NCBI RefSeq assembly: GCF_053078305.1
Contig: NZ_CP166879.1
Strand: one strand, 5' to 3'
DNA length: 64,000 nt
Part shown: positions 1 to 64,000 of the stretch, in pieces
Numbering within the stretch: position 1 is the first letter of the stretch
Layout of the letters: each line of letters opens with the position of its first letter
The notes under the pieces: generated by a model
Told to the model about the DNA's origin: nothing
What the model saw: the letters and a program-made list of their open reading frames with translations, nothing else
Databases searched by the model: none
Program-made: the position numbers and the translations under genes

Positions 1-111
1 CCCGCTGATATCATGCCGCTCTACCTTTGGCTGATGGGCGATGACAGCCGCCGTAAAACCGGCATGACCTTTGACGCCCAACCGGGCCGTAAACCAGGAA
101 TTTCCCAATGA
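1..111 (+). CDS. yciK: 3' end of upstream gene (partial), probable short-chain dehydrogenase YciK
   Basis: Frame-1 translation ends ...GRKPGISQ with stop at 109-111 overlapping the btuR ATG (ATGA); yciK-btuR adjacency is from recalled K-12 gene order. Confidence 0.55.
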   Translation, partial: PADIMPLYLWLMGDDSRRKTGMTFDAQPGRKPGISQ

Positions 112-698
112 GTGATGAACGCTACCAACAGCGTCAGCAACGAGTGAAAGAGAAAGTAGATGCTCGTGTGGCCCAGGCCCAGGATGAACGCGGTATTATC
201 ATCGTCTTTACCGGCAATGGAAAAGGCAAAACCACCGCGGCATTTGGTACGGCAACACGCGCAGTTGGTCACGGAAAAAAAGTGGGCGTCGTGCAGTTTA
301 TTAAAGGCACCTGGCCTAATGGCGAACGCAATCTGCTGGAGCCACATGGCGTTGAGTTTCAGGTGATGGCAACGGGCTTTACCTGGGATACACAAAACCG
401 CGAGTCTGATACCGCCGCCTGCCGCGAAGTCTGGCAACATGCAAAGCGGATGCTTGCTGATTCCTCACTGGATATGGTTTTGCTCGATGAGCTGACATAT
501 ATGGTGGCGTATGACTATTTGCCACTGGAAGAAGTGTTGCAGGCGTTAAATGAACGTCCACATCAACAGACGGTGATTATCACGGGTCGAGGCTGTCATC
601 GGGATATTCTTGAACTGGCGGATACGGTGAGTGAGTTGCGCCCCATCAAACATGCGTTTGATGCCGGTGTAAAAGCGCAGATAGGGATCGATTATTAA
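108..698 (+). CDS. btuR: cob(I)alamin adenosyltransferase
   Basis: 196 aa ORF with P-loop-like GNGKGKTTAAFG and full-length match to recalled BtuR/CobO. Confidence 0.9.
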   Translation: MSDERYQQRQQRVKEKVDARVAQAQDERGIIIVFTGNGKGKTTAAFGTATRAVGHGKKVGVVQFIKGTWPNGERNLLEPHGVEFQVMATGFTWDTQNRESDTAACREVWQHAKRMLADSSLDMVLLDELTYMVAYDYLPLEEVLQALNERPHQQTVIITGRGCHRDILELADTVSELRPIKHAFDAGVKAQIGIDY

Positions 699-737
699 TC
701 TGTAAAAATGCCGGATATGACGTCCGGCATACTTTGA

Positions 738-1610
738 TTAACCGTTATTACGTCCGCCAGAACGACGACCGCCGCTCACCTGACTGTGACGTTTCACCGC
801 ACGACGAATCTGATTCGCCTTCATGCGACGACGGTCTTTTTCTACAGCGACTTTAGAGCTGGTTTCTGGCGGTAGCTCCACCAGTTCGCGCAGATAGTTA
901 GTCTGGGCGAGGTCCAGCTCCGTCCAGCCACCGCGTGGCAGACCTTTTGGCAGTGGGATATCACCGTAACGAACACGGATCAGGCGGCTCACCTGCACAC
1001 CAACCGCTTCCCACAGACGACGAACTTCACGGTTACGGCCTTCGGTCAGAGTCACGTTGTACCACTGGTTGATCCCTTCGCCGCCGCTGAACTTGATGGT
1101 TTTAAAAGCTGCCGGACCATCTTCCAACTGCACGCCACGACTCAAATCACGCAGTTTCGCGTCGTCAACCTGACCAAATACACGCACGGCATATTCACGT
1201 TCAACTTCACGGCTTGGGTGCATTAAACGGTTTGCCAGTTCACCATCGGTGGTGAACAGCAGCAGACCACAGGTATTAACGTCCAAGCGACCCACGGCAA
1301 TCCAGCGTGCGCCACGCAGTTTTGGCAGACGGTCAAACACCGTTGGACGTCCTTCCGGATCGTTACGGGTACACAACTCACCTTCCGGTTTGTAATAGGC
1401 CAGAACGCGACAAATTTGTTCAGCGGACTCACGTACCGAAATCAGGTGACCATCGATACGGATTTTCAATCCAGGGGTAACTTCAACGCGATCGCCGAGT
1501 TTAGCAATTTTGCCATCAACACTCACACGACCGGCTTCAATAATAGATTCGATTTCACGGCGAGAACCGTGGCCGGCACGCGCCAGCACTTTCTGTAGCT
1601 TTTCGCTCAT
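738..1610 (-). CDS. rluB: 23S rRNA pseudouridine synthase RluB
   Basis: 290 aa ORF, S4 domain plus pseudouridine synthase core and basic C-terminal tail, matches recalled RluB. Confidence 0.9.
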
Positions 1611-1822
1611 AGAGCTTCCTTTTGGTGTCGCCTTCCCAGGCGTCTGATATGCTTTTGTGCAACAGTGAGTCAGAACTTACATCTGACTCACTGATAGTAA
1701 AGTCTGTTTGAACTCTTCAGGCCTTAAGTAAACGACTCGACGTTTTAACTGGCCTGGCTTTGAGGCGCAACATACTACACTATCTTTATGGTTAAAGCTT
1801 GTTTCGATTATCATCAGCTTAA

Positions 1823-2458
1823 TTACCAGCCACCACCGCCTCCGCCACCCGCGCCGCCGCCAGCACCACCACCGGAATAACTTCGCCCCAACAAACTGGT
1901 ATTGGCCCCCAGACTCAGGTGCATCTGTAATGAGAACAAAACGCCACTACGGGCAATTTCCGGGGCGCTAACAGCCGCTGTGAGTGATGGGGTGATACGT
2001 GCTACCCATTCTCTTCCAAGGTTTGCTGAGACTGCCCAACCTGGCAACGCGTAATCCAGTTTCCGTGTTTCCCCTTTCCGCCGCCGCCCACTGTGTGTTG
2101 CCGCCTCTTTACGCGCAAGATAGTTAACGATAGCTTCACCGTGGGCATAACGTTGCTGCCCAGTTTGGGTAAACTTTGGCAGAAAAATATACCCCATACC
2201 AGTGAGATAACCGGTCAGGAAAACAGCGCTAAAATAACCCGCTGGCATATACCAGTAAAAGAATACATCTCCGACATTGATATAGAGAGAATAAAAGGCC
2301 ACGCCTGAACAAATCAGCGGTAAAAACAAAGTGATGATTACACGATTAACGCAAGGCTTGTCATCATCGCGGGCAAACAAAAGCTCAAGGGAGCAAAATA
2401 AAAAAGGAAGAAGCCAGCAGATCATAATAAACATATCGCCCATGTAACCAGGTAAATC
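1823..2458 (-). pseudogene. yciQ: yciQ 3' fragment (C-terminal part of DUF2207-type membrane protein), separated from its 5' part by the prophage
   Basis: ORF with hydrophobic segments and Gly-rich C-terminus; the other half of the same gene is on the same strand at 41765-43030. Junction position approximate. Confidence 0.75.
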
Positions 2459-2459
2459 A

Positions 2460-2616
2460 TTTGATACCGACAAGGGTTTTAGTGAAAGGAGGTGAAATCA
2501 CCTGTAAGATACTGAAATAAAACAGGTGATCGATGATTCTGGAGGTTGTTTAGTTTTGATACTGATTAAATAAAATCCGGTATAAAATTAAGGTATCGGC
2601 AACAAATTTGATACTG
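2460..2616. repeat. left-end transposase-binding repeats (attL-like), copies of GATAC(C/T)G / CGGTATC
   Basis: Seen at 2460-2470, 2555-2566, 2592-2599 (inverted) and 2607-2616; same motif clustered at the right end. Confidence 0.6.
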
Positions 2617-2747
2617 CACATACTGCTTATGGACGTTTTTAAAAGTACTTAAAATGTCTTTTATGCTAAAAAGTTTATATCAATATCGATCTGGTCACAA
2701 ATCAAGTTGAAAGTGCTCGCTAAGTGCATAGCCTGGGCTTCATGGGG

Positions 2748-3266
2748 TTACGCTTTGGCTTCTTTATGGGTTAAATTGAAATGATGCTCCTTGGTTTCAT
2801 CTCCCTCGAAAATCTCTCTAACCTTTTGATCTGATAAATTATTAAGGCTCAATGCTGCCAGGCGTCGAATACCTGTTAAAGCGATCAACTCTTGATTCTC
2901 TTGATTGCAGAATTCCAGCAATTTTTCTACCCCTTTCCTTCTCAAGGTGTAAATAACTAATTCTTGCTCTTCTTGGCTCAAAGTGTCGATGAGTTCGAGC
3001 AACTCGCTATTGCCACCGTTCTTTTGAGGGGGCTGGTGTTTTATTTCTGCACTACCTGTAATGATGGAAACAACATGTGCAGGTAAGTCGCTTAAACGGT
3101 AGGCAAATGCTCTCCCTCTGATACCAGGTGTAGTTACCGAACGTTTTTCCCATCCTTCATTTTTTGCTCGTTTATGAAGCCCAGCCAGAGATGAAGGAAG
3201 ACCTCCAACCCCCAACAAGTCACTGGCAAGGATCCATTCTTGGTCAAGGATCATATCAAACTCCAT
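2748..3266 (-). CDS. Mu c-like repressor
   Basis: Leftward 172 aa ORF at the left end; its N-terminal motif DLxGxGGLPSSLAGLHKRAKNEGW is shared with the transposase N-terminus (DLPSSLAGLHKKAKREAW), as in Mu c and A. Confidence 0.75.
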   Translation of the reverse strand: MEFDMILDQEWILASDLLGVGGLPSSLAGLHKRAKNEGWEKRSVTTPGIRGRAFAYRLSDLPAHVVSIITGSAEIKHQPPQKNGGNSELLELIDTLSQEEQELVIYTLRRKGVEKLLEFCNQENQELIALTGIRRLAALSLNNLSDQKVREIFEGDETKEHHFNLTHKEAKA

Positions 3267-3483
3267 TTGATATTAACTTTTGTTTATATCTTTTATGCGG
3301 TTTATTTCAAAAATAACTCAATAAAAAACAAATAGATACAGAGCAAATTTAAAAATTTGAAATTAACCAGTTGATATTTACTAAGTTAATATCTAACATA
3401 TCAAACATACACTAGTGAGTAACTCAATAGAGTAGCACACATGAGTAATAAAGTTTGCCATAGAAAGTACACAGGGGGCCATT
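3267..3483. promoter_or_regulatory. divergent early promoter/operator region between repressor and ner
   Basis: AT-rich 217 bp intergenic region with reiterated TTGATAT(T)TAC / TTAATATCTAAC / ATATCAAAC half-sites. Confidence 0.5.
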
Positions 3484-3729
3484 GTGAGTCTTATTGAAGA
3501 TTGGTCTTCCGCCGATATAAAGGCAGCCTTAGAAAAACGCGATACCAATTTGTCACGTTTATCAAGGGAAAATAATTTGCAGCCTAGGACTTTGGGTAAT
3601 GCTTTGCGAGTTCCCTACCCTAAAGGTGAAAAGATAATTGCTAGGGCTATAGGTGTAGAGCCACAGGTTATTTGGCCTACTAGATATGAACGACGTGCGC
3701 GGAGGAAATATGTGGGTTGCAATGACTGA
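3484..3729 (+). CDS. ner: Ner-like DNA-binding regulator
   Basis: 81 aa ORF resembling recalled Mu Ner (…LSRLSR…TLGNAL…PKGEKIIA…EPQVIWPTRY), first rightward gene. Confidence 0.8.
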   Translation: MSLIEDWSSADIKAALEKRDTNLSRLSRENNLQPRTLGNALRVPYPKGEKIIARAIGVEPQVIWPTRYERRARRKYVGCND

Positions 3730-5794
3730 ATTGATTTCATTCAGTGACCTACCTAGTTCTTTGGCAGGTCTGCACAAAAAAGCAAAGAGGGAAGCGTGGA
3801 AAACGCGGCTAAAACCAGGGGTAAAAGGGAAAGTTTTAGAGTGTGAAATAGGAGCTTTGCCTTTAACTGTTCAGCAGGCAGTACGCGAACGCCATGCCCT
3901 GCAACTGATGACGCAAAAAGCCGATGAATCACCGGCTCCGGTGGTGACAAAGGCCAGACGCTCACCTGCCGTGGTTGATGCGGTGGAGGCATATCGCGGA
4001 TCACCCCAACTGATGGTCGAACGCCTCAATGCCCTGACTGAAAATCAGCGCCAGGTGGCTGATGCACGAATCGCGATCGTCAGCGAAGTTCTGAAAGTCG
4101 CGCAACAACCTGGTTTCAGCTGTGCGAAGGCTATCCGGTTTATCGTTGACAACCTGGCACGTTCGCAGTTGGACGAGCGCATTGTGGCAATGGTTGAGAC
4201 GGCGAACGCCAAAAAGGGAAACAGCCGCGCGTTAAGTGAAATCACGCTGAAACGCTGGATTGCGGCCTTTAACAAGGCGCAGAACGCCGCTGAACGCCTG
4301 CTTTTACTGGCACCGGGTAAGCGCCAGGAAATAAAAGCCGAAGATATTAACTGGCTGCCCGAATTTCTGGCGCAGTATCGCCAGTCAAACGGCCGACCAA
4401 TGACCGAGGCTTACGAGGATTTTGTCGCTGAATGGCAGCACCGGCACGCCGATGAGCCTTATATGCTCGATATCATGCCGTCTTATGACACCATTCGCCG
4501 CGCAATGAAGAAACTGCCGGAAGTGGTGAAACAAAAAGGCCGGGTGACCGGCAGTGAATACCGCCAGCTTGAGGGATTCACGCGCCGCGACTGGTCAAAA
4601 ATGCCGGTGAATTATGTCTGGATTGGTGACGGTCACGGCATGAAGCTGAAATGCGCACACCCGGTTCACGGTCGGCCATTTGCACCGGAAGTGACCTTTG
4701 TTATCGACGGTGGCACGCGCTTTGTGGTGGGCTGGAGCCTTGACCTGGCTGAAAATGTTTTCGCCGTAGCCGGTGCCATACAGCACGGCATTCGCCATCA
4801 CGGCAAACCGTTTCTGTATTACTCGGATAACGGCTCCGGGGAAACCGCCGACATCCTGGATAAGGAGGTTGTGGGGATACTGCCGCGACTGGGGATTAAT
4901 CACCCGACCGGGATTGCCGGTAATCCGCAGGGACGAGGCATTATCGAACGGCTTAACCGCACATTACCGATGCGCATAGCCCGTAAATACCGCACCTATT
5001 TCGGGAAAGGTGCAGATCGCGAGACGTTACGCAAAACCAACCGCGATTTACGCTCGGCATTTACTGCCCTGCAACAGGGCAAACGGCTGAACGCCCGGCA
5101 GCAGTCAGCGATGCGTGATTTACCGTCCTGGTCTGAACTGATTGATGCCATTCGTGACGGTGTTGAGTGGTACAACAACCGGCCGCACGATGAATTACCG
5201 GTGAAGCCGAACGGCAAGCATTACAGCCCGGCGGAGTTCAGAAAAAAACGCCTGGCGGAAGAGGACACGGAAATTGAATGGCTGTCCGATGTTGAGCTGC
5301 GGGATATGTTCCGGCCGATGGTGGAACGCCCTGTAAGACGCTGTGAAATACGCTGGCTGAATAATATTTACTACGCGCCCGAGCTGCGTGACGAGCATGG
5401 TCGTAAGGTGCTTATCAGCTATGACATTCATGATGCCGAACGAATTACCGTACGTCGCCTGGATGGCAGCGTGATTTGCGAGGCGGTATGGGACGGTAAT
5501 AAACGCGAAGCCTTCCCGGTTAGCGCGGAATACTACAAACAGCAGCAACGCCTTAAAGGCATGCGTAAACGCGCAGAGGAAAAAATCCGTGATGCCGAGG
5601 ATGAGGTTGTCAACGTGCTGGAGCACAAGCCGCAGGAGCCCTGGCTGGAAAACATATACCGCCCTGTGGGTAATACGGTGACCGTTCAGCAACCGGTCGC
5701 TGACGATGAACCTGATGAAGAATACGAGCGTAATTTCCAGCGGGGATTGCAGTTGCTGGAAGCGAAATTAAAAGAAAATGACCCGCTGGCCTGA
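3710..5794 (+). CDS. Mu-type DDE transposase A
   Basis: ~700 aa ORF with repressor-like N-terminal DNA-binding domain; GGAGG at 3701-3705 favours the ATG at 3710 over the in-frame ATG at 3686. Confidence 0.85.
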   Translation: MWVAMTELISFSDLPSSLAGLHKKAKREAWKTRLKPGVKGKVLECEIGALPLTVQQAVRERHALQLMTQKADESPAPVVTKARRSPAVVDAVEAYRGSPQLMVERLNALTENQRQVADARIAIVSEVLKVAQQPGFSCAKAIRFIVDNLARSQLDERIVAMVETANAKKGNSRALSEITLKRWIAAFNKAQNAAERLLLLAPGKRQEIKAEDINWLPEFLAQYRQSNGRPMTEAYEDFVAEWQHRHADEPYMLDIMPSYDTIRRAMKKLPEVVKQKGRVTGSEYRQLEGFTRRDWSKMPVNYVWIGDGHGMKLKCAHPVHGRPFAPEVTFVIDGGTRFVVGWSLDLAENVFAVAGAIQHGIRHHGKPFLYYSDNGSGETADILDKEVVGILPRLGINHPTGIAGNPQGRGIIERLNRTLPMRIARKYRTYFGKGADRETLRKTNRDLRSAFTALQQGKRLNARQQSAMRDLPSWSELIDAIRDGVEWYNNRPHDELPVKPNGKHYSPAEFRKKRLAEEDTEIEWLSDVELRDMFRPMVERPVRRCEIRWLNNIYYAPELRDEHGRKVLISYDIHDAERITVRRLDGSVICEAVWDGNKREAFPVSAEYYKQQQRLKGMRKRAEEKIRDAEDEVVNVLEHKPQEPWLENIYRPVGNTVTVQQPVADDEPDEEYERNFQRGLQLLEAKLKENDPLA

Positions 5795-5865
5795 AATAAA
5801 AAAATAACCCGAGCGGCGACTCAGGTTATTTGATTAAACAAGGTATCAAATGAAAGGTTAATAAT

Positions 5866-6798
5866 ATGACTGATATTAACGATGTAATCAAGACCATTGA
5901 TGAACTTATTGATGGCGGCGTACTGACGCAGTATGCCATCGCCAGAGAGGCGGGAATTTCCGACGGCACATTATCGGCTTTCCGTAAGGGAAAATATAAA
6001 GGCGATAACGCTGCTGTGGCTGCTTCCCTGCGTTCCTGGTATGAGAACTGGAATAAACAAAGCGCACTGCCGGAACCGCCGCAGTTTGTGGAAACGCAGA
6101 CAGTCCAGGAGCTGCGCACACTGTTTCAGGCGGTTCGTCTGATGGGCTGTATTAACGTTATTGTGGGCGTACCGGGTGTGGGTAAAACGGCCACTGCCCG
6201 TAATTACTGCCAGGAGCAACCAAACACCTGGATGATCACCCTGTCACCCGCGCACTCCAGCGTCACGGAGTGTCTGCTGGAGCTGGCCGATGCGCTGGGG
6301 ATTGATTACACCCGCGCGAACAAAGGGGCATTATCCCGCGCCATCCGCCGTCGCCTGATGGGAACGCGTGGACTGGTGATTGTGGATGAGGCGGATCATC
6401 TTGGTATTGACGGTCTGGAGCAACTCCGGGCAATTCAGGACGCCACGGGGATCGGGATGGTGCTTATTGGTAACCCGCGCGGATTGTTTAAAGGTGGACG
6501 CCGCGCCTTTGATGATTTATCGCGCCTGTTCAGCCGTCTTGCCCGTACAAAACAACTTCGCAAGGCCAAAAAGGCGGATGTGCTGGCCATTGCCAGTGCG
6601 TGGGGGATCAGTGGTGAGGCCGAGCTGGCCGTCATGCAGGCTATCGCTGAAAAGCCGGGAGCGTTACGCGTTCTGACACATACGCTTAACCAGGCGTGGC
6701 TCACCGCCAGCGGTGAAGGCGCGGCGCTGACAGAAAAACATATTAATGCGGCCTTTAAAGAGGTTTATACCAACCCTGAATTACTCTCACAGGTGTGA
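5866..6798 (+). CDS. MuB-like transposition ATPase / target DNA activator
   Basis: 310 aa with Walker A GVPGVGKT and Walker B LVIVDEAD, immediately after the transposase. Confidence 0.85.
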   Translation: MTDINDVIKTIDELIDGGVLTQYAIAREAGISDGTLSAFRKGKYKGDNAAVAASLRSWYENWNKQSALPEPPQFVETQTVQELRTLFQAVRLMGCINVIVGVPGVGKTATARNYCQEQPNTWMITLSPAHSSVTECLLELADALGIDYTRANKGALSRAIRRRLMGTRGLVIVDEADHLGIDGLEQLRAIQDATGIGMVLIGNPRGLFKGGRRAFDDLSRLFSRLARTKQLRKAKKADVLAIASAWGISGEAELAVMQAIAEKPGALRVLTHTLNQAWLTASGEGAALTEKHINAAFKEVYTNPELLSQV

Positions 6799-7022
6799 TT
6801 ATGGCGGTATTTAATATTCCTGATATTTACGGACGCTTTTACCTGGTTAATTTCGATAACGTGAAGGTGATTTCACTGGCCGAAAATAAAGAATGTGGCG
6901 ATTTACTTTTTGAATTTAATGACCGCACACGAATGGTGATATCTGCCGGACTTGATCGCGAAGGTGCGACAGACGTTTACAGCGGAATATGCCGTTCTGT
7001 TGGTGCGAAACAAGTCAGCTAA
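6795..7022 (+). CDS. hypothetical early-region protein
   Basis: 75 aa ORF overlapping the B stop codon. Confidence 0.35.
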   Translation: MIMAVFNIPDIYGRFYLVNFDNVKVISLAENKECGDLLFEFNDRTRMVISAGLDREGATDVYSGICRSVGAKQVS

Positions 7023-7289
7023 ATGAGGTGTTATATGAATATGCAATCCTGCGGTAACAAAATGAATTTATTCGACTCCCTGAACAGCGCGCGCCGTCTG
7101 ACCGAACTTGCCGGTGCGGTACTGGAACGCAGTAAGCGCTATCCGCAACGTTTTGCACTGAAAACCACGCCGCCGGTAGGCAACGTGCAGGGAACCGGTG
7201 AAATTGAAATCACCATACAGACCAACGGCCTGCGCCGCCGTGTGAAGGCCACCCGCATCAGCGGCTGCACGGTTTACTGGGAGGTGTGA
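7023..7289 (+). CDS. hypothetical early-region protein
   Basis: 88 aa ORF; true start may be an internal Met. Confidence 0.35.
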   Translation: MRCYMNMQSCGNKMNLFDSLNSARRLTELAGAVLERSKRYPQRFALKTTPPVGNVQGTGEIEITIQTNGLRRRVKATRISGCTVYWEV

Positions 7290-7366
7290 GGTGAAAAAAA
7301 AATCTCATTGCATGGGCGTGGTCGAGTGGTCTTATTGAGTTTGGTTACGTCCTGCCGGAAGGTGCA

Positions 7367-7573
7367 TTGCCGATAGTTGCCGGAAAGCCTGCCACGGTAC
7401 GGCATGTGATTGAGGTTATGGCGCGTCATGGACGTGATGAACAGGAGCAGTTACTGGTTCCGGGGATACCGGAAGCGGTGACGGAGGAAGAAGCCTTTAA
7501 TGCCATGATTCGGTTCTGCCGTGAGGTCAGACGCCGGGTCAGTTATCCAAACAGAACGAGGACCAGAGGATGA
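7367..7573 (+). CDS. hypothetical early-region protein
   Basis: 68 aa ORF, stop overlaps next start. Confidence 0.35.
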   Translation: MPIVAGKPATVRHVIEVMARHGRDEQEQLLVPGIPEAVTEEEAFNAMIRFCREVRRRVSYPNRTRTRG

Positions 7574-7842
7574 GTAAAGTCGTACGCATTATTTTCGAAT
7601 ACAAGGAGCACGTTATCCATAAAAACGCGGATGGAACAGTGCGCATGGGGATAAGTCTGGACATACGTTCAACCGGGATAAAGCAGAAAGGTGATGGACC
7701 TGCCATGATTTTTGGGGTGGTTATGCTCGCGGAAAGCAGAGACTTTGCTGAACTTGTGGCAATGAAAGCCAGTGCGCTCATGAAAGATATGAGCATGCGT
7801 TCCGGGGTTATTAAAGGTAATGAATTTAATCAGCAGGGGTAA
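7570..7842 (+). CDS. hypothetical small protein, tandem paralog 1
   Basis: 90 aa; N-terminus MSKVVRIIFEYKEHV parallels the next ORF. Confidence 0.45.
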   Translation: MSKVVRIIFEYKEHVIHKNADGTVRMGISLDIRSTGIKQKGDGPAMIFGVVMLAESRDFAELVAMKASALMKDMSMRSGVIKGNEFNQQG

Positions 7843-7846
7843 TTCC

Positions 7847-8140
7847 ATGAGCAAAGTACGCGTTATTTTTGAATTTAAGCATGTTTCGCATGACGAAAAA
7901 CCGGCAGGCAATGACTGTGTTGAAGTGCATGAAAAGATTGGTGTGGATGTAAAAACAGAACGTGATACGAATAACAGGCCGACGTCACTCTGTGACGTTT
8001 ATGTAAGTATTCTCCAGTATCACAGTCCTGAAATTATTCAGTTTCTCTCAGCGGAATTTCAGGCATCTGTACAGGCTTTTGGGGCGGATGCCATCATTAA
8101 ACGCCACCGCGTGCATAAAGCATCAGGCACACTGCAATAA
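7847..8140 (+). CDS. hypothetical small protein, tandem paralog 2
   Basis: Starts MSKVRVIFEFKHV at the ATG at 7847 (ORF track start 7820 is further upstream in frame). Confidence 0.45.
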   Translation: MSKVRVIFEFKHVSHDEKPAGNDCVEVHEKIGVDVKTERDTNNRPTSLCDVYVSILQYHSPEIIQFLSAEFQASVQAFGADAIIKRHRVHKASGTLQ

Positions 8141-8151
8141 GGAAAAACAAA

Positions 8152-8682
8152 ATGGCAAAACGCGTTACAAAATTAAAGGCCGCAGCAGAGGCGGCACCGC
8201 AGACCCGTGAAGAGGTCAGCCGCGATATCCGCACCCTGGGCGATATTCAGCGAGAGGCGCTGCGCCTGGAAACAGCGATGAATGATGAAGTGGCAGAAAT
8301 CACCGCCCGTTATACGCCGCAGATTGAAAACCTTAAAAAAGAAATCAAAGTGCTTTTTAAGGGGATTCAGGACTGGTGCAAAACCAACCGTGATGAGCTG
8401 ACGAACGGCGGCAAAACCAAAACTGCCAATCTGACCACCGGAACAGTGTCATGGCGGCTGGGAAATCCATCATGCAGCGTCAGCCGTGATGTGGAAGGTG
8501 TGATTGAAATGCTGCGCCGTATGGGGCTTGAGCGATTCATCCGCACGAAAGAGGAAGTGAACAAGGAAGCGGTCCTGGCGGAGCCGGATGCAGTGAAAGG
8601 CATTGCCGGTATTAAGGTGAATAAAGGCGCTGAAAGTTTTTATGTCGAGCCTTTTGAACAGGACGCCGGACTGAATAAATAA
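8152..8682 (+). CDS. gam: Gam-like host-nuclease inhibitor (DNA end-binding)
   Basis: 176 aa with strong resemblance to recalled Mu Gam (…IGDIQREALRLETAMNDEVAEITARY…NRDELTNGGKTKTANLTTGTVSWR…ERFIRTKEEVNKEA…). Confidence 0.85.
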   Translation: MAKRVTKLKAAAEAAPQTREEVSRDIRTLGDIQREALRLETAMNDEVAEITARYTPQIENLKKEIKVLFKGIQDWCKTNRDELTNGGKTKTANLTTGTVSWRLGNPSCSVSRDVEGVIEMLRRMGLERFIRTKEEVNKEAVLAEPDAVKGIAGIKVNKGAESFYVEPFEQDAGLNK

Positions 8683-8779
8683 CACCGCATTAAATCTTTA
8701 AATATCACATCGTTTTAAGTATGGCGCTCGCGTCAGGGGACTGTCTGCGCCTGTAAACTGAAAATAAGGAACAGGATAT

Positions 8780-9322
8780 ATGGCATATTTTTATTTCAAA
8801 TTAGACCGTGTGCAGACAAATAAATATTTCACCAAATATCAACAGACTGTTTTACCGCTACGCAACAGTATTCTTCGGGCATTACTGAAAAATACAGGCG
8901 CTGCCGGATTGCGCTTAAAGCCGTTTGCCATGGACGTAATCAGTGAGTTTTATTTTTCTGGTACTCTGCCTGCGGGCTGGCGTAAGCGCGATGATGTGGC
9001 TTTTATCGGGGACGGACCGTGCTTTATTGCCAGACCTGATGAGTCATGCCCTGAAGGACCGGCGATTGCCGCAATGATTGAAGCCGCTGAACGCGAGTTA
9101 AGAAAGCGTCCTGATTTCCTTGTCTGGCTCTGTGAAAAGCTGGGGGTAATGAGAATCCCCTCCATGTTTAACATGGACTCCTGGTGGACCCCGTCGCTCT
9201 CCCGTGATGCCCTGTGCGTGGTGTTTAAAGTAGGCGCTTATGGCAGGGAAATAAAAGGGGGTATTCCTGAAGAATGCCAGGAGATTAAACATTCTGAATA
9301 TGTGGCGCTGACGGAGGAATAA
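8780..9322 (+). CDS. hypothetical protein
   Basis: 180 aa ORF, no recognised motif. Confidence 0.4.
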   Translation: MAYFYFKLDRVQTNKYFTKYQQTVLPLRNSILRALLKNTGAAGLRLKPFAMDVISEFYFSGTLPAGWRKRDDVAFIGDGPCFIARPDESCPEGPAIAAMIEAAERELRKRPDFLVWLCEKLGVMRIPSMFNMDSWWTPSLSRDALCVVFKVGAYGREIKGGIPEECQEIKHSEYVALTEE

Positions 9323-9325
9323 TTC

Positions 9326-9859
9326 ATGATTGATGCAAAAGTGCTTGAAGGGGTTAAAAACTGGCTGAGTATTTACGGGCGTCTGACCTGCGGAGTTCTG
9401 GCTGAAAAAATGAATATGCCGCCATCCTCGATGGTTTATTTTCTGCGTGATGCGGTTGATGCCGGGGTGCTGACGGAATGTAACGGTTTTTATGATATTC
9501 CGCGTCCCCGCCCGGTGCAGCCGGTTCGTCGCAAATGCAGCCAGGAGTCTGCGGCTGATGATGTTCAGTGGTGCAGCTTCAGAAAATCCCTGCCGTGGAT
9601 TGAGGGGCATGATATTCCGTCGATGGCGTGGGAATTTGCTCAGGGCATACTGACCTGTGAAACCGTTTATGTGGTGGCTGAAGTTGATGAGCAGGCCATG
9701 AAAGAAGGCGTGCCCCAGTTTGTGATGGCGTATATCGACATACGCCTGGGTGTCATTATCTGCGGTTTAAGCGGCTGGAATATCACCTCGCGCGTTCTGC
9801 GTTACCTGATTGTTGACCGGACGGCCGCGCCTGCCGGGATATCTGCGGAGGTGGCGTAA
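9326..9859 (+). CDS. hypothetical protein
   Basis: 177 aa ORF, tightly spaced after the previous gene. Confidence 0.4.
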   Translation: MIDAKVLEGVKNWLSIYGRLTCGVLAEKMNMPPSSMVYFLRDAVDAGVLTECNGFYDIPRPRPVQPVRRKCSQESAADDVQWCSFRKSLPWIEGHDIPSMAWEFAQGILTCETVYVVAEVDEQAMKEGVPQFVMAYIDIRLGVIICGLSGWNITSRVLRYLIVDRTAAPAGISAEVA

Positions 9860-10374
9860 TGTTCTTTAAAACATCAAACCCTTCCGCGCTGGCCGCGTGG
9901 CAAAAATATCAGCAGGACTGCCAGAAAGTTAAGGATGAGGCAAAACGCCTTGAGGCCGTGCTGAATGTTGCGTGCCGGTCGGTATTTGTATCCGGTATCA
10001 GTGGCTTTTGTTTTAAAGGGCTGCGCTTTATGGATGACAAATATCCTTTTCATCGCGACTTATGGCGAAAACCGACTGCGTCGAATGGCTGGAGCTGCAC
10101 ACCGCGCACATCACGTATTCCCAAAGCCCTGCGCGTTGCCTCTGACGAACTTAACAGTCTGTGGCGTGAATATTCGCCCGTCACGTATGCCAGAACCGAT
10201 GCACTGTTGTTCTGGCTGGGTATTGATTTCTCGGCAATCATGTTTGGCCCTGTGAAGTGGTTCTGCGTTGACGATGTGATTTACCTTGAGTGCGGCGTAA
10301 AACCCGCAAATCAGAAAATGACCGAAATTCTGTCTGATGAGTTTTATGCTGCTGAAAAGCGAGTCAGGGGGTGA
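9859..10374 (+). CDS. hypothetical protein
   Basis: 171 aa ORF, start overlaps previous stop. Confidence 0.4.
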   Translation: MFFKTSNPSALAAWQKYQQDCQKVKDEAKRLEAVLNVACRSVFVSGISGFCFKGLRFMDDKYPFHRDLWRKPTASNGWSCTPRTSRIPKALRVASDELNSLWREYSPVTYARTDALLFWLGIDFSAIMFGPVKWFCVDDVIYLECGVKPANQKMTEILSDEFYAAEKRVRG

Positions 10375-10377
10375 TGT

Positions 10378-10929
10378 ATGATGATTTTACAACCCATGGG
10401 GCGAAAAGGTCAGGCACCTGCTCATGTCCGTGCGTGGACACCTGAAGAAGATGCGCTGCTGATTGCGCTTTATCCATCCACCCCGGTTAAGGATATTGCT
10501 GTCAGGGTAAAAAGAAGTTTCTGGGGTGTACATAACCGGATTGTTTTATTACGCGGTACTTACCCGGAGTTGCTCAAATGCAAACGTCCAAGATTTAAAC
10601 ATGATGAAGATAAATTTATCCGAAAAAATGCCAGAACGATGACCGGTAAGCAAATAGGAGAATATCTGGGGCGAGACCGGGATTCTGTCCACAATCGGGC
10701 GCGATATATTGGCGTAAGCATGAAAAAATACGGAGAATTGCTGCCCTTCACCCGTATACCTGACGATGATGTTCATCTTATTCGTGAATTACGGGATGCT
10801 GAATCACCACGACGTCTTACCTTCCGGGAAATAGGCGAGAAATTTGAATTATCCGAGAGTACGGTGAATTTTATTTATCACCATCGCCGGACTGCCGAGG
10901 ACGCTGTATTACGGGAGTTAACGCCATGA
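10378..10929 (+). CDS. hypothetical protein with three helix-turn-helix-like repeats
   Basis: 183 aa; three similar ~45 aa segments with an acidic turn then basic helix (PEEDALLIALY…, KHDEDKFIRKNA…, IPDDDVHLIREL…). Confidence 0.4.
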   Translation: MMILQPMGRKGQAPAHVRAWTPEEDALLIALYPSTPVKDIAVRVKRSFWGVHNRIVLLRGTYPELLKCKRPRFKHDEDKFIRKNARTMTGKQIGEYLGRDRDSVHNRARYIGVSMKKYGELLPFTRIPDDDVHLIRELRDAESPRRLTFREIGEKFELSESTVNFIYHHRRTAEDAVLRELTP

Positions 10930-11111
10930 TAAAGAGACTTGTATTTTTCGCAATTTTCGTTCCGGTGTTGGGGGTTGGTTTTATATTTGCGATTACAGGA
11001 AACCTGTCCATGATGCCAGATATTTGGTTCTTTATCAGGATGTCGCTCTTCCTGTTTATTATGAATCTTCTTATCGACATATATATCCGTATTACTGGAA
11101 AACATAAATGA
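10926..11111 (+). CDS. small hydrophobic membrane protein
   Basis: 61 aa, two hydrophobic stretches, AT-rich, start overlaps previous stop. Confidence 0.4.
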   Translation: MIKRLVFFAIFVPVLGVGFIFAITGNLSMMPDIWFFIRMSLFLFIMNLLIDIYIRITGKHK

Positions 11112-11482
11112 GAAAAATCACGTCCTTGTCAGAGTTACAGGAGATGAATATGAGTATTGAATTAAGATCGTCTTATGAGTATCGCAAATTTCTTATCGCC
11201 GGAGGCATGAAACCGGAAGATGTGGAAAAAATCGTTTCTTTTATGGATAAGGAATGTGACAAGCGGGATGTGTCAGAAATTATTATGGATGACATGATTC
11301 TGGATTCAGTCGTGGCGTTAAGTCCGTTATGGATTGTGCATTCTCTTGCGGAAATTGCCAAAGGCACCGATAAACAGGCAGCTGTTGCTGCCCTTCAGAC
11401 GCTTAATGAAATGCGTATATCTCCACGCCCGACATTAATACAGATGATTTTGTCCAGTATGGAGGATAAAGCAAATGAATAG
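11108..11482 (+). CDS. hypothetical protein
   Basis: 124 aa, ATGA overlap with previous gene. Confidence 0.4.
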   Translation: MRKITSLSELQEMNMSIELRSSYEYRKFLIAGGMKPEDVEKIVSFMDKECDKRDVSEIIMDDMILDSVVALSPLWIVHSLAEIAKGTDKQAAVAALQTLNEMRISPRPTLIQMILSSMEDKANE

Positions 11483-11672
11483 TCTACCCGCTGGATGGGC
11501 GCGCCCTCTGATGGCTAAGAAGCATCATTTTTTTAAAACTGGCGATAATATCAGTATATGTAGGCGGTGGTTATATCTGGCTCATAATCGCGAGCCGGAT
11601 ACATTTGAAAGCCCTGATGACTGTGCCGAATGTCGCAGAAGACTGAATAAGGAGAAAGATAATGGACAGTAG
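11475..11672 (+). CDS. hypothetical small Cys-containing protein
   Basis: 65 aa with C…C-x2-C spacing (possible zinc ribbon); overlaps neighbours. Confidence 0.35.
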   Translation: MNSLPAGWARPLMAKKHHFFKTGDNISICRRWLYLAHNREPDTFESPDDCAECRRRLNKEKDNGQ

Positions 11673-11958
11673 TTCGCAGTTGTTCTGGTGTTTATATATC
11701 ACATCGTTTTTCGGTGCATTCGTCATTACACGATGGCTGTGCCGGAAAGTTATCAGTATTTTTCATAAAAAATACCTGATTGGGCTGGCGGCGACTTCTC
11801 TGATTAATGCACTTGCCAGATATCATAAGGGGGAATACTACTCAAGAATAAAAACTGATGATGGTTTTAATATTTTTGTGATTCCTCCGGAGTATCGGGT
11901 TCAGCTCGATCGGGAAAGTAATATCTATCATATCAGCAGGAGTGTTGATACAGCATGA
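11662..11958 (+). CDS. hypothetical membrane-anchored protein
   Basis: 98 aa with N-terminal hydrophobic segment; overlaps neighbours. Confidence 0.4.
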   Translation: MDSSSQLFWCLYITSFFGAFVITRWLCRKVISIFHKKYLIGLAATSLINALARYHKGEYYSRIKTDDGFNIFVIPPEYRVQLDRESNIYHISRSVDTA

Positions 11959-12464
11959 GAGGGAAACTGATATCCGCTATTCATGTGGCAAAGCGCGAGC
12001 TTGCCCTGGATGATGAGACCTACACATTCGTACTACTGGCAGCCACCGGCAAAACCAGTTGCCGGGATATGTCACCGGATGAGTTATCCCGCGTGCTGGA
12101 TGTTTTCAAAAAACGCGGTTTTAAAGTGCGTCAGAAACCGGTTAACCGGGCCTTAAAACCGGGTACGGTGACCGCCAAAATTCGCGCCATCTGGAAAGTG
12201 ATGCACTGGCAGGGCTTTATCTCTGATGGTGCGGAAACCGCTCTTAACCGCTGGGTGAAATCGCAGACGGCCGCGCAGAACGGCGGCGAAGGTGTGGCAA
12301 ACTGGCAGTGGCTGGAGCAACACCCCGCCCTGGCCTCAGATGTGCTGGAGCGTCTCAAGCGATGGCACCGCCGCAAAATGCTGGCCGCGATGGGAATGCC
12401 CGAACGCACGCTGATGGGGTATGACGCCGTTTGCAGGCAGTATGAAAAATCACTTCCCCGTTAA
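11955..12464 (+). CDS. GemA-like (Mu gp16-like) protein
   Basis: 169 aa; N-terminus …LISAIHVAKRELALDDETY… resembles the Mu gp16/GemA family as I recall it; sits just upstream of the Mor/C activator. Confidence 0.55.
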   Translation: MRGKLISAIHVAKRELALDDETYTFVLLAATGKTSCRDMSPDELSRVLDVFKKRGFKVRQKPVNRALKPGTVTAKIRAIWKVMHWQGFISDGAETALNRWVKSQTAAQNGGEGVANWQWLEQHPALASDVLERLKRWHRRKMLAAMGMPERTLMGYDAVCRQYEKSLPR

Positions 12465-12533
12465 CCCCAAATCCCGCCACAACGCGGGATTTTTATTTTA
12501 AACTTACCGGGAACGCGAGAACCGGAGGCTGAT

Positions 12534-12959
12534 ATGGCAGAAACTCAGATGAGCATGTTTGGTGGTGACAGTGAGCAACTGCACGCCCTTATCGACCGCC
12601 TTGATGACATCCCTGATGATGTTCTCAAAAAGAACTGGCCGCGTACCCTGTCTGAACTGGTTGAAGTCACCGGCGCAGAACTTCAGCGTCAGGGGATTGA
12701 GCCGGTACTGGCCGGTAAACTGGCACGCAAGGTGGCTGCGGCTCAGGCCGCCTATATGGGCGGACGGGGTTATTACCTGCCGGTCGGGGAATCTCTCTTT
12801 GCCGAGCTGCGAAACAATGAGATATTTTCGCGCTGGGACCGGGGCGAGAAAATTGAATCCCTTCGCCGCCATTACCGGATGTCAGAAACCCAGATTTATA
12901 CCGTCATACGTGAACAGCGCCGTCTGCATCTGGCAAGAACACAACCGCCACTTTTCTGA
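12534..12959 (+). CDS. Mor/C-family transcriptional activator
   Basis: 141 aa with C-terminal HTH and pattern …GGRGYYLPVG…ETQIYTVIREQRR similar to recalled Mu Mor. Confidence 0.7.
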   Translation: MAETQMSMFGGDSEQLHALIDRLDDIPDDVLKKNWPRTLSELVEVTGAELQRQGIEPVLAGKLARKVAAAQAAYMGGRGYYLPVGESLFAELRNNEIFSRWDRGEKIESLRRHYRMSETQIYTVIREQRRLHLARTQPPLF

Positions 12960-13030
12960 TATTCCGCAAAGCCTGCCGCCTTTCCTTCACCGTTACGCTG
13001 ACTCAGAGAACATCATGAGACAGCGTAACA

Positions 13031-13531
13031 ATGCCAAAACTCCCCGCACCACTGCGTAAAAAGCTGATTGCCCTTGTTCTGGCCGGTGCCGGGACGTTCA
13101 CGATTGCCACGCATTACACCGGTTACTGGGAAGGGAAAGAAAACTCCACGTATATCGATCCCACCGGTACACCCACCATCTGTTACGGCCATACCGGCCC
13201 GGATGTGAAACCGGGTATGACCCTGACGGATGAAGAATGCCTGGAACTACTGGAAAAGGACATGAAATGGGCCTTTGCGGCCATTGATCGGCGTGTTCAG
13301 GTGCCGCTTACCCGTGGTCAGACGGTGGCGCTGGCTTCGTGGATCTTCTGGGCCGGTGAAACGAACTTTCGCAACTCCACGCTTCTGCGCCTGATCAATG
13401 CCGGGCAGATGCCCGCGTCCTGTAAGCAGTATATCCGCTGGATTTATTCAAAGGGGGTGAAGCTCCCCGGCCTTGAGGCCCGCCGTTCGGCGGATGAATG
13501 GTTATGTCGCTACGATTTGCCGAAAGTCTGA
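13031..13531 (+). CDS. SAR-type endolysin (phage lysozyme)
   Basis: 166 aa with N-terminal hydrophobic anchor and lysozyme motif GYWEG…TICYGHT. Confidence 0.8.
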   Translation: MPKLPAPLRKKLIALVLAGAGTFTIATHYTGYWEGKENSTYIDPTGTPTICYGHTGPDVKPGMTLTDEECLELLEKDMKWAFAAIDRRVQVPLTRGQTVALASWIFWAGETNFRNSTLLRLINAGQMPASCKQYIRWIYSKGVKLPGLEARRSADEWLCRYDLPKV

Positions 13532-13604
13532 ACCGCTTCTGGCGACCGATCATGATAGCGCTGCTGTGTGCGGTACTGCTGTTACGGGGTGTCCTGTGGC
13601 TGCG

Positions 13605-13994
13605 GTGAATAATGCCTTACCGGCCCTGATTGCCGGGGCGTGCATGGCGGCGCTGGGGATTATCGCTGTACTGGTTGCCGCGATATGGGGAATGCACCAG
13701 AAGACGCAGCGCCTTGAAGACAATAATCAGGTGCTTGTGCGTGAGCGGGATGAGGCGCGTCAGGTGCTGGCAAATCAGCAGCACACCCTGCAACTCATTT
13801 CACAAATCAGTGAGGCGGCCACGAATGAAAAACAACAGAACATTCAGCACAGCGAGGGGCAGCAGAGCGTTGTCCGCCGGTCGCTGGCAGCAGTGCCTGC
13901 GGCCTCTGCCCCTGTTCCTGATGATGTGGCTGATCGGGTGCGCCGGGCCGTCTGTGAAATACGTGCCTGTGAAGCCGGTGCCGATCCCCGCTGA
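13605..13994 (+). CDS. Rz-like i-spanin (putative)
   Basis: N-terminal TM segment then charged, Q-rich probable coiled coil; immediately downstream of the endolysin. Start uncertain (GTG 13605 or ATG 13644). Confidence 0.45.
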   Translation: MNNALPALIAGACMAALGIIAVLVAAIWGMHQKTQRLEDNNQVLVRERDEARQVLANQQHTLQLISQISEAATNEKQQNIQHSEGQQSVVRRSLAAVPAASAPVPDDVADRVRRAVCEIRACEAGADPR

Positions 13995-14196
13995 ATGGCT
14001 GGCTGACTGCCTGGTCCCTCCTGCGCCGGAGCCGTTCACGTTTGGGGCATCGGTCACTTACAACCTGCAACTGCTGGCGGTGATCAAGAACTGCAACGTG
14101 GACAAGGCCAGTATTCGTCGTCTGGAGGCGCGGCGACAACATGAATTTACTGATATGGCCGGAACGCCTGCTGTTCCGGCAGGAAAGACGAAGTAA
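13825..14196 (+). CDS. Rz1-like o-spanin lipoprotein (putative, overlapping)
   Basis: Alternate frame with lipobox-like LIGC and Pro-rich region overlapping the i-spanin 3' end. Confidence 0.4.
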   Translation: MKNNRTFSTARGSRALSAGRWQQCLRPLPLFLMMWLIGCAGPSVKYVPVKPVPIPAEWLADCLVPPAPEPFTFGASVTYNLQLLAVIKNCNVDKASIRRLEARRQHEFTDMAGTPAVPAGKTK

Positions 14197-14206
14197 GGAA
14201 AAAGGT

Positions 14207-14434
14207 ATGGATGATTCAGATCGTGCTCAGGCTGTGATGGAGCGGGGATCAGAACGCGCCCTTTGTAACCGGCTGACACGTAAGCGCCGGGCAGTGGATG
14301 CTCCGGGCAGACGTGTCTGCGCAGACTGTGGCGGAGAGATCCCCGCCGCACGTCTTGTTGCTGTGCCGGATGCCATCCGTTGTGTGAACTGCCAGAACAT
14401 CATGGAGGCCCGTCATGTGGGTCAGCATCGTTAA
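14207..14434 (+). CDS. TraR/DksA-family C4 zinc-finger protein
   Basis: CADCGGEIPAARL…AIRCVNCQ motif; start taken at the ATG at 14207 with a purine-rich SD. Confidence 0.6.
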   Translation: MDDSDRAQAVMERGSERALCNRLTRKRRAVDAPGRRVCADCGGEIPAARLVAVPDAIRCVNCQNIMEARHVGQHR

Positions 14435-14723
14435 AGATTATGTTGTGCCGATCCTTTCGGCGACGGCAACCGCTGGCGGGATATTCATGGCGCTGATGCG
14501 CAAAACGTTTGTCCCCCGCGAGGCCTTTGAAAAACTCTCCGACCGCGTTGAGAAGGTGGAAACCCGCCTGTCGTCACTGCCGACAGAAGCCGAGGTCAAC
14601 CGTCTGAATGTGGAAATCGTGACCCTGCGGGGTGAACTGAAAACCACGAACGCCACGCTCCGCTCTGTCTCCTATCAGAACGAACTGCTGCTGGAGCAGG
14701 CTGTAAGGAAAAAAACGCAATGA
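14415..14723 (+). CDS. hypothetical membrane protein
   Basis: 102 aa, N-terminal hydrophobic segment, coiled-coil-like C-terminus. Confidence 0.45.
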   Translation: MWVSIVKDYVVPILSATATAGGIFMALMRKTFVPREAFEKLSDRVEKVETRLSSLPTEAEVNRLNVEIVTLRGELKTTNATLRSVSYQNELLLEQAVRKKTQ

Positions 14724-15010
14724 GTGATTTCATTACTGAAGATCAGCGTCTGGTCATTCTGCGGTCGCTGGCAGATTACAACGGTGAACTGGGTGAATCC
14801 GTGCTCCAGGACTGTCTGGATGATTACGGCCACCGCGTGTCCCGCGACACCGTTCACACCCACATAGCCTGGCTTGCCGAGCAGGGACTGGTGCGCAAAC
14901 GCGTTCTGATTAACGGTTATTTCATCGCGGAACTGACCGGTCGTGGGCAGGATGTGGCGGAAGGCCGGGCCTGCGTTCCGGGTGTGAAGAAACCACGCGC
15001 AAGGGGGTAA
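14720..15010 (+). CDS. hypothetical protein (possible winged-helix)
   Basis: 96 aa ORF, start overlaps previous stop. Confidence 0.4.
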   Translation: MSDFITEDQRLVILRSLADYNGELGESVLQDCLDDYGHRVSRDTVHTHIAWLAEQGLVRKRVLINGYFIAELTGRGQDVAEGRACVPGVKKPRARG

Positions 15011-15012
15011 CG

Positions 15013-15594
15013 ATGGACAAGCCGACGCGTGGTCGTGTACGCAAGGTGGATTTGCTCCCCGACAGCATCCGTAAGCCGCTGCTGGAAATGCTGCGTGAAA
15101 AACGTCTGACGCAGGTCCAGATCCGCGAGGAAATCAACCGTCTGATCCGTGAGGCGGGCCTGCCGGAAGAGCAGCAGCTTTCACCGGCGGCCATCAGCCG
15201 GGAAGCCTCCCGTAATGAGCTGATTGCCCGTAACCTGCGTGATTTACGCGAGCAGACAAAAGCCATGATGGCCGAACTGGGGGACAAGCCAACCGGTGAA
15301 ACCACAGCGCTGATTCTGGAAATGTCCCGCGCCCTGATGTACCGCCGCCTGCGTGCCGCGACCGAATCTCTGAACAGCGACAGCGACGTGGATATGCGCC
15401 TCATCAAAGACATCCTCCTGTCAGCACAGCGTGCGGAAAGTGCCGCCGAGCGCAGCATTAAGCGTGAAAAAGAAATCCGGGCCGCATTTGCTGAAGAGAT
15501 GGCAAACGCGGTCACCGACGAGCTGCGCGGCGTGGATGGCATGAGCGAGCAGATAGAATTTCGTATCAGGCAGATGCTGCTGGGTAAAGCGTAG
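15013..15594 (+). CDS. putative terminase small subunit (Mu gp27-like)
   Basis: 193 aa basic/helical protein directly upstream of the large terminase. Confidence 0.6.
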   Translation: MDKPTRGRVRKVDLLPDSIRKPLLEMLREKRLTQVQIREEINRLIREAGLPEEQQLSPAAISREASRNELIARNLRDLREQTKAMMAELGDKPTGETTALILEMSRALMYRRLRAATESLNSDSDVDMRLIKDILLSAQRAESAAERSIKREKEIRAAFAEEMANAVTDELRGVDGMSEQIEFRIRQMLLGKA

Positions 15595-15604
15595 GAGGTG
15601 AATC

Positions 15605-15853
15605 ATGGCAACAGATAACCGCTCACTGATGATCTGTGCCCATCAGAAGGCATTCAGTCTTGCAACACAGTTACCTCCTGAAACCATAAAAGTGTGTCGT
15701 GAGTTGACTGAACTCTGCATTGCCGGGGAAATCTCCCTGAAACAACTGCATTCGCTGCTGGCAGAGGCTGTCACTGATGAATTGAGCAGCGTGGACGTGA
15801 TGACTGAAGAGCTTGAGTCCCGAATCAGGGGCATTCTGACAGGTAAAGCATGA
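15605..15853 (+). CDS. hypothetical protein, paralog of the small-terminase C-terminus
   Basis: 82 aa; C-terminus AVTDELSSVDVMTEELESRIRGILTGKA parallels AVTDELRGVDGMSEQIEFRIRQMLLGKA of the preceding gene. Confidence 0.4.
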   Translation: MATDNRSLMICAHQKAFSLATQLPPETIKVCRELTELCIAGEISLKQLHSLLAEAVTDELSSVDVMTEELESRIRGILTGKA

Positions 15854-17517
15854 TGAGCAAAGCCAAAGAAACGTCTCCTTCACTGATGCAAATGACGCCT
15901 CCCCGCAAAATTGATCTGGCCGGTGAAAAAGCCCTGCTGGGCGTGGATGTGCCGGACAGCCTTGATTTACCCGGTGATATGCCGGTGTTTCTGGATTATC
16001 AGGCCCGCTGGTTTGAGGATGAAAGTCAGGTCTGCATCGCGGAAAAATCCCGACGCACCGGGCTGACCTGGGCGGAAGCCGGGCGTAACGTCATTACCGC
16101 CGCAAAGCCTAAGCGTCGTGGTGGCCGTAATGTGTTTTATGTGGGGTCAAAGCAGGAGATGGCGCTGGAATATATTTCTGCCTGCGCCCTGTTCTCCCGT
16201 GCCTTTAACCAGCTGGCAGATGCTGATGTGTATGAGCAGACCTTCTGGGATCGGAATAAAAAAGAAGAAATTCTGACCTACATGATCCGCTTTCCGAACA
16301 GTGGATTCAAAATTCAGGCACTGTCTTCCCGTCCGTCAAACCTGCGCGGCCTTCAGGGGGATGTGGTGATTGATGAAGCCGCGTTCCACGAGTCACTGGA
16401 TGAGCTTCTCAAGGCGGCAATGGCGCTCACCATGTGGGGCGCGCGCGTGCGTATTATCTCCACGCATAACGGCGTCGATAATCTGTTTAATCAGTACATT
16501 CAGGAAGCCCGCGAGGGGCGCAAGGATTACAGCGTCCACCGCATAACCCTGGATGATGCCATTGCGGACGGGCTGTACCGTCGTATCTGTTATGTCACCG
16601 GCCGCGAATGGTCACCGGAAAGCGAGCAGAAGTGGCGTGATGATCTCTACAAAAACGCCCCGACCCGTGAGGATGCCGACGAGGAATACGGCTGTATCCC
16701 GAAAAAATCCGGCGGTGCCTATATTCCTCACGCGCTTATTGAAATGGCGATGCTCCGCGACATCCCGATTCTGACGTTTGAAGCCCCGGACGACTTCATC
16801 AGCCGTGCCGCATGGCTGCGTGAATCGGAGGTTTTAACCTGGTGTGAAGAACATTTAAAACCGCTTTTAGAGGCGTTAAATCCCCGTTCCCGCTTCAGCT
16901 TCGGGGAAGACTTTGCCCGCACCGGTGACCTCTCCTGCTTTGTGCTGCTGGAAATCACTGAATCCCTGGCAAAACGCGAGGTGTTTCGCGTGGAGCTGCG
17001 CAACCTGCCGTATGCCCAGCAGGAGCAGGTGATGATGTACATCCTGACCCGCGTTCCGGCGCTGGTCGGTGCGGCGTTCGACGCCACCGGTAACGGCGGC
17101 TATCTGGCCGAAGCCGCGCTGCTGGCCTTTGGCCCGGACATCATCGACTGCGTGATGTTATCGCCGAAGTGGTACGGCGAGTGGATGCCAAAACTGAAGG
17201 CCGAGTTTGAGGATCAGAATATCCTCGTCGCCCGCCATCAGACCACGCTTGATGATTTGCGCCATGTGAAGGTGGTGAACGGTATCCCGCAAATCGACAA
17301 GGGGCGTACGAAGGACCAGAACGCAACGGCTGTGAACGCCCGCCGCCATGGCGATTTTGCCGTGGCGCTCTGTATGGCAAACCGGGCGTCGTACATGGAG
17401 GGCTTCATCCTGGATGAATCAGCCTGTCAGGCGCTGCCGGAGCGGTCGCGGGCCATGGAGGGCGGTTATCGTGATGACGATGAGGCATATCATGAATTTG
17501 ATCGGGGGTGCTGGTAG
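15850..17517 (+). CDS. terminase large subunit
   Basis: 555 aa ORF at the Mu gp28 position. Confidence 0.8.
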   Translation: MMSKAKETSPSLMQMTPPRKIDLAGEKALLGVDVPDSLDLPGDMPVFLDYQARWFEDESQVCIAEKSRRTGLTWAEAGRNVITAAKPKRRGGRNVFYVGSKQEMALEYISACALFSRAFNQLADADVYEQTFWDRNKKEEILTYMIRFPNSGFKIQALSSRPSNLRGLQGDVVIDEAAFHESLDELLKAAMALTMWGARVRIISTHNGVDNLFNQYIQEAREGRKDYSVHRITLDDAIADGLYRRICYVTGREWSPESEQKWRDDLYKNAPTREDADEEYGCIPKKSGGAYIPHALIEMAMLRDIPILTFEAPDDFISRAAWLRESEVLTWCEEHLKPLLEALNPRSRFSFGEDFARTGDLSCFVLLEITESLAKREVFRVELRNLPYAQQEQVMMYILTRVPALVGAAFDATGNGGYLAEAALLAFGPDIIDCVMLSPKWYGEWMPKLKAEFEDQNILVARHQTTLDDLRHVKVVNGIPQIDKGRTKDQNATAVNARRHGDFAVALCMANRASYMEGFILDESACQALPERSRAMEGGYRDDDEAYHEFDRGCW

Positions 17518-19106
17518 TGGGACGTATAATTGATCTTGACGGAAAACCTTTCTCCTTTGACCCGGAGATGCAGAGTGCCGCGCTGGATATTCCGCAGATT
17601 GCCAGCCGTTATATTGAACATCCGGCCTCGGGTATCACCCCGAACCGGGCGGCGCAGTGCCTTCGCGGGGCTGAACGTGGCGATCTGATTGCCCAGTCCG
17701 ATCTGGCCGCTGACATTGAAGAAAAGGATACCCACCTTTTTGCAGAGCTGGGCAAGCGACGTCTTGCCATTCAGGGGGTGCCATGGAGTATTGAGCCGCC
17801 ACCGAACGCCAGCGCGAATGAGAAAAAGGACGCGGAAATGCTCGACGAATATCTGCATTCCGCCGACTGGTTTGATGCCATGCTGTTTGATGCCACCGAT
17901 GCCATCCTGAAGGGCTATTCCTGCATGGAGATTGAGCACGGGATGCTCGGTAAAATGCACATCATCCGCGCCATCCGCTGGCGTGACAGCGGGCATTTCT
18001 GCCTTAACCCGGATGATTTGAGCGAACTGCGGCTGCGTGACGGCAGCCATGCCGGGGTGGCGTTTCAGCCCTTTGGCTGGATAGTGCATCAGTCGCGTTC
18101 ACGCACTGGCTACGGTGGTGCGACGGGGCTTGTCAGAACGCTTATCTGGCCGTTCATTTTCAAAAACTATTCCGTGCGCGATCTGGCTGAATTTCTGGAG
18201 GTGTACGGCCTGCCGATGAAGGTCGGGAAATACCCGTCCGGGGCAACACCGGAGCAGAAAAGCGCCCTGATGCGGGCGGTGATGGATATCGGGCGACGTA
18301 CAGGCGGGATCATCCCTGCCGGGATGTCGCTGGAGTTTCAGGCAGCCGCGAACGGTCAGGCCGATCCGTTTGAAACCATGATTTCGTGGGGGGAGCGTTC
18401 CATCTCCAAAGCTATCCTCGGCGGCACGCTGACCACGGAAGCCGGAGACAAGGGCGCGCGTTCGCTGGGTGAAGTGCATAACGAGGTGCGCCGGGAAATC
18501 AGGGATTCTGATTTACGTCAGCTGGCCGCCACGCTGAACCGCGATCTGGTGTATCCGCTGTATGCCCTGAACACCGCCCACGCCATTGATATCCGTCGCC
18601 TGCCGCGTATCTGTTTCCAGACCAAAGAGCCGGGGGATATCACCAAAATCACCAGTGCGGTGATGCAGCTCAGTACGGGGATGGATATTCCAGATCCCTG
18701 GGTACGGGAGCAGACCGGTATTCCACAGCCAGCCCCCGGTGAAGCCATCTTCCGTGTCCGGCAGAGCAGTAATGAACCCGCGCAGATCAACAGGGAAACA
18801 CCGCCGGAAAAACAGGAAAAGACAGAGCAGACGGCGCTGTCAGCCCGAGTGCCGGAAGCGAAAAGCAGCCCCCGTGATGAACTGGACGACATGGGGGATG
18901 CGGTGCCTGCCCGCCGGTTACAGGAGGCCATCGACCCGCTACTGGAGCCGGTCATTGATGCCATCAGAACGCGGGGGCTGGCGGATGCGCTGGCAGACCT
19001 GCCTGCCCTTTACCGTGAAATGGATGATTCCCGCCTGATGACGCTGCTCAGTGATGCCATGTTTGCTGCGGAAATGAAGGGGATGCTGGATGGCTCAGGG
19101 GATTGA
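17508..19106 (+). CDS. portal protein (Mu gp29/H-like)
   Basis: 532 aa ORF following the large terminase. Confidence 0.8.
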   Translation: MLVVGRIIDLDGKPFSFDPEMQSAALDIPQIASRYIEHPASGITPNRAAQCLRGAERGDLIAQSDLAADIEEKDTHLFAELGKRRLAIQGVPWSIEPPPNASANEKKDAEMLDEYLHSADWFDAMLFDATDAILKGYSCMEIEHGMLGKMHIIRAIRWRDSGHFCLNPDDLSELRLRDGSHAGVAFQPFGWIVHQSRSRTGYGGATGLVRTLIWPFIFKNYSVRDLAEFLEVYGLPMKVGKYPSGATPEQKSALMRAVMDIGRRTGGIIPAGMSLEFQAAANGQADPFETMISWGERSISKAILGGTLTTEAGDKGARSLGEVHNEVRREIRDSDLRQLAATLNRDLVYPLYALNTAHAIDIRRLPRICFQTKEPGDITKITSAVMQLSTGMDIPDPWVREQTGIPQPAPGEAIFRVRQSSNEPAQINRETPPEKQEKTEQTALSARVPEAKSSPRDELDDMGDAVPARRLQEAIDPLLEPVIDAIRTRGLADALADLPALYREMDDSRLMTLLSDAMFAAEMKGMLDGSGD

Positions 19107-20415
19107 TTTAGGTTATGCCGCCACGCTTCCCTCAAAAGAGGCGGTGGCATACTTCCGCGCCAAAGGGGCGCATATCAGCTGGAACTGGTTCGAAACAGAC
19201 GCGGATGTTCATGCCCGTTCATTCACGGCGGCAAAAGTGGCACGCCTGGACGTACTGACCACACTACAGGCGGAAGTGCAGCGTGCTGTTGATGAGGGGA
19301 TTTCACAGAAAGCATTTATCCGCACACTGACACCCCGCCTGCAAAAGCTGGGATGGTGGGGAAAGCAGATTGTGGTGGACAGTGCCGGTAACGCGGAAGA
19401 AGTGCAGCTGGGCAGCCCCCGCCGTCTGGCGCTGATTTACAACGTGAACACCCGCGTGGCTTACAATGCCGGGCGTTACACGCAGATGATGAACAACACG
19501 GACACGCATCCGTTCTGGCAGTATGTAGCGGTGATGGACAGCCGCACCCGCCCGGCGCATTCCGCCCTTAACGGGCTGGTATTCCGCTATGACGATCCGT
19601 TCTGGAATACACACTACCCACCCAATGGCTGGAACTGCCGCTGCCGTGTCCGGCCATTGTCTCAGGCCCGTCTGGATGCAATGGGGTTATCCGTTTCATC
19701 CGGTCAGGATCATCTTTCCACCCGCAATGTTGAGGCTGGCGTGGATAAGCAGACCGGAGAAGTCAGAGAAATGCCGGTGACCACATATTCAGATGGCACC
19801 AGAACCATGACACCGGATGTGGGCTGGTCATATAACCCCGGTTCGGCGGCGTTCGGCACAGACCAGGCGCTGATCCGCAAGCTGATCGAAGTGAAAAGCC
19901 CGGCGTTACGGGAAATGGTGGTTCAGGAGATGAACAACAGCCCGGAGCGGCAGCTGGCGTTCCGCATCTGGGCAAAAAACATCATGAAAACCCGGCGAGG
20001 CGGTAACGATATCCGCACGCTGGGCTTTATGACCGAAAGTATTGCGCAGGCGGTGGAAAGCCGGACGGGAACGCCACCGGCCCGCCTGCTGGCGATGAGC
20101 GGTAAAAATGTGCTCCATGCGGACAGCGTGAAACATCAGAATGACGGTATCGCCCTGACGCCGGAGGATTTCGCGCAGCTTCCCGCCATGCTGGCTTCCC
20201 CCGATGCCGTGCTGTGGGATCATGTCCATCAGAACCTGCTTTACATCACTGAAACCCGTGACGGAACGGCAAAGATTGCCGTCAATGCGCCTTATGGTGT
20301 GAAGCGCCAGCCGGATAAGCTGGATGTGGTAATTAATGCTTACCGGGTAAATAAATTTGATATTGAAAAAGCAATAGAGGGCGGAAAGCTGGAACTACTG
20401 GAAGGTAAATTGTAA
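19090..20415 (+). CDS. Mu F-like head morphogenesis protein
   Basis: 441 aa ORF in the expected position after portal. Confidence 0.75.
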   Translation: MAQGIDLGYAATLPSKEAVAYFRAKGAHISWNWFETDADVHARSFTAAKVARLDVLTTLQAEVQRAVDEGISQKAFIRTLTPRLQKLGWWGKQIVVDSAGNAEEVQLGSPRRLALIYNVNTRVAYNAGRYTQMMNNTDTHPFWQYVAVMDSRTRPAHSALNGLVFRYDDPFWNTHYPPNGWNCRCRVRPLSQARLDAMGLSVSSGQDHLSTRNVEAGVDKQTGEVREMPVTTYSDGTRTMTPDVGWSYNPGSAAFGTDQALIRKLIEVKSPALREMVVQEMNNSPERQLAFRIWAKNIMKTRRGGNDIRTLGFMTESIAQAVESRTGTPPARLLAMSGKNVLHADSVKHQNDGIALTPEDFAQLPAMLASPDAVLWDHVHQNLLYITETRDGTAKIAVNAPYGVKRQPDKLDVVINAYRVNKFDIEKAIEGGKLELLEGKL

Positions 20416-20495
20416 GCCGGTGACGGGGGTCGAACCCGCATAAACATATGACCCCTGAGGGTTTATGCCGCTTTACCAGTTAAGAGTACACCGGC
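20416..20495 (-). ncRNA. tRNA-like element (acceptor stem and T-arm recognisable; anticodon arm not resolved)
   Basis: Minus strand reads GCCGGTG…GCGGG-TTCGACC-CCCGT-CACCGGC: 7 bp acceptor stem and GGTTCGA-type T-loop; an internal 8 bp helix GCATAAAC/GTTTATGC encloses CCTCAGGGG. No encoded CCA. Confidence 0.3.
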
Positions 20496-20533
20496 CTGTA
20501 TTTATTTTAATCAGATAGTTTTAAGGAGGCAAC

Positions 20534-21007
20534 ATGTCATCCATCGATGCAGCCGTGGTGGTGGACGTTGCGCGTCTCCAGCGGGTCTTTGCCCGGCTTC
20601 AGTTTGTGGGTGGTGGAAAAGACCTGGCCCGCAGTGTGGCGGCGAGTCTTCTGTCATCGTCAGAAATGGCGTTTGAACAGGAAAAAGAGCCGGACGGCGA
20701 ACGCTGGCATGACTGGTCAGATCCTTACCGCAAGTGGCGTACCCGTAAGGGATACATGCCCGGCAAAATCCTGACGCTGAACGGCGATCTGGCCCGACGC
20801 CTGACCACGGATTATGGCGACACCTGGGCGCTGATTGGATCAAATGAGCCTTATGCGGCCATTCATCAGTGGGGTGGCCTGCCCGGTATGCCACCGGGAC
20901 CGGCGGCCATTGGTGCACGTCCGTATATGGGCTTTGATCAGGTGGCAGAGCAGGAGATCATGGACGAAATCAGAAAACGCTTTAAAAAGGCCACAGAAAC
21001 GCCTTAA
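20534..21007 (+). CDS. Mu G-like virion morphogenesis protein
   Basis: 157 aa ORF between F and the protease/scaffold gene. Confidence 0.7.
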   Translation: MSSIDAAVVVDVARLQRVFARLQFVGGGKDLARSVAASLLSSSEMAFEQEKEPDGERWHDWSDPYRKWRTRKGYMPGKILTLNGDLARRLTTDYGDTWALIGSNEPYAAIHQWGGLPGMPPGPAAIGARPYMGFDQVAEQEIMDEIRKRFKKATETP

Positions 21008-21183
21008 TTGTTTAAGGTATGCAAATGCATTACCTTACCCCCTTCAGGCGCGTGTCGTGATTTTCTAACCTGTATTTAACGGGCTTTAAAATCTGCGTGA
21101 AGCGCCTTTGTATTTTTCCCCTGGAAGCACTTCCTGAAATCCCGCAAAACCCGCCCTGAAAATTCCCGGCTTATGCTGCCGGA

Positions 21184-22308
21184 ATGAAGACGAAAAACAC
21201 GCCCAAACTTGCTTATGCCATTCTGAATGCCATCAGCCTGTCCGCAGACGGGGACGGTGACTGGTGTCAGATCATGCCAGCCGGTCGGGTAAAGGCCCGT
21301 GACGGTCGCCCGGAAAAACCGGCTGAAGGCTGGCTGATTAACCGTGCGACCGTTGAGCGCATGGTATCCCGGGTTGTGGCGCTCAATCAGCCGGTAAAAA
21401 TTGACTACAACCACCAGACCCTGATTAAGGGGCATCAGGCACCGGCTGCCGGTTTTGTGATGGCCTCACCGGAGAATTTTCGCTTCAGTGAAGAGCGTGG
21501 CTTCGAGGTGCGCCCGAAGTGGAATCCTCCGGCCCTTGAACATCTGCGTAATAACGAATTCCCCTGGTTTTCACCGGTGATTGGCTATGACGAGAGCACC
21601 GGCGAACCTGTCGAACTTCGGATGCTGGCTATTACCGGTGACCCCGGTCTGACCGGCATGAATCCTGTCGCCGCGCTGTCGGCGGATGACCTTTATAACG
21701 CCTTAAACCCTCCTTTAAAGGATACCTCCATGAATGAGCAATTACGCCAGTTGCTGACGGCGCTCGGTCTGACCGTGGCTGACGGTGACGAATTTACGCC
21801 GGAGCTGGGCACGGCAGCGCTGTCTGCCCTCACCGGGATCAAAACCCGTGCGGATGCACACGACAACCTGAAAACACAGGTTGCCAGCCTGTCGGCAGAG
21901 CTGGAAACCGCAAAAGGCACACCGGCTGGCGGCAGTATTGATCTGACGAAATACGTGCCTGTTGAAACGTATAACGCCCTGCGTACCGAATACGTTGCGC
22001 TGTCGGCGCAGCACGGCAGCACCACGCTGGAGCAGGTGCTGGACAAGGCTGAATCCGAAGGGCGCATCTTCAAAAGCGAACGCGGCTATCTGGAACAACT
22101 GGGCGGGCAGATTGGCGTGGCGGCACTTTCTGCACAGCTTGACGCCCGCCAGCCGGTTGCGGCCCTGACCGGCCTTCAGACCGACACCGTGACCGTGCCG
22201 GATAAAAAGACTGCCACCGCTGTGCTGTCGGCTGAAGATATCGCGGCCGCCAAACTGCTGGGTAAAACCGAAGCCGAGTTCCTGAAAATGAAAGAGGAAA
22301 TGCAATAA
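21184..22308 (+). CDS. Mu I-like head protease/scaffold protein
   Basis: 374 aa ORF directly upstream of the major head gene. Confidence 0.75.
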   Translation: MKTKNTPKLAYAILNAISLSADGDGDWCQIMPAGRVKARDGRPEKPAEGWLINRATVERMVSRVVALNQPVKIDYNHQTLIKGHQAPAAGFVMASPENFRFSEERGFEVRPKWNPPALEHLRNNEFPWFSPVIGYDESTGEPVELRMLAITGDPGLTGMNPVAALSADDLYNALNPPLKDTSMNEQLRQLLTALGLTVADGDEFTPELGTAALSALTGIKTRADAHDNLKTQVASLSAELETAKGTPAGGSIDLTKYVPVETYNALRTEYVALSAQHGSTTLEQVLDKAESEGRIFKSERGYLEQLGGQIGVAALSAQLDARQPVAALTGLQTDTVTVPDKKTATAVLSAEDIAAAKLLGKTEAEFLKMKEEMQ

Positions 22309-23255
22309 TGCCTACCCCGATTACACCGGCGATGATCACCGCCCTGATGACGGGCTACCGTTCTGATTTTCAGGCCGGGATGTCCATGGCCCCGTCGCAG
22401 TACAAAAAAATTGCGATGACCGTGCCCTCCACATCGAAATCCAACACCTACGGCTGGCTGGGGCATGCGCCTCATTTTCGTGAGTGGATTGGTTCTCGTG
22501 TGATCCAGAAAATGAAAGCGCACGGTTATTCCATTGTAAACAAGACCTGGGAAGATACCGTCCCTGTTAATCGTGATGATTTTGAGGACGATAATCTCGG
22601 TATTTACTCGCCTTTATTTCAGGAGCTTGGTCGTGCCGCTGCTGTTCAGCCGGATGAGCTTGTATTTGCTGCTCTGCGTGATGGTCTGAAAAGTGCGTGT
22701 TACGACGGTCAGAACTTCTTTGATACCGAACACCCCGTCTACCCAAATGTGGATGGTACCGGTGATGTGGCGCTGGTCAGCAACATGTTTGTGGCAAAAA
22801 CCGGCTCTGTCGGTGCACAGGCAGATTACAGCGGACCGGCCTGGTATCTGCTCGACTGCTCCCGTGCAATAAAACCCATCATCTATCAGAGCCGCCGCAA
22901 GGTTGAACTGGTTGCACAGACAAAAATTGATGAAGGTCGCGCATTCACTGATAACGAGTTTGTGTTCGGTGCATCCGTTCGTCACAACGTGGGCTACGGC
23001 TTCTGGCAGATGGCCTACATGATGCAGTCACCGCTGACGCTGGATGCGCTGTGGCATGGCTGGTCCGCCATGCGTGAGTTTACCGCTGACGGTGGCCGCA
23101 AACTCGGCATCAAACCCACCCATATTGTTGTCCCCACCTCGCTGGAAAAACAGGCGGTGCAGCTGCTGGAGCGTGAACTGTTCGCAGACGGAAACGCAAC
23201 CGTCTCTAACGAGATGAAGGGCAAGCTGGAGCTGGTTGTCGCGGATTATCTGTAA
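22308..23255 (+). CDS. major head subunit (Mu T-like)
   Basis: 315 aa ORF, start overlaps the I stop. Confidence 0.8.
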   Translation: MPTPITPAMITALMTGYRSDFQAGMSMAPSQYKKIAMTVPSTSKSNTYGWLGHAPHFREWIGSRVIQKMKAHGYSIVNKTWEDTVPVNRDDFEDDNLGIYSPLFQELGRAAAVQPDELVFAALRDGLKSACYDGQNFFDTEHPVYPNVDGTGDVALVSNMFVAKTGSVGAQADYSGPAWYLLDCSRAIKPIIYQSRRKVELVAQTKIDEGRAFTDNEFVFGASVRHNVGYGFWQMAYMMQSPLTLDALWHGWSAMREFTADGGRKLGIKPTHIVVPTSLEKQAVQLLERELFADGNATVSNEMKGKLELVVADYL

Positions 23256-23298
23256 ATGGTGAGCCGGGCTTACGGCCCGGCCCCTGCGGAGGGCAAAT

Positions 23299-23730
23299 AT
23301 GAATGAACATCACACTGTGGCAGCAACAGATGATTCAGGTCTTCAGATCAGTGGTGACAATTCTGTCACGGTGCTGGCAGAAGTGCGTTGCAGTCGTTCG
23401 GCGTTTCGTCGTGCGGGGTTCCTGTTCACGCGTGGACGTCAGCAGGTTGAGGTCACCCCGGAGCAGCTTGCCCGACTGGAGGCGGAGCCATGCCTCACTG
23501 TGCGAATACTACAGACGTCTGCTGATGATGCGGGGAGCGTGGCGGGTGTGGTTCATGCAGTGGCCTGTACAGATTTAGCCGAAGCCGAAGCCGAAGCCGA
23601 AGCCGAAGCCGAAGCCGAAGCCGAAGCCGAAGCCGAAGCCGAAGCCGAAGCCGAAGCCGAAGCCGGACAGGATGCTCCCCGGAAAAAGACCGGTAACAAA
23701 GCGAAACAGGCGAAAAAGGCCCGCGCATGA
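23299..23730 (+). CDS. hypothetical head-region protein with (AE)14 repeat and basic C-terminal tail
   Basis: 143 aa; in-frame hexanucleotide repeat encodes alternating Ala-Glu, then PRKKTGNKAKQAKKARA. Confidence 0.5.
   Translation: MNEHHTVAATDDSGLQISGDNSVTVLAEVRCSRSAFRRAGFLFTRGRQQVEVTPEQLARLEAEPCLTVRILQTSADDAGSVAGVVHAVACTDLAEAEAEAEAEAEAEAEAEAEAEAEAEAEAGQDAPRKKTGNKAKQAKKARA
23581..23664. repeat. perfect tandem repeat (GAAGCC)x14
   Basis: Directly visible, 84 bp, in frame within the CDS at 23299-23730. Confidence 0.95.
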
Positions 23731-24146
23731 ATTACGCCACTGAAACCGATATGCGGGCGCGTTACCGCGAGGATTTGCTCAGGCCGTTACTGGCTGTGCC
23801 CCGTTCGGATGAGCCGGACACGCGCAAGCTGAACCGGGCGCTGACAGATGCGTCAGCCCTTATCGACAGCTATCTGTCCGCCCGTTACACGCTGCCGCTG
23901 GAGGTTATTCCGGCCGTTCTTGTTCAGCACTGTTGCGCGATTGCCTTTTATTACCTGTGCGATCAGCGAGCCTCCGATCAGGCGCGTGACCGTTACCGTG
24001 AAGCGCTGGCCTGGCTGAAAGATGTCATGAACGGCAATGTGCCGGTCGGTGTGGATACGAACGGTGCGGCCCCTGAATCCGGGGATTTACCACAGGTTCT
24101 GTCTGATGCAGCGGTATTCGGGCGCAACCAGAAGGGCTTCATATGA
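23727..24146 (+). CDS. head-tail joining protein (Mu gp36-like)
   Basis: 139 aa ORF in conserved position after the head genes. Confidence 0.55.
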   Translation: MNYATETDMRARYREDLLRPLLAVPRSDEPDTRKLNRALTDASALIDSYLSARYTLPLEVIPAVLVQHCCAIAFYYLCDQRASDQARDRYREALAWLKDVMNGNVPVGVDTNGAAPESGDLPQVLSDAAVFGRNQKGFI

Positions 24147-24703
24147 TTACGGAAACCGAACAGGCATACATCGCCCGTATCCGTGAGTATTTCGGGAATG
24201 AACTGGTGTCTGTTGACACGCATCCCGGCGACTGGAGCGACAGCGTACTGCGCACCATGCTGATTAACGCCCCGGCGATCTACGTTGCCTGGCTGGGTGC
24301 CGGTGAAGGCCGTACCCGTGGTCGTCTGGTCAGTCACTGGGTGTTCTACGTCATCGGCGACATGCTCAACGGGCGTGAGGCCAGCCGTCCCGGACTGTAT
24401 CAGATTGTGGCCCGGCTGATTGCCGTGCTTAACGGCTTCAGAACAGAAAAAACCTCACCGCTTTACTTTGAAAAGGCGGTCAACGGTTACACCGAAACCC
24501 AGGCGGACAGTGGTGCGGTGATGTATGCGCTTTATTTCTCCTGCGAGGAAATGATCGCGCCACTGACGGATATCAGCTCGCTGGACGACTTCCTGCGTCA
24601 TTACGAAACCTTTGTGGAGCCGCCCGGTACGCCGCCGTTTGAGGCACATATTGATTTGCCGGGGAACACGACAACGGCGGTCGAACCGCCGGAGGAACTG
24701 TAA
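24143..24703 (+). CDS. Mu gp37-like protein
   Basis: 186 aa ORF, overlapping start. Confidence 0.55.
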   Translation: MITETEQAYIARIREYFGNELVSVDTHPGDWSDSVLRTMLINAPAIYVAWLGAGEGRTRGRLVSHWVFYVIGDMLNGREASRPGLYQIVARLIAVLNGFRTEKTSPLYFEKAVNGYTETQADSGAVMYALYFSCEEMIAPLTDISSLDDFLRHYETFVEPPGTPPFEAHIDLPGNTTTAVEPPEEL

Positions 24704-24949
24704 ATGAAAACCATCTTTATCAAACCCGCGCCGGGACGCCTGATTCGTGATCCCGACACAATGCGCCCGCTGGCACAGGAGGGGGAGGAAAAGCCCTTCA
24801 CGCCGTTCTGGTGTCGGCGTCTTGATGACGGCGATGTCATTCAGGCTGAAAAAGCCGCTGAAGAGGCTCCGGCTGTATCTGCGGATGCAACGACTGCGAC
24901 AGAAAAACCGGTCGCCCAACCGGCATCCGATAAGGAGAAACCGCAATGA
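24704..24949 (+). CDS. hypothetical small protein
   Basis: 81 aa ORF upstream of sheath. Confidence 0.4.
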   Translation: MKTIFIKPAPGRLIRDPDTMRPLAQEGEEKPFTPFWCRRLDDGDVIQAEKAAEEAPAVSADATTATEKPVAQPASDKEKPQ

Positions 24950-26448
24950 TTAATTTTGACGGGATCGGTAATGACCGCCGTATACCGCTGATTGAGGTTG
25001 AGTTTAATAACTCCATGGCTGTCACCGGCACCCCGGCACAGCGTCAGTGTGTACTGCTGTTTGGTCAGGCGAGAATGAAAGAGAATGCCGTGGACGGTAC
25101 CGGTGTTCTGGATGTTCCGGTCAGGATCACCCGTGCGTCTCAGGCAACAGAACTCTGGGGGCGCGGCTCCATGATTGCCCTGATGGTGGCGGAATTTATC
25201 GCCATCAATCCTGATGCTGAACTGTATGCCATTGCTCAGGGGAATGGCACCGGACAGGCAACGGCTGCGGCCATGAATCTGACCGGAACGGTCACCCGTG
25301 ACGGGATTGTTTATGCCTGCGTGGGGGGGCGGCGTTATACACTCCCGGCACCAAAAGGTAAGAAAGGCAAAGAACTGACCGACGAGCTGGCCGCGCTGAT
25401 CAATGCCGATCCTGACGCGCCCTTCACGGCCTCCTCTGGTGCAGGAAGTGGTGATAATGGCGCAGGTCTGAAAGGGTCTCTGGGGATCACCGCCCGCTTT
25501 ACCGGTGAATGCTCCGTGCATGATGTGCGCCTGAACTATCACGACGGGGAAGCAACCCCGGAAGGAATACAGGTCGCTATAGCCTATCCGAAACAAAAAG
25601 CGGCTAACCCGGATATCACCCGAAGCGTGGCGGGTATGGGCGATCGCCAGTACAACTATGTCGTCATGCCCTATAAGGATGATGCAAACCTGAAAATCAT
25701 CAGTGATGAGCTTCTGAAACGCTGGGGACCGGCCAAAATGTCTGACGGCGTGCTGTGGCTGGCACATACCGGCACGTTTGGTGAGGTGCAGGCATTCGGG
25801 GCAAAACGCAATGATTTTCTGGCGACCTGCACATCCATTCCCAAAGCCCCTGAACCGGATTACCTCTGGGCCGCGGCGGTCTGCGCCACCTGTGCACCCT
25901 CTCTGGGAGCAGATCCTGCGCGTCCGCTTCAGACGCTGGCGCTTCCGTCACGCATGGCCCCGGCTCCGGCCGATCGTCTGACGCGTGAAGAGCGTAACAG
26001 TCTGCTGTGGGGAGGGATTGCCTCGGTCAGTGTGGCTGCCGGTGATGTGGTTCAGATCGAACGTCAGGTGACCATGTATCGCCAGAACGTGTACGGCGAA
26101 AGTGATCCCAGCTATCTGGATGTGGAAACCATCTACACCCTCTCCTGGCTGCGTTATTCCCTGCGTACTTTTATCACACAACGTTTTCCGCGCCATAAAC
26201 TGGCTGATGACGGGACGCCCGTTCGTGCCGGTCAGAATATCGTGACGCCGGAGATCATGAAGCTTCAGTTAATTTCGCTGGGTGAAGAGTGGGTGGAACT
26301 CGGGCTGGTCGAAAATCTGGACACCTTTAAAAAGAATCTGCTTGTGGAGCGTAATGCGTCAGATCGAAACCGTCTTGACGTGTTATGCACGCCGGATCTG
26401 GTTAACCAGTTCCGCTTCCTGGCAGCACAGATCCGTTTCATTTTGTGA
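24946..26448 (+). CDS. tail sheath protein
   Basis: 500 aa ORF followed by a ~120 aa tube candidate. Confidence 0.8.
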   Translation: MINFDGIGNDRRIPLIEVEFNNSMAVTGTPAQRQCVLLFGQARMKENAVDGTGVLDVPVRITRASQATELWGRGSMIALMVAEFIAINPDAELYAIAQGNGTGQATAAAMNLTGTVTRDGIVYACVGGRRYTLPAPKGKKGKELTDELAALINADPDAPFTASSGAGSGDNGAGLKGSLGITARFTGECSVHDVRLNYHDGEATPEGIQVAIAYPKQKAANPDITRSVAGMGDRQYNYVVMPYKDDANLKIISDELLKRWGPAKMSDGVLWLAHTGTFGEVQAFGAKRNDFLATCTSIPKAPEPDYLWAAAVCATCAPSLGADPARPLQTLALPSRMAPAPADRLTREERNSLLWGGIASVSVAAGDVVQIERQVTMYRQNVYGESDPSYLDVETIYTLSWLRYSLRTFITQRFPRHKLADDGTPVRAGQNIVTPEIMKLQLISLGEEWVELGLVENLDTFKKNLLVERNASDRNRLDVLCTPDLVNQFRFLAAQIRFIL

Positions 26449-26456
26449 GGTAACGC

Positions 26457-26822
26457 ATGAGCGGAAAACAGTATCAGGGCACGGCCACTATCCGTGTGAA
26501 CGGTCAGGAATACGAGACGCTTGAGGGGGCTACATTTTCTCCGTCAGGTTTTGAACGTGAAGTGGTGAAAGGCGCGAAAGTCTATGGTTACCGCCAGAAA
26601 CCACGTGAAGCGACGCTGGACTGCAAATTTCCGGCAGGCGGAGAAGGCTCACCAGCCGCTGATGAAATCAACAACTGGACTGCGGTCACCATCGAGTTTG
26701 TGGCGGATACCGGCGAAGTCCACATGATGACGAAGGCCTGGAGCAGTGAACCGGCCTCGCTTGACGGTGGCGGGGAGATCTCCGTGAAGTTCGCCAGCGC
26801 CTCCAGTACCCGTGTTCAGTGA
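26457..26822 (+). CDS. tail tube protein
   Basis: 121 aa ORF after the sheath. Confidence 0.7.
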   Translation: MSGKQYQGTATIRVNGQEYETLEGATFSPSGFEREVVKGAKVYGYRQKPREATLDCKFPAGGEGSPAADEINNWTAVTIEFVADTGEVHMMTKAWSSEPASLDGGGEISVKFASASSTRVQ

Positions 26823-27313
26823 TCAGGAAAAATAAAATGACCACACGTAAGAAAAAAACGGCAGTTTCCGATGCCGCCGTGATGGAGGCAATCCGGGAAG
26901 CACTTGAGGGGGCTGATCCACGCACTGCCGGGCTGACAGAGCAACTGGCAAAGGGATATGTGGATCTGCTTGATGGTCTGCCGTTTGGTGAGACCCGTGA
27001 ATATCGTGTCACGTTCCGGGAACTGACTGCGAAAGACAGTATTGACGCAGAAGCAGAAGCCGAGCGCGTGGTGGAGACAAACAATGGCCCGATGCTGATA
27101 GCGTCTCCGTCGTTACGCGGTGTTGCACTGCTGCGCCGTCAGATTGCCGCAGTGGGAGACATTGAGGGTCCGTTGTCACCCCGTCAGATTGGGCGGTTAA
27201 GCGAGCGCGATCTCTCCCGCCTGATGGCAGCGGTCAGCCTGCTGGATACCGCGCTTGCCGGAAAGCTGGCTGCTGACCGGGGGCGATCAGGCGCAGTGTC
27301 GGGATCAGATTGA
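26819..27313 (+). CDS. tail assembly chaperone-like protein
   Basis: 164 aa ORF between tube and tape measure. Confidence 0.5.
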   Translation: MIRKNKMTTRKKKTAVSDAAVMEAIREALEGADPRTAGLTEQLAKGYVDLLDGLPFGETREYRVTFRELTAKDSIDAEAEAERVVETNNGPMLIASPSLRGVALLRRQIAAVGDIEGPLSPRQIGRLSERDLSRLMAAVSLLDTALAGKLAADRGRSGAVSGSD

Positions 27314-27437
27314 AGAAGCGGCAATTATCCTGGGGATGGTGACAAAAAGCGGCCCGGAATGGGCGCTTAACCTCCCCCTGTCGCAACTTTACCGGCACTG
27401 CCGACAGACAGAAAAAATCATCAGAACGAAGCAGTAA
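27255..27437 (+). CDS. overlapping ORF downstream of chaperone (possible frameshift extension)
   Basis: 60 aa ORF in the +1 frame overlapping the chaperone 3' end and ending just before the tape measure start. Confidence 0.3.
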   Translation: MPESWLLTGGDQAQCRDQIEEAAIILGMVTKSGPEWALNLPLSQLYRHCRQTEKIIRTKQ

Positions 27438-27439
27438 GT

Positions 27440-29515
27440 ATGGCCCGAAATCTCAGAGCATCTCTGATAGTTGATTTGCTCGGCAATATCTCAGCCAAAT
27501 CCCGCCAGTGGTCTCAGGAGCTGGGGGCATTCTCACGCTCCGGCCAGGCGGGGCTGGGTGGTCTGGGAAATGCTGCCCGCCGTGCCGGGCAGGAAACAGA
27601 TGTACTCGGAAGCAGGATGCAGCGCACGCTGGCCGGGGTGCGGGGCAGTATCCGCCATGTCACTTCTGATTTTGACCGTCTTCAGGGCAGTATTACCGGC
27701 ACCATCGGGCGGATCAGCAATCTTTACGGAATGCTGGCCGGTGGTGCTGCTGTATATGGCTTTAACCGGGGATTTATTCGCCCGGCAGCGGAGATGGAAA
27801 CCTATATGATTCGCCTGAACTCCCTTTACAAAGGGGATCGGGCGAAAACGGATGATGTCCGCAGGTGGGCAATACAGAATGCGAAGGAAACCACCTGGGG
27901 GCTGGCTGGCGTCATGCAGGAATATACGTCCAGTCTGGGCTTTGGTATGAGTGACAGGGAGGCCCGAAATTTTGTCACCATGCTTCAGGATCAGGGTGCC
28001 GTGGGCGGCTGGTCACTGTCCGATGCACAGGGGGCATCCCTGCAACTGAAACAGATGTATGCAAGAGGCAGTATTCAGGCGGCGGATGCAAATATTCTTG
28101 CCACCTACGGCATTAATGCCTACCGCGTGCTGGCTGATCGTCTGGGTGTGGACCAGAAAGTGGTCAGAAAACTTGGTGAAAAAGGGCTGCTTGGGCCGGA
28201 CAGTATTCGCCTGTTATTTCAGACGCTGGCGGAACAGGCCAGGGGAGCACAAAAGGACGCAATGAATTCCTGGAGTGGCCTGACGGCCATGATGGGTGAC
28301 GTCTGGGACCAGTTTGCCCGGGATGTGATGGACAGTGGGCCATTTGAAAAACTGAAGGGTAATCTCAGGGGATTTCTTTCATGGGTTGACAGTGCCAAAT
28401 CTGATGGCAGTTACCATTCCCTGGCGGAAAGCACGGCATCAGCCATGAACCAGGGCTTTGAGTATGCCCGTGATGCAGTGACAGGGTTTTATCAGGCGAT
28501 CAGAAAGGTACGCGACACGCTTCAGGCTCTGCGGGATGCGGGCTATGGTGATGCGCTGGATCGCATTGGTCAGGGGGCACAGACTGCCGCGAAATACCTG
28601 CTGTACATGTATCTCGCCACCCGTGCCCTGAAAATGGCGCGGGCTGTCGGAACGGGGATTATACGTCCGGGTGCTGCATTGCTGGGATACGGATTATCAG
28701 CGGCGGCCTTCCTGACTTCACCTTTCCGGCGCTCTCCTCCGGCCGGAACACCACCAGGCACATCTCAGGGACGAGGGCAACGTTTTATGAACTTTCTTAC
28801 CGGGGTAAATCCGGCAGCCGTTCAGCCAGTGCTTGTAACAAACTGGCCCGCAGGAGGACTGTCCGGCACCGGCGCGACCGATACATCCTCAGGCGGACGT
28901 CAGGGACGGGGCCGCAGGAAACGCGGACCGGGGCGCGGAAGACCGGTCACGCCTCCCCTGCCACCGTCCCCTGTACCACCGTCGCCCTCTTCTGGTGGGT
29001 CAGGGTTCTGGGGGCGCATGATGGGGCGCGCCGGTGGGTTGCTTTCGTCTGCCGGTAACCGCATGGGACTGGGGCGTTTCTCCGGCTTTTTCCGCAGTGC
29101 CGGTGGACTGGCTGGACGGCTGGGTGGCGGTGCCCTGTGGGCTGGCGCGATGGCAGCCCCGGTTCTGCTGGATGGCAGCGCCAGTATCACAGACAAGGGA
29201 GAAGCGGTCGGCTCTCTTGCAGGCAGTATTGCCGGTGGTGCGCTGGGGGCGGCAGCCGGACCTGTGGGGATTGCCATTGGTTCTACGGTGGGCAGCTATC
29301 TCGGTAACTATCTGGGGGGGTGGCTGACTGAAGCCTGGCAGAAATTACGGGGCAGTGATAATGAAAGCAGTGGACAGGCGGTACAAAAAGCCTCTGCCCG
29401 TGTGGAGCTGGTTGCCCCGGAAGGGTGGCAGGCTCGCAGTATTGATATTGATGACACGTCCGGTCACGGACTGGATGTGAATGTCTGGAACGGAGGGAAT
29501 TATGGCCTCTGGTGA
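27440..29515 (+). CDS. tail tape measure protein
   Basis: 691 aa with Gly/Ala/Pro-rich low-complexity region, typical size and position. Confidence 0.8.
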   Translation: MARNLRASLIVDLLGNISAKSRQWSQELGAFSRSGQAGLGGLGNAARRAGQETDVLGSRMQRTLAGVRGSIRHVTSDFDRLQGSITGTIGRISNLYGMLAGGAAVYGFNRGFIRPAAEMETYMIRLNSLYKGDRAKTDDVRRWAIQNAKETTWGLAGVMQEYTSSLGFGMSDREARNFVTMLQDQGAVGGWSLSDAQGASLQLKQMYARGSIQAADANILATYGINAYRVLADRLGVDQKVVRKLGEKGLLGPDSIRLLFQTLAEQARGAQKDAMNSWSGLTAMMGDVWDQFARDVMDSGPFEKLKGNLRGFLSWVDSAKSDGSYHSLAESTASAMNQGFEYARDAVTGFYQAIRKVRDTLQALRDAGYGDALDRIGQGAQTAAKYLLYMYLATRALKMARAVGTGIIRPGAALLGYGLSAAAFLTSPFRRSPPAGTPPGTSQGRGQRFMNFLTGVNPAAVQPVLVTNWPAGGLSGTGATDTSSGGRQGRGRRKRGPGRGRPVTPPLPPSPVPPSPSSGGSGFWGRMMGRAGGLLSSAGNRMGLGRFSGFFRSAGGLAGRLGGGALWAGAMAAPVLLDGSASITDKGEAVGSLAGSIAGGALGAAAGPVGIAIGSTVGSYLGNYLGGWLTEAWQKLRGSDNESSGQAVQKASARVELVAPEGWQARSIDIDDTSGHGLDVNVWNGGNYGLW

Positions 29516-30851
29516 CGGTCGTGGTGCGTTCCGTGGTGTGCCGTTCCTCGTCTGGCGTGAGCAGCGCGAACGTGGCGGGCGAAACATTGTCCGTCGGGAA
29601 TATCCGTTACGGGAAACCGGTGGAGCAGACGATCTGGGACCTAAACTGGCTGAATTTACGTTCAGTGTACTTGTGATGGGGGATGATGTTCAGACGCAGC
29701 GAAATCGTCTGCGTGATGCCCTTCGTGCTCCCGGTGCCGGGGAGCTGCTTCACCCGGATTACGGCACGTTAAATGTGCTGATAAACAGCTTTGAAAGTCG
29801 TTATAACGCCGCTGAACAGGGCGTGGTTGAGTTCACCATTAATGTCACGCCGGTAAGTGATGATACCGCACCTGCTGTCACACAGGACACGGCCGCCATT
29901 CTGGAGCAGAAGAGTACCACCGCGCTCGGGCAGGTTTTTGAAACCCTGGAAGCGGGCTGGACGGTGATTTCTGACGGAATGCACGATGTCCAGGCAATGA
30001 CCGAAACCATCAGCGATAAGGTGTCCGCCCTGGAAAATGCCGTTTCCGGCATGGGGATTGTGCAGGATATCAGTGCCTTTACTGCCACGTTCACGGCGCT
30101 GAAAGGGAATGCCACGGCATTACTGACAGCACCTTCCCGCATGGCCTCATCTTTTGCGGGGCTTTTCAGTGCCCTGATCACCCTGCCATCGCTGCCGTCA
30201 CTGTCTTCAGGAGGCCTGAATACCCGGCCCGGTGGCAGTATCGGCCGGACGACATCCGCCGTCTATCAGGGAATGCCGCAACTGTACAGGACATTATCTT
30301 CCCTGCGTTACGTGCTGGATGAGCAGGATAATCCGCAGACTCTCATCGGTCTGACACCGGCAGCACAAAAGAATATTCGTCTGATACGGGCGGTAATGCA
30401 GAGTGCTGCCGTGGTGGCCCAGGCACAGACCGTGGGAAAACTGCTGGATCAGGTTCTCAGTCAGGAAACCCTGCCGGATAGTGACGCAGCCCACCGTACC
30501 TGGCCTGTCTGGCTGGAAAGTTCAGTCGATCTTCAGCGCATTAACCGTGACTTAAGCGAAGCGCTCGAACGGCAGGTGATGACACTGTCCGGGCAGGGGT
30601 ATACCGCCACGGCGCTGACGCTTCGTGATGCCAGACTGGCACTGACAGAGGATCTGAATACACGGGGAGTTCAGCTACCCGGTGCAACAGTAGTGACTGT
30701 ACGTACCACCGAGCCTGCACTGGTGACCCTGTACCGTGCCACCGGGAACAGTACCGGCTGGCAACGTTTTGTGCGCCGTAACGGTATTGTTGATCCGCTG
30801 TTCATTCCCGGAGGCCATTCAGTGGAGGTGATTAGTGAGCAGCAGGGTTGA
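29481..30851 (+). CDS. DNA circularisation protein (Mu N-like)
   Basis: 456 aa ORF following the tape measure. Confidence 0.7.
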   Translation: MSGTEGIMASGDGRGAFRGVPFLVWREQRERGGRNIVRREYPLRETGGADDLGPKLAEFTFSVLVMGDDVQTQRNRLRDALRAPGAGELLHPDYGTLNVLINSFESRYNAAEQGVVEFTINVTPVSDDTAPAVTQDTAAILEQKSTTALGQVFETLEAGWTVISDGMHDVQAMTETISDKVSALENAVSGMGIVQDISAFTATFTALKGNATALLTAPSRMASSFAGLFSALITLPSLPSLSSGGLNTRPGGSIGRTTSAVYQGMPQLYRTLSSLRYVLDEQDNPQTLIGLTPAAQKNIRLIRAVMQSAAVVAQAQTVGKLLDQVLSQETLPDSDAAHRTWPVWLESSVDLQRINRDLSEALERQVMTLSGQGYTATALTLRDARLALTEDLNTRGVQLPGATVVTVRTTEPALVTLYRATGNSTGWQRFVRRNGIVDPLFIPGGHSVEVISEQQG

Positions 30852-31968
30852 ACTGTATCTGGGCGGTGAGATTTTTTCCGGCTGGCTGACGGTGAGTGTT
30901 CGTCGCTCTCTTGAACATCTGGCGGGCTCCTTTGAACTGGGGGTAATGATGCCCGGTGTACGCCTTCCGTCATCCGTCCGTGCCGGTCAGTCTCTGGAAT
31001 TGCGCATTGACGGTCAGCCTGTGATCACCGGCTGGCTGGATCAGGTCCGGCAGCGCATCAGCGCCACGCGTTTTCAGATCACGCTCAGCGGACGGGATAA
31101 AACCGGTGACCTGGTGGACTGTTCAGCCATTCATCCGGGCAGCCAGTGGAGGAACCGTACGCTGGAGCACATTGCTTCAGATTTGTGTGCTCCGTTCGGG
31201 GTCACGGTGCGCTGGCAGGTAAATGATGCAACGGCAGCCCGGCCCTTTTCCACCTTCACACTGGAAAACTCAGAAACCGTGGCAGATGCGCTGACACGGG
31301 CCGCGAGACACAGAGGCGTCCTGGTAACCAGTAATGCCGCCGGTGAACTGGTTTTCACTCAGGCCGGCAGTCAGCGTGGCGACACGCTGACGCTGGGCGA
31401 AAATCTGCTGGATTTGGATCACAACGTGGATCACCGTCTGCGCCACAGTGAATACCGTGTACGGGGGCACGGGCGTGGTGGTGGTCATGCCGGGGATGCA
31501 CTGACAGCCGGAACGCTGGCCGCACCCGTTGGTACGGTGACAGACAGTGCCATCCACCGTTACAGACCGAAAATTGTGCTGGCGGATCATGCTGTTGATG
31601 CAGACGGTGCACGCCAGAGGGCTGTCCGGGAAATGCGCCGGGCGGTTGCCCGCTCTGTGCGCCTGACAGCCACCGTGCGGCACTGGTTTCGGGAGAACGG
31701 CCAGTTGTGGGATATCAACCTGCTGACGGCTGTCACGGCTCCCCGCACCGGAGTGGAAGAGCGTGATCTTCTTGTCTGTCAGGTGGAGTTTTCGCTGGAT
31801 GCAAATCACGGCGAAACCACCCGTCTGATTCTGGCACCCCGTGACGGCTTTATTGTTCCGGCAGAGCCGGACAGCCGGGGAAACAGCGGAAGCGGAAATG
31901 CGGGTGATGTGGACGCCTTCGTGCGGGCACAGATGAAAAAACAGGGGATTAAATTCAATGATGAATGA
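30835..31968 (+). CDS. tail/baseplate hub protein (Mu P-like)
   Basis: 377 aa ORF in conserved order. Confidence 0.7.
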   Translation: MSSRVELYLGGEIFSGWLTVSVRRSLEHLAGSFELGVMMPGVRLPSSVRAGQSLELRIDGQPVITGWLDQVRQRISATRFQITLSGRDKTGDLVDCSAIHPGSQWRNRTLEHIASDLCAPFGVTVRWQVNDATAARPFSTFTLENSETVADALTRAARHRGVLVTSNAAGELVFTQAGSQRGDTLTLGENLLDLDHNVDHRLRHSEYRVRGHGRGGGHAGDALTAGTLAAPVGTVTDSAIHRYRPKIVLADHAVDADGARQRAVREMRRAVARSVRLTATVRHWFRENGQLWDINLLTAVTAPRTGVEERDLLVCQVEFSLDANHGETTRLILAPRDGFIVPAEPDSRGNSGSGNAGDVDAFVRAQMKKQGIKFNDE

Positions 31969-32572
31969 CGAAGTCATCAGCCGCCTTCTGGCCCCCGTGA
32001 TGCGGGGTGTTCGTCTGCTGTTCGGGCGTGGTGTACTGACCGGCACAACGGACACGCTGAAAATCCAGAATGTGCAAATCACCGGTATGGATGGTGAAAC
32101 CTTTGATGACGTTGAGCGCCCCCAGCAGTACGGGCAAATCAGCGTCCCCCTGCCTGGTGCGGAAGTTTTTCTGGCCTGTGCTGGTGGACAACGGGATCAG
32201 GCCGTGGTGCTTGTGGTGGAAGACCGCCGCAGTCGCCCGACCGGACTTACCGCCGGAGATACCGGCGTGTATCACCATGAGGGGCACCGTATACGTCTGA
32301 CAAAGAACGGCCGGATCATTGTGACCTGTAAGACGCTGGAGATTTACGCCGATGAAGGAGTTCAGGTGGATACACCGGAGGCTCACTTTACCGGTAATGT
32401 CACAGTGGATAAGAACCTGCATGTCAAAGGCAATGTGTCCATTGACGGCACCGGAAGATCACAGGGGACGTTCACGATGTCCGAAGCGGTTATTGCCGGG
32501 ATCACCTATTCAGGTCATGTGCATCACGATAACGGTGAAGGCAGCAAAACGGGAGGACCAGAGAATGGCTGA
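31958..32572 (+). CDS. baseplate assembly protein V-like (spike)
   Basis: 204 aa ORF. Confidence 0.65.
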   Translation: MMNDEVISRLLAPVMRGVRLLFGRGVLTGTTDTLKIQNVQITGMDGETFDDVERPQQYGQISVPLPGAEVFLACAGGQRDQAVVLVVEDRRSRPTGLTAGDTGVYHHEGHRIRLTKNGRIIVTCKTLEIYADEGVQVDTPEAHFTGNVTVDKNLHVKGNVSIDGTGRSQGTFTMSEAVIAGITYSGHVHHDNGEGSKTGGPENG

Positions 32573-33002
32573 TATTGCTGTCGTCTGGGATCAGGGTTGT
32601 GGTTCCCTGCAACTGAACGGCGCAGATCTTCTGACGGATAACAGCCTGCTGACTGCGGTCATTATTTCACTGTTTACGGACAGGCGGGCGCTGGATTCCG
32701 ATGAAATCCCTGACGGCACCCGTGACCGTCGGGGATGGTGGGGAGACAGTTTCCGGGAGCGCCCCATTGGCTCCCGTCTCTGGCTGTTAAGCCGTGAAAA
32801 GACGCTGTCCTCCGTGGTCAGCCGTGCACAGGCCTATGCTGATGAAGCGCTGGCGTGGCTGCATAAAAGCGGTGCTGCCACATCCGTGGTATGTCATGCC
32901 ATGCGTGTGGGGCATGATCGCCTTTCGCTTTCCGTGAAAATCACCCTGCCGGACGGAAGCAGACATCCGATGATTTTTTATGCTGATATGAAGGGGGAAT
33001 GA
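32565..33002 (+). CDS. baseplate protein (Mu gp46-like)
   Basis: Start taken at the ATG at 32565 (MADIAVVWDQ…); the longer ORF-track start lies inside the previous gene. Confidence 0.6.
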   Translation: MADIAVVWDQGCGSLQLNGADLLTDNSLLTAVIISLFTDRRALDSDEIPDGTRDRRGWWGDSFRERPIGSRLWLLSREKTLSSVVSRAQAYADEALAWLHKSGAATSVVCHAMRVGHDRLSLSVKITLPDGSRHPMIFYADMKGE

Positions 33003-34084
33003 TGCCTTATCAGCCCTTACCACTGGCGCAACTGATCACACAGACACAACAGGATATCAGCCAGCGCCTGCCCGGTTCGCAGCCGGGCGTGAATGAAACC
33101 ACCCTGAATGCCATTGCGTATGCACTGGCGGGTCTGTCAGCACAGGAGCATGAACATCTGGCCTGGATCTCCCGGCAGATAATTCCGACAGAAGCTGATG
33201 AAGCCGAACTCCTGAAACACTGCGCATTCTGGGGTGTCATCCGTAAACCGGCTTCCCGCGCTGACGGACCGGTACAACTGATGCTGACCACGGATGCAGG
33301 GATCACGGAAGGCGTACTCCTTCAGCGAAGCGATGGTGTTGTGTACCGCATCACCGGCTCTGCGACCGGAAAAGCCGGAACACTGAATGTTAATGTGGAG
33401 GCGGAAAGTGCGGGGCGCGCTGGAAATACCCCGACCGGAACCCGCCTGTCCTTTATCACGCCACAGGCGGGCATCAACCAGACAGCCACGGTCACCGGCA
33501 CGGGACTCACCGGTGGTGCGGATGTGGAAACGGTGCCGGAGTTGCTGTCCAGGCTGGTATTCCGGGTACAGAACCCGCCATCAGGGGGAACACAGTATGA
33601 TTTTGAACGCTGGGCACGGGAAGTACCGGGCGTGACGCGGGCATGGTGTAAGCCTGAATGGCCTGAGGCGGGTAGTGTTGGTGTGACTTTTGTTCAGGAT
33701 AATAACCCTGACATTTTCCCCGGAGAAGGTGATGTGAAGCGGGTGGCGGATTATATCCGCAGTCATGATGATCCGGCGACGGGCCAGCCCGTTGGTCAGC
33801 CACTTGGGCCGACAATCAGCGTGTTTAAGCTGACCAATAAGTCGGTGGCGTTTGAGATCAGGATTGTACCCAAAACGCCGGAAAATCAGGCTGCCGTAAA
33901 ACAGGCATTAACGGACCTGCTTTATAACGAATCGCGGCCGGGTGGACTTGTATTGCCTTCATCATTCTGGCGGGCTGTTGCAGGGGTGAAAGGACTGGAG
34001 GATTTTGAAGTTCGCAGTCCGCTGAAGTCCGTGATGGCCGGAGATACAGAGTTGCTGACCGTGGGGGAAATCACATGGCTGTAA
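32999..34084 (+). CDS. baseplate J-like protein (Mu gp47-like)
   Basis: 361 aa ORF. Confidence 0.7.
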   Translation: MMPYQPLPLAQLITQTQQDISQRLPGSQPGVNETTLNAIAYALAGLSAQEHEHLAWISRQIIPTEADEAELLKHCAFWGVIRKPASRADGPVQLMLTTDAGITEGVLLQRSDGVVYRITGSATGKAGTLNVNVEAESAGRAGNTPTGTRLSFITPQAGINQTATVTGTGLTGGADVETVPELLSRLVFRVQNPPSGGTQYDFERWAREVPGVTRAWCKPEWPEAGSVGVTFVQDNNPDIFPGEGDVKRVADYIRSHDDPATGQPVGQPLGPTISVFKLTNKSVAFEIRIVPKTPENQAAVKQALTDLLYNESRPGGLVLPSSFWRAVAGVKGLEDFEVRSPLKSVMAGDTELLTVGEITWL

Positions 34085-34632
34085 CCCTGACCCCGCATCA
34101 GCGCGCCCTGTTGCAGTTGCTGCCTGACGGGCTGGCATGGGATAAGCGGCCGTCATCCGTTCTTGCAGCTTTGTGCCTGGGCCTCAGTCATTCCACGGAG
34201 CGTGTTTCCTGGACCGGTAACCAGATGCTGGCAGAACGTTTTCCTGATTCATCCCGTCTGCTGCTGGAAGACTGGGAGCGTTATCTGGGGTTGCCGGAAT
34301 GTGATATGACCGGCGCAACCATTCAGGAACGTCAGCGTTATGCCGGGAATAAATACCGGATGAAACCCTCTCTTAACCGTGAATTTTATATCCGGTTTGC
34401 GGCTGAGTTTGGTTATGAAATAGATATCCAGCCATCACCGGAATCACAATGGATCAGTATTGTGACAGTGAAGACGGCGGTGGGATACCGTCACATGAAT
34501 GTACTGGACGATATTCTTACACCACTGCGAATTTATGATGCAAGTGCGCTGGAGTGCATTTTAAACCGTTATAAGCCAGCCTGGCAGACGTTTTTATATC
34601 TGTACGAAAACAGTCATGAGGAGACGGAGTAA
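34075..34632 (+). CDS. tail protein (Mu gp48-like)
   Basis: 185 aa ORF directly upstream of the tail fibre. Confidence 0.6.
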   Translation: MAVTLTPHQRALLQLLPDGLAWDKRPSSVLAALCLGLSHSTERVSWTGNQMLAERFPDSSRLLLEDWERYLGLPECDMTGATIQERQRYAGNKYRMKPSLNREFYIRFAAEFGYEIDIQPSPESQWISIVTVKTAVGYRHMNVLDDILTPLRIYDASALECILNRYKPAWQTFLYLYENSHEETE

Positions 34633-35543
34633 TGTATTTTGTCGACAACAATTCAGGTGTGACCGATATGCCACCACTGGCCCCCTCTCAGGGTACGCAG
34701 GTTAAATGGTTTACTGAAGGTGACGGACGCAAAGGGATCAGCCATATCGGTCAGGACTGGCTGAACATCGTGCAGGCAGAGCTGCTTGCCATTCTGACAG
34801 AAGGAAAGGTTCAGCCGGATAAGGCAAAACTGAACCAGCTGGTGACAGCCATTAAGGCAATCATTGCAGCAAACGCATACAGCCGGAAAAACAACCTTAA
34901 GGAGATTGCGGATGCAGGTGCAGAAGCACAGGCTGCTGCCCGCCGTCATCTGGGGCTGGGAGGATTATCAGGAAAAGACAGTCTGGCTGCTGCTGATGTG
35001 GGAGCACTGGAGAAATCCCGGAATTTTGACGATGTACCGGATAAACCGACGGCCCGCCTGAATCTTGATGTTTACAGTAAGGGAGAAGGCGATGAGCGTT
35101 ATCTGCGCAGGGACCAGAATGGCGCGGATATCCCGGACAAAGGAACCTTTATCGATAACCTCGGTTTACGGGAAACGGTAAATAAGGCTGCTGATGCCCT
35201 GCCATCGGGTGGAACCGCCGTGGCAGCGAATAAACTCGCCACCCCAGTAAATATTAATGGCGTTCCTTTCGACGGAACGCAGGATATCAACATCACGTCA
35301 GGAATGACGCAGTCAACCGCAGATGGCCGGTATGTACAGAATGTTCAGCTTGGAGCACAGAGCTATCATTCACCCGGAGGCAATGAAATGTCATGGAATT
35401 ACAGCGCACCTTCCGGTTGTATGCTTTCCGGTATTAACGTGCAGGAAACCGGCTCCCGGTCTGCGGACAATATCGGTGGGGTCTATTATCGCCCGGTTCA
35501 GATTTATATTAATAATGCCTGGAGAACGGTAAGTTCAGTGTAA
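34632..35543 (+). CDS. tail fibre protein (constant part plus current variable C-terminus)
   Basis: 303 aa; its 3' third overlaps the left inverted repeat of the invertible segment, and its C-terminal ~75 aa are homologous to the inverted fragment at 36179-36400. Confidence 0.75.
   Translation: MYFVDNNSGVTDMPPLAPSQGTQVKWFTEGDGRKGISHIGQDWLNIVQAELLAILTEGKVQPDKAKLNQLVTAIKAIIAANAYSRKNNLKEIADAGAEAQAAARRHLGLGGLSGKDSLAAADVGALEKSRNFDDVPDKPTARLNLDVYSKGEGDERYLRRDQNGADIPDKGTFIDNLGLRETVNKAADALPSGGTAVAANKLATPVNINGVPFDGTQDINITSGMTQSTADGRYVQNVQLGAQSYHSPGGNEMSWNYSAPSGCMLSGINVQETGSRSADNIGGVYYRPVQIYINNAWRTVSSV
35157..35300. repeat. left inverted repeat of tail-fibre invertible segment
   Basis: Perfect 144 bp inverted copy of 36399-36542, checked base by base. 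Confidence 0.85.
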
Positions 35544-35577
35544 ACCACAGAAAAGGGTGCTGAATGCACCCTCTGAA

Positions 35578-36099
35578 TTATTCCGGTTTTTCCGGCCAGG
35601 GAATCGCCTGGTAATGCCCCTCACTGGCAATATCATTAAAGTGCATTTCTTTAAGCTGTCGGATATACGCCATCCAGCGCGTCAGCTGTAATTTATTTTC
35701 ATCGCTAATCATGTCCAGTTTTAATTCCGTTTTCCAGTCATCCACAGTTTCGTTGGCTTCCTGGAGCAGCGATGAGCGGCGCTTTTCAGCAACCGTCTTC
35801 CAGTTTACCGGCACCTTTGATATCAGGCCATCAGAAAACTGCCAGTTACCGTCAATATCCACACCTTCCGGCAGTTCGTCCACTTCAACAACAGTAAAAC
35901 CTGCCGGATATAAAGCAGAGACATCTTCAGCAACAGAGCAGATAATACCCGTTACAGGCGAAATACAGAGTTTGTATTTCTTTGTGAAAAGCGGGAGAGA
36001 TTCATAAAAATCCCTTCCGTCCTCACTCTGGAAATACTGAACATCCTCACCATAGGGTTTGTGTTCCGGGTAATATCGTTTTACGTTAATAAGCTCCAT
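35578..36099 (-). CDS. tail fibre assembly chaperone (U'-like)
   Basis: 173 aa from the ATG at 36099 with AGGTG SD; C-terminal …ISDENKLQLTRWMAYIRQL…PWPEKPE matches the Tfa/U family. Confidence 0.75.
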   Translation of the reverse strand: MELINVKRYYPEHKPYGEDVQYFQSEDGRDFYESLPLFTKKYKLCISPVTGIICSVAEDVSALYPAGFTVVEVDELPEGVDIDGNWQFSDGLISKVPVNWKTVAEKRRSSLLQEANETVDDWKTELKLDMISDENKLQLTRWMAYIRQLKEMHFNDIASEGHYQAIPWPEKPE

Positions 36100-36178
36100 T
36101 ATTTCACCTTGTTTTTGTTGAAAAGACAAAATCATCATATATTTATTCAGATAATCTGTTTTTTGAACTACTGCACTT

Positions 36179-36542
36179 TTATGCGCTGGAAGCTGTTTTC
36201 CACGAACCATTTATCAGAAACTGAACAGGGCGATAATATGCGGTTACCGTTGCATTACCATCACCAGCGACATCAAGCCCTGTAAGTACGCATCCGTCAG
36301 GAACTTCAAAAATATTATATTGCATTCCAATCGTTGACCTTGAACCTCTTCGAATGCTTTGAACATAACGTGAGTCAGCCACAGACTGCGTCATCCCCGA
36401 TGTAATATTGATATCCTGCGTTCCGTCGAAAGGAACGCCATTAATATTTACTGGGGTGGCGAGTTTATTCGCTGCCACGGCGGTTCCACCCGATGGCAGG
36501 GCATCAGCAGCCTTATTTACCGTTTCCCGTAAACCGAGGTTT
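36179..36542 (-). other. alternative tail-fibre variable C-terminal segment (promoterless, usable after inversion)
   Basis: Reverse-strand coding segment homologous to the C-terminus of 34632-35543 (AANKLATPVNINGVPFDGTQDINITSGMTQS…YYRPVQ…), ending at the stop at 36179. Confidence 0.65.
36399..36542. repeat. right inverted repeat of tail-fibre invertible segment
   Basis: Perfect reverse complement of 35157-35300. Confidence 0.85.
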
Positions 36543-36603
36543 CAGGGATGTCGTATATCTGCTTTAAAAGGCATTTTCACCTCTTTTTAAGGAAGGTAAA
36601 TAC

Positions 36604-37164
36604 ATGCTGATTGGCTATATACGCGTATCAACAAATGACCAGAACACAGGTTTACAAAGAAATGCGCTGGAATGTGCAGGATGTAAGCTGATTTTTGAAG
36701 ATAAAATGAGCGGAAAAACAACGCAGCGGCCGGGACTGAAGCGGGCACTGAAGAAACTAAAACCCGGTGACACGCTGATGGTCTGGAAACTGGACAGGCT
36801 GGGGCGCAGTATGCGCCACCTTGTTGCGCTGACAGATGAATTACAGCAACAGGGGATAAATTTTCGTAGTCTTACTGACAACATTGATACGTCAACCCCC
36901 ATGGGGCGCTTCTTTTTTCACATAATGGGTGCGCTGGCAGAAATGGAGCGTGAATTGATTGTCGAACGGACACGGGCTGGTCTTGCAGCTGCCCGTGAAA
37001 GGGGACGAACCGGTGGCAGACCCCGTCGTCTCACGCAGGAACAATACGAGCAGGTCGGGCGTTTACTGGCCGGGGGTGTCAGCCGAAGACAGGTGGCACT
37101 TATTTTTGATATCGGCCTTTCAACCCTTTATCGTTATTATCCTGCAAGCATTTCGGAAAAATAA
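36604..37164 (+). CDS. gin: Gin/Hin/Pin-family serine DNA invertase
   Basis: 186 aa starting MLIGYIRVSTNDQ… with resolvase catalytic domain and C-terminal HTH, adjacent to the inverted repeats. Confidence 0.9.
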   Translation: MLIGYIRVSTNDQNTGLQRNALECAGCKLIFEDKMSGKTTQRPGLKRALKKLKPGDTLMVWKLDRLGRSMRHLVALTDELQQQGINFRSLTDNIDTSTPMGRFFFHIMGALAEMERELIVERTRAGLAAARERGRTGGRPRRLTQEQYEQVGRLLAGGVSRRQVALIFDIGLSTLYRYYPASISEK

Positions 37165-37254
37165 GACGCTCCCTTTGTTGGGCCTTTACTGAATTAACGC
37201 AAAATGGCGTTTATCGGTCTGTGGATATGATAATTCTGTTTATTCAGGAACAGG

Positions 37255-39312
37255 ATGAATATTATGACGTCCAAATGGGTTCAACTATCATCAATGCCCG
37301 GAAACTTTACCGTTAAAGTTTCCGGTGGTACAGCGGCATTTCTTGAGGCTCCTTTTCCTCCGGCTGAAACGAAAGGAGGAATGACATTTGCTGACTGTCT
37401 CATCAGTTTTAATACACAGGATTGCCTGTGGGTAAGGCCAGTATCCGGTGATCCGAACGTGGAAATTACCGGAGCGGGTATTGGTGCTGTCATTCCGTTA
37501 AGTGCTGATGTTGCCGGTACTACTGAACCGTCAGACTGGGATAATGCTGAAACACATACCCGTCCGGCAGGAAATGAAACGGCTTCCAGCTCCCCTTCCT
37601 GGTATTACGTGATTGTTATAGCCGGTCAGTCCAATGCTTCATCTTATGGTGAAGGGTTGCCCCTGCCGGATTCTTATGATCGTCCTGATCCACGTATTAT
37701 GCAGCTGGCACGCAGGAATACACAAACCCCCGGAGGTATTCCCTGCAAATACAATGAAATCATTCCAGCAGATCACTGCCTTCATGATGTTCAGAATATG
37801 AGTCTGCTGAACCATCCAAAAGCAGACCTGAAAAAAGGGCAGTATGGTTGTGTGGGTCAGGGACTTCATATTGCGAAAAAAGTATTACCGGTGATTCCTG
37901 CTGATGCCGGGATTTTACTGGTTCCCTGTGCCCGTGGCGGCTCTGCTTTTACAACCGGCGCAGTTGGCTCATTCGATCCGGCAAGTGGTGCAGCCGAGGC
38001 GTCACTACGCTGGGGAGTGGATACCCCACTGTATCAGGATCTTGTCAGTCGAACGAAAGCGGCACTTGAGGCGAATCCAAAGAATGTGCTGTTATCTGTC
38101 GTATGGATTCAGGGGGAAGGAGACCTTAAAGCGACCCCGGCCCAGCATGGTGCCCAGTTTACTGCGATGGTGAAAAAATTCCGTGCGGATCTTGGTGCTT
38201 TCTCCGGTCAGTGTATTGGTGGTTCATCAGACAGTGTGCCGTGGTTATGTGGTGACACAACCTATGACTGGAAAGAGAAGAACCCGGCGGCATATGAAAC
38301 CATTTATAGCGGATATAAAAACCGGGCTTCCGAGAACATTCACTTTGTTCCACTGATGCACGATGAGTTCGGTAATAAAACCGCGACCAACCTGCCGGAG
38401 CACGACCCGGATATCGCTTCTGCCGGGTATTATGGTGCGGAATCACGGGGAGATGGCAACTGGACAACAGCATCCAGGGCAACCCATTTTAGCTCCTGGG
38501 CGCGCCGTTTTCTGGTCTCAGATCGTTTTGCATCAGCAATTCTTAAATATGCAGGTCTGACCTCTGCATTTATTGCCGGTGTGGCCCCTGATGGTGAAGC
38601 CCTGCCTCAGCCCGCGCCGGGTGGAAAACCGGAAGCTCCGACAGGTAGTCAGCCAGGAAGCAGTGAGTCCCCCCAGCCGACATCCCCGTCACTCCGTACG
38701 CTGCTTTCACTTAAAGCATCAGCAGGGGAAGCCCCGGCTCAGGGATGGAAAATTACAGATGGTACAATCCAGCTGACGGACGAAGGTAAAGCGCTGACCG
38801 TATCCAAACAAAGCGGAAAAACCTGGTCACTTACCCATGCGACCAGTGCTGCCGGAGAGCTGTTGCAGCATGGTGGTCAGTTGACCTGTAAATTCCGTCT
38901 GTCAGGTGAAGTAAAAGAAGGCCAGTTTGCTCTGGGTATTTACCTCCACACCGATACGGTCCCGGAAGGTGTAACCATGAGTGGTACAGGCACACCGTTC
39001 CTGATGGCGTATTATCTCCAGACAACAGGCGGCCAGTTAAATCTGATGCACCATAAAACAGGGGGGAATACGAAACTGGGATCATTTGGAGCCTACAATA
39101 ACCAGTGGCATACACTTGTCCTGAAGTTTACGGCGGGAAGTGCCCAGGTAACGCCTGTGCTGGATGGCACTCCGGGCCAGGCATTCCAGATGGTGAAAGA
39201 TGCACTTTCCCCTGCCAAAGATACGCTGACACTGACAGATGTCACCAAAGGGGCAACTTATGGCGTGTCTTTTGAGAGCGTTGTCCTTGAGGTTAATACC
39301 CCTGCGGCATAA
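37255..39312 (+). CDS. NanS-like SGNH esterase (putative 9-O-acetyl sialic acid esterase) with C-terminal extension
   Basis: 685 aa; residues ~115-430 closely resemble recalled E. coli NanS/YjhS (YYVIVIAGQSNASSYGEGLPLPDS…DTPLYQDLVSRTKAAL…CGDTT…DRF); ~250 aa extra C-terminal domain. Confidence 0.7.
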   Translation: MNIMTSKWVQLSSMPGNFTVKVSGGTAAFLEAPFPPAETKGGMTFADCLISFNTQDCLWVRPVSGDPNVEITGAGIGAVIPLSADVAGTTEPSDWDNAETHTRPAGNETASSSPSWYYVIVIAGQSNASSYGEGLPLPDSYDRPDPRIMQLARRNTQTPGGIPCKYNEIIPADHCLHDVQNMSLLNHPKADLKKGQYGCVGQGLHIAKKVLPVIPADAGILLVPCARGGSAFTTGAVGSFDPASGAAEASLRWGVDTPLYQDLVSRTKAALEANPKNVLLSVVWIQGEGDLKATPAQHGAQFTAMVKKFRADLGAFSGQCIGGSSDSVPWLCGDTTYDWKEKNPAAYETIYSGYKNRASENIHFVPLMHDEFGNKTATNLPEHDPDIASAGYYGAESRGDGNWTTASRATHFSSWARRFLVSDRFASAILKYAGLTSAFIAGVAPDGEALPQPAPGGKPEAPTGSQPGSSESPQPTSPSLRTLLSLKASAGEAPAQGWKITDGTIQLTDEGKALTVSKQSGKTWSLTHATSAAGELLQHGGQLTCKFRLSGEVKEGQFALGIYLHTDTVPEGVTMSGTGTPFLMAYYLQTTGGQLNLMHHKTGGNTKLGSFGAYNNQWHTLVLKFTAGSAQVTPVLDGTPGQAFQMVKDALSPAKDTLTLTDVTKGATYGVSFESVVLEVNTPAA

Positions 39313-39584
39313 TCGTGACGGCCGGGAATTTATCCGGCTGTAACATCAGTTAATAAGAGTGAGGCTTATATGACATATATAAACGTCTGCCTGCTGTATT
39401 TCTGCACGGTGGTTTGTTGTCTGTTGCTTGTCAGCGGTGGTTATAAAATTATTCGCAATTATTTTCGAAATAAAATTGATGCAGCTGCCGAGGAAAAGAT
39501 AAAAAGCGGTGCTGTAATGCCGCAGCCGAAAGACTCCGGTCAGATTTAATTTTTTGTGAACCAGAAAAGGAAAGGAGAATATTC

Positions 39585-39830
39585 ATGCCAGAGATTAAAG
39601 GCACGGTTACTGAAGAGCTTGTCAAACAGGCACTTTATTCTGAAGAAGTGAACCGCGTGCTGAAGGCGCAGGTTCGCAAGGATTTTGAGGCACAAATCGA
39701 CGCATATGTTGATGAAGTGCTGGCCCGAATGGTTGGCCATTCTCCGGCTGAAAACAGCACGGAGAATGAGCCTCAGCCCGTAGAGCAACCAGAGCCGGTT
39801 CAGCCCGGAACTGACAGTGCCATGATGTAA
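39585..39830 (+). CDS. hypothetical small acidic protein
   Basis: 81 aa ORF with strong SD AAAGGAAAGGAG upstream. Confidence 0.4.
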   Translation: MPEIKGTVTEELVKQALYSEEVNRVLKAQVRKDFEAQIDAYVDEVLARMVGHSPAENSTENEPQPVEQPEPVQPGTDSAMM

Positions 39831-39904
39831 CAATACAAACCGACAGCTTCTCCTGTCGGTTTGATTTTCATGGGCGATGTATATACCAGTCAGAGGAAAT
39901 AATC

Positions 39905-40105
39905 ATGGACAAGAACAAAAAGCAGCCCGATACCAAAGGTCTGGAAATATTAAGCGCAGAAATTATCAATGCGCTACGTTCAGGACTTGATGAAAATACA
40001 TTACAGGATCGAAACTTCACCACTGCAATGTGGATAGCGATGCAGATCCTGTGTACCCCAAGATGCGCTATTTTTGCGGTTCGTGAGGGTCAGTTGACTC
40101 GCTGA
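39905..40105 (+). CDS. hypothetical small protein
   Basis: 66 aa ORF, weak support. Confidence 0.3.
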   Translation: MDKNKKQPDTKGLEILSAEIINALRSGLDENTLQDRNFTTAMWIAMQILCTPRCAIFAVREGQLTR

Positions 40106-40298
40106 TTGCCCGAATTACATCAGAAAAGCACGCGTTCCATAATTGCATAGCTGATGAATCACCAGCTGTATGAAAAGAGGTAAAGACACAACTGGTGGAT
40201 GTCATTGCTGCAATTGTGATATCAGCTGCAATTCGCGCAGCCTGTAACTTTTGGTCGGTGGTCAGTTTATCCATTTTCTCCTGCCTGAACAGATGCAT
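40068..40298 (-). CDS. hypothetical small protein
   Basis: 76 aa ORF on the opposite strand overlapping the previous ORF; only one of the two is likely real. Confidence 0.25.
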   Translation of the reverse strand: MHLFRQEKMDKLTTDQKLQAARIAADITIAAMTSTSCVFTSFHTAGDSSAMQLWNACFSDVIRAISESTDPHEPQK

Positions 40299-40529
40299 CT
40301 CTGCTTTACAGGAGGCCGGGGAATATCATAGGATACACCACGAGCTCAGAGTGAAGCATTGATGCAGTTTTTTACAGATTGACCCAGAATAGTTCGCGCT
40401 ATCTGAGTCGCCATTTATGTAGTCCCGAAGTAAAGCATTGATGCAAACTTGTCTAAATCGGCCCAGCATAGTTCCAGCTATGCTGGGTTTCCCTTTTATG
40501 TAGTATCCTGTTGATTTGAAACATACTAC

Positions 40530-40760
40530 ATATACGCGCGATCCTACCTTCACTGGATAAAAAGTCAATAAAATGATCATTTTATGATCGTTTTCACCAC
40601 CTAACTCTTCGTTTTCTTTAAGTAAATAATCACCGCCCTGAATCATTGTTGATGACTTTTCAATCTATTTGTTGTATCAATTAAACAAATCGAATCGATC
40701 GTTTTTGTCGATCGATTGCATGAGAAAGGCATCAACAACAAAGCAGGAGGTTATGCGGCC
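40530..40760. promoter_or_regulatory. putative mom operon control region with clustered Dam (GATC) sites
   Basis: GATC at 40540, 40575, 40586, 40697 and 40710 within ~180 bp upstream of com; Dam-regulated mom promoter in Mu is established knowledge. Confidence 0.45.
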
Positions 40761-40961
40761 ATGTATCGAAACATACGGTGCCGACACTGCAATAAGCTAC
40801 TGGCACGGGCCAGTTTCAGTTATCTGGAAGTAAAATGTCCGCGCTGTAAAACCCTCAATCAAATCACATCTCCGAGCGCCACAGAGCACCCCACATACAC
40901 AAGGAAATCCTGTCGTGGGGAACAGAAAGCAAGTCACATCCCGTATCATCAGCACGCCTGA
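40761..40961 (+). CDS. com: Com-like zinc-finger translational activator
   Basis: 66 aa from the ATG at 40761: [14 protein letters not shown]…[10 protein letters not shown], two CxxC pairs as in Mu Com; 3' end overlaps the mom start. Confidence 0.7.
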
Positions 40962-41652
40962 ACTTATTCGCTATAACGACAATATCGTTGGTTATGGTTC
41001 CCGTGAGTTGCGGGTTGAGACAATAAGTTGCTGGCTGGCCAGACTGGTTATCGTCAATAAACATTACAGCCACCGTTTCGTAAATAACTCCTACCTTCAT
41101 CTGGGCATATTTTCAGAACGGGAACTTGTTGGCGTAATGCAATGGGGTTACGCCCTTAACCCAAACAGTGGTGCACGCGTCGTAACGGGTACGCAGAACC
41201 GAGAATATATGGAGCTGAACCGGCTATGGATGCATGACTGTATGCCGAGAAACTCCGAATCAAGGGCAATCAGTTACGCGCTCAAGCTAATCAGGCAGCT
41301 TTATCCGCAGGTACAGTGGGTTCAGTCGTTTGCAGATGAGCGTTGTGGCTGTCTTGGTGTCGTGTATCAGGCAAGCAATTTTGATTATGTAGGCAGCCAT
41401 GAAACAATATTCTATGAACTTGATGGCGAGTGGTATCACGAGATTTGCAGGAATGCCATTAAACGAGGCGGACAACGAGGTGAACATCTGAGGGCTAATA
41501 TCGACAGAGCCAGTGTGCATAAGTTCCGACAGTTTCGTTACATCCGGTTTCTGAACAAGAGGGCCAGAAAACGCCTCAACACAAAGCTATTCAAAGTCCA
41601 GCCTTACCCAAAACCACAAACAGTTAAAACTGGTTTGAAAGAGAGTGAATGA
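40915..41652 (+). CDS. mom: Mom-like DNA modification protein
   Basis: 245 aa ORF (GTG start) overlapping com and located at the right phage end, the Mu com/mom arrangement; function by position and architecture. Confidence 0.6.
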
Positions 41653-41710
41653 GCGCTTAAAAACTCATTCTAAAACTCAAAAGAAAAGCGCCGATTTAGT
41701 ATCAAATAAG

Positions 41711-41764
41711 TTGCGTATCGGCGTTTTTCAGCGGTATCAAATGAAATGCAAATCGGTATCAAAA
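41711..41764. repeat. right-end transposase-binding repeats (attR-like)
   Basis: CGTATCGG (41714-41721), GCGGTATCAAA (41731-41741), TCGGTATCAAA (41753-41763), inverted relative to the left-end copies. Confidence 0.6.
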
Positions 41765-43030
41765 AAATCGCCGCGCTATACCCACCAGACTCATTCCTGC
41801 CCAGCCTACAGGACTCAGGTTACCGTAAAGAATGACCGCCAATATTGCCAGTCCACCCCATTGCAAAAAAGTATCAGGCCGGTAAAACGAAGACTTTTTA
41901 CGCGGCAGATAAAATTTCTGCATCCGTAAAAATGCCCTGCGTAAGACTCTGTTGCGTCTCCCCGTAAGAACGACCTTATCGCCTTTACGAAATAACGCTT
42001 CCAGTAATAACTGCTCTGCGGGCAGTAATACCTCATTATTTCTGGTCGCGCCTTCATTAACACGAATCAGGATTTGCTGGTTCTTATCATACTGATCTTC
42101 CAGATGAATTTTTCCTTTCACAATCAGATTTACGATATCGGCACAAAACCCTTTATCGTCGTAAACCAGCTTCGCATCGAGACGTAACATGCCGGGCGTG
42201 TAATCTGGCGGAATGACATCGGTTTCAATCACATCTACCGGCGTAAATTGCGGCCTGCGCTTCCAGAGATATAACCATCCACAAACCAGGAATAGACACG
42301 GAAACCAAATTAACAACGATGACGTGGAGGGTAAAAGAAGATGGCTGAAAATATTCGTCGTTTGTGGAGCCGGGGCATTGCTAAGTAACGAGTGAGGCCA
42401 ACGGTAGAGGACCGTGAAATCTTCACGATAAAACGGATCGCTGGATTCAATTCTTCCGTCCTCAAGGATGCGGCCATTTCGATATGTGTCGCCCTCTTCT
42501 CCAGTAAAGAGATCGATTTCGCTAAATGGATTACCCGCGATATCAGGGAACTTGAGTGAAAATCGGGTCTTATAGATTTCAAACGGCCAGTGGTTACCAG
42601 TCACGTTCCAGATTAACAGATCTGAATCTCCCTCACGCAGGAAAGCATTTTTAACCTGATAATGAATTTGATAATGATAGTCGCCTTGGGGCAAGAAACG
42701 TTGTTTATCGCCCACGACAATACTCATTAACCCGATATGCCAGTCAAGATGCCAGGGTTCAGGAATACCATCACGGGTTACGCCAACAATATGATAGTTC
42801 AGCAGTGCTGCGTCCCCATCAGGCTGCATCCAGAGTCGTGGTAAATCACGATAAAATCCGTGCTTAATCTGCTGATTTCGCGCCTGAAAATGAATGTTCT
42901 CTTTGATGTCGAGCACCCCATCCGGTTGCAGAGTGGCTTCAGAAGGGATCTCCGTGTTTTCTGCATAACTTAGAGATGATACAAACAGCCCTGCTATCAA
43001 CAGCAAAATGCAGCGAAACTTCCCTGCCAT
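41759..43030 (-). pseudogene. yciQ: yciQ 5' fragment (N-terminal part), truncated by the prophage; stop codon formed at the junction
   Basis: 423 aa ORF with signal peptide whose TGA (41759-41761) lies inside the phage terminal motif. Confidence 0.75.
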
Positions 43031-43057
43031 AGTCTTCCATCCGTGGAACGCAATTTG

Positions 43058-43678
43058 TTATAAGAAAGGCTTCACATCACCTACGCCTTCACGCACCACG
43101 ACCGGCGTATCATCGGTAAGATCAATAACCGTTGTTGGTTTCTGCCCGAGATAGCCGCCGTGAATGATCAAATCCACCTGTTTTTCCAGACGGTCTTTAA
43201 TTTCTTCCGGATCGGATTCGGTAAATTCGCTGCCTGGCAGCATTAGCGAAGTGGAAAGCATCGGTTCGCCCAGTGCTTCAAGCAACGCCTGCGCAATCGG
43301 GTTAGAAGGCACACGCATACCGATGGTTTTGCGTTTTTCCTGCAACAGACGGCGTGGCACCTCCTTCGTCCCCTTCAGGATGAAGGTATAGTTGCCCGGC
43401 GTGTTGTTTTTCATTAAACGAAACGCAACGTTATCGACAAATGAATAGGTCGAGAGTTCAGAAAGATCGCGACACATCAGGGTAAAGTTGTGACCGTCCG
43501 GCAGCTGGCGAATACGACAAATACGCTCCATCGCGTTTTTATCTTCAATTTTACAGCCGAGCGCATAGCCGGAATCGGTTGGATAAACAATCACCCCGCC
43601 TTTACGCACGATCTCCACCGCCTGGTTGATCAGACGTTGCTGCGGGTTATCAGGATGAATATAAAAAAACTGGCTCAT
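43058..43678 (-). CDS. yciO: Sua5/YciO/YrdC-family protein YciO
   Basis: Matches recalled YciO from MSQFFYIHPDNPQQR…; start taken at 43678 rather than the upstream ORF-track start. Confidence 0.9.
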   Translation of the reverse strand: MSQFFYIHPDNPQQRLINQAVEIVRKGGVIVYPTDSGYALGCKIEDKNAMERICRIRQLPDGHNFTLMCRDLSELSTYSFVDNVAFRLMKNNTPGNYTFILKGTKEVPRRLLQEKRKTIGMRVPSNPIAQALLEALGEPMLSTSLMLPGSEFTESDPEEIKDRLEKQVDLIIHGGYLGQKPTTVIDLTDDTPVVVREGVGDVKPFL

Positions 43679-44556
43679 AATTCCCTCTCTGTGGTGTTCT
43701 GCGGCTGTTCCCATAGCTGCCAGACGCCTTCAACGCCTGCGGGCAGCCAGAGTTTACGACCCAGTTCGATCCACGGGCATGGCTGATGAAAATCAGATCC
43801 TTGTGATGCCCATAAATGGTGCTGGCGGGCAAGCGTCGCCAGCTGGGTACGTTCATTGGGCGATTGCTGGCACTGCGCGACTTCCATCGCGTCGCCGTCG
43901 TGTTCGGCAAAATGCGCAACCAATCTTTTCAGCCATTTAGCACTAAGATTGTACCGCCCAGGATGAGCTAGCACCGCCTTACCGCCAGAATGATGAATGA
44001 CATCAATAGCTTGTTCTATTGTACACCACTGTGGCGGAACGTATCCGGTTTTCCCGCGCGCCAGATACTTTTTAAAGACATCCGCCATTGAACTGGCTTT
44101 GCCGCACTCAACAAGGAAACGCGCAAAATGACCGCGCGTCACTGCGCCGCCCTGCGCCAGTCGTTGTGCGCCTTCCAGCGCCCCAGGTATTTGCGCTTTT
44201 TCAAGTCTTTCGGCAATTTGCTGCGCCCGCTGATTGCGCCGTTCTGTCTGCTGCGCGAGGAACTCACACATTAGCGGATGAGTAATATCAATATTCAGCC
44301 CGACAATATGAATTTCATGATTTTCCCAGACCGTGGAAATTTCCACGCCGGGAATAAGATTCAGCGCCAGTCCCGAACGTGAAATTTCCTCTCTTGCTGG
44401 CGCGATTGCAGCTGTGGTGTCATGGTCGGTGATCGCCAAGGTGCCGACGCGCATCTCGACTGCACGGTGCACCAATGCTTCTGGCGTCAGGCAGCCATCG
44501 GAAGCTGTGGTATGGCTGTGCAGGTCGTAAATCACTGCGTAATTCGTGTCGCTCAA
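43675..44556 (-). CDS. trpH: PHP-domain phosphoesterase TrpH/YciV
   Basis: 293 aa with PHP motifs (HSHTTASDG…), located upstream of the trp promoter. Confidence 0.9.
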   Translation of the reverse strand: MSDTNYAVIYDLHSHTTASDGCLTPEALVHRAVEMRVGTLAITDHDTTAAIAPAREEISRSGLALNLIPGVEISTVWENHEIHIVGLNIDITHPLMCEFLAQQTERRNQRAQQIAERLEKAQIPGALEGAQRLAQGGAVTRGHFARFLVECGKASSMADVFKKYLARGKTGYVPPQWCTIEQAIDVIHHSGGKAVLAHPGRYNLSAKWLKRLVAHFAEHDGDAMEVAQCQQSPNERTQLATLARQHHLWASQGSDFHQPCPWIELGRKLWLPAGVEGVWQLWEQPQNTTEREL

Positions 44557-44631
44557 GGCGCACTCCCGTTCTGGATAATGTTTTTTGCGCCGACATCATA
44601 ACGGTTCTGGCAAATATTCTGAAATGAGCTG

Positions 44632-44665
44632 TTGACAATTAATCATCGAACTAGTTAACTAGTAC
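44632..44665 (+). promoter_or_regulatory. trp promoter and TrpR operator
   Basis: TTGACA at 44632-44637, TTAACT at 44655-44660, palindromic operator CGAACTAGTTAACTAGTACG. Confidence 0.9.
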
Positions 44666-44693
44666 GCAAGTTCACGTAAAAAGGGTATCGACA

Positions 44694-44738
44694 ATGAAAG
44701 CAATTTTCGTACTGAAAGGTTGGTGGCGCACTTCCTGA
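44694..44738 (+). CDS. trpL: trp leader peptide
   Basis: [14 protein letters not shown] with tandem Trp codons. Confidence 0.95.
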
Positions 44739-44780
44739 AACGGGCAGTGTATTCACCATGCGTAAAGCAATCAGATACCC

Positions 44781-44808
44781 AGCCCGCCTAATGAGCGGGC
44801 TTTTTTTT
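44781..44808 (+). terminator. trp attenuator terminator
   Basis: AGCCCGCCTAATGAGCGGGCT hairpin followed by T8. Confidence 0.9.
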
Positions 44809-44829
44809 GAACAAAATTAGAGAATAACA

Positions 44830-46392
44830 ATGCAAACACAAAAACCGACTCTCGAACTGCTAACCTGCGAAGGCGCTTATCGCGACAATCCCACCGCGCT
44901 TTTTCACCAATTGTGTGGGGATCGTCCGGCAACGCTGCTGCTGGAATCCGCAGATATCGACAGCAAAGATGATTTAAAAAGCCTGCTGCTGGTAGACAGT
45001 GCGCTGCGCATTACAGCTTTAGGTGACACTGTCACAATCCAGTCCCTTTCCGGCAACGGCGAAGCCCTGCTGACACTACTGGATAACGCCCTGCCTGCGG
45101 GTGTGGAAAATGAACAATTACCAAACTGCCGTGTGCTGCGCTTCCCCCCTGTTAGTCCACTGCTGGATGAAGACGCTCGCTTATGCTCCCTTTCGGTTTT
45201 TGACGCTTTCCGCTTATTGCAGAATCTGTTGAATGTACCGAAGGAAGAACGAGAAGCCATGTTTTTCGGCGGCCTGTTCTCTTATGACCTTGTGGCGGGG
45301 TTTGAAGATTTACCGCAACTGTCAGCGGAAAATAACTGCCCTGATTTCTGTTTTTATCTCGCTGAAACTCTGATGGTGATTGACCATCAGAAAAAAAGCA
45401 CCCGCATTCAGGCCAGCCTGTTTGCTCCGAATGAAGAAGAAAAACAACGTCTCACTGCTCGCCTGAACGATCTTCGCCAGCAACTGACCGAAGCCGCGCC
45501 GCCGCTGCCGGTGGTTTCCGTGCCGCATATGCGTTGTGAATGTAATCAAAGTGATGACGAGTTCGGTGGCGTAGTGCGTTTGTTGCAAAAAGCGATTCGC
45601 GCCGGAGAAATTTTCCAGGTCGTGCCATCTCGCCGTTTCTCGCTGCCCTGCCCGTCACCGCTGGCGGCCTATTACGTGCTGAAAAAGAGTAATCCCAGCC
45701 CGTACATGTTTTTTATGCAGGATAATGATTTCACCCTGTTTGGCGCGTCGCCGGAAAGTTCGCTCAAGTATGACGCCACCAGCCGCCAGATTGAGATCTA
45801 CCCGATTGCCGGAACACGTCCACGCGGTCGTCGTGCCGATGGTTCACTGGACAGAGACCTCGACAGCCGCATCGAACTGGAAATGCGTACCGATCATAAA
45901 GAGCTTTCTGAACATCTGATGCTGGTGGATCTCGCCCGTAATGATCTGGCACGCATTTGCACCCCCGGCAGCCGCTACGTCGCCGATCTTACCAAAGTTG
46001 ACCGTTACTCTTACGTGATGCACCTGGTCTCCCGCGTGGTCGGTGAGCTGCGCCACGATCTCGACGCCCTACACGCTTACCGCGCCTGTATGAATATGGG
46101 TACGTTAAGCGGTGCGCCGAAAGCACGCGCTATGCAGTTAATTGCCGAGGCTGAAGGTCGTCGCCGCGGCAGCTACGGCGGCGCGGTAGGTTATTTCACC
46201 GCGCATGGCGATCTCGACACCTGCATTGTGATCCGCTCGGCGCTGGTGGAAAACGGTATCGCCACCGTGCAAGCCGGTGCTGGCGTAGTCCTTGATTCTG
46301 TTCCGCAGTCGGAAGCCGACGAAACCCGTAATAAAGCCCGCGCTGTACTGCGCGCTATTGCCACCGCGCATCATGCACAGGAGACTTTCTGA
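44830..46392 (+). CDS. trpE: anthranilate synthase component I
   Basis: 520 aa, matches recalled TrpE. Confidence 0.95.
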
Positions 46393-47987
46393 TGGCTGAC
46401 ATTCTGCTGCTCGATAATATCGACTCTTTTACGTACAACCTGGCAGATCAGTTGCGCAGCAATGGGCATAACGTGGTGATTTACCGCAACCATATTCCGG
46501 CGCAAACCTTAATTGAACGCCTGGCGACGATGAGCAATCCGGTGCTGATGCTTTCTCCGGGGCCAGGTGTGCCGAGTGAAGCCGGTTGTATGCCAGAACT
46601 CCTCACCCGCTTGCGCGGTAAGCTGCCGATTATTGGCATTTGCCTCGGTCATCAGGCGATTGTCGAAGCCTACGGGGGGTATGTCGGTCAGGCGGGCGAA
46701 ATTCTTCACGGTAAAGCCTCCAGCATTGAACATGACGGTCAGGCGATGTTTGCCGGATTAACAAACCCATTGCCGGTGGCGCGTTATCACTCGCTGGTTG
46801 GCAGTAATATTCCGGCCGGTTTAACCATCAACGCCCATTTTAATGGCATGGTGATGGCGGTGCGTCACGATGCAGATCGCGTTTGCGGATTCCAGTTCCA
46901 CCCGGAATCCATTCTCACCACCCAGGGCGCTCGCCTGCTGGAACAAACGCTGGCCTGGGCGCAGCAGAAACTAGAGCCAACCAACACGCTGCAACCGATT
47001 CTGGAAAAACTGTATCAGGCGCAGACCCTTAGCCAGCAGGAAAGTCATCAGCTATTTTCAGCGGTGGTACGTGGCGAACTGAAACCGGAACAACTGGCGG
47101 CGGCGCTGGTGAGCATGAAAATTCGCGGCGAGCACCCGAACGAGATCGCCGGAGCAGCAACCGCGCTACTGGAAAACGCAGCGCCGTTCCCGCGCCCGGA
47201 TTATCTGTTTGCTGATATCGTCGGTACTGGCGGTGACGGCAGCAACAGTATCAATATTTCTACCGCCAGTGCGTTTGTCGCCGCGGCCTGTGGGCTGAAA
47301 GTGGCGAAACACGGCAACCGTAGCGTCTCCAGTAAATCTGGTTCGTCCGATCTGCTGGCGGCGTTCGGTATTAATCTTGATATGAACGCCGATAAATCGC
47401 GCCAGGCGCTGGATGAGTTAGGCGTATGTTTCCTCTTTGCGCCGAAATATCACACCGGATTCCGCCACGCGATGCCGGTTCGCCAGCAACTGAAAACCCG
47501 CACCCTGTTCAATGTGCTGGGGCCATTGATTAACCCGGCGCATCCGCCGCTGGCGTTAATTGGTGTTTATAGTCCGGAACTGGTGCTGCCGATTGCCGAA
47601 ACCTTGCGCGTGCTGGGGTATCAACGCGCGGCGGTGGTGCACAGCGGCGGGATGGATGAAGTTTCATTACACGCGCCGACAATCGTTGCCGAGCTGCACG
47701 ATGGCGAAATTAAGAGCTATCAGCTGACCGCAGAAGACTTTGGCCTGACACCCTACCACCAGGAGCAACTGGCAGGCGGAACACCGGAAGAAAACCGTGA
47801 CATTTTAACACGCTTGTTACAAGGTAAAGGCGACGCCGCCCATGAAGCAGCCGTCGCGGCGAACGTCGCCATGTTAATGCGCTTGCATGGCCATGAAGAT
47901 CTGCAAGCCAATGCGCAAACCGTTCTTGAGGTACTGCGCAGTGGTTCCGCTTACGACAGAGTCACCGCACTGGCGGCTCGAGGGTAA
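46392..47987 (+). CDS. trpD: anthranilate synthase component II / anthranilate phosphoribosyltransferase
   Basis: 531 aa bifunctional protein, start overlaps the trpE stop. Confidence 0.95.
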
Positions 47988-49349
47988 ATGATGCAAACCG
48001 TTTTAGCGAAAATCGTCGCAGACAAGGCGATTTGGGTAGAAGCCCGCAAACAGCAGCAACCGCTGGCCAGTTTTCAGAATGAGGTTCAGCCGAGCACGCG
48101 ACATTTTTATGATGCGCTACAGGGTGCACGCACGGCGTTTATTCTGGAGTGCAAGAAAGCGTCGCCGTCAAAAGGCGTGATCCGTGATGATTTCGATCCG
48201 GCACGCATTGCAACCGTCTACAGAAATTACGCTTCGGCAATTTCGGTGCTGACTGACGAGAAATATTTCCAGGGAAGCTTTGATTTTCTCCCCATCGTCA
48301 GCCAAATCGCGCCACAGCCGATTTTGTGTAAAGACTTCATTATCGACCCTTACCAGATCTATCTGGCGCGCTATTACCAGGCTGATGCCTGTTTATTAAT
48401 GCTTTCAGTACTGGATGACGAACAATATCGCCAGCTTGCCGCCGTCGCCCACAGTCTGGAGATGGGTGTGCTGACCGAAGTCAGTAATGAAGAGGAACTG
48501 GAGCGCGCCATTGCATTAGGGGCAAAGGTCGTTGGCATCAACAACCGCGATCTGCGTGATTTGTCGATTGATCTCAACCGTACCCGCGAGCTTGCGCCGA
48601 AACTGGGGCACAACGTGACGGTAATCAGCGAATCCGGAATCAATACTTACGCTCAGGTGCGCGAGTTAAGCCACTTCGCTAACGGTTTTCTGATTGGTTC
48701 GGCGTTGATGGCCCATGACGATTTGCACGCCGCCGTGCGCCGGGTATTGCTGGGTGAGAATAAAGTATGTGGCCTGACGCGTGGGCAAGATGCTAAAGCA
48801 GCGTATGACGCGGGCGCGATTTACGGTGGGTTGATTTTTGTTGCGACATCACCGCGTTGCGTCAACGTTGAACAGGCGCAGGAAGTGATGGCTGCGGCAC
48901 CGTTGCAGTATGTTGGCGTGTTCCGCAATCACGATATTGCCGAGGTGGTGGACAAAGCTAAGGTGTTATCGCTGGCGGCAGTGCAACTGCATGGTAATGA
49001 AGATCAGCTGTATATCGATACGCTGCGTGAAGCTCTGCCAGCACACGTTGCCATCTGGAAAGCATTAAGCGTCGGTGAAACCCTGCCCGCCCGCGAGCTT
49101 CAGCACGTTGATAAATATGTTTTAGACAACGGCCAGGGTGGAAGCGGGCAACGTTTCGACTGGTCACTATTAAATGGTCAATCGCTTGGCAACGTTCTGC
49201 TGGCGGGGGGCTTAGGCGCAGATAACTGCGTGGAAGCGGCACAAACCGGCTGCGCCGGACTTGATTTTAATTCTGCTGTAGAGTCGCAACCGGGCATCAA
49301 AGACGCACGTCTTTTGGCCTCGGTTTTCCAGACGCTGCGCGCATATTAA
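47988..49349 (+). CDS. trpC: indole-3-glycerol phosphate synthase / phosphoribosylanthranilate isomerase
   Basis: 453 aa starting [21 protein letters not shown]…. Confidence 0.95.
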
Positions 49350-49360
49350 GGAAAGGAACA

Positions 49361-50554
49361 ATGACAACATTACTTAACCCCTATTTTGGTGAGTTTGGCG
49401 GCATGTACGTGCCACAAATCCTGATGCCTGCTCTGCGCCAGCTGGAAGAAGCTTTTGTCAGCGCGCAAAAAGATCCTGAATTTCAAGCCCAGTTCAACGA
49501 CCTACTGAAAAACTATGCCGGGCGTCCAACCGCACTGACCAAATGCCAGAACATTACGGCTGGGACGAAAACCACGCTGTATCTGAAGCGCGAAGATTTG
49601 CTGCACGGCGGCGCGCATAAAACTAACCAGGTGCTCGGTCAGGCTTTACTGGCGAAGCGGATGGGTAAAACCGAAATCATCGCCGAAACCGGGGCCGGTC
49701 AGCATGGCGTGGCGTCGGCCCTTGCCAGCGCCCTGCTCGGCCTGAAATGCCGTATTTATATGGGGGCCAAAGACGTTGAACGCCAGTCGCCTAACGTTTT
49801 TCGTATGCGTTTAATGGGTGCGGAAGTGATCCCGGTGCATAGCGGTTCCGCGACGCTGAAAGATGCCTGTAACGAGGCGCTGCGCGACTGGTCCGGCAGT
49901 TATGAAACCGCGCACTATATGCTGGGCACCGCAGCTGGCCCACATCCTTATCCGACCATTGTCCGTGAGTTTCAGCGGATGATTGGCGAAGAAACCAAAG
50001 CACAGATTCTGGAAAGAGAAGGTCGCCTGCCGGATGCCGTTATCGCCTGTGTTGGCGGCGGTTCGAATGCCATCGGCATGTTTGCAGATTTCATCAACGA
50101 AACCGACGTCGGCCTGATTGGTGTGGAGCCTGGCGGTCACGGTATCGAAACTGGCGAGCACGGCGCACCGCTAAAACATGGTCGCGTGGGCATTTATTTC
50201 GGTATGAAAGCGCCAATGATGCAAACCGAAGACGGGCAGATTGAAGAATCTTACTCCATCTCCGCCGGGCTGGATTTCCCGTCCGTCGGCCCGCAACACG
50301 CGTATCTTAACAGCACTGGACGCGCTGATTACGTGTCAATTACCGATGATGAAGCCCTTGAAGCCTTCAAAACGCTCTGCCTGCACGAAGGGATCATCCC
50401 GGCGCTGGAATCCTCCCACGCCCTGGCCCATGCGCTGAAAATGATGCGCGAAAACCCGGAAAAAGAGCAGCTACTGGTGGTTAACCTTTCCGGTCGCGGC
50501 GATAAAGACATCTTCACCGTTCACGATATTTTGAAAGCACGAGGGGAAATCTGA
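49361..50554 (+). CDS. trpB: tryptophan synthase beta chain
   Basis: 397 aa, matches recalled TrpB. Confidence 0.95.
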
Positions 50555-51360
50555 TGGAACGCTACGAATCTCTGTTTGCCCAGTTGAAGGAGCGCAAAGA
50601 AGGCGCATTCGTTCCTTTCGTCACGCTCGGGGATCCGGGCATTGAGCAGTCCTTGAAAATTATCGATACGCTAATTGAAGCCGGTGCTGACGCGCTGGAG
50701 TTAGGTATCCCCTTCTCCGACCCACTGGCGGATGGCCCGACCATTCAAAACGCCACTCTGCGCGCCTTTGCGGCAGGTGTGACTCCGGCACAATGTTTTG
50801 AAATGCTGGCACTGATTCGCCAGAAACACCCGACCATTCCCATTGGCCTGTTGATGTATGCCAATCTGGTGTTTAACAAAGGCATTGATGAGTTTTATGC
50901 CCAGTGCGAGAAAGTCGGCGTCGATTCGGTGCTGGTTGCCGATGTGCCAGTTGAAGAGTCCGCGCCCTTCCGCCAGGCCGCGTTGCGTCATAATGTCGCA
51001 CCTATCTTCATCTGCCCGCCAAATGCCGATGACGACCTGCTGCGCCAGATAGCCTCTTACGGTCGTGGTTACACCTATTTGCTGTCACGAGCGGGCGTGA
51101 CCGGCGCAGAAAACCGCGCCGCGTTACCACTCAATCATCTGGTTGCGAAGCTGAAAGAGTACAACGCTGCACCTCCATTGCAGGGATTTGGTATTTCCGC
51201 CCCGGATCAGGTAAAAGCAGCGATTGATGCAGGAGCTGCGGGCGCGATTTCTGGTTCGGCCATTGTTAAAATCATCGAGCAACATATTAATGAGCCAGAG
51301 AAAATGCTGGCGGCACTGAAAGCTTTTGTACAACCGATGAAAGCGGCGACGCGCAGTTAA
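50554..51360 (+). CDS. trpA: tryptophan synthase alpha chain
   Basis: 268 aa starting [28 protein letters not shown]…. Confidence 0.95.
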
Positions 51361-51366
51361 TCCCAC

Positions 51367-51394
51367 AGCCGCCAGTTCCGCTGGCGGCATTTTA
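51367..51394 (+). terminator. trp operon terminator
   Basis: GC-rich hairpin AGCCGCCAG-TTCC-GCTGGCGGC followed by ATTTT. Confidence 0.7.
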
Positions 51395-51740
51395 ACTTTC
51401 TTTAACGAAGCCGGAAAAATCCTAAATTCATTTAATATTTATCTTTTTACCGTTTCGCTTACCCCTGTCAAACGTCAACTTACGTCATTTTTCCGCCCAA
51501 CAGTAATATAATCAAACAAATTAATCCCGCAACATAACACCAGTAAAATCAATAATTTTCTCTAAGTCACTTATTTCTCAGGCAATTGTTAATATATCAA
51601 GAACGTTCCTCATAATATATTTTCCCACTTTATTCTCGTTACGCTTAATTTGACTAATTCTCATTGGCGACTAATTTTAATGAGTGTCGACACACAACAC
51701 TCATATTAATGAAACAATGCAACGCAACGGGAGAAATAAC

Positions 51741-51920
51741 ATGGCCGAACATCGTGGTGGTTCAGGAAATTTCGCCGAAGACCGTGAGAAGGCATCCGAC
51801 GCAGGCCGTAAAGGCGGTCAGCATAGCGGCGGTAATTTTAAAAATGATCCGCAACGCGCATCTGAAGCGGGTAAAAAAGGCGGTCAACAAAACGGTGGTA
51901 ATAAATCAGGTAAATCCTGA
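51741..51920 (+). CDS. yciG: KGG-repeat general stress protein YciG
   Basis: 59 aa from ATG 51741 with repeated KGG motifs and SD GGGAGA upstream. Confidence 0.8.
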   Translation: MAEHRGGSGNFAEDREKASDAGRKGGQHSGGNFKNDPQRASEAGKKGGQQNGGNKSGKS

Positions 51921-52005
51921 TTCACCGTTAATTATTAATATCAGCTGATAAAGATAATTGCATCTGCGGGCCATATGGCTCGCAGTGATTCCACTGGAGA
52001 AAAAT

Positions 52006-52506
52006 ATGAATATGAAGACCATTGAAGATGTATTTATTCACCTGCTTTCAGATACCTAAAGCGCAGAAAAACAATTAACCCGGGCACTGGCAAAACTCGC
52101 AAGAGCAACATCAAACGAAAAATTAAGTCAGGCTTTTCATGCGCACCTCGAGGAAACACATGGACAGATTGAACGTATTGATCAAGTTGTGGAATCAGAA
52201 TCGAATCTGAAAATTAAGCGCATGAAATGTGTGGCAATGGAAGGTCTTATTGAAGAAGCTAATGAGGTCATCGAAAGTACCGAGAAAAACGAAGTGCGTG
52301 ATGCCGCACTGATTGCCGCAGCACAGAAAGTCGAGCATTATGAGATTGCCAGTTACGGGACATTAGCGACGCTGGCTGAACAATTAGGTTACCGTAAAGC
52401 AGCGAAGCTTCTGAAAGAAACCCTGGAAGAAGAAAAGGCCACCGACATCAAACTGACTGATCTGGCCCTTAATAACGTAAATAAGAAAGCCGAAAATAAA
52501 GCCTGA
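52006..52506 (+). pseudogene. yciF: yciF (DUF892-type) interrupted by in-frame TAA at 52057-52059
   Basis: ATG 52006 with SD; MNMKTIEDVFIHLLSDT then TAA, after which the same frame continues SAEKQLTRALAKLA… to the stop at 52506; I recall Tyr at this codon in K-12. Confidence 0.65.
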
Positions 52507-52551
52507 AATATGAACTTTAACTTTTAGTCATTTTATAAAGAGGACATTTTC

Positions 52552-53058
52552 ATGAATCGTATTGAACATTATCATGACTGGTTACGTGACGCCCACGCAA
52601 TGGAAAAGCAAGCCGAATCTATGCTTGAATCCATGGCCAGCCGTATAGATAATTATCCTGAACTACGCGCTCGTATTGAACAACATCTTAGTGAAACCAA
52701 AAACCAGATTGTTCAACTGGAAACTATTCTTGATCGTAATGACATTTCACGTTCAGTCATTAAAGATTCCATGAGTAAAATAGCTGCGCTTGGGCAGTCA
52801 ATCGGTGGTATATTCCCTTCTGATGAAATAGTCAAAGGTTCTATTAGCGGGTATGTCTTCGAGCAATTTGAAATCGCCTGTTATACTTCACTATTAGCAG
52901 CAGCAAAAAATGCCGGTGATACAGCCTCAATTCCGATCATCGAAGCGATTTTAAATGAGGAAAAGCAAATGGCCGATTGGCTGATTCAGCATATTCCGCA
53001 AACAACTGAGAAATTTTTAATTCGCTCTGAAACTGATGGCGTAGAAGCGAAGAAATAA
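52552..53058 (+). CDS. yciE: DUF892-type protein YciE
   Basis: 168 aa, paralog of yciF. Confidence 0.9.
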   Translation: MNRIEHYHDWLRDAHAMEKQAESMLESMASRIDNYPELRARIEQHLSETKNQIVQLETILDRNDISRSVIKDSMSKIAALGQSIGGIFPSDEIVKGSISGYVFEQFEIACYTSLLAAAKNAGDTASIPIIEAILNEEKQMADWLIQHIPQTTEKFLIRSETDGVEAKK

Positions 53059-53117
53059 TACCCTTTATGCCATGTCCTTATTGACCCCGTATATTACGGG
53101 GTCGTTTTTGTGCGGAA

Positions 53118-53756
53118 TTAAAAACGATATCCTGCTGAGAACATAAACACCCACGGATCGAGGCGTACGCTATCATGTTGCTGTGCACCGCCCAGTTTAT
53201 AATTGGCGGTGGTATCGATATCCATGTACCACACTGACATGTTAACCAACCAGTCACGGTTAATCAGATAATCAACCCCCACCTGCCCGGCAGCTCCCCA
53301 GGAATCTTTCAGACTGAGATCGGAAAGCCCCGCCTCTTTGCCATGATCGTTAAATCCATTATCAAAGAAGGTGGTGTAGTTAATACCTGCCCCAACATAA
53401 GGACGGAATTTGCTGCTGGCATCACCAAAATACCACTGCGCCATCAGTGTTGGCGGCAGATGATGAACGGTTGCAATCTCGCCGGTCGCCCGGGTGCCGA
53501 TTTTATGGCGGAACGGCGTCGCTGCCAGTAATTCCACACCAATGTTGTCGGTCGCCATATAAGTAAACGTCAGGCCCAGTTGCGTGTTATTGGTCACGCT
53601 GAATCCGCCCAGACTTCCTAACGTACCACCAGCACCTTCTGTTGGACGTACGGTTGCAGAACCTGCACGCATAAAAAATTCGCCTGCTTCATGCGCAAAG
53701 GCACTGCCAGAGAGAAGAGTTGTTACTGCCAAAGCCGCCACTGTTAACTTTTTCAT
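53118..53756 (-). CDS. ompW: outer membrane protein W
   Basis: 212 aa with signal peptide and C-terminal aromatic residue (…GYRF), matches recalled OmpW. Confidence 0.95.
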   Translation of the reverse strand: MKKLTVAALAVTTLLSGSAFAHEAGEFFMRAGSATVRPTEGAGGTLGSLGGFSVTNNTQLGLTFTYMATDNIGVELLAATPFRHKIGTRATGEIATVHHLPPTLMAQWYFGDASSKFRPYVGAGINYTTFFDNGFNDHGKEAGLSDLSLKDSWGAAGQVGVDYLINRDWLVNMSVWYMDIDTTANYKLGGAQQHDSVRLDPWVFMFSAGYRF

Positions 53757-54112
53757 ATCCGCTCCGTCGTTATGGTTATAAAAACGTGACGAATATACCT
53801 ACATTGGAGTAACAAATGATCCTACATAGATCACATTACATATGATAATTCACCATTTATTGATCTTGATTAATTTAGAAGTTGCATTGAGAATCCTGGT
53901 TAATGTGATTTAAATCAATTTTTAAATATTTTCGCTACGCAAATATTAACTCGATCGCCACTTGCCGCGGTTTGCCCACGTCTGAAGGCCAGCAATTACC
54001 TCCGCTTTACAAAGATATGCTTTTCCATACAAGACCTGATGCTGCCACCCGAGGCTTAACCAGGGTACAATTGCCCGCTAATTAACACCTGCATAAAACT
54101 CAAGGAGAGTGC

Positions 54113-54856
54113 ATGTCTATCACGGCGCAGTCCGTATACCGTGACACCGGAAATTTCTTCCGTAATCAATTTATGACCATTCTGTTGGTATCGTTGCTAT
54201 GTGCGTTTATCACAGTGGTGTTAGGGCATGTTTTCTCACCCAGTGATGCACAGCTTGCGCAGCTCAATGACGGCGTGCCCGTTAGCGGCAGTAGTGGGTT
54301 GTTCGACCTGGTTCAGAATATGTCACCGGAACAGCAACAAATTTTGCTGCAGGCTTCAGCGGCGTCCACTTTTTCAGGATTAATCGGTAACGCCATTCTC
54401 GCCGGAGGCGTAATATTAATTATCCAGCTGGTGTCTGCGGGTCAGAGAGTCAGTGCGCTGCGAGCTATTGGTGCCAGTGCGCCGATATTGCCAAAGTTAT
54501 TTATTCTGATTTTTCTGACTACCCTTTTAGTACAGATTGGCATCATGCTGGTGGTCGTTCCGGGAATTATCATGGCCATTTTACTGGCCCTGGCACCGGT
54601 GATGTTGGTACAGGACAAAATGGGCGTTTTTGCCTCGATGCGTAGCAGTATGCGGCTGACTTGGGCGAATATGCGTCTGGTGGCACCCGCAGTACTGAGC
54701 TGGTTGCTGGCAAAAACACTGTTGCTGCTTTTTGCCTCTTCTTTTGCCGCATTAACCCCGGAAATTGGTGCCGTACTGGCGAACACCTTGAGCAACCTGA
54801 TTTCAGCCATATTGCTCATCTATCTGTTCCGCCTGTATATGTTGATTCGCCAATAA
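54113..54856 (+). CDS. yciC: inner membrane protein YciC
   Basis: 247 aa polytopic membrane protein at the expected position. Confidence 0.9.
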
Positions 54857-54885
54857 CCTTAAGCATTTGATTACGGAATCGTAAA

Positions 54886-55425
54886 ATGAAGCAGTTTCTT
54901 GATTTTTTACCGCTGGTTGTCTTTTTCGCGTTTTACAAGATTTATGACATCTATGCGGCTACTGCGGCGCTGATCGTCGCCACGGCGATTGTGCTTATCT
55001 ATAGCTGGGTTCGCTTTCGTAAGGTTGAGAAGATGGCCCTGATCACTTTTGTTCTGGTGGTCGTCTTCGGTGGCTTGACGCTGTTCTTCCACAATGATGA
55101 GTTTATTAAATGGAAGGTTACAGTCATTTATGCTCTGTTTGCGGGAGCCCTGTTAGTCAGCCAATGGGTGATGAAAAAGCCGCTAATTCAGCGGATGCTG
55201 GGTAAAGAACTCACGCTGCCGCAACCGGTATGGTCGAAGCTGAATCTGGCCTGGGCTGTTTTCTTTATCCTTTGCGGTCTGGCAAACATCTACATCGCAT
55301 TCTGGCTGCCGCAAAATATTTGGGTCAACTTTAAAGTCTTTGGCCTGACCGCCCTTACCTTAATCTTCACATTGTTAAGTGGTATCTATATCTACCGCCA
55401 CATGCCGCAGGAAGATAAATCCTAA
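54886..55425 (+). CDS. yciB: inner membrane protein YciB
   Basis: 179 aa membrane protein. Confidence 0.9.
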
Positions 55426-55529
55426 CCAGACTGCCAGTCCTTCGGGGCTGGCGCTGTATCTCCTCTGTTCTCCTCAGGAAAATCATAGTAGCATCGCGCC
55501 TGTGATTTTCCTTTTAAGTCGGTTTTATC

Positions 55530-55928
55530 ATGTCTACAACACATAACGTCCCTCAGGGCGATCTTGTTTTACGTACTTTAGCCATGCCCGCCGATACCAA
55601 TGCCAATGGTGACATTTTTGGTGGTTGGTTAATGTCACAAATGGATATTGGCGGCGCTATTCTGGCAAAAGAAATTGCCCACGGTCGCGTAGTGACTGTG
55701 CGGGTTGAAGGAATGACTTTCTTACGGCCGGTTGCGGTCGGCGATGTGGTGTGCTGCTATGCACGCTGTGTCCAGAAAGGGACGACATCGGTCAGCATTA
55801 ATATTGAAGTGTGGGTGAAAAAAGTAGCGTCTGAACCAATCGGGCAACGCTATAAAGCGACAGAAGCATTATTTAAGTATGTCGCGGTTGATCCTGAAGG
55901 AAAACCTCGCGCCTTACCTGTTGAGTAA
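55530..55928 (+). CDS. yciA: acyl-CoA thioesterase YciA
   Basis: 132 aa hotdog-fold thioesterase. Confidence 0.9.
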   Translation: MSTTHNVPQGDLVLRTLAMPADTNANGDIFGGWLMSQMDIGGAILAKEIAHGRVVTVRVEGMTFLRPVAVGDVVCCYARCVQKGTTSVSINIEVWVKKVASEPIGQRYKATEALFKYVAVDPEGKPRALPVE

Positions 55929-55933
55929 TAATC

Positions 55934-55957
55934 AAAAGCCTCCGGTCGGAGGCTTTT
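55934..55957. terminator. bidirectional terminator between yciA and tonB
   Basis: AAAAGCCTCCGGTCGGAGGCTTTT palindrome flanked by A-run and T-run. Confidence 0.7.
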
Positions 55958-55967
55958 GACTTTCTGC

Positions 55968-56687
55968 TTACTGAATTTCGGTGGTGCCGTTAATTTTAAA
56001 CAGGATATTCACCACAATCCCACTGCCTGGCTTACCCGGCTCATAACGCCATCTGCGCATCGCATTTTTCACCTCACGCTCAAACATGTTCGCAGGCTTG
56101 GCTGAGAGGATTTGTACGTTATCCACGCGACCATCCGGCGTGACGTCAAATTTAACTTTAACCTGCCCTTCAATGCGCAATGCCTGTGCTCGTGCCGGAT
56201 ACTGCGGCTGATTACGGCTTAATGCGCGTGGTCCTGAAGCCACACTGGTAACCGGCTTGCTGGTCGCAGCCGTTGCCGTACTTGATGTCGGGCGTGCCGG
56301 TGCCGTATTTTCAAACGGTGATGCCGGACGCGACTCTACGGGTTTGACATCGCGTTTTGGCTGTTCCTGTACCTTTTTCACCGGCTTCGGTTTTGGCTTA
56401 GGTTTCGGCTTCGGCTTTTCAATGACCACCGGAGCTTCTTTTGGCGGTTCGGGGATCGGCTCAGGTTCCGGTTCTGGCTCTACCACCGGCTCCGGTGGCG
56501 GCTGAACGGCTTGTGGCGGTTCGAGATCAGCAGGCGCAACCATCGTGACAGAAATTGGCTGCGCAGGCGCAGGTAGTTCAATAACCTGATGTACCGAGGT
56601 ATAGAGCAGACCCGCCACAACAGCACCATGAATGCAGACCGAAAGTAACGTCGGCCAGGGGAAGCGGCGAGGTAAATCAAGGGTCAT
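55968..56687 (-). CDS. tonB: TonB energy transducer
   Basis: Start at MTLDLPRR (56687); Pro-rich (EP)n/(KP)n spacer. Confidence 0.95.
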
Positions 56688-56910
56688 TGAAGTCATAATC
56701 ATTTCAGTAGAAAAACCAGGTCTCGATTTTAAATGCAAATAGCAATCATATTCAATAAGGCAAGACGATCAGGATCAGTGAAAATGTCATTTTTGGCGTA
56801 ATTGACCTTACTTTATGCATGGTCTTAACAAAGACATCATCTTTCCGTTGCAGATCTTCGCCCTTTCAAATAACGTACTTTACAACTTTCCCGAACAAGG
56901 AGTTGTGCCC

Positions 56911-57207
56911 GTGTTGTATGTTATTTACGCTCAAGACAAAGCTGATAGCCTCGAAAAACGCCTTTCCGTTCGTCCGGCACATTTAGCACGTTTACAGTTA
57001 CTGCATGATGAAGGTCGTTTGTTGACAGCTGGTCCAATGCCAGCGGTAGACAGTAACGATCCAGGGGCTGCGGGATTTACTGGCTCAACCGTTATTGCTG
57101 AATTTGAATCGCTGGAAGCAGCTCAGGCCTGGGCCGATGCTGACCCGTACGTAGCGGCAGGTGTCTATGAACACGTTTCAGTGAAACCATTTAAGAAAGT
57201 GTTCTGA
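56911..57207 (+). CDS. yciI: YciI-like protein
   Basis: 98 aa from the GTG at 56911 with AAGGA SD, matching recalled YciI ([10 protein letters not shown]…). Confidence 0.8.
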
Positions 57208-57506
57208 ATAGAGATTCAATATTTAAGGGCACGGTTTTTGCAACCGTGTTCTTGTTTGGCCTTTCCTTATAGCCGGTCAGTGCATTCACCACCACAAGCA
57301 GATAATAACTTTATCTGTATTTCTTTATATGATGTGAGCATATTCAGGAAAAATGACCTTTCCTGAGGTACAGTTGCTCGCTCAAAACCTTTGATTACTG
57401 CGGATAAAGTCATCTACTATTGTTTAACACATTCACGCGCTGCATGTATGTTTAGAAAATGTGCACGCTAAGATAATTAAACAAAATTGTGGTTACAGAG
57501 GTATCA

Positions 57507-58761
57507 GTGAGTCACTGGGCTACATTCAAACAAACAGCAACAAATTTATGGGTGACCCTACGGCACGACATTCTCGCGCTGGCCGTCTTTTTAAATGGAT
57601 TGCTTATTTTTAAAACAATCTATGGTATGTCGGTCAATTTGCTTGATATTTTCCATATCAAAGCATTTTCAGAGTTGGATCTCTCCTTGCTGGCAAACGC
57701 CCCACTATTTATGCTCGGCGTCTTTCTTGTCCTGAACTCCATTGGCTTACTGTTCCGGGCAAAGCTCGCATGGGCAATCAGTATCATTTTGTTGTTGATA
57801 GCGCTAATTTACACCCTGCATTTTTATCCCTGGCTGAAATTTAGTATTGGATTTTGCATTTTTACGCTGGTGTTTTTGCTGATACTGCGCAAAGACTTCT
57901 CCCACAGTAGCGCCGCAGCCGGGACAATTTTTGCATTTATTAGTTTCACGACATTACTGTTTTACTCAACCTACGGTGCGCTTTATTTAAGCGAAGGTTT
58001 TAATCCGCGAATAGAAAGTTTGATGACCGCGTTCTATTTTTCGATAGAAACCATGTCAACCGTCGGCTATGGAGATATTGTCCCTGTTTCTGAATCAGCA
58101 CGATTGTTCACTATTTCGGTCATTATTTCCGGCATTACCGTTTTTGCCACATCTATGACCTCAATTTTTGGTCCGCTTATCCGCGGGGGATTCAACAAAC
58201 TTGTAAAAGGAAACAATCATACAATGCATCGTAAAGATGCATTTTATTGTTTGCGGACATTCGATTCTCGCCATCAATACGATCCTGCAACTGAATCAAC
58301 GCGGACAAAACGTAACGGTTATCAGCAACTTGCCTGAAGATGATATCAAGCAACTTGAGCAACGCTTAGGCGATAACGCAGATGTTATCCCCGGTGACAG
58401 TAATGACAGTTCTGTATTAAAGAAAGCGGGAATCGATCGTTGCCGGGCCATTCTGGCGCTGAGTGATAACGATGCAGATAACGCGTTTGTTGTACTCTCG
58501 GCAAAAGATATGAGCAGTGATGTCAAAACAGTTCTCGCCGTCAGTGATAGCAAAAACCTGAATAAGATTAAGATGGTACATCCGGATATCATTCTCTCAC
58601 CGCAACTGTTTGGCAGCGAAATTCTGGCGCGAGTTTTAAATGGTGAAGAGATTAATAATGATATGCTCGTTTCAATGTTGTTGAACTCCGGTCATGGCAT
58701 TTTCAGCGATAACGATGAACAAGAAACGAAAGCTGACAGTAAAGAATCGGTGCAAAAATAG
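57507..58761 (+). pseudogene. kch: voltage-gated K+ channel Kch with apparent +1 frameshift near 58236
   Basis: ORF from GTG 57507 matches Kch up to …NNHTMHRKD then changes frame; the downstream ORF (58237-58761) carries the Kch C-terminus from HFIVCGHSILAIN… An extra base near GATGCATTTT is the simplest explanation; a sequencing error is possible. Confidence 0.65.
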
Positions 58762-58814
58762 AGTTAAAGACGGAAAAGTAAACTTATTGGGCACCGCAAT
58801 GGTGCCCAGAACAT

Positions 58815-58988
58815 TTAGATATTGTAGATCGCAAACAATAACGAGTTACGCTGTTTGTTTAGAATGCACTTCCTGATGCTGTGGATACGCATATTTCGGC
58901 GCGATTGCCCCTCAAGCCAACGCGATTTACGTCGGCTAGCCTGACGCTGCATGCGCCAGCGCCCCACTTCCGTTCTACTCCGCTTCAT
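58815..58988 (-). CDS. small basic protein, possibly YciY
   Basis: 57 aa from the ATG at 58988 (MKRSRTEVGRWRMQRQ…) between kch and clsA; identity from uncertain recollection. Confidence 0.35.
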   Translation of the reverse strand: MKRSRTEVGRWRMQRQASRRKSRWLEGQSRRNMRIHSIRKCILNKQRNSLLFAIYNI

Positions 58989-59130
58989 GTTAACTACTCT
59001 ATGCAATAACAGAATGGTCATTATACCCCCGCCCCCGACGCTGACCAGTGCTTTTCCCGCGTTTTTATTTGCCAGATGAATCCATATGCGTAAACTCATA
59101 ACAATGCGCTTTCAAAAGGATTTCTAATCT

Positions 59131-60955
<1,825 letters not shown>

Positions 60956-60976
60956 ATAATCGCTTTTAGCGTGAAA

Positions 60977-61009
60977 AAGGGCTGACAACTGTCAGCCCTT
61001 ATTGTTTTT
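60977..61009. terminator. bidirectional terminator between yciU and oppF
   Basis: AAGGGCTGACAACTGTCAGCCCTT hairpin followed by a T-run. Confidence 0.65.
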
Positions 61010-62012
61010 AAAGCGGATCGACTTTCAGGCAAGAAACGGCGTGTCTGAAACTCCCCTCCAGAACAGGACGTGTTTTGGCGCACTCTGGACCGGCAATCGG
61101 GCAACGGGTACGGAAAACACAACCGGAAGGCGGGTTGATCGGCGACGGTAATTCCCCTTCCAGTAACTGGATGGTTTTGTTCTTCTCCAGATCCGGATCA
61201 GGTATGGGGACTGCCGACATCAATGCCCTGGTGTAAGGATGTAGTGGATTGTGGTAGACCTCATCATAGGTCCCCAGTTCTACCGCATGGCCGAGATACA
61301 TCACCAACACACGATCGGAAATGTGTTTTACCACGGCCAGGTCGTGAGCGATAAAAATTAATGACAATCCCATCTCACGTTGTAACTGCTGGAGCAGGTT
61401 GACCACCTGCGCCTGAATTGACACGTCCAGCGCCGACACCGGCTCATCACAGATAATCAGCTTCGGTTCAAGAATAAGAGCACGAGCAATCCCGATACGC
61501 TGGCACTGCCCACCGGAGAACTCATGCGGATAGCGGTTAATCAGGTTAGGCAATAACCCGACTTTCAGCATCATCGCCTTCACGCGCTCGCGAACTTCCT
61601 GGCGTGACATTTTCGGATGATAAGTACGCAGTGGTTCAGCGATGATCTCGCCGATGGTCATACGCGGGTTTAGCGATGCCAACGGATCCTGGAAAATCAT
61701 CTGAATATCACTGCGAACGGCACGCCATTCATCGGGCTTCATGCCCAGCAACTCTTTACCTAACCAGGCAACATGACCGTCGGTCGCCTTGACCAAACCG
61801 ATGATGGCGCGAGCAAAGGTGGACTTACCGCATCCCGATTCCCCTACCACACCTAATGTTTCCCCTTCATACAGGCGAAGAGTTACACCATCTACGGCTT
61901 TGAGAGTTTTCGGCGGTTGCCAGAACCACTGTTTGCCATCTTTGATTTCAAAGTGCACTTTCAGATCGGCGATTTCGAGGAGGACTTTTCTTCCTTCGGT
62001 TACAGCATTCAT
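61008..62012 (-). CDS. oppF: oligopeptide ABC transporter ATP-binding protein OppF
   Basis: 334 aa ABC ATPase with Walker A GESGCGKS, signature LSGGQ and Walker B. Confidence 0.95.
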   Translation of the reverse strand: MNAVTEGRKVLLEIADLKVHFEIKDGKQWFWQPPKTLKAVDGVTLRLYEGETLGVVGESGCGKSTFARAIIGLVKATDGHVAWLGKELLGMKPDEWRAVRSDIQMIFQDPLASLNPRMTIGEIIAEPLRTYHPKMSRQEVRERVKAMMLKVGLLPNLINRYPHEFSGGQCQRIGIARALILEPKLIICDEPVSALDVSIQAQVVNLLQQLQREMGLSLIFIAHDLAVVKHISDRVLVMYLGHAVELGTYDEVYHNPLHPYTRALMSAVPIPDPDLEKNKTIQLLEGELPSPINPPSGCVFRTRCPIAGPECAKTRPVLEGSFRHAVSCLKVDPL

Positions 62013-63022
62013 AACAGTTCCTCCACCGGTTTAAAACAAGCACGCAGACGGCCAGGCGTAAACTCTTCCAGCGGCGGTGCGCTACTACAAATTTCCATCG
62101 CATGCGGACAACGTGGCTGGAACGGGCAACCTTTCGGTAATCGCAGCAGGTTTGGCGGATTACCCGGAATAGTCAACATTGTTTCACCTTCCGCATCGAG
62201 ACGAGGCACCGCGTTGAGCAAACCGATAGAATAAGGATGAACGGGTTGATAAAAGACATCGCGCGCGTTGCCATATTCCATCGTGCGCCCGGCGTACATT
62301 ACCAGCACTTTGTCGCAGATCCCCGCCACCACGCCAAGATCGTGGGTGATCATAATGATGGCGGTATTAAATTCCCGCTTCAGTTCATTTAATAGCGTCA
62401 TGATCTGCGCCTGTACGGTGACGTCCAGCGCAGTAGTGGGTTCATCCGCAATCAGCAGCTTAGGCCGACATAGCAATGCCATCGCAATCATGACTCGCTG
62501 ACGCATGCCGCCAGAAAATTCGTGCGGGTACATTTTCATGCGTTTACGCGCTTCCGGCATTTTTACCGCATCGAGCATCCGCACCGACTCTTCAAACGCC
62601 TCAGCTTTGCTCATGTTCTTATGCAGCATCAGCACTTCCATCAACTGCTCACCGACGCGCATATAGGGATTCAACGAAGTCATTGGGTCCTGAAAAATCA
62701 TTGAGATTTGTTCAGCGCGCAGTTTATTGAGTTCACGCTCTGGCAAATTGAGGATTTCACGCCCATTGAAGGTTGCCGATCCGCCAATGCGTCCGTTGGC
62801 AGCCAACAGGCCCATCAACGCAAATGCAGTTTGCGATTTACCCGAACCAGACTCACCTACAATGCCCAGCGTTTCTCCGGCACGTAGGGAAAAATTTAAA
62901 TCATTGACCGCCGTGACGTCGCCGTCCGGGGTACTAAAGGTGACACGCAAATCTTTCACGTTCAGCAGTGCGTCAGCCTGTTGTTGTGCGAGCGGCACAG
63001 TTGCAGTTTCAATTACGCTCAT
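62009..63022 (-). CDS. oppD: oligopeptide ABC transporter ATP-binding protein OppD
   Basis: 337 aa ABC ATPase (GESGSGKS, FSGGMRQR). Confidence 0.95.
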   Translation of the reverse strand: MSVIETATVPLAQQQADALLNVKDLRVTFSTPDGDVTAVNDLNFSLRAGETLGIVGESGSGKSQTAFALMGLLAANGRIGGSATFNGREILNLPERELNKLRAEQISMIFQDPMTSLNPYMRVGEQLMEVLMLHKNMSKAEAFEESVRMLDAVKMPEARKRMKMYPHEFSGGMRQRVMIAMALLCRPKLLIADEPTTALDVTVQAQIMTLLNELKREFNTAIIMITHDLGVVAGICDKVLVMYAGRTMEYGNARDVFYQPVHPYSIGLLNAVPRLDAEGETMLTIPGNPPNLLRLPKGCPFQPRCPHAMEICSSAPPLEEFTPGRLRACFKPVEELL

Positions 63023-63033
63023 GGCTGCACTCC

Positions 63034-63942
63034 TTAACGATCTTTCGGGTCGAGGGCATCACGCAAGCCATCGCCGATAAAGTTGAAACAAAACAGCGTC
63101 ACCACGAGGAATCCCGCTGGGAACAACAGTAACCATGGAGAGACTTCCATCGAGTTCGCGCCATCACTCAGCAATGCCCCCCAGCTGCTTAACGGCTCTT
63201 GCGTACCCAACCCCAGGAAGCTAAGGAAAGATTCAAAGAGGATCATGCTGGGCACCAGTAGCGATGCGTAGACCACCACCACACCGAGTACGTTCGGCAC
63301 AATGTGGCGAATAACAATGCCCGGCGTCGATACACCGCCAACTTGTGCCGCCTCAATAAACTCTTTGCGCTTCAGACTCAGGGTTTGCCCACGCACAATA
63401 CGAGCCATATCCAGCCAGGAAACCATGCCAATCGCCACGAAAATCAGCAGGATGTTTTGGCCGAAAAAGGTCACCAGCAAAATGACGAAGAACATGAATG
63501 GGAAGGAGTTGAGGATTTCCAGCAGACGCATCATTACCGAATCCACTTTACCGCCCAGATAACCGGAAAGCGAACCGTAAAGTGTCCCCACGACCACTGC
63601 CACCAGTGCCGCAGCAACACCGACCATGAGTGAGATACGCCCGCCAATCGCAACGCGCACAAGCAGGTCGCGACCGGATGAGTCAGTACCAAAGTAGTGA
63701 CCGGACTCCATATCCGGGGCGCTGGACATCATCGCCCAGTCAGTATCGTCATAGGCAAACTGCGAAAGCATCGGTGCCAGGATTACAAATAACGCGATCA
63801 GCACCAGCACTATCAGACTGGCAACCGCCGCACGGTTATGCATAAAACGTCGACGTGCGTCCTGCCACAAGCTGCGCCCTTCGACCTCCAGCTTTTCACT
63901 GAAATTTTCCAGCGTCTCGCTGTTTTTCTTACTTAACATCAT
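63034..63942 (-). CDS. oppC: oligopeptide ABC transporter permease OppC
   Basis: 302 aa polytopic permease. Confidence 0.95.
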   Translation of the reverse strand: MMLSKKNSETLENFSEKLEVEGRSLWQDARRRFMHNRAAVASLIVLVLIALFVILAPMLSQFAYDDTDWAMMSSAPDMESGHYFGTDSSGRDLLVRVAIGGRISLMVGVAAALVAVVVGTLYGSLSGYLGGKVDSVMMRLLEILNSFPFMFFVILLVTFFGQNILLIFVAIGMVSWLDMARIVRGQTLSLKRKEFIEAAQVGGVSTPGIVIRHIVPNVLGVVVVYASLLVPSMILFESFLSFLGLGTQEPLSSWGALLSDGANSMEVSPWLLLFPAGFLVVTLFCFNFIGDGLRDALDPKDR

Positions 63943-63956
63943 CGCGAGCTCCAGTA

Positions 63957-64000
63957 TCAGTAACGGATTTTCGGGTCGATAACCGCATATAGCACATCGA
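63957..64000 (-). CDS. oppB: oligopeptide ABC transporter permease OppB (3' end, partial)
   Basis: Reverse translation of the window end gives …DVLYAVIDPKIRY-stop. Confidence 0.7.
   Translation of the reverse strand, partial: DVLYAVIDPKIRY

Follow-up and report, generated by a model that had tools for sequence, protein, structure and literature searches.

Four small genes in a variable, probably accessory slot of the early operon of an Sp18-type Escherichia coli prophage

The window analysed here, a 64,000 nt stretch of contig NZ_CP166879.1 (assembly GCF_053078305.1), contains an Sp18-type, Mu-like prophage of E. coli that extends from approximately position 2443 to 41780. The order of its genes (A, B, gam, a slot of small genes, gemA, mor and lysozyme) parallels that of Mu and SfMu, with the slot forming the distal end of the early, or semi-essential, operon. 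The four genes in question, here termed O1 to O4, all lie on the + strand between gam and gemA, at 10926-11111 (O1, 61 aa), 11108-11482 (O2, 124 aa as first called), 11475-11672 (O3, 65 aa) and 11662-11958 (O4, 98 aa), in agreement with the placement in the Mu semi-essential region proposed by an earlier, sequence-only reading. To their left, also on the + strand, is a gene encoding a 183 aa Myb/SANT-like DNA-binding protein (10378-10929), which matches phrog_323 ('transcriptional regulator, D5-like'; E=6e-59) and is annotated in RefSeq as either 'DNA-binding protein' or 'SANT/Myb-like DNA-binding domain-containing protein'. As it was found in all the variant loci examined, it represents the conserved left anchor of the slot; the conserved right anchor is gemA (11955-12464, + strand), annotated as a 'gp16 family protein' in RefSeq and belonging to phrog_286. 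Directly 3' of gemA is a terminator-like hairpin (12469-12492, + strand), having a 9 bp stem with five GC pairs and a T run, which is likely to be either the 3' boundary or an attenuation point of the transcript containing O1 to O4.

The second gene most likely starts at the ATG at position 11150, rather than at 11108, which would shorten the encoded protein to 110 aa (11150-11482). This is the start chosen by RefSeq/PGAP, and both the profile of the PHROG family to which O2 belongs and all the O2 homologues begin at the same point. The sequence AGGAG (11139-11143) is found 6 nt upstream of this ATG, and in those relatives in which O1 has been replaced, homology to the window begins only around position 11137 (position 212 of the query). 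With the start at 11150, the chain of overlapping reading frames is interrupted by a 38 nt spacer (11112-11149, + strand), within which this Shine-Dalgarno sequence lies. The four open reading frames do share a strand, as originally described, but they are probably not all chained together by overlapping stop and start codons, the junction of O1 and O2 being a gap. From the Myb/SANT-like gene through to gemA, the successive junctions are a 4 nt overlap, the 38 nt spacer, and overlaps of 8 nt, 11 nt and 4 nt. O1 starts in an ATGA overlap with the preceding gene, with GGGAG 8 nt upstream, and each of the four genes is preceded by its own Shine-Dalgarno sequence. Since the annotation has close-packed or overlapping junctions throughout the whole early operon, O1 to O4 are not singled out by theirs.

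A scan for promoter and terminator consensus sequences gave counts at or below those expected by chance, as judged from shuffled sequences. No promoter-like site was detected on the + strand upstream of the four genes, the sole such site lying within O2 (11256-11283; nine of 12 positions matching), and no terminator-like site was detected inside the block, the only strong hairpin being that after gemA; as the promoter scan covered sigma-70 consensus sites only, this constitutes weak evidence. The region has no match to Rfam models, and no tRNA according to ARAGORN.

The composition of the slot is quite different from that of most of the prophage. The 1 kb bin spanning 11001-12000 has a GC content of 0.413, against 0.55-0.60 for the bins covering 12001-34000, and the individual values for O1 to O4 are 0.355, 0.411, 0.449 and 0.401, the phage backbone having 0.55-0.59. 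At third codon positions, the GC content of the four genes is 0.40-0.44, compared with 0.624 in gemA, 0.57-0.66 in sampled late genes and 0.55-0.66 in the backbone. These comparisons substantiate the earlier statement that the genes are AT-rich relative to the flanking phage DNA on one side only: backbone values return at gemA, but the low GC tract begins one gene earlier, within the Myb/SANT-like gene (third position GC content 0.397). O1 to O4 look horizontally acquired. They are genuine protein coding genes. Comparison with three diverged relatives gives dN/dS ratios of 0.07-0.26, indicative of purifying selection, with an excess of differences at third codon positions and zero internal stop codons, and the reading frames remain intact in relatives that differ at up to about 20-30% of synonymous sites.

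O1 encodes a basic protein (pI 10.4) with two hydrophobic segments, residues 1-30 and 32-58, where hydropathy windows are 1.6 or higher; it is predicted to form a two-helix hairpin in the inner membrane. Its dN/dS is 0.20-0.26, its homologues occur only in the E. coli prophage lineage to which the window's copy belongs, and its match to a PHROG family is weak (phrog_19804, 1e-5). O4, also basic, has an N terminal hydrophobic anchor at approximately residues 6-24, followed by a C terminal domain of about 70 aa; it matches phrog_17269 with an E value of 9e-66, and is found in E. coli only, confined to this prophage lineage. It exists as two alleles of equal length that are 51% identical, the N terminus being conserved and the C terminus diverged, with the breakpoint at position 11770 of the window (845 of the query). 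Between the window's allele, O4a, and the O157 type, O4b, dS is saturated and dN/dS is approximately 0.14. By hydropathy, the N terminal segment of the O157 allele exceeds the threshold, whereas that of the window's allele does not reach it. Hence, where two membrane proteins had been predicted, O1 has two clear segments, but O4 has a single segment that is sub-threshold in the allele present here. Searches of PDB sequences with O1 and O4 returned only chance matches to transmembrane segments. If O4 is tethered to the membrane, the positive-inside rule suggests that its polymorphic domain would probably be cytoplasmic.

The product of O2 is acidic (pI 4.8) and predicted to be all-helical, and matches phrog_1988 (E=5e-44) over residues 15-123 of the 124 aa form. 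Its homologues include gp14 of SfMu (37% identity) and proteins of the Yersinia vB_YpM phages (36-38% identity), and the family is small, with only 11 matches among 1.8 billion representatives. It is confined to the early regions of Mu-like phages, where homologues are found one to three genes upstream of gemA, and its dN/dS is 0.14-0.18. AF2 models the protein as helical, but with low confidence (pLDDT 60); a sequence-profile search of the PDB with O2 was null, and a Pfam scan of every member of the O2 alignment gave no significant match. As the confinement to transposable phages suggests, O2 may be an acidic helical protein tied to the Mu-type lifestyle.

The protein encoded by O3, which is basic, belongs to a widespread family. 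It aligns with positions 4-67 of the 146 in the phrog_2358 profile (E=3e-33), implying an extra segment in some members of that family, and homologues fall into at least 120 clusters (123 were found), all encoding proteins of 44-126 aa, mostly 55-80 aa, and none having a Pfam domain. The longer members have only unannotated N or C terminal extensions, which give no hint as to function. The family extends across Mu-like, lambdoid and phage-plasmid-like elements and virulent Pseudomonas Pbunaviruses, homologues including gp85 of Pbunavirus 14-1, gp34 of Sf11 and a protein of Sa179lw; O3 is also found in a Citrobacter element, and alone beside gemA in a Salmonella Mu-like prophage. A screen of Pbunavirus early ORFans found few growth-inhibitory proteins, and does not mention the O3 homologue (PMC8085984). 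The 88 aligned sequences share G7, W8, H18, C50 and C53 without exception, and K16, S27, C29 and W32 are each kept in at least 90% of them; dN/dS is 0.07-0.11. The C...CxxC arrangement noted from the sequence is therefore real, and falls within a conserved H18/C29/C50/C53 set. These four Cys/His residues, conserved across the 88 homologues as would be expected of the ligands of a zinc-ribbon or treble-clef mini-domain, form a putative single zinc site. The AF2 model (pLDDT 89) consists of short strands and then a C terminal helix.

Neither O3 nor any of the 88 family members matched a Pfam HMM. The closest structural resemblance is to AlphaFold models of DUF3565 (Foldseek E=2.5e-3, TM 0.70, 35% identity), with a very weak Foldseek match to DUF3039 as well; both of these domains are themselves uncharacterised, and the O3 family matches the Pfam HMM of neither. 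Apart from the weak DUF3565 match, fold searches of AFDB50 and BFVD with the O3 model returned uncharacterised relatives only. A weak sequence signal for the Kunitz/BPTI domain recurred, but was not backed by the fold searches; O3 lacks the six conserved cysteines in three disulphides, and the fold, of that domain, and the signal is attributed to a chance pattern of cysteine and aromatic residues. O3 would be a compact, probably zinc-stabilised protein with conserved basic residues, which most likely binds a host macromolecule, whether protein or nucleic acid.

Searching 5426 complete E. coli genomes revealed 220 that match the region, the matches corresponding to positions 1-1033, 1-845, 212-1033 or 212-845 of the query. 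There are five arrangements between the conserved Myb-like gene and gemA. Some carry the alternative O4 allele (as at locus L002); at L003, two unrelated genes take the place of O1; in strain M1, the slot contains just a DUF551-like gene and O4b; and at L018, an IS5-family element (ISKpn26) is found where O2 to O4 would be. The 38 nt spacer between O1 and O2 is itself a recombination breakpoint among these relatives. Across 16 loci of the lineage in IMG/VR, O1 is missing from four, and both O4a and O4b are found at loci with O1 and at loci without it. O2 and O3, by contrast, are adjacent in every member of the lineage that has either one, and this constant adjacency means that a pairwise interaction between them may exist. 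Elsewhere, SfMu-type phages carry O2 but neither O3 nor O4, and at 37 of the 53 O3-bearing IMG/VR loci, none of O1, O2 and O4 is found within 4 kb; the surroundings of the eight of these with inspected flanks (L036, L038-L040, L050, L053, L061 and L070) are mostly lambdoid, of replication or nin-like type. The slot thus consists of non-homologous short open reading frames lying between syntenic flanks, with a GC content that deviates from the backbone.

We consider that O1 to O4 are real genes that probably fill a recombination-prone accessory slot, bounded by the Myb/SANT-like gene and gemA, in the distal early operon of an Sp18-type prophage. The sequence-only reading had instead seen an undescribed module, and were the four genes to constitute one co-functional, translationally coupled cassette, acquired as a unit and devoted for example to anti-defence, exclusion or host takeover, this would account for their being contiguous on one strand with a low GC content in common, for the overlaps at three of the four junctions, and for the presence of the full set in many E. 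coli genomes and 12 of the 16 lineage loci. We regard this as improbable, however, because the taxonomic range differs gene by gene. The four do not travel together outside a single E. coli lineage, and within it, O1 presence and O4 allele assort freely, so that neither co-occurrence nor synteny is maintained across divergent lineages; O3 mostly occurs alone, SfMu-type phages have O2 only, O4b is found without O1 to O3 in M1, and O1 can be replaced, with recombination breakpoints falling between or inside the genes. The overlapping junctions are an operon-wide feature, broken here by the probable gap between O1 and O2, and nothing in PADLOC-DB matched. These distributions indicate that the four genes are inherited independently, and do not form one functional module. 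A still less credible proposal is that some or all of them are open reading frames that arose by chance in AT-rich spacer DNA. They are small, lack matches in Pfam and NCBIfam and, in the case of O1, have only a weak PHROG match, but all four exhibit purifying selection and the third position excess, the frames are kept in relatives and follow Shine-Dalgarno sequences, distant homologues of O2 and O3 retain their length, and AT-rich DNA makes long open reading frames less likely to arise by chance.

Two further readings ascribe particular roles to these genes. Exclusion proteins are commonly membrane proteins, such as Imm of T4 and SieA of P22, and with two of the products being predicted membrane proteins, a composition unlike that of the neighbouring genes, and a presence that varies among related prophages, O1 to O4 might be morons, or lysogenic conversion genes, acting for instance to exclude superinfecting phages. 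Such genes would have their own promoter and terminator, neither of which was detected by the consensus scan; instead, the block forms part of a lytic early operon and overlaps its neighbours on either side, the Myb/SANT-like gene and gemA, and we think it unlikely that it has this role. Slighter again is the chance that O1, possibly with O4, is a holin- or pinholin-like protein timing lysis for the downstream lysozyme, which would be of the signal-anchor type. Class II holins are small, span the membrane twice and end in a charged C terminus; at 61 aa, with two hydrophobic segments and the C terminal sequence RITGKHK, O1 resembles them, and the lysozyme (13031-13531) has a hydrophobic N terminus. 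However, rather than being in a late lysis cassette beside the endolysin, O1 is in the early operon, upstream of gemA and mor and around 1.9 kb before the lysozyme, with the terminator-like hairpin in between. A holin made early would kill, related prophages with the same lysis genes have O1 absent or replaced, and no holin family matched O1.

The preferred reading, that of an accessory slot, can be set beside several known systems. The semi-essential region of Mu and SfMu (kil to gemA; gp5-gp16 in Mu) occupies the corresponding position and follows the same operon plan, its genes being small, closely packed and for the most part without known function, and gp14 of SfMu is a true homologue of O2. 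Mu itself, in contrast, has no homologue of O1 to O4: the equivalent place is held by gp14 and the Cys-rich, 60 aa gp13, which are unrelated. A tblastn search of 50,697 phage records, including NC_000929, produced no Mu hit for any of the four, and hhalign comparisons of the O2 profile with Mu gp14 and the O3 profile with Mu gp13 gave probabilities of less than 1%, which discounts these similarly positioned proteins as relatives and accords with the earlier view that the four are not Mu core proteins. Nor is the set altogether undescribed. All are 'hypothetical proteins' in RefSeq, and O2, O3 and O4 are clear members of established PHROG families (phrog_1988, phrog_2358 and phrog_17269), so they have been catalogued; but these families are listed as of 'unknown function', and none of the libraries searched assigns a function. 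There was no significant match for O1 to O4 in Pfam or NCBIfam, and none in PADLOC-DB even at E<=1, although its models cover defence systems rather than anti-defence proteins; no anti-defence protein was among the results of the Pfam, NCBIfam, PDB sequence and fold searches. A literature search found no paper citing the RefSeq protein accessions, the PHROG identifiers or DUF3565.

The closest parallel comes from the Mu-like phages of Pseudomonas aeruginosa, in which short accessory open reading frames of 34-100 codons occupy fixed slots in otherwise syntenic genomes (Cazares et al. 2014, PMC4378225). Most of those slots are found in the left, early arm, and many fall in GC valleys; their content changes from one close relative to the next, and its function is mostly unknown. 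The slot in the window shares all of these properties, and is best read as an enterobacterial counterpart of the low GC regions of genomic plasticity, although it belongs to a different host genus and phage lineage and has no gene in common with them. In the Pseudomonas phages, regions of genomic plasticity F and G are the GC valley slots, and G is the anti-CRISPR slot (PMC4378225); no anti-defence activity is known or detectable in the slot of the window. Lambdoid morons (the Juhala/Hendrix concept, as described in PMC4378225) likewise consist of extra DNA whose composition deviates and which some related phages have and others lack, but O1 to O4 lie inside a lytic early operon with no promoter or terminator of their own detected, rather than being autonomous units.

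On this basis, the early promoter would drive transcription of O1 to O4 upon induction or infection, and the four would act as separate, non-essential early proteins dealing with the host, not as parts of one machine. We infer both the early expression and the dispensability from gene order together with the natural variants. The variants used in this respect may include defective prophages. The individual roles suggested for the four proteins are drawn from composition, hydropathy and conserved residues only.

For annotation, the gain is a corrected start for O2 and the description of this stretch as an accessory slot, not an operon-like module. Beyond the leads offered by O3 and O4, the region is as expected for the semi-essential region of a Mu-like phage, and the slot is a fairly ordinary one. 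O3 is a tractable target, being a compact, confidently modelled and probably zinc-binding family with neither a Pfam entry nor a literature, and its members turn up in the early regions of widely differing phages. Broadly shared early proteins of phages have often proved to be host-takeover or anti-defence factors. The two-allele polymorphism of O4 is a second, smaller lead. A bolder proposal, about which we are doubtful, is that O3 represents a widespread, unnamed His-Cys3 zinc-binding early family targeting a conserved host factor or defence system, and that the two O4 alleles result from an arms race waged at the inner membrane, for instance through allele-specific exclusion or counter-defence. 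If this were true, the slot would amount to a hitherto unrecognised hotspot for anti-defence or takeover functions in the transposable phages of enterobacteria.

The four genes, here termed O1 to O4, belong to a Mu-like E. coli prophage of about 39 kb (approximately 2443-41780 of the window); its boundaries were set by comparing it with the copy that strain STEC2017-197 carries at another chromosomal site. That copy sits within a DUF4224 gene belonging to a second prophage, close to yccA, and the copy in the window adjoins the trp operon (Trp leader, 44715-44808); occupation of different chromosomal sites is expected of a transposing phage. The early genes run in the order repressor, ner-like gene, transposase A, B, several small genes and gam, followed by three genes whose products are each around 175 aa long, a Myb/SANT-like DNA-binding gene (10378-10929), O1 to O4 and gemA (gp16 family), and then by mor, lysozyme and the late genes. 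Hence O1 to O4 lie at the distal end of the Mu-type early, or 'semi-essential', region. A gemA-mor query found this type of prophage in around 230 out of 5426 complete E. coli genomes, and in 220 of them the four-gene block is matched in whole or in part; STEC strains, O157:H7 included, commonly carry the prophage. We infer that it is of the Sp18 type of O157 Sakai, and Sp18 is reported to be intact and efficiently packaged (PMC2669165).

An ORF listing confirmed the four frames where the sequence-only reading had placed them, all on the + strand: O1 at 10926-11111 (61 aa), O2, in the longer 124 aa form then proposed, at 11108-11482, O3 at 11475-11672 (65 aa) and O4 at 11662-11958 (98 aa). However, on sequence grounds O2 almost certainly starts at the ATG at 11150, giving a 110 aa product, as this is the start annotated by RefSeq in a genome 99.9% identical, the O2 PHROG profile and all O2 homologues begin there, an AGGAG motif lies 6 nt 5' of it, and the nucleotide homology of relatives in which O1 is replaced sets in at around 11137, downstream of the ATG at 11108. 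The suggested chain of overlapping stop and start codons therefore survives at O2/O3 (8 nt overlap) and O3/O4 (11 nt), but not at O1/O2, where there is a 38 nt spacer. Overlaps of 4 nt join O1 to the upstream gene and O4 to gemA, and each of the four starts has its own Shine-Dalgarno sequence. Such tight spacing is usual throughout the early operon, so these junctions do not mark the four genes as a unit.

All four frames are open in three diverged relatives of the window prophage (the O157-type loci L002/L031, and loci L003 and L026), and their differences from the window pile up at third codon positions. The dN/dS ratios are 0.20-0.26 for O1, 0.14-0.18 for O2 and 0.07-0.11 for O3, and around 0.14 between the two alleles of O4, where dS is saturated. 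These are genuine genes; the possibility that they are spurious ORFs is excluded by this signature of selection.

The claim that the block is more AT-rich than the flanking phage DNA is borne out by comparison with the rest of the prophage: GC content is 0.413 in the 1 kb bin at 11001-12000, against 0.55-0.60 in the bins covering 12001-34000, with values of 0.355, 0.411, 0.449 and 0.401 for O1 to O4 respectively, and GC3 is 0.40-0.44 in these genes, against 0.62 in gemA and 0.57-0.66 in the late genes sampled. The low-GC tract already starts in the preceding Myb/SANT-like gene (GC3 0.397). Upstream of gam, at 7570-8140, are two more small early genes of low GC (GC3 0.48 and 0.38), assigned to the function-unknown families phrog_4107 and phrog_2230, which are possibly a further accessory slot.

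Several other parts of the prophage are variable. The immunity region at 2530-3872, a low-GC bin (0.41-0.43) that comprises the ner-like gene and, on the - strand, a repressor-like gene, is unmatched by megablast in the STEC2017-197 prophage, which is otherwise 98.7% identical; this looks like an immunity-module swap. At 15589-15759, between a gp27-family gene and the next large gene, lies an indel of around 170-260 bp relative to STEC2017-197; two relatives (L017 and L019) have an extra gene for an 82 aa hypothetical protein at this spot, making it another variable slot. The right arm (35000-41700) is low in GC (0.44-0.49), encodes a 685 aa DUF6645 protein (37255-39312), and ends in a Com-family gene and a 245 aa gene (40915-41652). 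The segment at 33307-35304 is only around 79% identical to STEC2017-197, a 161 bp stretch is inverted relative to that genome, and tail-fibre genes and a frameshifted recombinase are annotated nearby in it, suggesting an invertible host-range segment. RefSeq also marks a 'tRNA-OTHER' in locus L001 (18239-18318, equivalent to around 20164-20243 of the window, - strand), with the minor head protein gene on one side and the virion morphogenesis gene on the other; ARAGORN detected no tRNA in the whole window, and Rfam had no match at this position.

At least five arrangements of the slot, which is bounded by the Myb-like gene and gemA, occur in the E. coli lineage. In the window it contains O1-O2-O3-O4a, and in O157 strain FRIK2533 O1-O2-O3-O4b, where O4a and O4b denote the window and O157-type alleles. 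A third arrangement has unrelated phrog_6925 and phrog_6158 genes in place of O1, followed by O2-O3-O4a, and in strain M1 a phrog_6925 gene is directly followed by O4b, without O1 to O3. In the fifth, from E. coli S1-CAM-01-A, an IS5-family element (ISKpn26; 3333-4313 of locus L018) occupies the position of O2 to O4, showing that the slot tolerates disruption, at least in a resident prophage. Megablast matches to the block fall into four coverage classes (query positions 1-1033, 1-845, 212-1033 and 212-845), from which breakpoints map to the O1/O2 spacer and to a point within O4, just past its anchor. The phrog_6925 gene that replaces O1 (3324-3635 in L003, 3868-4200 in L019) encodes 103-110 aa ending in '...THWCHISALPE', which we take to be reminiscent of DUF551 proteins.

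Beyond this lineage the genes part company. A scan of IMG/VR for relatives of O3, with neighbouring genes identified by local tblastn, gave 53 loci, 16 of which represent the lineage of the window prophage: these all have O2, O4 and gemA, 12 have O1, and the presence or absence of O1 occurs in all four combinations with O4a and O4b. The other 37 have no O1, O2 or O4 within 4 kb, and the flanks of eight of them are mostly lambdoid-type replication or nin-like neighbourhoods. O3 also occurs alone, directly 5' of gemA, in a Salmonella Mu-like prophage. Further carriers of O3 are a phage-plasmid-like element from Citrobacter, another Mu-like phage of E. coli, virulent Pbunaviruses of Pseudomonas, and the phages Sf11 (Shigella) and Sa179lw (Escherichia). 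SfMu-type phages have O2 without O3 or O4. Each gene is hence an independently circulating unit. The proposal that the four form one co-functional module is contradicted by these varying arrangements and differing distributions, though a pairwise relationship of O2 and O3 is conceivable within the lineage, as the two are adjacent wherever either occurs.

None of the proteins has a match in Pfam, NCBIfam or PADLOC, and the expectation that they are not Mu core proteins stands, as none has a homologue in phage Mu; Mu gp13 (Cys-rich, 60 aa) and gp14, in the equivalent position, are unrelated. O1 is basic, with two strongly hydrophobic segments, and has homologues in this prophage lineage only; it may form a small inner-membrane hairpin. 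O2, an acidic protein (pI 4.8), is all-helical in its predicted structure, albeit a model of low confidence (pLDDT 60). Its tiny family (11 matches in 1.8 billion cluster representatives), which includes SfMu gp14 and proteins of Yersinia vB_YpM phages, shares the motif LSPxWI..L..IA.G.DK.AAVAAL and is limited to Mu-like early regions, one to three genes 5' of gemA; such a protein would be specific to the Mu lifestyle. O4, known from E. coli only, carries a hydrophobic anchor at its N-terminus, followed by a C-terminal part of around 70 residues. Its two alleles, identical in length and 51% identical overall, conserve the anchor and diverge in the C-terminal domain, which, in a membrane-tethered protein, would probably be cytoplasmic by the positive-inside rule.

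The O3 family comprises 123 clusters (E<=1e-3), nearly all of standalone proteins of 55-80 aa, with no Pfam domain or annotation in any. Across 88 diverse members G7, W8, H18, C50 and C53 are invariant and K16, S27, C29 and W32 at least 90% conserved, and the AlphaFold model (pLDDT 89) has short strands followed by a C-terminal helix. The conserved residues indicate one His-Cys3 metal site together with a basic surface that is likewise conserved; O3 might be stabilised by zinc and bind a host protein or nucleic acid. The family repeatedly showed a weak, sub-threshold likeness to Kunitz/BPTI domains, with a PDB profile match at E=1.4e-3 and Pfam Kunitz_BPTI matches at E<=0.1 in 10 of the 88 aligned members; the fold search did not support it, and it is rejected as probably a convergence of Cys/aromatic pattern.

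Most likely the block is a slot for accessory genes within the early operon of a transposable phage; horizontal acquisition would have filled it and recombination shuffled its contents, and its genes are probably expressed on induction, together with the early genes. Lysogenic-conversion morons are less likely, given the embedding of O1 to O4 in that operon and, as weaker evidence, a consensus scan in which promoter-like and terminator-like sites were no more frequent than chance; apparently lacking such signals of their own, the genes are not classical morons. Rfam likewise had no match in this region. The one strong terminator-like hairpin (12469-12492; 9 bp stem and T run) lies directly 3' of gemA, between it and mor, which are contiguous in Mu; this is an indication that early transcription stops, or is attenuated, short of mor. 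A holin would suit the size and topology of O1, but neither its early position nor its absence from relatives with the same lysis genes. The Mu semi-essential region is dispensable; this and the natural variants suggest that O1 to O4 may be so too.

Accessory slots are a known kind of feature in the early regions of Mu-like phages, and the sequences are already in the databases, as RefSeq hypothetical proteins and PHROGs families of unknown function; a literature search found no mention of the proteins. The slot is an enterobacterial counterpart of the low-GC 'regions of genomic plasticity' of Pseudomonas Mu-like phages, which contain ORFs of 34-100 codons, mostly of unknown function, and one of which holds anti-CRISPRs (PMC4378225). 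It is rather unlikely that O3 or O4 is a host-takeover or anti-defence factor. The O3 family, probably zinc-binding to judge from its conserved residues, is of most interest, being broad, compact, confidently modelled, present in very different phages and uncharacterised, with the two-allele polymorphism of O4 a second, smaller lead.

Follow-up and report, generated by a model that had tools for sequence, protein, structure and literature searches.

The small terminases of lambda (gpNu1) and P22 (gp3) contact the large terminase (TerL) through their C-terminal region, which binds the N-terminal part of TerL; in P22, residues 140 to 162 of the small subunit bind residues 1 to 58 of TerL (PMC9611059). 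These two tails have no sequence relation to the tail of the Mu-type protein gp27, nor to the similar tail found in the short open reading frame studied here (ORF82), which carries a tail without a small-terminase body. Members of the Mu gp27 family (PF11985, phrog_426) resemble ORF82 in their C-terminal tail, in the helix-loop-helix predicted for it, and in their place directly upstream of TerL with a stop/start overlap. However, they also have an N-terminal HTH-like region and a long helical core, both of which are missing from ORF82. To our knowledge, the subunit contacts of Mu-type terminases have not been mapped and no complex has been solved.

Phage satellites encode small proteins that influence how terminase subunits interact, namely Ppi of SaPIs and Rpp of PICIs, and these target the small terminase of the helper phage. 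We know of no sequence relation between these proteins and ORF82, and they would be its nearest functional analogy if ORF82 binds TerL. Unlike them, ORF82 belongs to the late operon of the phage itself, and any such action would go through its tail, copied from the small terminase. Another comparison is offered by morons and mosaic-junction ORFs, which, like ORF82, are optional, small, sporadic, lower in G+C content and exchanged by recombination between conserved flanking genes. A classical moron has its own promoter and terminator, whereas ORF82, partly recycled from a neighbouring essential gene, appears to be tied into the late operon through translational coupling. Since a promoter and a terminator of its own were not found, ORF82 is not a classical moron. 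As for catalogued families, ORF82 is a member of phrog_30922 (E 3e-47, residues 2 to 82 on profile positions 2 to 82 of 82), whose function is listed as unknown and for which the catalogue does not record a composite of an accessory domain and a small-terminase tail. Searches of the literature did not turn up any account of ORF82.

Genomic context of ORF82

The window, that is, the whole stretch of 64,000 nucleotides analysed here, is E. coli chromosome; its yciC-ompW flank was 99.5% identical to E. coli genomes. A Mu-like prophage spans approximately 1.7 to 41.7 kb of the window, with the Mu transposase gene at 3686-5794 and Mom at 40915-41652. The first-pass annotation of this DNA had placed an 82-codon ORF between the two terminase genes, which we confirmed (Table 1). 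A Mu-type portal gene comes next after TerL. The upstream gene product, gp27, is a putative small terminase, an assignment that rests on Pfam, PHROG and the annotation of the record. Its AF2 model (pLDDT 73) had an HTH-like N-terminal region, long helices and a terminal helix. A Foldseek comparison of this model with the PDB gave nothing at E <1 and matched no solved small terminase, and a phmmer search of PDB sequences found no match to a solved structure.

Table 1. Coordinates of the features of the gp27-TerL region in the window.
Feature	Position	Strand	Basis
Putative small terminase gene of the gp27 family (193 aa; has a functional tail of its own)	15013-15594	+	Pfam PF11985 Phage_Mu_Gp27, E 3e-33 (full-length profile); phrog_426 'terminase small subunit', E 9e-55
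Tail A, gp27 codons 163-193, MANAVTDELRGVDGMSEQIEFRIRQMLLGKA	15499-15591	+	Aligns with ORF82 52-82
Exchangeable cassette block, the sole stretch differing from the ORF-less Sp18-type prophage	15537-15901	+	Comparison with L003
Shine-Dalgarno sequence AGGAGGTG of ORF82	15593-15600	+	Overlaps the gp27 stop TAG (15592-15594); read from sequence
ORF82, chimeric accessory ORF, 82 aa (X domain and small-terminase tail copy)	15605-15853	+	ATG 15605, TGA 15851-15853; phrog_30922, E 3e-47
X domain, ORF82 codons 1-55, predicted three-helix unit	15605-15769	+	ORF67 homology; AF2
Tail B, ORF82 codons 52-82, LAEAVTDELSSVDVMTEELESRIRGILTGKA, degenerate small-terminase tail copy	15758-15850	+	19/31 identical to tail A
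ATGA overlap of the ORF82 stop (TGA) and TerL start (ATG), putative translational-coupling junction	15850-15853	+	Read from sequence
Large terminase TerL, gp28-like, 555 aa	15850-17517	+	phrog_2 'terminase large subunit', E 8e-43
TerL residues 2-18, hypervariable	15853-15906	+	6 nonsynonymous vs 2 synonymous events

Composition of ORF82

The C-terminal end of ORF82 is similar to that of gp27. BLASTP aligned residues 52 to 82 of ORF82 with residues 163 to 193 of gp27 without a gap (19 of 31 identical, 24 of 31 positives, E 4e-10), and 62 of the 93 corresponding bases were identical in frame, the best of 100,000 codon shuffles reaching 48. The first-pass annotation had claimed that the last ~28 residues parallel those of the small terminase and had taken a lack of significant similarity in formal alignment as refuting it; the alignment covers 28 to 31 residues and the similarity proved significant for both protein and DNA. 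Positions 51 to 82 of the phrog_30922 profile were matched independently by gp27 (E 6e-8). Upstream of residue 52, no gp27-like sequence was detected in ORF82 using BLASTP or hhalign, and an ORF82 profile aligned confidently with a 37-sequence gp27 alignment over residues ~55 to 82 only (hhalign).

Like a gp27 protein, ORF82 ends in an LLGKA-type tail directly before TerL, with four class-invariant positions altered. In tail B, residues that are invariant in the true gp27 tails of its class were changed from R to S, G to V, S to T and L to T, so that the motif ELRG became ELSS or ELSG, DGMSE became DVMTE and LLGKA became LTGKA. ORF82 did not match the full-length small-terminase profile, which comprises an N-terminal DNA-binding region and a helical core. 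As this body is absent, ORF82 falls outside the gp27/small-terminase family.

The remainder of ORF82, which we call the X domain, has a different relationship. Residues 1 to 55 were 56% identical to a tail-less ORF of 67 aa found in other E. coli prophages (ORF67, E 8e-18). The two homologies overlap at residues 52 to 55 (LAEA, corresponding to MANA in gp27), which marks an in-frame junction. The AF2 model of ORF82 (pLDDT 71) had helices at residues 4-22, 25-39 and 45-62, followed by a low-confidence loop and a terminal helix, and the helix-loop-helix pattern of its tail was the same as that at the end of the modelled gp27 tail. Foldseek searches of the PDB and BFVD with the ORF82 model returned nothing at E <0.8. 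Likewise, ORF82 had no match in Pfam at E up to 10, and only sub-threshold noise was obtained with NCBIfam and PADLOC (VapB15, 16 bits against a cutoff of 80; HEC-01B, E 0.03). A word-indexed search for deep homologues recovered close E. coli relatives only.

The X domain may also be present in Salmonella enterica. Mu-like prophages of this species carry ORFs of 65 aa between gp27 and TerL (~25 clusters, P0012-P0037), and the E. coli X profile matched them over 56 ungapped columns (hhalign E 2e-5, probability 76%), which makes this homology suggestive rather than conclusive. None of the ~25 clusters found by profile search had a tail. The X-only ORFs, namely E. coli ORF67 and the Salmonella 65-aa ORFs, occupy the same slot as ORF82 and have a similar-looking left junction, in which the gp27 stop and a Shine-Dalgarno sequence are followed by a start codon a few bases on; they also evolve fast. 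In contrast to ORF82, they end after X. Like ORF82, those of Salmonella are ATGA-coupled to TerL, while a spacer of ~120 nt follows ORF67. Judging from these sequence comparisons, ORF82 is chimeric, with an X domain in front and a diverged gp27 tail copy behind it.

Distribution and allelic variation

We surveyed 5,426 complete E. coli genomes, ~229 of which had this prophage family. The gp27 gene was directly joined to TerL in 205 complete genomes, including the one with Sakai prophage Sp18, while X-domain DNA was present in 24 and a mini-ORF of nine codons in one. Strains FORC_069 and JE86-ST05 are examples of ORF82 carriers. The first-pass annotation had also raised the presence of the ORF in related Mu-like phages, and there ORF82 turned out to be optional: in most of 80 Mu-like loci, whose gp27 proteins were 33 to 97% identical, the gp27 stop overlapped the TerL start by 1 or 4 nt. 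In Mu itself, a gap of 7 nt without any ORF separates gp27 from TerL. The direct junction of gp27 and TerL is thus probably the ancestral arrangement, as judged from these gene orders.

The allele of the window exceeds the ORF-less one by exactly 259 bp. When compared with the ORF-less prophage L003 (O157:H7 PA20), the window was 97 to 100% identical at 14412-15491 and 15924-17363, and the flanks of L003 were nearer to those of the window than were the flanks of other ORF82-bearing prophages. The block in between was different. It contained 259 bp of extra DNA, and its alignable parts were only 70 to 79% identical. Its G+C content was ~0.50, compared with 0.58 to 0.60 around it. The contrast between this block and the nearly identical backbone indicates that recombination has replaced the block between conserved gp27 and TerL sequences. 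A recent deletion was considered as the source of the ORF-less allele and rejected, as the tail and TerL N-terminus of this allele were 70 to 81% identical to those of the window while the flanks were 97 to 100% identical.

Two other alleles were found in E. coli. The third allele (L004; ORF67, P0010) has the same gp27, Shine-Dalgarno sequence and start codon, then the tail-less 67-aa ORF, the ~120-nt spacer and a different TerL N-terminus. In the fourth (L016, L025, strain CI5), the Shine-Dalgarno sequence and the start codon are followed by nine codons only (MATDWFSYE), and this mini-ORF ends just over the TerL start. The TerL N-termini of the E. coli alleles were of three unrelated types.

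Expression signals and proposed origin

The sequence AGGAGGTG, located 4 nt before the ATG of ORF82, is a perfect 8-base complement of the 3' end of 16S rRNA. A Shine-Dalgarno sequence was kept in all ORF82, ORF67 and mini-ORF alleles, and the start codon was always ATG or GTG. ORF82 lies within the late operon, and a consensus scan detected no sigma-70-like promoter or terminator in or beside it. By its geometry, ORF82 is a translationally coupled ORF, its stop codon overlapping the TerL start in an ATGA. From this arrangement, we infer that translation may be coupled from gp27 to ORF82 and from ORF82 to TerL. Such coupling is not obligatory, since TerL lies ~120 nt downstream of the ORF in the ORF67 allele.

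Taken with the allele comparisons, these signals lead us to favour the following reading, to which we assign a probability of roughly 0.55: ORF82 would be a chimeric accessory ORF made by recombination that relays translation into TerL, with TerL binding possible and weakly selected. An X gene present between gp27 and TerL would have become fused, in frame, with the tail of a gp27 allele in which gp27 was still directly next to TerL. The tail copy would then sit where the ancestral gp27 tail sat, preserving the upstream translation context of TerL together with the ATGA. Ribosomes would pass from gp27 to ORF82 and on to TerL, so that ORF82 makes good the break in coupling that the insertion of X would have caused. 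Out-of-frame joins would cut TerL off from this coupling, which would favour in-frame products. A relay of translation through the slot agrees with the mini-ORF allele, which retains little more than the Shine-Dalgarno sequence, the start codon and a stop located over the start of TerL. The product itself would be a small helical X domain with a worn small-terminase tail, which may retain some affinity for TerL. As to the order of events, both X being inserted and then fused to the tail and X losing its tail elsewhere were compatible with the alleles examined.

ORF82 is ordinary phage mosaicism, an accessory junction ORF built in part from a piece of a neighbouring gene, and not a new packaging system. 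It provides a worked example of phage gene assembly, in which an optional ORF was spliced into an essential gene pair that appears to be translationally coupled. Because ORF82 reuses the last 30 codons of gp27, TerL would keep its translation context.

Selection and a possible role in packaging

A second reading, the main rival, gives the protein a larger role, as did the first-pass annotation when it suggested a peptide that interacts with the terminase or modulates packaging. ORF82 could be a selected modulator of the terminase, its tail docking onto the N-terminal region of TerL and bringing X with it, and its fast evolution would reflect an arms race and not decay. Such a modulator might act as a competitor of gp27, set the timing or level of packaging, or hide TerL from sensors of the host. 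We regard this as a tentative alternative and rather unlikely, but the behaviour of the gp27 tail gives it some substance. When loci L053 and L077 were compared, the gp27 bodies were 97% identical, while the last 30 residues were only 23% and the TerLs 51% identical. Conversely, the gp27 bodies of L053 and the window were 36% identical, with tails at 80% and TerLs at 68%, and L057 had the same tail and TerL pattern on a different gp27 body. TerLs paired with this tail class also have an extra N-terminal segment of 35 to 45 residues that is absent from the others. Thus, the gp27 tail follows the type of TerL, including its N-terminal extension, and not the gp27 body, which suggests that it is a TerL-docking module. 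By analogy with lambda and P22, where the small-terminase tails bind the TerL N-terminus (PMC9611059), the gp27 tail is probably a TerL-docking element in Mu-like phages. A usable hypothesis for Mu-type terminases is that the last ~30 residues of gp27 form an exchangeable unit, passed on together with TerL and the N-terminal extension of TerL.

Several properties of ORF82 itself fit a modulator. The perfect Shine-Dalgarno sequence and the geometry of the genes suggest that it is co-translated with the terminase genes, and its modelled tail has the helix-loop-helix of the gp27 tail. ORF82 was intact in at least eight distinct alleles, all full-length alleles were open, and the run from V63 to E69 was invariant among them. 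Eighteen tail positions were invariant among eight aligned ORF82 sequences, which could reflect a retained function. Finally, the Salmonella X genes were under purifying selection (dN/dS 0.30, against 0.05 to 0.06 in their flanks). As this value is clearly below 1, X is a genuine protein-coding family whose product probably does something, and to see ORF82 mainly as a coupling relay may undervalue it.

The selection on ORF82 speaks against the modulator. We estimated dN/dS (Nei-Gojobori) from six ORF82-bearing loci and counted substitution events in 14 loci. The dN/dS of the whole ORF82 was 0.66 (0.83 for the X domain and 0.44 for the tail), as opposed to 0.05 for the gp27 body, 0.02 for gp27's own tail, 0.06 for TerL from residue 19 and 0.07 for the portal. 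ORF82 is therefore not under the purifying selection seen in essential packaging genes, and at the same time depth its tail was under ~20-fold weaker constraint than gp27's own tail. The event counts agreed, with 24 nonsynonymous and 11 synonymous events (24N:11S) in X and 10N:6S in the ORF82 tail, compared with 21N:103S in the flanks (Fisher p 1e-8 and 2e-4, respectively). With 2N:18S, gp27's own tail showed very strong purifying selection. For ORF82 as a whole (34N:17S, expected nonsynonymous fraction 0.76), neutrality was not rejected (one-sided p 0.08).

Other observations also count against a selected modulator. The class-invariant residues of the tail are altered (ELSS, DVMTE, LTGKA), and two alleles lost residues at the start of the tail through in-frame deletions. 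The tail is absent from ~90% of the related E. coli prophages and from all Salmonella X genes found, and the consensus scan revealed no promoter from which ORF82 would be expressed in lysogens. ORF82 is dispensable, and selection on its tail is weak.

A more specific version is that ORF82 is a natural mimic of the small-terminase tail that delivers an accessory domain to the N-terminal extension of TerL, where it might tune packaging, compete with gp27 or mask TerL against sensors of the host. We consider this improbable. If true, it would mean that a phage encodes a terminase modulator in its own late operon, and it would reveal which part of a Mu-type small terminase contacts TerL. Moreover, should ORF82 bind TerL at all, a probe for this interface would already be at hand.

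Alternative origins

The chimeric, recombination-made accessory ORF that we favour has also to be set against simpler origins. The first-pass annotation had proposed that a partial duplication of the 3' end of the small-terminase gene became a separate small gene. One half of this proposal held up: there is a second, homologous small-terminase tail, and it lies inside a separate and well-signalled ORF. The other half, a simple duplication, did not. In its strict form, the proposal derives all 82 codons from the 3' part of gp27, duplicated locally in tandem and then diverged in place. The two tails do share orientation and frame, at a distance of 259 bp, and hhalign placed X collinearly on gp27 residues 121 to 161, but this placement was not significant (E 0.059, probability 0.9%). 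X had no significant similarity to any gp27 using BLASTP, Pfam (E up to 10) or hhalign, and a profile of the Salmonella X proteins had no match in the 37-sequence gp27 alignment (hhalign probability 0.9%). Furthermore, X exists as a stand-alone, tail-less ORF in two host species. A duplication of the gp27 3' part is also at odds with a profile scan of 1.84 billion representative proteins, which gave four clusters and no longer protein containing X.

The DNA of the tails pointed in the same direction. Tails A and B were identical at 63 of 96 nt (66%), in a backbone that is 97 to 100% identical to that of ORF-less phages. The single tail of the ORF-less allele was identical to tail B at 75 of 96 nt and was itself mixed: its first half was like tail A (44/48 nt), whereas its last half was closer to tail B (39/48) than to tail A (33/48). 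Either a recent deletion or an equally recent local duplication would predict near-identity somewhere among these comparisons, and none was seen, which led us to reject both. Tails A and B are divergent alleles. With X unrelated to gp27 and tail-less X genes in existence, a simple tandem duplication was discarded as the origin of ORF82, and we consider it very improbable.

The least credible reading, and like the tandem duplication a poorly supported one, is that ORF82 is no gene at all but an untranslated open recombination scar, a non-coding RNA or a packaging signal: its near-neutral dN/dS, its fair chance of staying open under neutrality (P 0.24-0.53) and a frameshifted allele (L015) would agree with it, but the perfect 8-nt Shine-Dalgarno sequence is optimally spaced and retained in all alleles with only ATG or GTG starts, two of the three indels in ORF82 are in frame, the homologous Salmonella X ORFs are constrained (dN/dS 0.30), and an RNA element was ruled out by Rfam, which gave no family above noise, and by a predicted RNA fold no more stable than that of shuffled sequences (z -0.21).

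The gp27/TerL junction in Mu-like phages

ORF82 is not the only ORF that has entered this slot. Among the Mu-like loci, other inserts included an ORF of 63 to 68 aa with a sub-threshold match to the Acb2/Tad1-hairpin (E 0.045) and several very short hydrophobic ORFs. Among the inserts found, only ORF82 had a second gp27 tail. The presence of unrelated small ORFs in the same slot of several lineages indicates that the junction is a recurrent insertion site. More is to be gained from the co-segregation of the gp27 tail with TerL, and from this site, than from ORF82 itself. Small, fast-evolving ORFs have repeatedly landed at the gp27/TerL junction of Mu-like phages, and it is a reasonable place to seek accessory or anti-defence genes.

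Exchange at the gp27/TerL junction

Judged by sequence comparison, the last ~30 residues of gp27, the small terminase of the Mu gp27 family, appear to be an exchangeable module that tracks the type of large terminase (TerL) rather than the gp27 body. Between the related Mu-like loci L053 and L077, identity was 97% in the gp27 body, 23% in the tail and 51% in TerL. Between L053 and the window, the corresponding values were 36, 80 and 68%. The TerLs partnered with the window-type tail class also carry an extra N-terminal segment of 35 to 45 residues.

Within TerL, residues 2-18 (window 15853-15906) are hypervariable, with six nonsynonymous versus two synonymous events among the alleles bearing ORF82, the 82-aa ORF between gp27 and TerL. 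Three mutually unrelated TerL N-terminal sequences were found among the E. coli alleles, and conservation starts again at PPRKIDL. The large terminase (window 15850-17517) had no match in Pfam or NCBIfam and was named by PHROGs only. Its Mu homologue, Mup28, is labelled "putative portal protein" in the reference record (NC_000929 12899-14554), a label that looks outdated. Opposite gp27 lies a 206-aa antisense ORF (window 14922-15542, minus strand), which the G+C-rich coding strand most likely produces incidentally.

In other Mu-like lineages, the slot between gp27 and TerL is occupied by unrelated small ORFs, and accessory genes seem to use this junction as a general landing site. One ORF type of 63 to 68 aa gave a sub-threshold match to an Acb2/Tad1 hairpin (E 0.045), and others are hydrophobic and very short. 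A mini-ORF allele retains just the ORF82 Shine-Dalgarno sequence, start and 9 codons (peptide MATDWFSYE or MATDRFSYE), its end overlapping the TerL start. It looks like a deletion allele, derived from the type carrying the tail-less 67-aa ORF67 by loss of that ORF.

Locations of features in the window and in related loci
Feature	Sequence	Position	Remark
Mu-like prophage	window	~1700-41700	ends approximate
Pseudouridine synthase gene	window	738-1610	one side of prophage
DUF2207 membrane-protein gene	window	41759-43030	other side of prophage
gp27 tail; TerL N-terminal region	window	15499-15591; 15850-15990
gp27 end/TerL start	L053, L057, L077, L089	gp27 ends near 3564-3567	TerL next
Slot ORF	L075	3576-3767
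Slot ORFs	L079, L082	3582-3788
Slot ORF	L087	~3555-3620
Slot ORF	L088	~3555-3635
Slot ORF	L093	3446-3613
Mini-ORF allele	L016	3583-3615
Mini-ORF allele	L025	~2477-2509
Mini-ORF allele	E. coli CI5, NZ_CP011018.1	4294315-4294400

Possible activity and damage, and probable cargo, of the prophages

In E. coli JE86-ST05 (NZ_AP022815.1), DNA of the X domain (ORF82 residues 1-55) occurs at three places on a single chromosome, one being 833838-834006, which suggests that an ORF82-bearing prophage multiplied via transposition and is therefore active. Several relatives look damaged, some of them short-read assemblies in which sequencing or assembly errors are possible: baseplate-region sequence is joined to ORF82 at codon 24 in L008 (371-613), a 1-nt deletion frameshifts ORF82 in L015 (1256-1435), and a premature stop breaks gp27 in L025 (~2086) and L046 (~3323).

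Flanked by the genes for the invertase (36604-37164) and for Mom (40915-41652), window 37255-39312 encodes a 685-aa protein in which DUF6645 accompanies a SASA sialate-acetylesterase-type domain; this protein is probably cargo carried at the prophage right end. A few kb from the prophage, ORF sizes point to a candidate trp operon (window 44830-51360).

Follow-up and report, generated by a model that had tools for sequence, protein, structure and literature searches.

tRNAs are one of the main battlegrounds of phages against bacterial immunity. To our knowledge, the phage answers known so far are functional replacement tRNAs or repair enzymes. The tRNA-like domains of YrlA, a bacterial Y RNA, and of tmRNA mimic the tRNA elbow. 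The tRNA-like RNAs of gammaherpesvirus 68 are tRNA-shaped and non-decoding, with a degenerate anticodon region. In the case of the C4 and CI RNAs, the specificity is set by variable loops. The tRNA-like RNAs of MALAT1 and MEN-beta are also tRNA-shaped and non-decoding (PMC4919922). C4 RNA is a substrate of RNase P, according to a passage of PMC4919922 that cites Hartmann et al. 1995. Septu cuts tRNA-Tyr, and phage T6 escapes by amplifying anti-defence loci (PMC13096335).

We analysed a tRNA-shaped RNA encoded between the late genes F and G of a Mu-like prophage (F-G RNA). The window, which was the whole stretch of DNA analysed, had a length of 64,000 nucleotides. Neither a published description of this RNA nor an Rfam family for it was found. 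It was highly probable that it is a selected, non-decoding tRNA-like RNA.

Fold and strand of the element between F and G

Gene F (19090-20415, plus strand) encodes a Mu gp30-like minor head protein (PHROG 220, E = 2e-115; RefSeq 'phage head morphogenesis protein'). Gene G (20534-21007, plus strand) encodes a Mu gp31-like neck or tail-completion protein (PHROG 26, E = 2.5e-42; RefSeq 'phage virion morphogenesis protein'), and its Shine-Dalgarno AGGAGG was located at 20524-20529. The initial annotation had placed a tRNA-like element on the minus strand directly after the F stop, with a 7-bp acceptor-type stem and a canonical T arm. The element was real. The minus strand of window 20415-20495 formed a cloverleaf with a 7-bp acceptor stem, a D arm and a canonical T arm, and relatives carried the same element. 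The acceptor stem and the T arm GCGGG/UUCGACC/CCCGU were found where they had been put, and the element began at the last base of the F stop codon. This codon (TAA, 20413-20415) is the complement of RNA positions 73-75.

Read from 20495 to 20415, the minus-strand letters were GCCGGUG-UA-C-UCUU-AACUGGUA-AAGC-G-GCAUAAACCCUCAGGGGUCAUAUGU-UUAU-GCGGG-UUCGACC-CCCGU-CACCGGC-U. This core of 81 nt corresponds to tRNA positions 1-73 and was assigned using the Rfam tRNA model, our own covariance model, the RefSeq 'tRNA-OTHER' label and covariation. Its parts, all on the minus strand, were the acceptor 5' strand (20489-20495), U8 and A9 (20487-20488), an extra C between position 9 and the D stem (20486), the D stem, loop and stem (20470-20485), G26 (20469), the long arm (20444-20468), the variable loop UUAU (20440-20443), the T arm (20423-20439), the acceptor 3' strand (20416-20422) and position 73 (20415). 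The initial annotation had been unable to fold a standard D arm, which was present after all. In the cmscan alignment, its stem UCUU/AAGC formed three pairs and a U.C mismatch, and its loop AACUGGUA carried A14, G18, G19 and A21. The features of the tRNA L-shape kept in the F-G RNA were the acceptor, D and T helices, U8, A14, G18 G19 and the UUCGA T loop. An 8-bp helix, GCAUAAAC/GUUUAUGC, had been proposed for the middle of the element. It could be formed in the window copy, but not in relatives with other tips, and it would consume the variable loop and the first two bases of the T stem.

The single-sequence folding energy of the F-G RNA was unremarkable (z = -1.7). Covariation was analysed using 17 distinct copies (alignment A2), with the acceptor, D, T and arm-base helices counted. 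Standard pairs were found in 92.9% of the cells, compared to 39-52% when the partners were slid by one to three columns. Two-sided changes were observed in 10 of the 20 pairs, and the covariation score was equalled by none of 500 shuffles. In addition, the paired cells contained G.U and A.C at 36 to 1. This meant that the selected RNA strand was the minus strand, since the plus strand would lose these pairs. The fold is more than chance and is under selection on the minus strand. A DNA-level element, such as a cruciform or an att or pac site, was ruled out by the same asymmetry. The initial annotation had counted a lack of tRNA-finder matches, of covariation and of the region in relatives as evidence against the element. 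Strong covariation and conservation were found instead, and a tRNA-derived structured RNA, one of the two readings it had offered, agreed with a scaffold that was conserved and covarying on the minus strand.

The tRNA finders gave a divided answer. ARAGORN found no tRNA or tmRNA across the whole window and called no tRNA in 12 relatives of the element. Infernal gave a marginal match. In the 321-nt stretch at 20300-20620, the Rfam tRNA model (RF00005; gathering threshold 29 bits) matched 20415-20495 on the minus strand with 31.4 bits and E = 6.6e-5, and this match was lost under default filters and found with lax filters. The label given by the RefSeq/NCBI pipeline to the identical sequence was 'tRNA-OTHER', with no isotype assigned. 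In the Rfam alignment, 15 nt of the window copy were taken as the anticodon 'loop', and 18-29 nt were skipped in relatives. The family copies scored 27-35 bits with this model, with the arm skipped. Real tRNAs usually score far above this range. Our own family covariance model found one copy in the window with 95.4 bits; the second-best match was 12 bits, and no further family copies were found in the window.

No Rfam family other than tRNA was matched, with C4, tmRNA and Y-RNA-like families included. For the C4 family, 20300-20620 was searched with an E limit of 10 and six relatives with a limit of 0.1, and no match was obtained. A tmRNA was rejected: the ARAGORN search, which included tmRNA, found none, and the element has only 81 nt. 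A weak TarA match was observed downstream in the E-value mode of Rfam (E = 7.4) and was taken as chance. At gathering thresholds, Rfam reported the trp leader alone across the whole window. This tryptophan operon leader was located at 44715-44808 on the plus strand (93 bits), where the DNA is host chromosome; the right end of the prophage was near 41.8 kb.

The long arm, the acceptor end and the predicted promoter

In place of the anticodon stem-loop, the F-G RNA carried a long arm with a hypervariable tip, UAAACCCUCAGGGGUCAUA (20447-20465, minus strand). The arm of the window copy showed the conserved fold, with a base helix GCAUA/UAUGU, then ACCC/GGGU and then the tetraloop UCAG. The arm base was conserved as GCA/UGU in the scaffold of the window (type A) and as GUG/CAU in type B, and the sequence of the distal helix was free. 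In every variant, the arm was a closed irregular hairpin between position 26 and the variable loop. The closing loops had 4-14 nt overall and included UCAG, UCAA, UCCG, UUCG, UAAC, UGUACA and others.

The acceptor helix was extended and closed. It had 9 bp (20414-20497, minus strand), as indicated by covariation of the pairs -1:73 and -2:74. In the window copy, -2 (A, 20497) paired with 74 (U, 20414) and -1 (G, 20496) paired with 73 (U, 20415). In the 17 distinct copies, the pair -1:73 was GC nine times, GU three times, UA twice and AU once, and the pair -2:74 was AU nine times, CG four times and UG three times. The length of the helix across copies was 9, 11, 12 or 14 bp. CCA was encoded in no copy, and the unpaired discriminator was absent. 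Since the anticodon loop was absent and the acceptor end was closed, the RNA cannot decode.

These features were weighed against a working tRNA, in which either the anticodon loop would be enlarged or a small intron would be present. Its Rfam tRNA score was just over the gathering threshold, and one unit on an island (described below) is a tRNA-Tyr in RefSeq. However, a 7-nt loop with U33 was found in none of about 25 distinct copies. The insertions in the arm had about 8-20 nt and unrelated sequences, positions 73 and 74 were paired with no CCA encoded, and none of the copies was found by ARAGORN. The arm of the 'Tyr' unit was perfectly palindromic, CAGCCUG UA CAGGCUG. It leaves an even-numbered loop, so that no 7-nt loop is possible. 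We regarded a working tRNA as extremely improbable, and the divergent tRNA offered by the initial annotation was given up on the same loop, ARAGORN, CCA and 73/74 results. The F-G RNA was not filed as a tRNA because it lacked two defining tRNA features, an anticodon loop and a free chargeable end.

A sigma-70 promoter of the F-G RNA was predicted at 20504-20532 on the minus strand, with TTGCCT, a 17-nt spacer and TAAAAT. It was the sole promoter-like site within 20200-20800. The -10 box TAAAAT (20504-20509, minus strand) was unvarying while the promoter spacer dropped to 58% identity, and it ended 5-7 nt ahead of the first paired base in most prophage-borne copies. An environmental contig had TATACT as the -10 box in place of TAAAAT. 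The -35 box TTGCCT (20527-20532, minus strand) overlapped the ribosome-binding site of G and was confounded with it, since that site was conserved even in L080, a related locus that is free of the element. The predicted start was the A at 20497, the first paired base of the helix. This argued against a 5' leader on the predicted transcript, as would be needed for a 5' end made by RNase P from a longer precursor; the units of the island arrays would still need processing. No terminator-like site was found after the F-G RNA on the minus strand.

The position of the predicted promoter bears on cis-antisense action or transcription interference, which would tune the expression of F and G, for example through RNase III. 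Transcription from this promoter would converge with that of the late operon, and the stable RNA would be complementary over its full length to the F-G spacer in the late mRNA. The -35 box overlaps the Shine-Dalgarno of G, and the RNA is antisense to the late operon. The plus-strand copy was also stable, with -30.3 kcal/mol. However, the predicted RNA start was 27 nt short of the Shine-Dalgarno, and Mu and L080 manage without the element. Islands without F or G carried the same RNA in arrays. In addition, the tRNA tertiary nucleotides and the compensatory changes are needless for antisense action. Such a cis-acting role was considered improbable.

The tip of the arm was swapped wholesale between prophages with 96-100% identical flanks. 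Between prophages that were otherwise 96-100% identical over F, G and I, the replacement affected a block of some 190 nt, with RNA position -1 at one end and a point slightly beyond window 20343 at the other. Two unalignable patches were located within this block, the arm tip (20447-20465) and a patch in F (20343-20385, plus strand). The F patch was a hypervariable coding patch, NKFDIEKAIEGG, at about amino acids 418-431, as determined by sliding identity and alignments. It consisted of 40 nt, a 12-aa stretch ahead of the conserved GGKLELLEG tail, and was usually replaced along with the RNA tip. In the case of loci L079 and L125, the F patch was common and the tips were unrelated, which indicated that the tip varies on its own too. 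The F patch may be linked to the RNA rather than part of the RNA module, and the block replacement could be driven by the adjacent variable F patch instead of the RNA. We also considered a toxin-immunity pair, in which the C-terminus of F would be a fused toxin domain and the RNA would provide the immunity. This was rejected, since the F tail aligned end to end with Mu gp30 and with an element-free relative.

The exchange of tips raised a trans-acting antisense regulator on a tRNA-like scaffold, of the kind of C4 of P1/P7 and CI of P4, in which the tip would determine the specificity by pairing with a target RNA, for example in immunity or in the control between helper and satellite. The tip was the only hypervariable part of the RNA and was exchanged as a cassette between near-identical prophages. 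Several tips had loops of 10-14 nt, and the islands encoded Icd-like and Ash-family proteins. RNase P-processed phage regulatory RNAs are known (PMC4919922). However, many tips were 4-bp helices under UUCG, UCCG or similar tetraloops, in which nothing is left to pair. When two tip classes were scanned for exact complements in their own prophage, the longest stretch outside the element that could pair with the arm had 10 nt, a length expected by chance, and none reached 11 nt. When each tip was compared with each variable F patch, in either sense, no preference for the cognate patch was observed. There was also no Rfam match to C4 or another small RNA family. A trans-acting antisense role was given a small probability.

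Conservation and distribution in prophages and islands

The initial annotation had remarked that Mu has no tRNA. The element was absent from Mu, where F and G overlap with no spacer. It was also absent from L080, in which G is 65% identical and the F stop abuts the ribosome-binding site of G. In the window, about 105 bp (20416-20520; promoter and RNA gene) lay between the F stop codon and the G Shine-Dalgarno, on the strand opposite to the late genes. The element-free junctions of Mu and L080 meant that these 105 bp were inserted exactly between the two sites. Related loci were recovered from IMG/VR by the G protein. The element was upstream of G, on the opposite strand, wherever G was 61-99% identical, L080 excepted, and it was missing from the three most distant loci. 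It is an insertion particular to one lineage of Mu-like prophages. As in a moron, an extra predicted transcription unit was located between genes that are adjacent in relatives. Regarding the moron trait of an own promoter and terminator, there was a promoter-like site with an unvarying -10 box and no terminator on the minus strand.

Other parts of the prophage were also noted. The record of Mu puts the gyrase cut site just after gene G, and the equivalent G-I spacer here had 176 nt (21008-21183, plus strand). By similarity to annotated relatives, the right arm (about 36000-41800) carried a recombinase (invertase-like), a 2-kb DUF6645 gene, DUF1378, DUF826 and com/mom genes. No complete RefSeq E. 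coli genome was found to carry this prophage at the insertion site seen here.

The 106-nt region of the element was 100% identical in 59 complete E. coli genomes, with O157:H7 strains included. Among 5426 complete E. coli genomes, type A was found in 77 and type B, at the same site, in 171. The family is present in roughly 4% of complete E. coli genomes, O157:H7 included. It was found in only two of 50,697 GenBank phage records, both of a Stx-phage with an inserted Mu-like phage. The 5' pattern of the family had no match in 100,044 species genomes. The T-arm pattern matched only Clostridia-type MAGs and one Actinomycetes MAG, which were assumed to be ordinary tRNAs.

The scaffold was more conserved than its surroundings. 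Compared to L074, the element was 95% identical, the last 400 nt of F 73%, G 72% and the promoter spacer 58%. As judged from these sequences, the scaffold is under purifying selection, the arm is constrained only to stay a closed hairpin, and the module is repeatedly exchanged. Metagenome scans returned diverged units in L110 and L111 that kept the plan of a -10 box, a long closed helix, D and T arms and a capped arm, and otherwise returned the same scaffold types. L111 is a 1.1-kb environmental metagenome contig with two diverged units on the minus strand (120-197 and 754-833). Each was behind TATACT; their closed acceptor helices had 12 and 14 bp, and their arms were capped (UUCG, UUUA). These units indicated that the plan extends beyond E. 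coli prophages.

Point changes in the T loop, G57A or A58C, were frequent among E. coli copies (many of type B). G57A was found in the second Mu-like prophage of O157:H7 F1273 (L138, 201-285), and A58C was found in one IMG/VR group (L061 and related loci). When such a change is present, RefSeq no longer annotates the gene. G57A keeps a purine at position 57, and A58C would break the usual T54-A58 pair. Such changes could mean that some lineages are under less constraint.

A decaying tRNA pseudogene or a neutral prophage remnant would fit the common T-loop changes of E. coli copies, the absence of an anticodon and of CCA, and the marginal tRNA scores. However, the element was better conserved than the neighbouring coding sequence, with 10 compensated pairs and an unvarying -10 box. 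The arm always stayed a closed hairpin, diverged units on an environmental contig kept the plan, and tandem arrays were found on islands. Decay was considered very improbable. An ordinary-looking phage tRNA was also observed (L011 787-867, identical in L017 and L020), with a 7-nt loop CUUAUAA. Its 3' half, AUGUGGGUUCGACCCCCACCACCGC, was nearly identical to that of the family, and it scored 43.9 bits with the family model. By its sequence, this type of phage tRNA is possibly the ancestral type.

In 13 E. coli genomes, two or three tandem units were found about 24 nt apart, and both scaffold types occurred in these arrays. Each array was at the end of an island of 8-10 kb, and a gene of the Mor family ('late transcriptional activator') was located about 280 nt upstream of it. 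The islands carried an integrase, an HTH protein, Icd-like and Ash-family proteins, SSB, PerC and a replication module, which was either a RepA helicase or toprim with DUF927. In L007 (33646-41641), as well as in L087, L088 and L089, the order was SSB, PerC, the Mor-family gene and the array. GTGAAA-type repeats were observed between Mor and the array on islands. Three chromosomal sites were found, within mdtP, next to tRNA-Ile/mug, and between yicC and dinD. The layout was like that of phage satellites, and the gene content and the three insertion sites fitted the PICI/P4-like class. The region upstream of the island array had no sigma-70 consensus site. A search for an activator site common to this upstream region and the late-promoter regions of the prophage gave only 8-9-nt matches at chance level.

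The identity between the island Mor and the Mor-family protein of the prophage was 47%. In at least three of the genomes with an island, the type A/B searches gave a second match, which may be a copy in a Mu-like prophage. From this layout, the islands may be satellites of Mu-like phages. We know of no described satellites with Mu-like phages as the helper class. The small integrative islands, with their tandem copies after a Mor-type activator, are a possible candidate.

The islands also bear on the possibility that the RNA serves the F protein or virion assembly as a partner, and that satellites copy it to hijack or block their Mu-like helper. The RNA is directly adjacent to F, and the replaced block held both the tip and the variable 12-aa F patch. 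Islands carried both scaffold types behind the activator related to that of the prophage, and the second matches in at least three island-bearing genomes were also counted in favour of this role. However, L079 and L125 had unrelated tips with their common F patch, and linkage alone accounts for the co-replacement of sites 75 nt apart. Both F binding and the helper-satellite relation are hypothetical. A role with F was considered quite improbable.

Proposed function and comparison with known RNAs

The best explanation overall was a selected non-decoding tRNA-shaped RNA that is made from its own gene and acts as a mimic of the tRNA body. It was held tentatively, at somewhat less than an even chance. 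The decoy or mimic mechanism taken separately was more doubtful, although it could be outlined. Transcription of the F-G RNA would begin at its own sigma-70 promoter, in the lysogen as well, and the 3' end of the RNA would be trimmed back to the helix. The RNA would then mimic the tRNA body and bind or titrate a factor of the host, the phage or a satellite by which the tRNA elbow and core are recognised. Such a mimic would escape decoding, charging and cutting at the usual sites. The conserved parts were those of the elbow and core, and the parts for decoding, charging and most known cleavage were sealed and variable in length, which favoured a tRNA-body mimic. The lengths of the arm and of the acceptor helix both varied, so that a partner that measures either is unlikely. 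The swapping of modules among near-identical prophages and the arrays on islands would fit a role in the conflict between phage, satellite and host.

In a wider proposal, doubly capped tRNA mimics would form an undescribed family of Mu-like prophages and of satellite-like islands, where they occur in arrays, and would act as decoys or adaptors in the phage-satellite-host conflict. This was rather unlikely as a whole. Such mimics might neutralise a tRNA-directed defence or toxin. Alternatively, they might titrate a factor of the helper phage, with the exchangeable tip and the variable F patch as arms-race surfaces. If the mimic reading is true, a conserved RNA that is reduced to the tRNA body and sealed at both reactive ends would solve the problem in another way, as a mimic and not a substitute. 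In addition, pathogenic E. coli commonly carry the locus, with an incorrect annotation. The annotation of the family in E. coli was inconsistent, as 'tRNA-OTHER', as tRNA-Tyr or missed, which is a recurrent annotation problem.

The canonical tRNA (RF00005) was nearest to the F-G RNA in both sequence and fold. The F-G RNA shares with it the 7-bp acceptor stem, the D arm with G18 G19, the UUCGA T loop, U8/A14 and the short variable loop, and the phage tRNA of L011/L017/L020 had the nearly identical 3' half. In contrast to tRNA, the F-G family has no anticodon loop, an arm of 25-37 nt instead of 17, an extra base between position 9 and the D stem, and positions 73/74 paired to the 5' end, with no CCA and no predicted 5' leader. 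The anti-defence phage tRNAs are also tRNA-type genes carried by mobile elements amid host-phage conflict. However, they are functional replacements, whereas the F-G RNA cannot decode, and only a hypothetical decoy action would be possible for it.

The C4 (P1/P7) and CI (P4) RNAs are, like the F-G RNA, small phage or satellite RNAs with tRNA-like features, and they are regulatory. In contrast to them, the F-G RNA had no Rfam match of that kind and had a full tRNA elbow; many of its tips were tetraloops, no target complementarity was found, and no 5' leader was predicted for RNase P. The mascRNA and MEN-beta RNAs resemble it as tRNA-shaped, non-decoding RNAs with a degenerate anticodon region. 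However, these and the herpesvirus RNAs are eukaryotic, are cut from longer transcripts by RNase P and RNase Z, and are CCA-tailed, whereas the F-G RNA is encoded by a bacterial prophage gene with its own predicted promoter and has a closed acceptor end. Unlike the F-G RNA, YrlA uses its RNA ends for the stem that binds Ro and mimics the acceptor with a closed hairpin, and tmRNA carries a tag reading frame and a CCA end that is free and can be charged. Neither family was matched here by Rfam or ARAGORN. By analogy, the nearest functional precedents would be the non-decoding tRNA-like RNAs, namely C4 of P1/P7, CI of P4, mascRNA and YrlA. The F-G RNA differs from these in topology, processing or both.

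Follow-up and report, generated by a model that had tools for sequence, protein, structure and literature searches.

Decoration proteins of phage heads such as T5 pb10 and T4 Hoc combine a domain that anchors them to the capsid with a flexible linker and a part exposed to the solvent, and they are dispensable for assembly. The exposed modules of both are Ig-like domains, and to our knowledge no hypervariable microsatellite linker has been described in either of them. The two proteins are cited in the cryo-EM work on JBD30 (PMC11445458), a siphovirus of Pseudomonas with a Mu-type head module. [quoted passage not shown] The protein shows a Soc-like beta-tadpole fold with residues 1-52 disordered; about half of the virions lacked it, and the authors judged it dispensable (PMC11445458).

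Phage Mu is the closest characterised myovirus relative of the prophage described below. A cryo-EM study of Mu published in 2025, at 3.3-3.5 A, listed its gp35 as a probable structural protein that was resolved nowhere in the virion, and described an inter-capsomer stabilisation independent of cement proteins (PMC11915804). In the GenBank entry AF083977, on the other hand, Mu gp35 is labelled as a 'head-to-tail connector complex protein', with PMID 29767456 as the source. This gp35 is the homolog, at the same genomic position, of the 143-aa open reading frame (ORF) that we deal with here, which carries a long in-frame hexanucleotide repeat. As in the coding VNTRs of E. coli (MLVA-type loci), we find at this locus a short in-frame tandem repeat with a strain-dependent copy number that encodes a low-complexity spacer. 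Our literature searches, which covered HI1506, ECs4975, Sp18, MLVA and Mu-like prophages, found no typing scheme and no paper on this repeat locus.

The repeat-bearing gene and its neighbourhood

The window, by which we mean the whole stretch of 64,000 nt that was analysed (contig NZ_CP166879.1 of RefSeq assembly GCF_053078305.1), contains a Mu-like prophage of the type of Sp18 of E. coli O157:H7 Sakai (Table 1). Pfam searches gave the order Mu-like protease I, Mu gpT, FluMu_N ORF, Phage_Mu_Gp36, Gp37, DUF2635, tail sheath and tail tube, in which the succession of gpT, the FluMu_N ORF and Gp36 is also that of Mu and Sp18. The product of the FluMu_N ORF matched PF17891 over aa 36-72 (37.1 bits for a cut-off of 25.8, E 2.6e-9) and falls in PHROG 3622, which is listed as being of unknown function, whereas RefSeq names its orthologs 'HI1506-related protein'. 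The ortholog in prophage Sp18 is ECs_4975, with 8 repeat units, and its annotation reads 'DNA processing protein'. At the end of the ORF, its TGA and the ATG of the adaptor gene overlap as ATGA, which suggests that both genes are translationally coupled. The GC-rich hairpin that precedes the ORF occupies a position equivalent to that of a predicted terminator in phage Mu, and a terminator scan of our sequence did not call it as such. As for the prophage itself, Sp18, a predicted intact prophage, has its DNA packaged efficiently (PMC2669165), and the chromosomal sites of Mu-like prophages differ between strains (PMC7430833); on this evidence, therefore, the Sp18-type prophage represents a phage lineage that is alive rather than decaying.

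The array is by far the most conspicuous one of the region. Tandem Repeats Finder (TRF) reported it with period 6, 14.8 copies, 100% matches and a score of 178, the runner-up anywhere in the 64 kb having a score of 50. In line with this, the 12-mer GCCGAAGCCGAA occurs 16 times in the window when at most one mismatch is allowed, for 0.44 occurrences expected from shuffles, and none of 100 shuffles reached that number. In the frame of the ORF, GCC-GAA is read 14 times and is followed by a fifteenth GCC, giving L-(AE)14-A-G, so that the protein around the repeat reads ...TDL-(AE)14-A-GQDAPRKKTGNKAKQAKKARA. The initial annotation had described these features as an in-frame 14-copy hexanucleotide coding for (Ala-Glu)14, in a short ORF flanked by the gene for the major head protein and the one for head-tail joining. 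The repeat is borne out by TRF and by the translation of the ORF, and the location by the Pfam hits on both neighbours. The GAAGCC register that had been chosen (23581-23664) is as valid as the one used here, and the coordinates given then, 23574-23670, are just a loose bracket round the array.

Table 1. Features of the repeat locus and its surroundings (positions in the window)
Feature	Position	Strand	Evidence and remarks
Sp18-type Mu-like prophage of E. coli, containing the locus	~2444..41780	+	Sakai Sp18 aligned to the window with blastn
Major capsid protein gene, Mu gpT type (Mu-like_gpT)	22308..23255	+	Pfam PF10124, E 1e-117; directly upstream of the ORF
GC-rich hairpin, 8-bp stem, no T-run	23263..23281	+	Between capsid gene stop and ORF start
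Shine-Dalgarno-like GGAGGG	23288..23293	+	Read from the sequence; 5 nt before the ATG at 23299
143-aa ORF, Mu gp35 / HI1506-related (FluMu_N) family	23299..23730	+	Pfam PF17891, PHROG 3622, RefSeq name, Sakai ortholog
Conserved N-domain, aa 25-78, predicted strand-strand-helix-strand	23371..23532	+	AlphaFold2; homology to HI1506 N-domain and JBD30 gp39
(GCCGAA)14 in-frame hexanucleotide microsatellite, coding for (Ala-Glu)14	23578..23661	+	84 bp; perfect periodicity spans 23577-23665
C-terminal tail A-GQDAPRKKTGNKAKQAKKARA, in place of the usual ~45-aa C-domain	23662..23727	+	8 Lys/Arg, 1 Asp; allele and family alignments
9-bp tandem duplication (GCGAAAAAG, 2.2 copies) in the basic tail	23701..23720	+	TRF
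Head-tail adaptor gene, Mu gp36 type (Phage_Mu_Gp36)	23727..24146	+	Pfam; directly downstream of the ORF

Other ORFs and repeats of similar appearance were considered and set aside. The reverse-strand ORFs that run through the array, encoding (RL)n and (AS)n, arise mechanically from its periodicity, and the plus-strand frame is preferred because it is supported by the protein family, the ribosome-binding site and the coupling to the next gene. A CGGCTT array at 56382-56417, the reverse complement of AAGCCG, was examined as a second copy and rejected, as it is the Glu-Pro/Lys-Pro spacer of the host tonB. This tonB gene, with its EP/KP spacer, also lies in the window (55968-56738). In this regard, TonB and TolA are host envelope proteins with low-complexity spacers, whereas the repeat studied here belongs to a gene of a phage structural module; moreover, proline stiffens the spacer of TonB, in contrast to an Ala-Glu repeat that has none, and because of this lack of proline the repeat is not, by its composition, a spacer of the TonB/TolA type. 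A kinship with these proteins was likewise discarded, the NCBIfam matches being compositional, with E-values of 0.025 or weaker and far below the cut-offs.

A folded domain, a repeat and a basic tail

Using the family alignment, AlphaFold2 modelled residues 25-78 of the protein with a pLDDT of ~90, and residues 79-143, which comprise the repeat and the tail, with values below 50. The folded N-domain of the model is similar to the solved N-domain of HI1506 (FluMu gp35, PDB 2OUT, determined by NMR), a protein that was reached with an E-value of 1e-4 from the single sequence and of 1.2e-11 from the family profile. Distant relatives were collected through an exhaustive search of 1.84 billion representatives and then aligned (family alignment A1). 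In this alignment the family starts with an N-domain of ~50 residues (C.R..YRRAG..F.RG...V.VT.EQLA.L.ADPCL.V), which is followed by a low-complexity acidic linker, rich in Ala, Pro and Ser and widely variable in length and composition, and by a conserved C-terminal domain of ~45 residues (...FT..G.PkV.avs..LG..vt.aqidaAl). The latter is carried by Mu gp35 and by members P0085, P0088-P0095, P0099 and P0101 of the alignment; it is absent from the window protein, and tblastn found no copy of it elsewhere in the window.

The alignment and the structural model together show that the repeat sits at the unstructured and length-variable linker of the family, directly after the N-domain. In the same way, comparison of alleles and relatives shows that the lineage of the window has lost the canonical C-domain and has a 21-residue Lys/Arg-rich tail after the repeat. 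The earlier description of the repeat as a linker was therefore half right: it is indeed joined to a folded N-domain, but what follows at its other end is the basic tail, no second folded domain being present there. HI1506 and Mu gp35 share with the window protein the Pfam family (FluMu_N), the genomic position and the succession of an N-domain and an unstructured linker; these two and most other members, however, end in the conserved helical C-domain, where the window protein has (AE)n and the basic tail. Moreover, the linkers of the other family members examined are not microsatellites, unlike the one described here. The linker of Mu contains the sequence LAEAG, which matches the DLAEAGQD of a 1-unit allele of E. 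coli, and the microsatellite may thus plausibly have grown from an ancestral GCC-GAA-GCC. Basic tails are also found further away in the family, since the distant homologs L042, L043 and P0097 end in Lys-rich ones, which in L043 is preceded by an acidic repeat of the EKIEKIEK type.

Copy number among related prophages

A query of 851 bp round the locus matched 228 E. coli records, with full-length matches of 770 to 878 bp, and a single genome could hold several Mu-like copies, in up to 4 places. In 12 E. coli loci that were fetched, direct counting of the units gave 1, 2, 2, 7, 9, 12, 12, 13, 14, 16, 17 and 20. All 12 were in frame, and each of the 11 arrays with at least two units consisted of pure GCCGAA. 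In a set of 86 complete genomes of E. coli, the match lengths group on two backbones and advance by 6 bp; translated into units, they give all numbers from 1 through 17, and also 20, always in frame, with the mode at 8-9. The two backbones are set apart by an independent 9-bp indel in the basic tail: the GCGAAAAAG duplication is present in 'long-tail' alleles (KAKQAKKARA) and missing from 'short-tail' ones (KAKQARA or KAEQARA). Viral contigs extended the picture to backbones with only 85-88% protein identity, on which 1 to ~17 units occur, and some of these arrays are interrupted (AEAEAETEAE..., AETV).

The most telling comparisons are those between almost identical genomes. Cattle isolates 116 and 121, which are near-clonal and carry the prophage at the same site, have 14 and 13 units, respectively, within flanks of 10478 and 10280 nt, or 20.7 kb in total, that show 0 mismatches, and 12 units were counted in another genome whose upstream flank is identical over 3.4 kb. 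In this line, loci L001 and L007 differ by 9 versus 16 units with a single mismatch in 3400 nt, and five different alleles were found on one identical 279-nt N-terminal haplotype. As judged from these sequences, repeat number is changing fast relative to point mutation. The proposal that slippage would alter the length of the protein without breaking its frame agrees with a range from 1 to 20 units in which the frame is always kept, and the comparison across related prophages that had been suggested as a check revealed a repeat number that is not invariant, even near-clonal isolates differing by one unit.

Relationship to the capsid protein of JBD30

The gp39 protein of JBD30 (PDB 8RKC/8RQE) offers the only member of this circle of homologs with an experimental location. 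Its gene and the ORF of the window both lie between a Mu gpT-type capsid gene and an adaptor gene, and the two proteins have in common the core RAGF.F...(S/T).EQL..LE..P.L.V. An alignment of gp39 with the family alignment by hhalign gave a probability of 91.5% and an E-value of 8.4e-7 over 44 columns of this conserved core, and the A1 family profile reached chain B of 8RKC with an E-value of 2.5e-4 (hmmsearch), a chain that its depositors had named 'FluMu N-terminal domain-containing protein'. Moreover, P0115 of P. aeruginosa, which is 76% identical to gp39, has a precomputed PF17891 assignment and the NCBI name 'HI1506-related'. The same Pfam model scores 22.5 bits on gp39 proper, below the cut-off of 25.8, and fold searches did not confirm the link of gp39 to the window protein.

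A closer look at both proteins revealed a similar layout, in which a small folded domain bears a long, disordered extension, charged and of low complexity, that differs in length from one close relative to another. In gp39, however, this extension lies at the N-terminus and owes its variation to a 33-aa duplication, whereas a 6-bp microsatellite is responsible in the window protein. The duplication, in tandem, distinguishes gp39 homologs of 113 and 146 aa, and one of these homologs has an (AP)5 run in its disordered extension. In P0127 the order is also reversed, with a small helical domain, then an acidic linker and then the capsid-binding domain. A hairpin of gp39 closed by a Cys67-Cys72 disulphide (RRCRAGFC) is absent in the window protein (FRRAGFLF), whose family conserves C31 and C65 in the alignment, and JBD30 is a siphovirus of Pseudomonas, unlike the Mu-like E. 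coli prophage of the window. Altogether, we hold with moderate confidence that the N-domain of the window protein is homologous to the capsid-binding beta-tadpole domain of gp39, and through this homology to a protein placed by cryo-EM the proposed association of the ORF product with the virion gains support.

A putative variable tether and its possible roles

The locus is a hypervariable coding VNTR. Strand slippage during replication adds or removes whole GCCGAA units, so that the protein gains or loses Ala-Glu dipeptides and the reading frame is never lost. On balance, we lean towards the view that the repeat encodes a disordered polyanionic tether, that the protein bearing it is probably a dispensable decoration of the capsid, and that the variation is mostly tolerated. 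The N-domain would act as the capsid-binding module of an accessory decoration protein, docking by analogy as gp39 does in JBD30, and the (AE)n stretch would be a disordered polyanionic tether that holds the basic tip off the capsid surface, its length and charge being set by the copy number. The difference between 1 and 20 units, at ~400 copies in a T=7 head, would amount to a charge shift of ~19 for each subunit. Such an arrangement would follow the logic of T5 pb10 and T4 Hoc, proteins that have no sequence or fold relationship to the window protein and that display Ig-like domains where the latter would display a basic peptide. Against a role in decoration speak the failure of cryo-EM to resolve gp35 in Mu, together with the cement-independent stabilisation of its capsid (PMC11915804), the connector label of AF083977, and virion proteomics of SuMu and PaMx73, whose main text mentions no gp35/gp39 homolog.

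Length variation in such a protein is probably near neutral rather than a programmed switch, because it would affect an unstructured spacer in a weakly constrained and probably dispensable protein, because the JBD30 homolog is dispensable, and because neutral stepwise slippage yields pure arrays with a broad allele range. In this regard, the comparison of the window with the most divergent locus gave a pN/pS of 0.77 for the 143-aa ORF (0.52 in the core), from ~24 substitutions only, for values of 0.07-0.24 in the protease, capsid, adaptor and sheath genes. These figures point to weak constraint on the protein, and with a pN/pS of 0.5-0.8 and so few substitutions the protein-coding status of the ORF therefore rests on the conservation of its family.

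The same observations could be read as the mark of selection. An adaptive locus of the contingency type, in which a hypermutable array is kept because changes in tether length and charge at ~400 capsid sites alter the behaviour of the virion (surface charge, aggregation, mucus or cell-surface binding, or the reach of the basic tip), would ensure that a phage population always holds several variants. The known contingency loci of Haemophilus and Neisseria likewise combine a hypermutable repeat, a probable surface-exposed product and rapid change among near-clonal isolates. Arrays that stay pure and long on several divergent backbones, alleles that cover a wide and continuous range, the recurrence of an acidic spacer followed by a basic tip in distant homologs and the activity of the prophage lineage would all fit this idea. 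We nevertheless find it rather unlikely, as pure arrays and a broad allele range are also produced by neutral stepwise slippage, the protein that hosts the repeat is weakly constrained and its JBD30 homolog judged dispensable. Moreover, the genome sample is phylogenetically clustered, and the allele distribution therefore cannot be read as selection. Contingency loci switch expression, whereas a unit that is a multiple of three offers no on/off switch and allows only length to be graded; since slippage cannot shift the frame, the array is not, from its unit length, a classical phase-variation switch.

A location at the portal or neck would give the protein a different task, that of a connector-associated or head-completion factor whose basic tail might, for example, hold or plug the packaged DNA, with the repeat as a spacer. 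The AF083977 label of Mu gp35 speaks for it, as do the position of the gene beside that of the adaptor, with which it is probably coupled in translation, a basic tail that could bind DNA, and the mention of gp35 by the authors of the Mu cryo-EM study as a possible additional connector-related protein (PMC11915804). However, at 3.4-3.5 A the portal-adaptor and terminator-tail regions of Mu show only gp29, gp36 and gp37 (PMC11915804), and gp39 of JBD30, the sole homolog to have been located by experiment, belongs to the capsid shell rather than to the neck (PMC11445458), which leaves this role about as doubtful as the adaptive one.

A slightly bolder version of the adaptive idea, to which we give a little less credit, would make of the array a selected mutator device, whose slippage produces virions with ~400 decoration subunits bearing tethers of differing length and a basic tip. 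If this were true, the net charge would span from ~-1 to -20 per tether, tuning the surface charge of the capsid, its colloidal behaviour or, in the gut, its adhesion to mucus or cell surfaces, and the locus would be a slippage-based counterpart, in the phage head, of the diversity generators of tail fibres.

A function outside the virion is less probable still. The N-domain and the basic tail would in this case form a non-structural protein that binds DNA or RNA during late development. The NMR paper on HI1506 reportedly found positive surface patches on both domains and a weak similarity to RNA-binding folds, and is said to have suggested nucleic-acid binding. The annotation of ECs_4975 points in the same direction, although we found no experimental basis for it in the literature. 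A DNA-binding protein had also been named as one option in the initial annotation, a suggestion that would draw on these two sources. Moreover, gp35 was not seen in the Mu virion (PMC11915804), and no gp35/gp39 homolog is reported in the main text of the studies that describe the virion proteomes of SuMu and PaMx73. Against these points stand the location of the gene within the head-neck structural block, the 14 acidic dipeptides beside the basic tail, which would oppose the binding of nucleic acids, and the fact that gp39 of JBD30 is a structural component of the capsid (PMC11445458).

Finally, that the differences in copy number were artefacts of assembly or sequencing of the repeat is highly improbable and was rejected: short-read assemblies do break at the array, many 'partial' proteins ending in ...AEAEAE and two viral contigs inside the repeat, but the counts all come from complete genomes and differ by exact multiples of 6 bp, strain 97-3250 gave the same match length the two times it was sequenced, clonal sets share their alleles (the three FRIK strains, or strains 113/116/133 versus 117/121/141), and a single long read easily covers even the longest array, of ~120 bp.

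Implications

Three aspects of this locus appear to be new in the literature searched: its polymorphism from 1 to 20 units, the lineage-specific swap of a C-terminal domain for (AE)n and a basic tail, and the explicit tie of Mu gp35, HI1506 and ECs_4975 to the decoration protein that was located by cryo-EM in JBD30. Through this last link, three long-unassigned proteins would be connected with an experimentally located component of the capsid, and a general plan of the family may be recognised, made of a capsid-binding domain, a disordered tether whose length is free to change, and a terminal module. The locus also offers a clean case from nature in which a coding microsatellite outpaces point mutation, in prophages of Shiga-toxin-producing E. 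coli. PCR sizing would be a simple assay for it, and the locus could sharpen the typing of strains or prophages, with the practical warning about short-read assemblies given above. If repeat length does affect the properties of the virion, the array would represent a new way for a phage to diversify the surface of its head.

Length polymorphism and assembly breaks at the repeat

Besides the GCCGAA array, the window ORF 23299-23730, which encodes the gp35/HI1506-related protein, carries a second slippage-type polymorphism, a 9-bp tandem duplication in its basic tail. The long version of this tail, KAKQAKKARA, was found in ~38% of the sampled E. coli genomes and either KAKQARA or KAEQARA in the remainder, so that the alleles differ in tail charge. 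Among the P. aeruginosa homologs of the minor capsid protein gp39 of phage JBD30 (L014:4591-4932; P0102-P0112), two forms of 113 and 146 aa occur, set apart by the tandem duplication of a 33-residue unit (PATEKPKDDTLPDSTD...) within their disordered N-terminal extension.

Many of the database proteins of the family, including P0063, P0069, P0070 and P0073, are labelled as partial and end at or within the Ala-Glu run, and two viral contigs (L016 and L017) both terminate within the GCCGAA array; the repeat evidently breaks short-read assemblies. A degenerate CGGCTT array was considered as a second copy of the repeat and rejected, as it lies in host tonB, where it encodes the Glu-Pro/Lys-Pro spacer, and has no relation to the prophage.

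The E. coli database protein P0079 starts in the alternative frame of the window ORF, at 23303-23578, and enters the gp35 frame part-way, and looks like a frameshift variant. In P0086, also from E. coli, the first 41 residues of the window protein are fused to PF10076 sequence unrelated to it, as in a copy that has probably been rearranged or is chimeric. For E. coli OkiPb01679, whose prophage is otherwise near-identical, the annotation gives the neighbouring gp36 adaptor gene (L011:3607-4027) as frameshifted (pseudogene), which accounts for the odd 831-bp match length of this locus.

Features mapped in and around the prophage of the window
Feature	Position	Strand	Context
9-bp tandem duplication	23701-23720		Basic tail of ORF 23299-23730
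tRNA-like element (Rfam tRNA, PGAP)	20415-20495; L001:315-394 (related E. coli locus)	- (window)	Intergenic, with the F-like head morphogenesis gene on one side and the G-like gene on the other
GC-rich hairpin, 8-bp stem, no T-run	23263-23281		Gap between capsid gene stop and ORF 23299-23730 start
Degenerate array, unit CGGCTT (AAGCCG on the other strand)	56382-56417		tonB, 55968-56738 (-)
152-bp segment, inverted match to Sp18	36384-36535; Sp18 32367-32518		Close to the tail-fibre and DNA-invertase region
Stretches with no Sp18 match	2530-3872; 38066-39571; 39859-40426		Left-end regulatory or immunity region; sections of the right-end accessory region

Structured elements among the head genes

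The tRNA-like element, antisense to the flanking genes, matched the Rfam tRNA model with 31.4 bits (gathering threshold 29, E 9e-4), and PGAP annotates a 'tRNA-OTHER' at its position in many relatives; ARAGORN called no tRNA in the window or in L001. A T-arm-like GGGGGTCGAACCCGC is kept between the window and its relatives, the remainder being divergent.

The hairpin following the capsid gene showed a folding z-score of only -1.5, and a terminator scan of the window gave no call for it. At the corresponding site of phage Mu a terminator is predicted, an analogy which suggests that transcription may be attenuated past the major capsid gene.

Relationship with Sp18

The inverted 152-bp match with Sp18, the Mu-like prophage of O157:H7 Sakai, is consistent with inverted repeats belonging to a host-range segment that is invertible and would lie in opposite orientation in the two prophages. 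Because three stretches of the window prophage have no match in Sp18, the window phage is, as judged from the sequence comparison, a mosaic relative of Sp18 and a different phage.

Follow-up and report, generated by a model that had tools for sequence, protein, structure and literature searches.

The tail module of a Mu-like prophage of Escherichia coli very probably contains an unannotated orthologue of the phage Mu −2 programmed frameshift, by which this prophage would make its pair of tail assembly chaperones. The prophage resides in the 64,000-nucleotide stretch of DNA that was analysed as a whole (referred to as the window), and its lineage was found in 228 of 5426 complete E. coli genomes. 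The genes of the module follow the order sheath, tube, chaperone and tape measure (Table 1); the chaperone gene is located between the tube and tape measure genes of a contractile-tail module, and each of these two neighbours has a Pfam match. The original, tentative prediction that two chaperone isoforms are made here by programmed frameshifting is supported by a shift site and a C-terminal extension that are homologous to those of Mu and by the Mu pair itself, which is recorded as verified. At this locus RefSeq does not annotate the fusion and leaves a 126-nt gap without any annotation. The exact fusion sequence is absent from a collection of 15 billion proteins, and NCBIfam has no model for the fusion.

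Table 1. Positions of the tail genes, the putative shift site and the predicted RNA elements in the window.
Feature	Position	Strand	Description
Sheath gene	24946..26448		Pfam matches PF04984 and PF17482
Tail tube gene	26457..26822	+	Directly upstream of the chaperone gene; PF10618 Tail_tube, E 3.3e-31; 'phage tail tube protein' according to RefSeq in a 99.4%-identical E. coli locus
Tail assembly chaperone, 0-frame product	26837..27313	+	158 aa plus TGA; PF23746 Gp41_Mu
Shift site CGG GGG CGA	27278..27286	+	0-frame Arg-Gly-Arg; identical to the Mu site
Extension in the −2 frame	27282..27437	+	51 codons plus TAA, GDQAQCRDQIEEAAIILGMVTKSGPEWALNLPLSQLYRHCRQTEKIIRTKQ; analogue of the lambda 'T' part
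Spacer between CGA and helix	27287..27292	+	6 nt; same length in the local-hairpin clade
5' arm of helix	27293..27302	+	GCAGUGUCGG; candidate frameshift stimulator; found in MFE and centroid structures
Inner hairpin GCCC-GGAAU-GGGC	27352..27364	+	Inside the long-range helix; RNAalifold consensus, 99.2% of cells paired
3' arm of helix	27392..27401	+	CCGGCACUGC; would be translated only by shifted ribosomes
Tape measure protein gene	27440..29515	+	PF20155 TMP_3, E 1.9e-18; 'tape measure protein' in RefSeq

The 0-frame protein matches PF23746 Gp41_Mu with an E-value of 9.2e-32 (109.8 bits against a cut-off of 27) and phrog_508, 'tail assembly chaperone', with an E-value of 7.6e-46, and it is 49% identical to Mu gp41 (tblastn, E 2e-26). 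The match to PF10109 (Phage_TAC_7, 'E, or 41 or 14') is weak, its 24.6 bits falling just below the 25-bit cut-off. Judging by these similarities, the 0-frame product is a homologue of Mu gp41 and an analogue of lambda gpG, and the 158-aa protein is listed in the 15-billion-protein collection as 'phage tail assembly protein'. As to its start, ATG 26837 is preceded by AGGAAA 7 nt upstream, and the same start is used by RefSeq in a 99.4%-identical E. coli chromosome. The GTG at 26819, from which the gene had originally been taken to begin, was rejected as it is not conserved, an 87%-identical relative (L002) lacking it, and RefSeq takes ATG 26837 instead. At the homologous place the Mu record AF083977 lists two products, Mu_41 and the joined CDS Mu_56, the latter with the remark 'verified -2 translational frameshift in PMID 15469818; tail assembly chaperone frameshift product'. 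Both are homologous to the pair considered here and share with it the same in-frame site.

The second part of the pair is encoded in a frame that overlaps the 3' end of the chaperone gene. We confirmed the predicted 60-aa ORF in the +1 frame, which overlaps the end of the chaperone gene and stops just before the tape measure gene. It begins with TTG, covers positions 27255..27437 on the + strand (27255-26819 = 436 = 3x145+1, that is, +1 relative to the chaperone frame), shares 59 nt (27255-27313) with the chaperone gene and ends with TAA 27435-37, 2 nt ahead of the tape measure ATG at 27440. In the window the +1 frame is open from 27225. The mere existence of this ORF is not significant, since alternative open frames of such length are common in the G+C-rich DNA of the window, where dozens of them were listed. 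It is conservation across relatives that, on comparative grounds, identifies the small ORF as real. The +1/−2 frame is kept in all of the approximately 90 distinct relatives and runs up to the start of the tape measure gene. Beyond the stop codon of the 0 frame it is open for 112-142 nt, except in L095 and L098, where this stretch measures 64 and 91 nt, respectively. The −1 frame extension in relatives is short and variable, and does not run to the tape measure start.

The conservation of this extension is of the kind expected for a protein. Its sequence matches the corresponding region of Mu, D108, SfMu and Yersinia Mu-like phages with 52% identity (tblastn, E 4e-12), the match starting at ORF residue 8, which coincides with the slip site. 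Across clades the extension peptides have 45-52 residues and share the pattern ...GW/PEWAL...LPLRRL.... In the non-overlapping part of a 31-sequence enterobacterial alignment, column entropies in the +1 frame are 0.63 at the first, 0.35 at the second and 1.13 at the third codon position, a pattern that is the signature of protein-coding selection in this frame; it excludes the explanation that the ORF is meaningless. The extension also matches phrog_12783 ('unknown function') with an E-value of 1.6e-37, and this PHROG is the frameshift extension called as a separate gene. In the 15-billion-protein collection the 60-aa ORF is found as 'hypothetical protein [Escherichia coli]'. It clusters there with 159-aa chaperones, which is a quirk of the clustering and does not represent a fusion.

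The −2 programmed ribosomal frameshift of Mu gp41 / gp41-42 was reportedly described by Xu, Hendrix & Duda in 2004 as taking place on GG GGG CGA. The Mu site has been interpreted as tandem −2 slippage on GG GGG CGA, the −2 frame allowing the A-site tRNA-Arg (anticodon ICG) better re-pairing than the −1 frame does (Lin, Gilbert and Brierley, PMC3458567). The efficiency of the Mu shift has been given as ~2.2% (Firth et al., PMC3498833), and the Mu 10-mer alone leads to 14% shifting in a purified system (2025 preprint, bioRxiv 10.1101/2025.10.02.679949). Mu is counted among the few −2 cases, and in the lambda G/GT model a certain product ratio is needed for tail assembly (Atkins et al., PMC5009743). 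The overlap contains this very site, CGG GGG CGA, at 27278-27286. Read in the 0-frame, Mu has GAA CGG GGG CGA GUG and the window GAC CGG GGG CGA UCA, and the nine central nucleotides are identical in the window, Mu and L002, a Mu-like element borne by a Stx phage. A formal scan found no canonical X_XXY_YYZ heptamer in the overlap, in line with what had been noted at the outset; it is missing because the site is of the Mu −2 and not of the −1 type. The chaperone gene has a single in-frame X_XXY_YYZ, A_AAG_GGA at 26950, which lies a long way upstream and does not lead into an open −1 frame. A canonical −1 shift of the G/GT type was rejected: the overlap offers no heptamer, and the −1 frame, whose length is not conserved in relatives, ends 29 nt beyond the stop codon of the 0 frame.

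To see how strictly the site is maintained, we compared relatives gathered from phage records and two IMG/VR scans, 65 plus 27 distinct sequences in all, the 65 coming from phage records and the first, alignment-based, IMG/VR scan. One locus (L075) was left out since its tblastn match starts in the wrong frame. The site occupies the invariant alignment columns R148, G149 and R150. In-frame (C/A)GG GGG CGA at invariant R-G-R columns near the C terminus is found in Klebsiella, Alteromonadaceae, Pasteurella, Shewanella and Vibrio phages, with protein identities of 33-50%. More generally, G GGG CGA is present in frame at the same R/x-G-R position in every one of the approximately 90 distinct relatives, down to ~33% identity. 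The site reads CGGGGGCGA in 54 of the 65 distinct sequences, AAGGGGCGA in five, AGGGGGCGA in four, and CAGGGGCGA and TCGGGGCGA in one each (1 of 65 in both cases). The last IMG/VR scan detected the site in 80/80 loci and added a clade with GAGGGGCGA. Throughout the 65 + 27 distinct sequences GGG and CGA are invariant, and the codon ahead of GGG always ends in G, whichever of the amino acids R, K, Q, S and E it specifies; most relatives retain the G5 run. In one relative (L067) G4 replaces G5 at the site, which fuses the two frames, and a second single G is lost in another G5 run; the fusion probably results from two homopolymer sequencing errors.

This degree of conservation would hardly be expected from codon usage. 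In the tail genes of the window only 4.1% of the Arg codons are CGA and 24% of the Gly codons are GGG, and the chance of R-G-R being spelt as at the site is ~0.002 from codon usage alone. The motif GGGGGCGA as such is expected ~2.4 times per window by chance, so that its presence alone is uninformative; informative are its frame, position and conservation. The homology of both parts to the Mu pair, the conservation of site and frame and the protein-type evolution of the extension are findings of sequence comparison.

For this prophage we infer the occurrence of the shift, as well as its direction, its efficiency and the roles of its products, from homology. Most ribosomes would translate 26837..27313 up to the TGA and produce the 158-aa chaperone of the Gp41_Mu type. 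A minority of them would move two nucleotides backwards at the point where GGG 27281-83 occupies the P site and the A site is filled by the rare CGA 27284-86. The P-site tRNA-Gly is predicted to re-pair on GGG 27279-81 within the G5 run, and tRNA-Arg (anticodon ICG) on GGC 27282-84, the next codon to be read, through an I:C wobble. After the slip, the −2 frame would be read to TAA 27435-37. The predicted fusion, join(26837..27283, 27282..27437), has 200 aa, with the junction ...LAADRG-GDQAQCR... and the end ...TKQ, next to the 158 aa of the short product. The efficiency of the shift may be a few per cent. By analogy with lambda gpG/gpGT, both products would bind the tape measure protein, the short one coating it, and the additional C-terminal domain of the rare fusion would recruit the tube protein, in which case the frequency of shifting would set the product ratio. 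The original prediction spoke of a shift into the +1 frame. The frame is correct, while the event itself reads as a −2 shift, which leads to the same frame, and the TTG start of the 60-aa ORF is irrelevant to it. In the clades having only four G (AAG, CAG, TCG or GAG before GGG CGA) the exact path could differ, because there the −2 re-pairing of tRNA-Gly is imperfect.

Several other routes to the second frame have to be weighed against this scheme. A +1 shift, in which one base is skipped (GGG_C), would give a 199-aa fusion, ...DRG-DQAQCR..., without the second Gly. Such a shift reaches the same frame as the −2 one, reporter assays cannot separate the two, and the imperfect −2 re-pairing in the four-G clades speaks in its favour. 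Nonetheless, we regard it as unlikely, since the Mu record and reviews state that the −2 shift has been verified, and all distinct relatives have a G directly ahead of GGG, although the codons that end in it stand for five different amino acids, with G5 mostly kept. These upstream G bases are important when a tRNA re-pairs backwards but would make no difference to a +1 shift, and tRNA-Arg(ICG) can pair with GGC after a −2 shift. Slippage by RNA polymerase rather than the ribosome, with two extra G or one fewer inserted in the G5 run, would likewise join the frames. There is a homopolymer run at the site, and L067 reads G4 with the frames fused. However, five G is a short run for productive transcriptional slippage, which makes this mechanism hard to favour, and it leaves the invariant CGA and the helix located 6 nt downstream unexplained. 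In addition, the second G loss in another G5 run of L067 points to sequencing error, and shifting on the Mu 10-mer occurs with purified translation components, though T7 transcription is also part of that system. We therefore find polymerase slippage very improbable.

Equally improbable is that the 60-aa ORF represents an independent small gene translated from TTG 27255 or from some other internal start. Databases do hold it as separate hypothetical proteins (gene 41.5 of D108 and the E. coli 'hypothetical protein'), and it has a PHROG of its own with unknown function. But TTG 27255 lacks a Shine-Dalgarno sequence and is missing from L049 and Mu; the +1 frame of Mu becomes open just 3 codons ahead of the site and has no start codon there, and gene 41.5 of D108 would need a CTG start. 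Neither a start codon nor a Shine-Dalgarno sequence of the small ORF is conserved among the relatives compared, and on this ground its independent initiation was rejected. Furthermore, conservation of the peptide starts exactly at the slip site, and an independent gene would leave the invariant rare codons GGG CGA without explanation. Ribosomal slippage by −2 remains the reading that we follow below.

A search for structure downstream of the site revealed a helix that begins 6 nt after CGA and is formed by 27293-27302 and 27392-27401. These segments pair in both MFE and centroid folds, in 114-nt as well as in 411-nt contexts (z −2.4 at 114 nt), the pairing probability of the 5' arm being 0.99. 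The same helix is predicted in Mu (GCGGUGCCGG/CCGGCACUGC, z −3.6). In 31 distinct Mu-clade sequences it is the RNAalifold consensus, with 99.7% of cells paired. Columns 22-118 of alignment A2 pair as UG, CG or UA; there is also one GC-to-AU double change and, in one sequence, one U-U mismatch. The covariation is thin, consisting of a single double-sided change, and 2/500 shuffles reach the observed score. Both arms are within coding sequence and specify conserved peptides, QCR and RHC. In the 3' arm, its four codons constitute the window of lowest third-position entropy in the unique extension (0.24 vs a mean of 1.13, P=6.5e-4 by resampling), and its His, Tyr, Phe and Cys are always encoded by C-ending codons, which indicates that synonymous change is suppressed in this arm. 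Inside the long-range helix, the evidence for the inner hairpin is weak because it overlaps the conserved peptide GPEW. Rfam has no family reaching the gathering score in the window, and in 27200-27480 gave only a chance snoRNA match (E 0.96).

Stable folding past the site is also predicted beyond the Mu clade. For 26 diverse representatives, the 120 nt after CGA have a mean z of −2.19 vs −0.27 for control windows of the same loci (dinucleotide shuffles), and the difference is significant by the paired Wilcoxon test (p=1.3e-6), the sequences being related and p-values accordingly optimistic. At positions +7..+16 after CGA, Mu-clade sequences have pairing probabilities of 0.90-1.00; 17 representatives of other clades average 0.85, compared with a mean of 0.59 in 312 control windows (p ~2e-7, optimistic given the kinship). 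In the clade that has GAG GGG CGA UAG, the predicted structure is a local 13-bp hairpin, the 5' edge of which is at exactly the same column as that of the Mu-clade helix. As two clades place the edge at the same column, it is the position of the 5' edge that is conserved, and the 3' partner differs. In the marine 'GELMRAR' clade the RNAalifold structure has the slip site itself paired, and the fold is not clean.

On thermodynamic and comparative grounds, the chances that the helix starting 6 nt after CGA stimulates or tunes the shift appear to be about even. A distance of 6 nt from the A-site codon is the geometry in which a 3' structure meets the mRNA entrance of the ribosome, and this is where the helix would sit during the shift. 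A stimulator would not be strictly required, because the slip 10-mer alone already shifts in vitro. That the helix edge acts as a stimulator or tuner across Mu-like phages in general, the edge being kept while the 3' partner moves, is a more tentative idea, possible yet on the doubtful side. We found no description of such a 3' element in the literature that was searched, which did not include the original 2004 Mu paper, where one may already be reported.

It is instructive to set the locus beside the known systems. The closest one is Mu gp41 / gp41-42, with the same gene order, Pfam family and R-G-R shift site, a homologous 51-residue extension that likewise ends at the tape measure start, and the same predicted long-range helix. 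Relative to Mu, the chaperone of the window is 49% identical and the extension 52%; the window protein has ~35 extra N-terminal residues, and its 0-frame tail after the site comprises 9 codons instead of 6 in Mu. The fusion in Mu is recorded as verified, whereas that in the window is predicted from sequence and is unannotated in RefSeq. The pairs of lambda (gpG/gpGT) and P2 (E/E+E') occupy the same place before the tape measure gene and follow the same logic, an abundant short product and a rare C-terminally extended one (model in PMC5009743). However, they use a −1 shift on a canonical heptamer, whereas the shift in the window would be −2, at a site that does not conform to X_XXY_YYZ. We detected no sequence similarity of the window proteins to lambda G/T. 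Sites of the E. coli dnaX type have a 3' stem-loop stimulator; in the window, a stable helix is predicted to begin 6 nt after the A-site codon. In a U6A −1/−2 system the outcome depends on the spacer, short spacers favouring −2 (PMC3458567). In contrast to dnaX and U6A, the 3' arm in the window clade is ~90 nt away and does not form a compact hairpin, and its role in shifting is a predicted one.

The Mu-type −2 frameshift itself is already known, and finding it here is expected for a specialist and not surprising; novelty may lie solely in the conserved helix located 6 nt downstream. As regards annotation, RefSeq lacks the fusion for this prophage lineage, and the second half of the fusion is known to databases as an orphan 'hypothetical protein' and under PHROG 12783. 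If pipelines took the site xxG GGG CGA as a rule, they could annotate the pair in Mu-like phages generally. Frameshifting by −2 is rare in nature, and the strict conservation of the site in widely divergent Mu-like phages together with the positionally conserved helix provides a comparative data set on the −2 shift and the determinants of its efficiency. If the helix is indeed a stimulator, it is tempting to speculate further about the clade of Mu and the E. coli prophage. Because the distal arm lies in the sequence read only after the shift, each shifted ribosome would transiently remove the stimulator, which may amount to a self-limiting control of the ratio between the short product and the fusion.

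The −2 frameshift extension of the Mu-type tail assembly chaperone has been entered in public resources in several guises. For phage D108 it was recorded as a small gene of its own, '41.5', which as an independent gene would require a CTG start; it also constitutes a PHROG of its own, phrog_12783, with 54 positions and its function listed as unknown. In E. coli the extension frame has been deposited as a separate 60-aa 'hypothetical protein' (for example, P0016 of the protein collection searched). All three are mis-annotated −2 extensions. In the 99.4%-identical E. coli locus L110, RefSeq PGAP annotates nothing in the 126 nt that separate the stop codon of the chaperone gene from the start of the tape measure gene, and one number is missing there from the series of locus tags. 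The prophage lineage shared by the window and L110 is present in 228 of the 5426 complete E. coli genomes.

In the protein collection, the 60-aa +1-frame ORF was placed in an 'at 90% identity' cluster together with 159-aa 0-frame chaperones (P0017-P0020). The ORF and these chaperones have no sequence in common; the co-clustering looks like an artefact of the collection and not like evidence of a fusion protein. The two frames are joined in one relative, L067, where the site reads CGGGGCGA, with G4 instead of G5. Another G5 run 70 nt downstream is also one G short, so that the frame is broken again. These losses probably represent homopolymer sequencing errors rather than a hard-wired fusion.

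Coordinates of the features discussed
Feature	Sequence	Coordinates	Strand	Remarks
Unannotated stretch	L110 (NZ_CP031906.1)	1515-1640		window 27314-27439
'41.5'	D108 (L023)	1571-1717
Site with G4	L067 (IMGVR_UViG_2758568005_000002)	1846-1950
Site followed by stop	L141	1140-1200
Upstream hairpin	window	27219-27292		predicted
ORF 3' of tape measure gene	window	29481..30851		different frame; 35-nt overlap (29481-29515)
Mu-like prophage	window	~2.7-37 kb
Trp_leader	window	44715-44808		Rfam match, 93 bits
Long trpEDCBA-like ORFs	window	44830..51360	+	3' of Trp_leader

The overlap of the next ORF with the 3' end of the tape measure gene is probably an ordinary one, with an alternative start. Beyond the prophage, the Trp_leader match and the ORFs that look like trpEDCBA place the Mu-like prophage within a few kb of the E. 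coli chromosomal trp operon.

As for RNA structure, an upstream hairpin (CCUGAUGG...GGCUGCUGACCGGGGGCGAUCAGG) in the 411-nt fold includes the slip site in its 3' arm, and this predicted hairpin would already have been opened by any translating ribosome. In one clade of relatives (L131-L166, including L141), a 0-frame stop immediately follows the site (GAG GGG CGA UAG), and 6 nt downstream of CGA a local hairpin begins whose 13 bp are all perfectly matched. There, the stop after the slow CGA codon might increase the pause.
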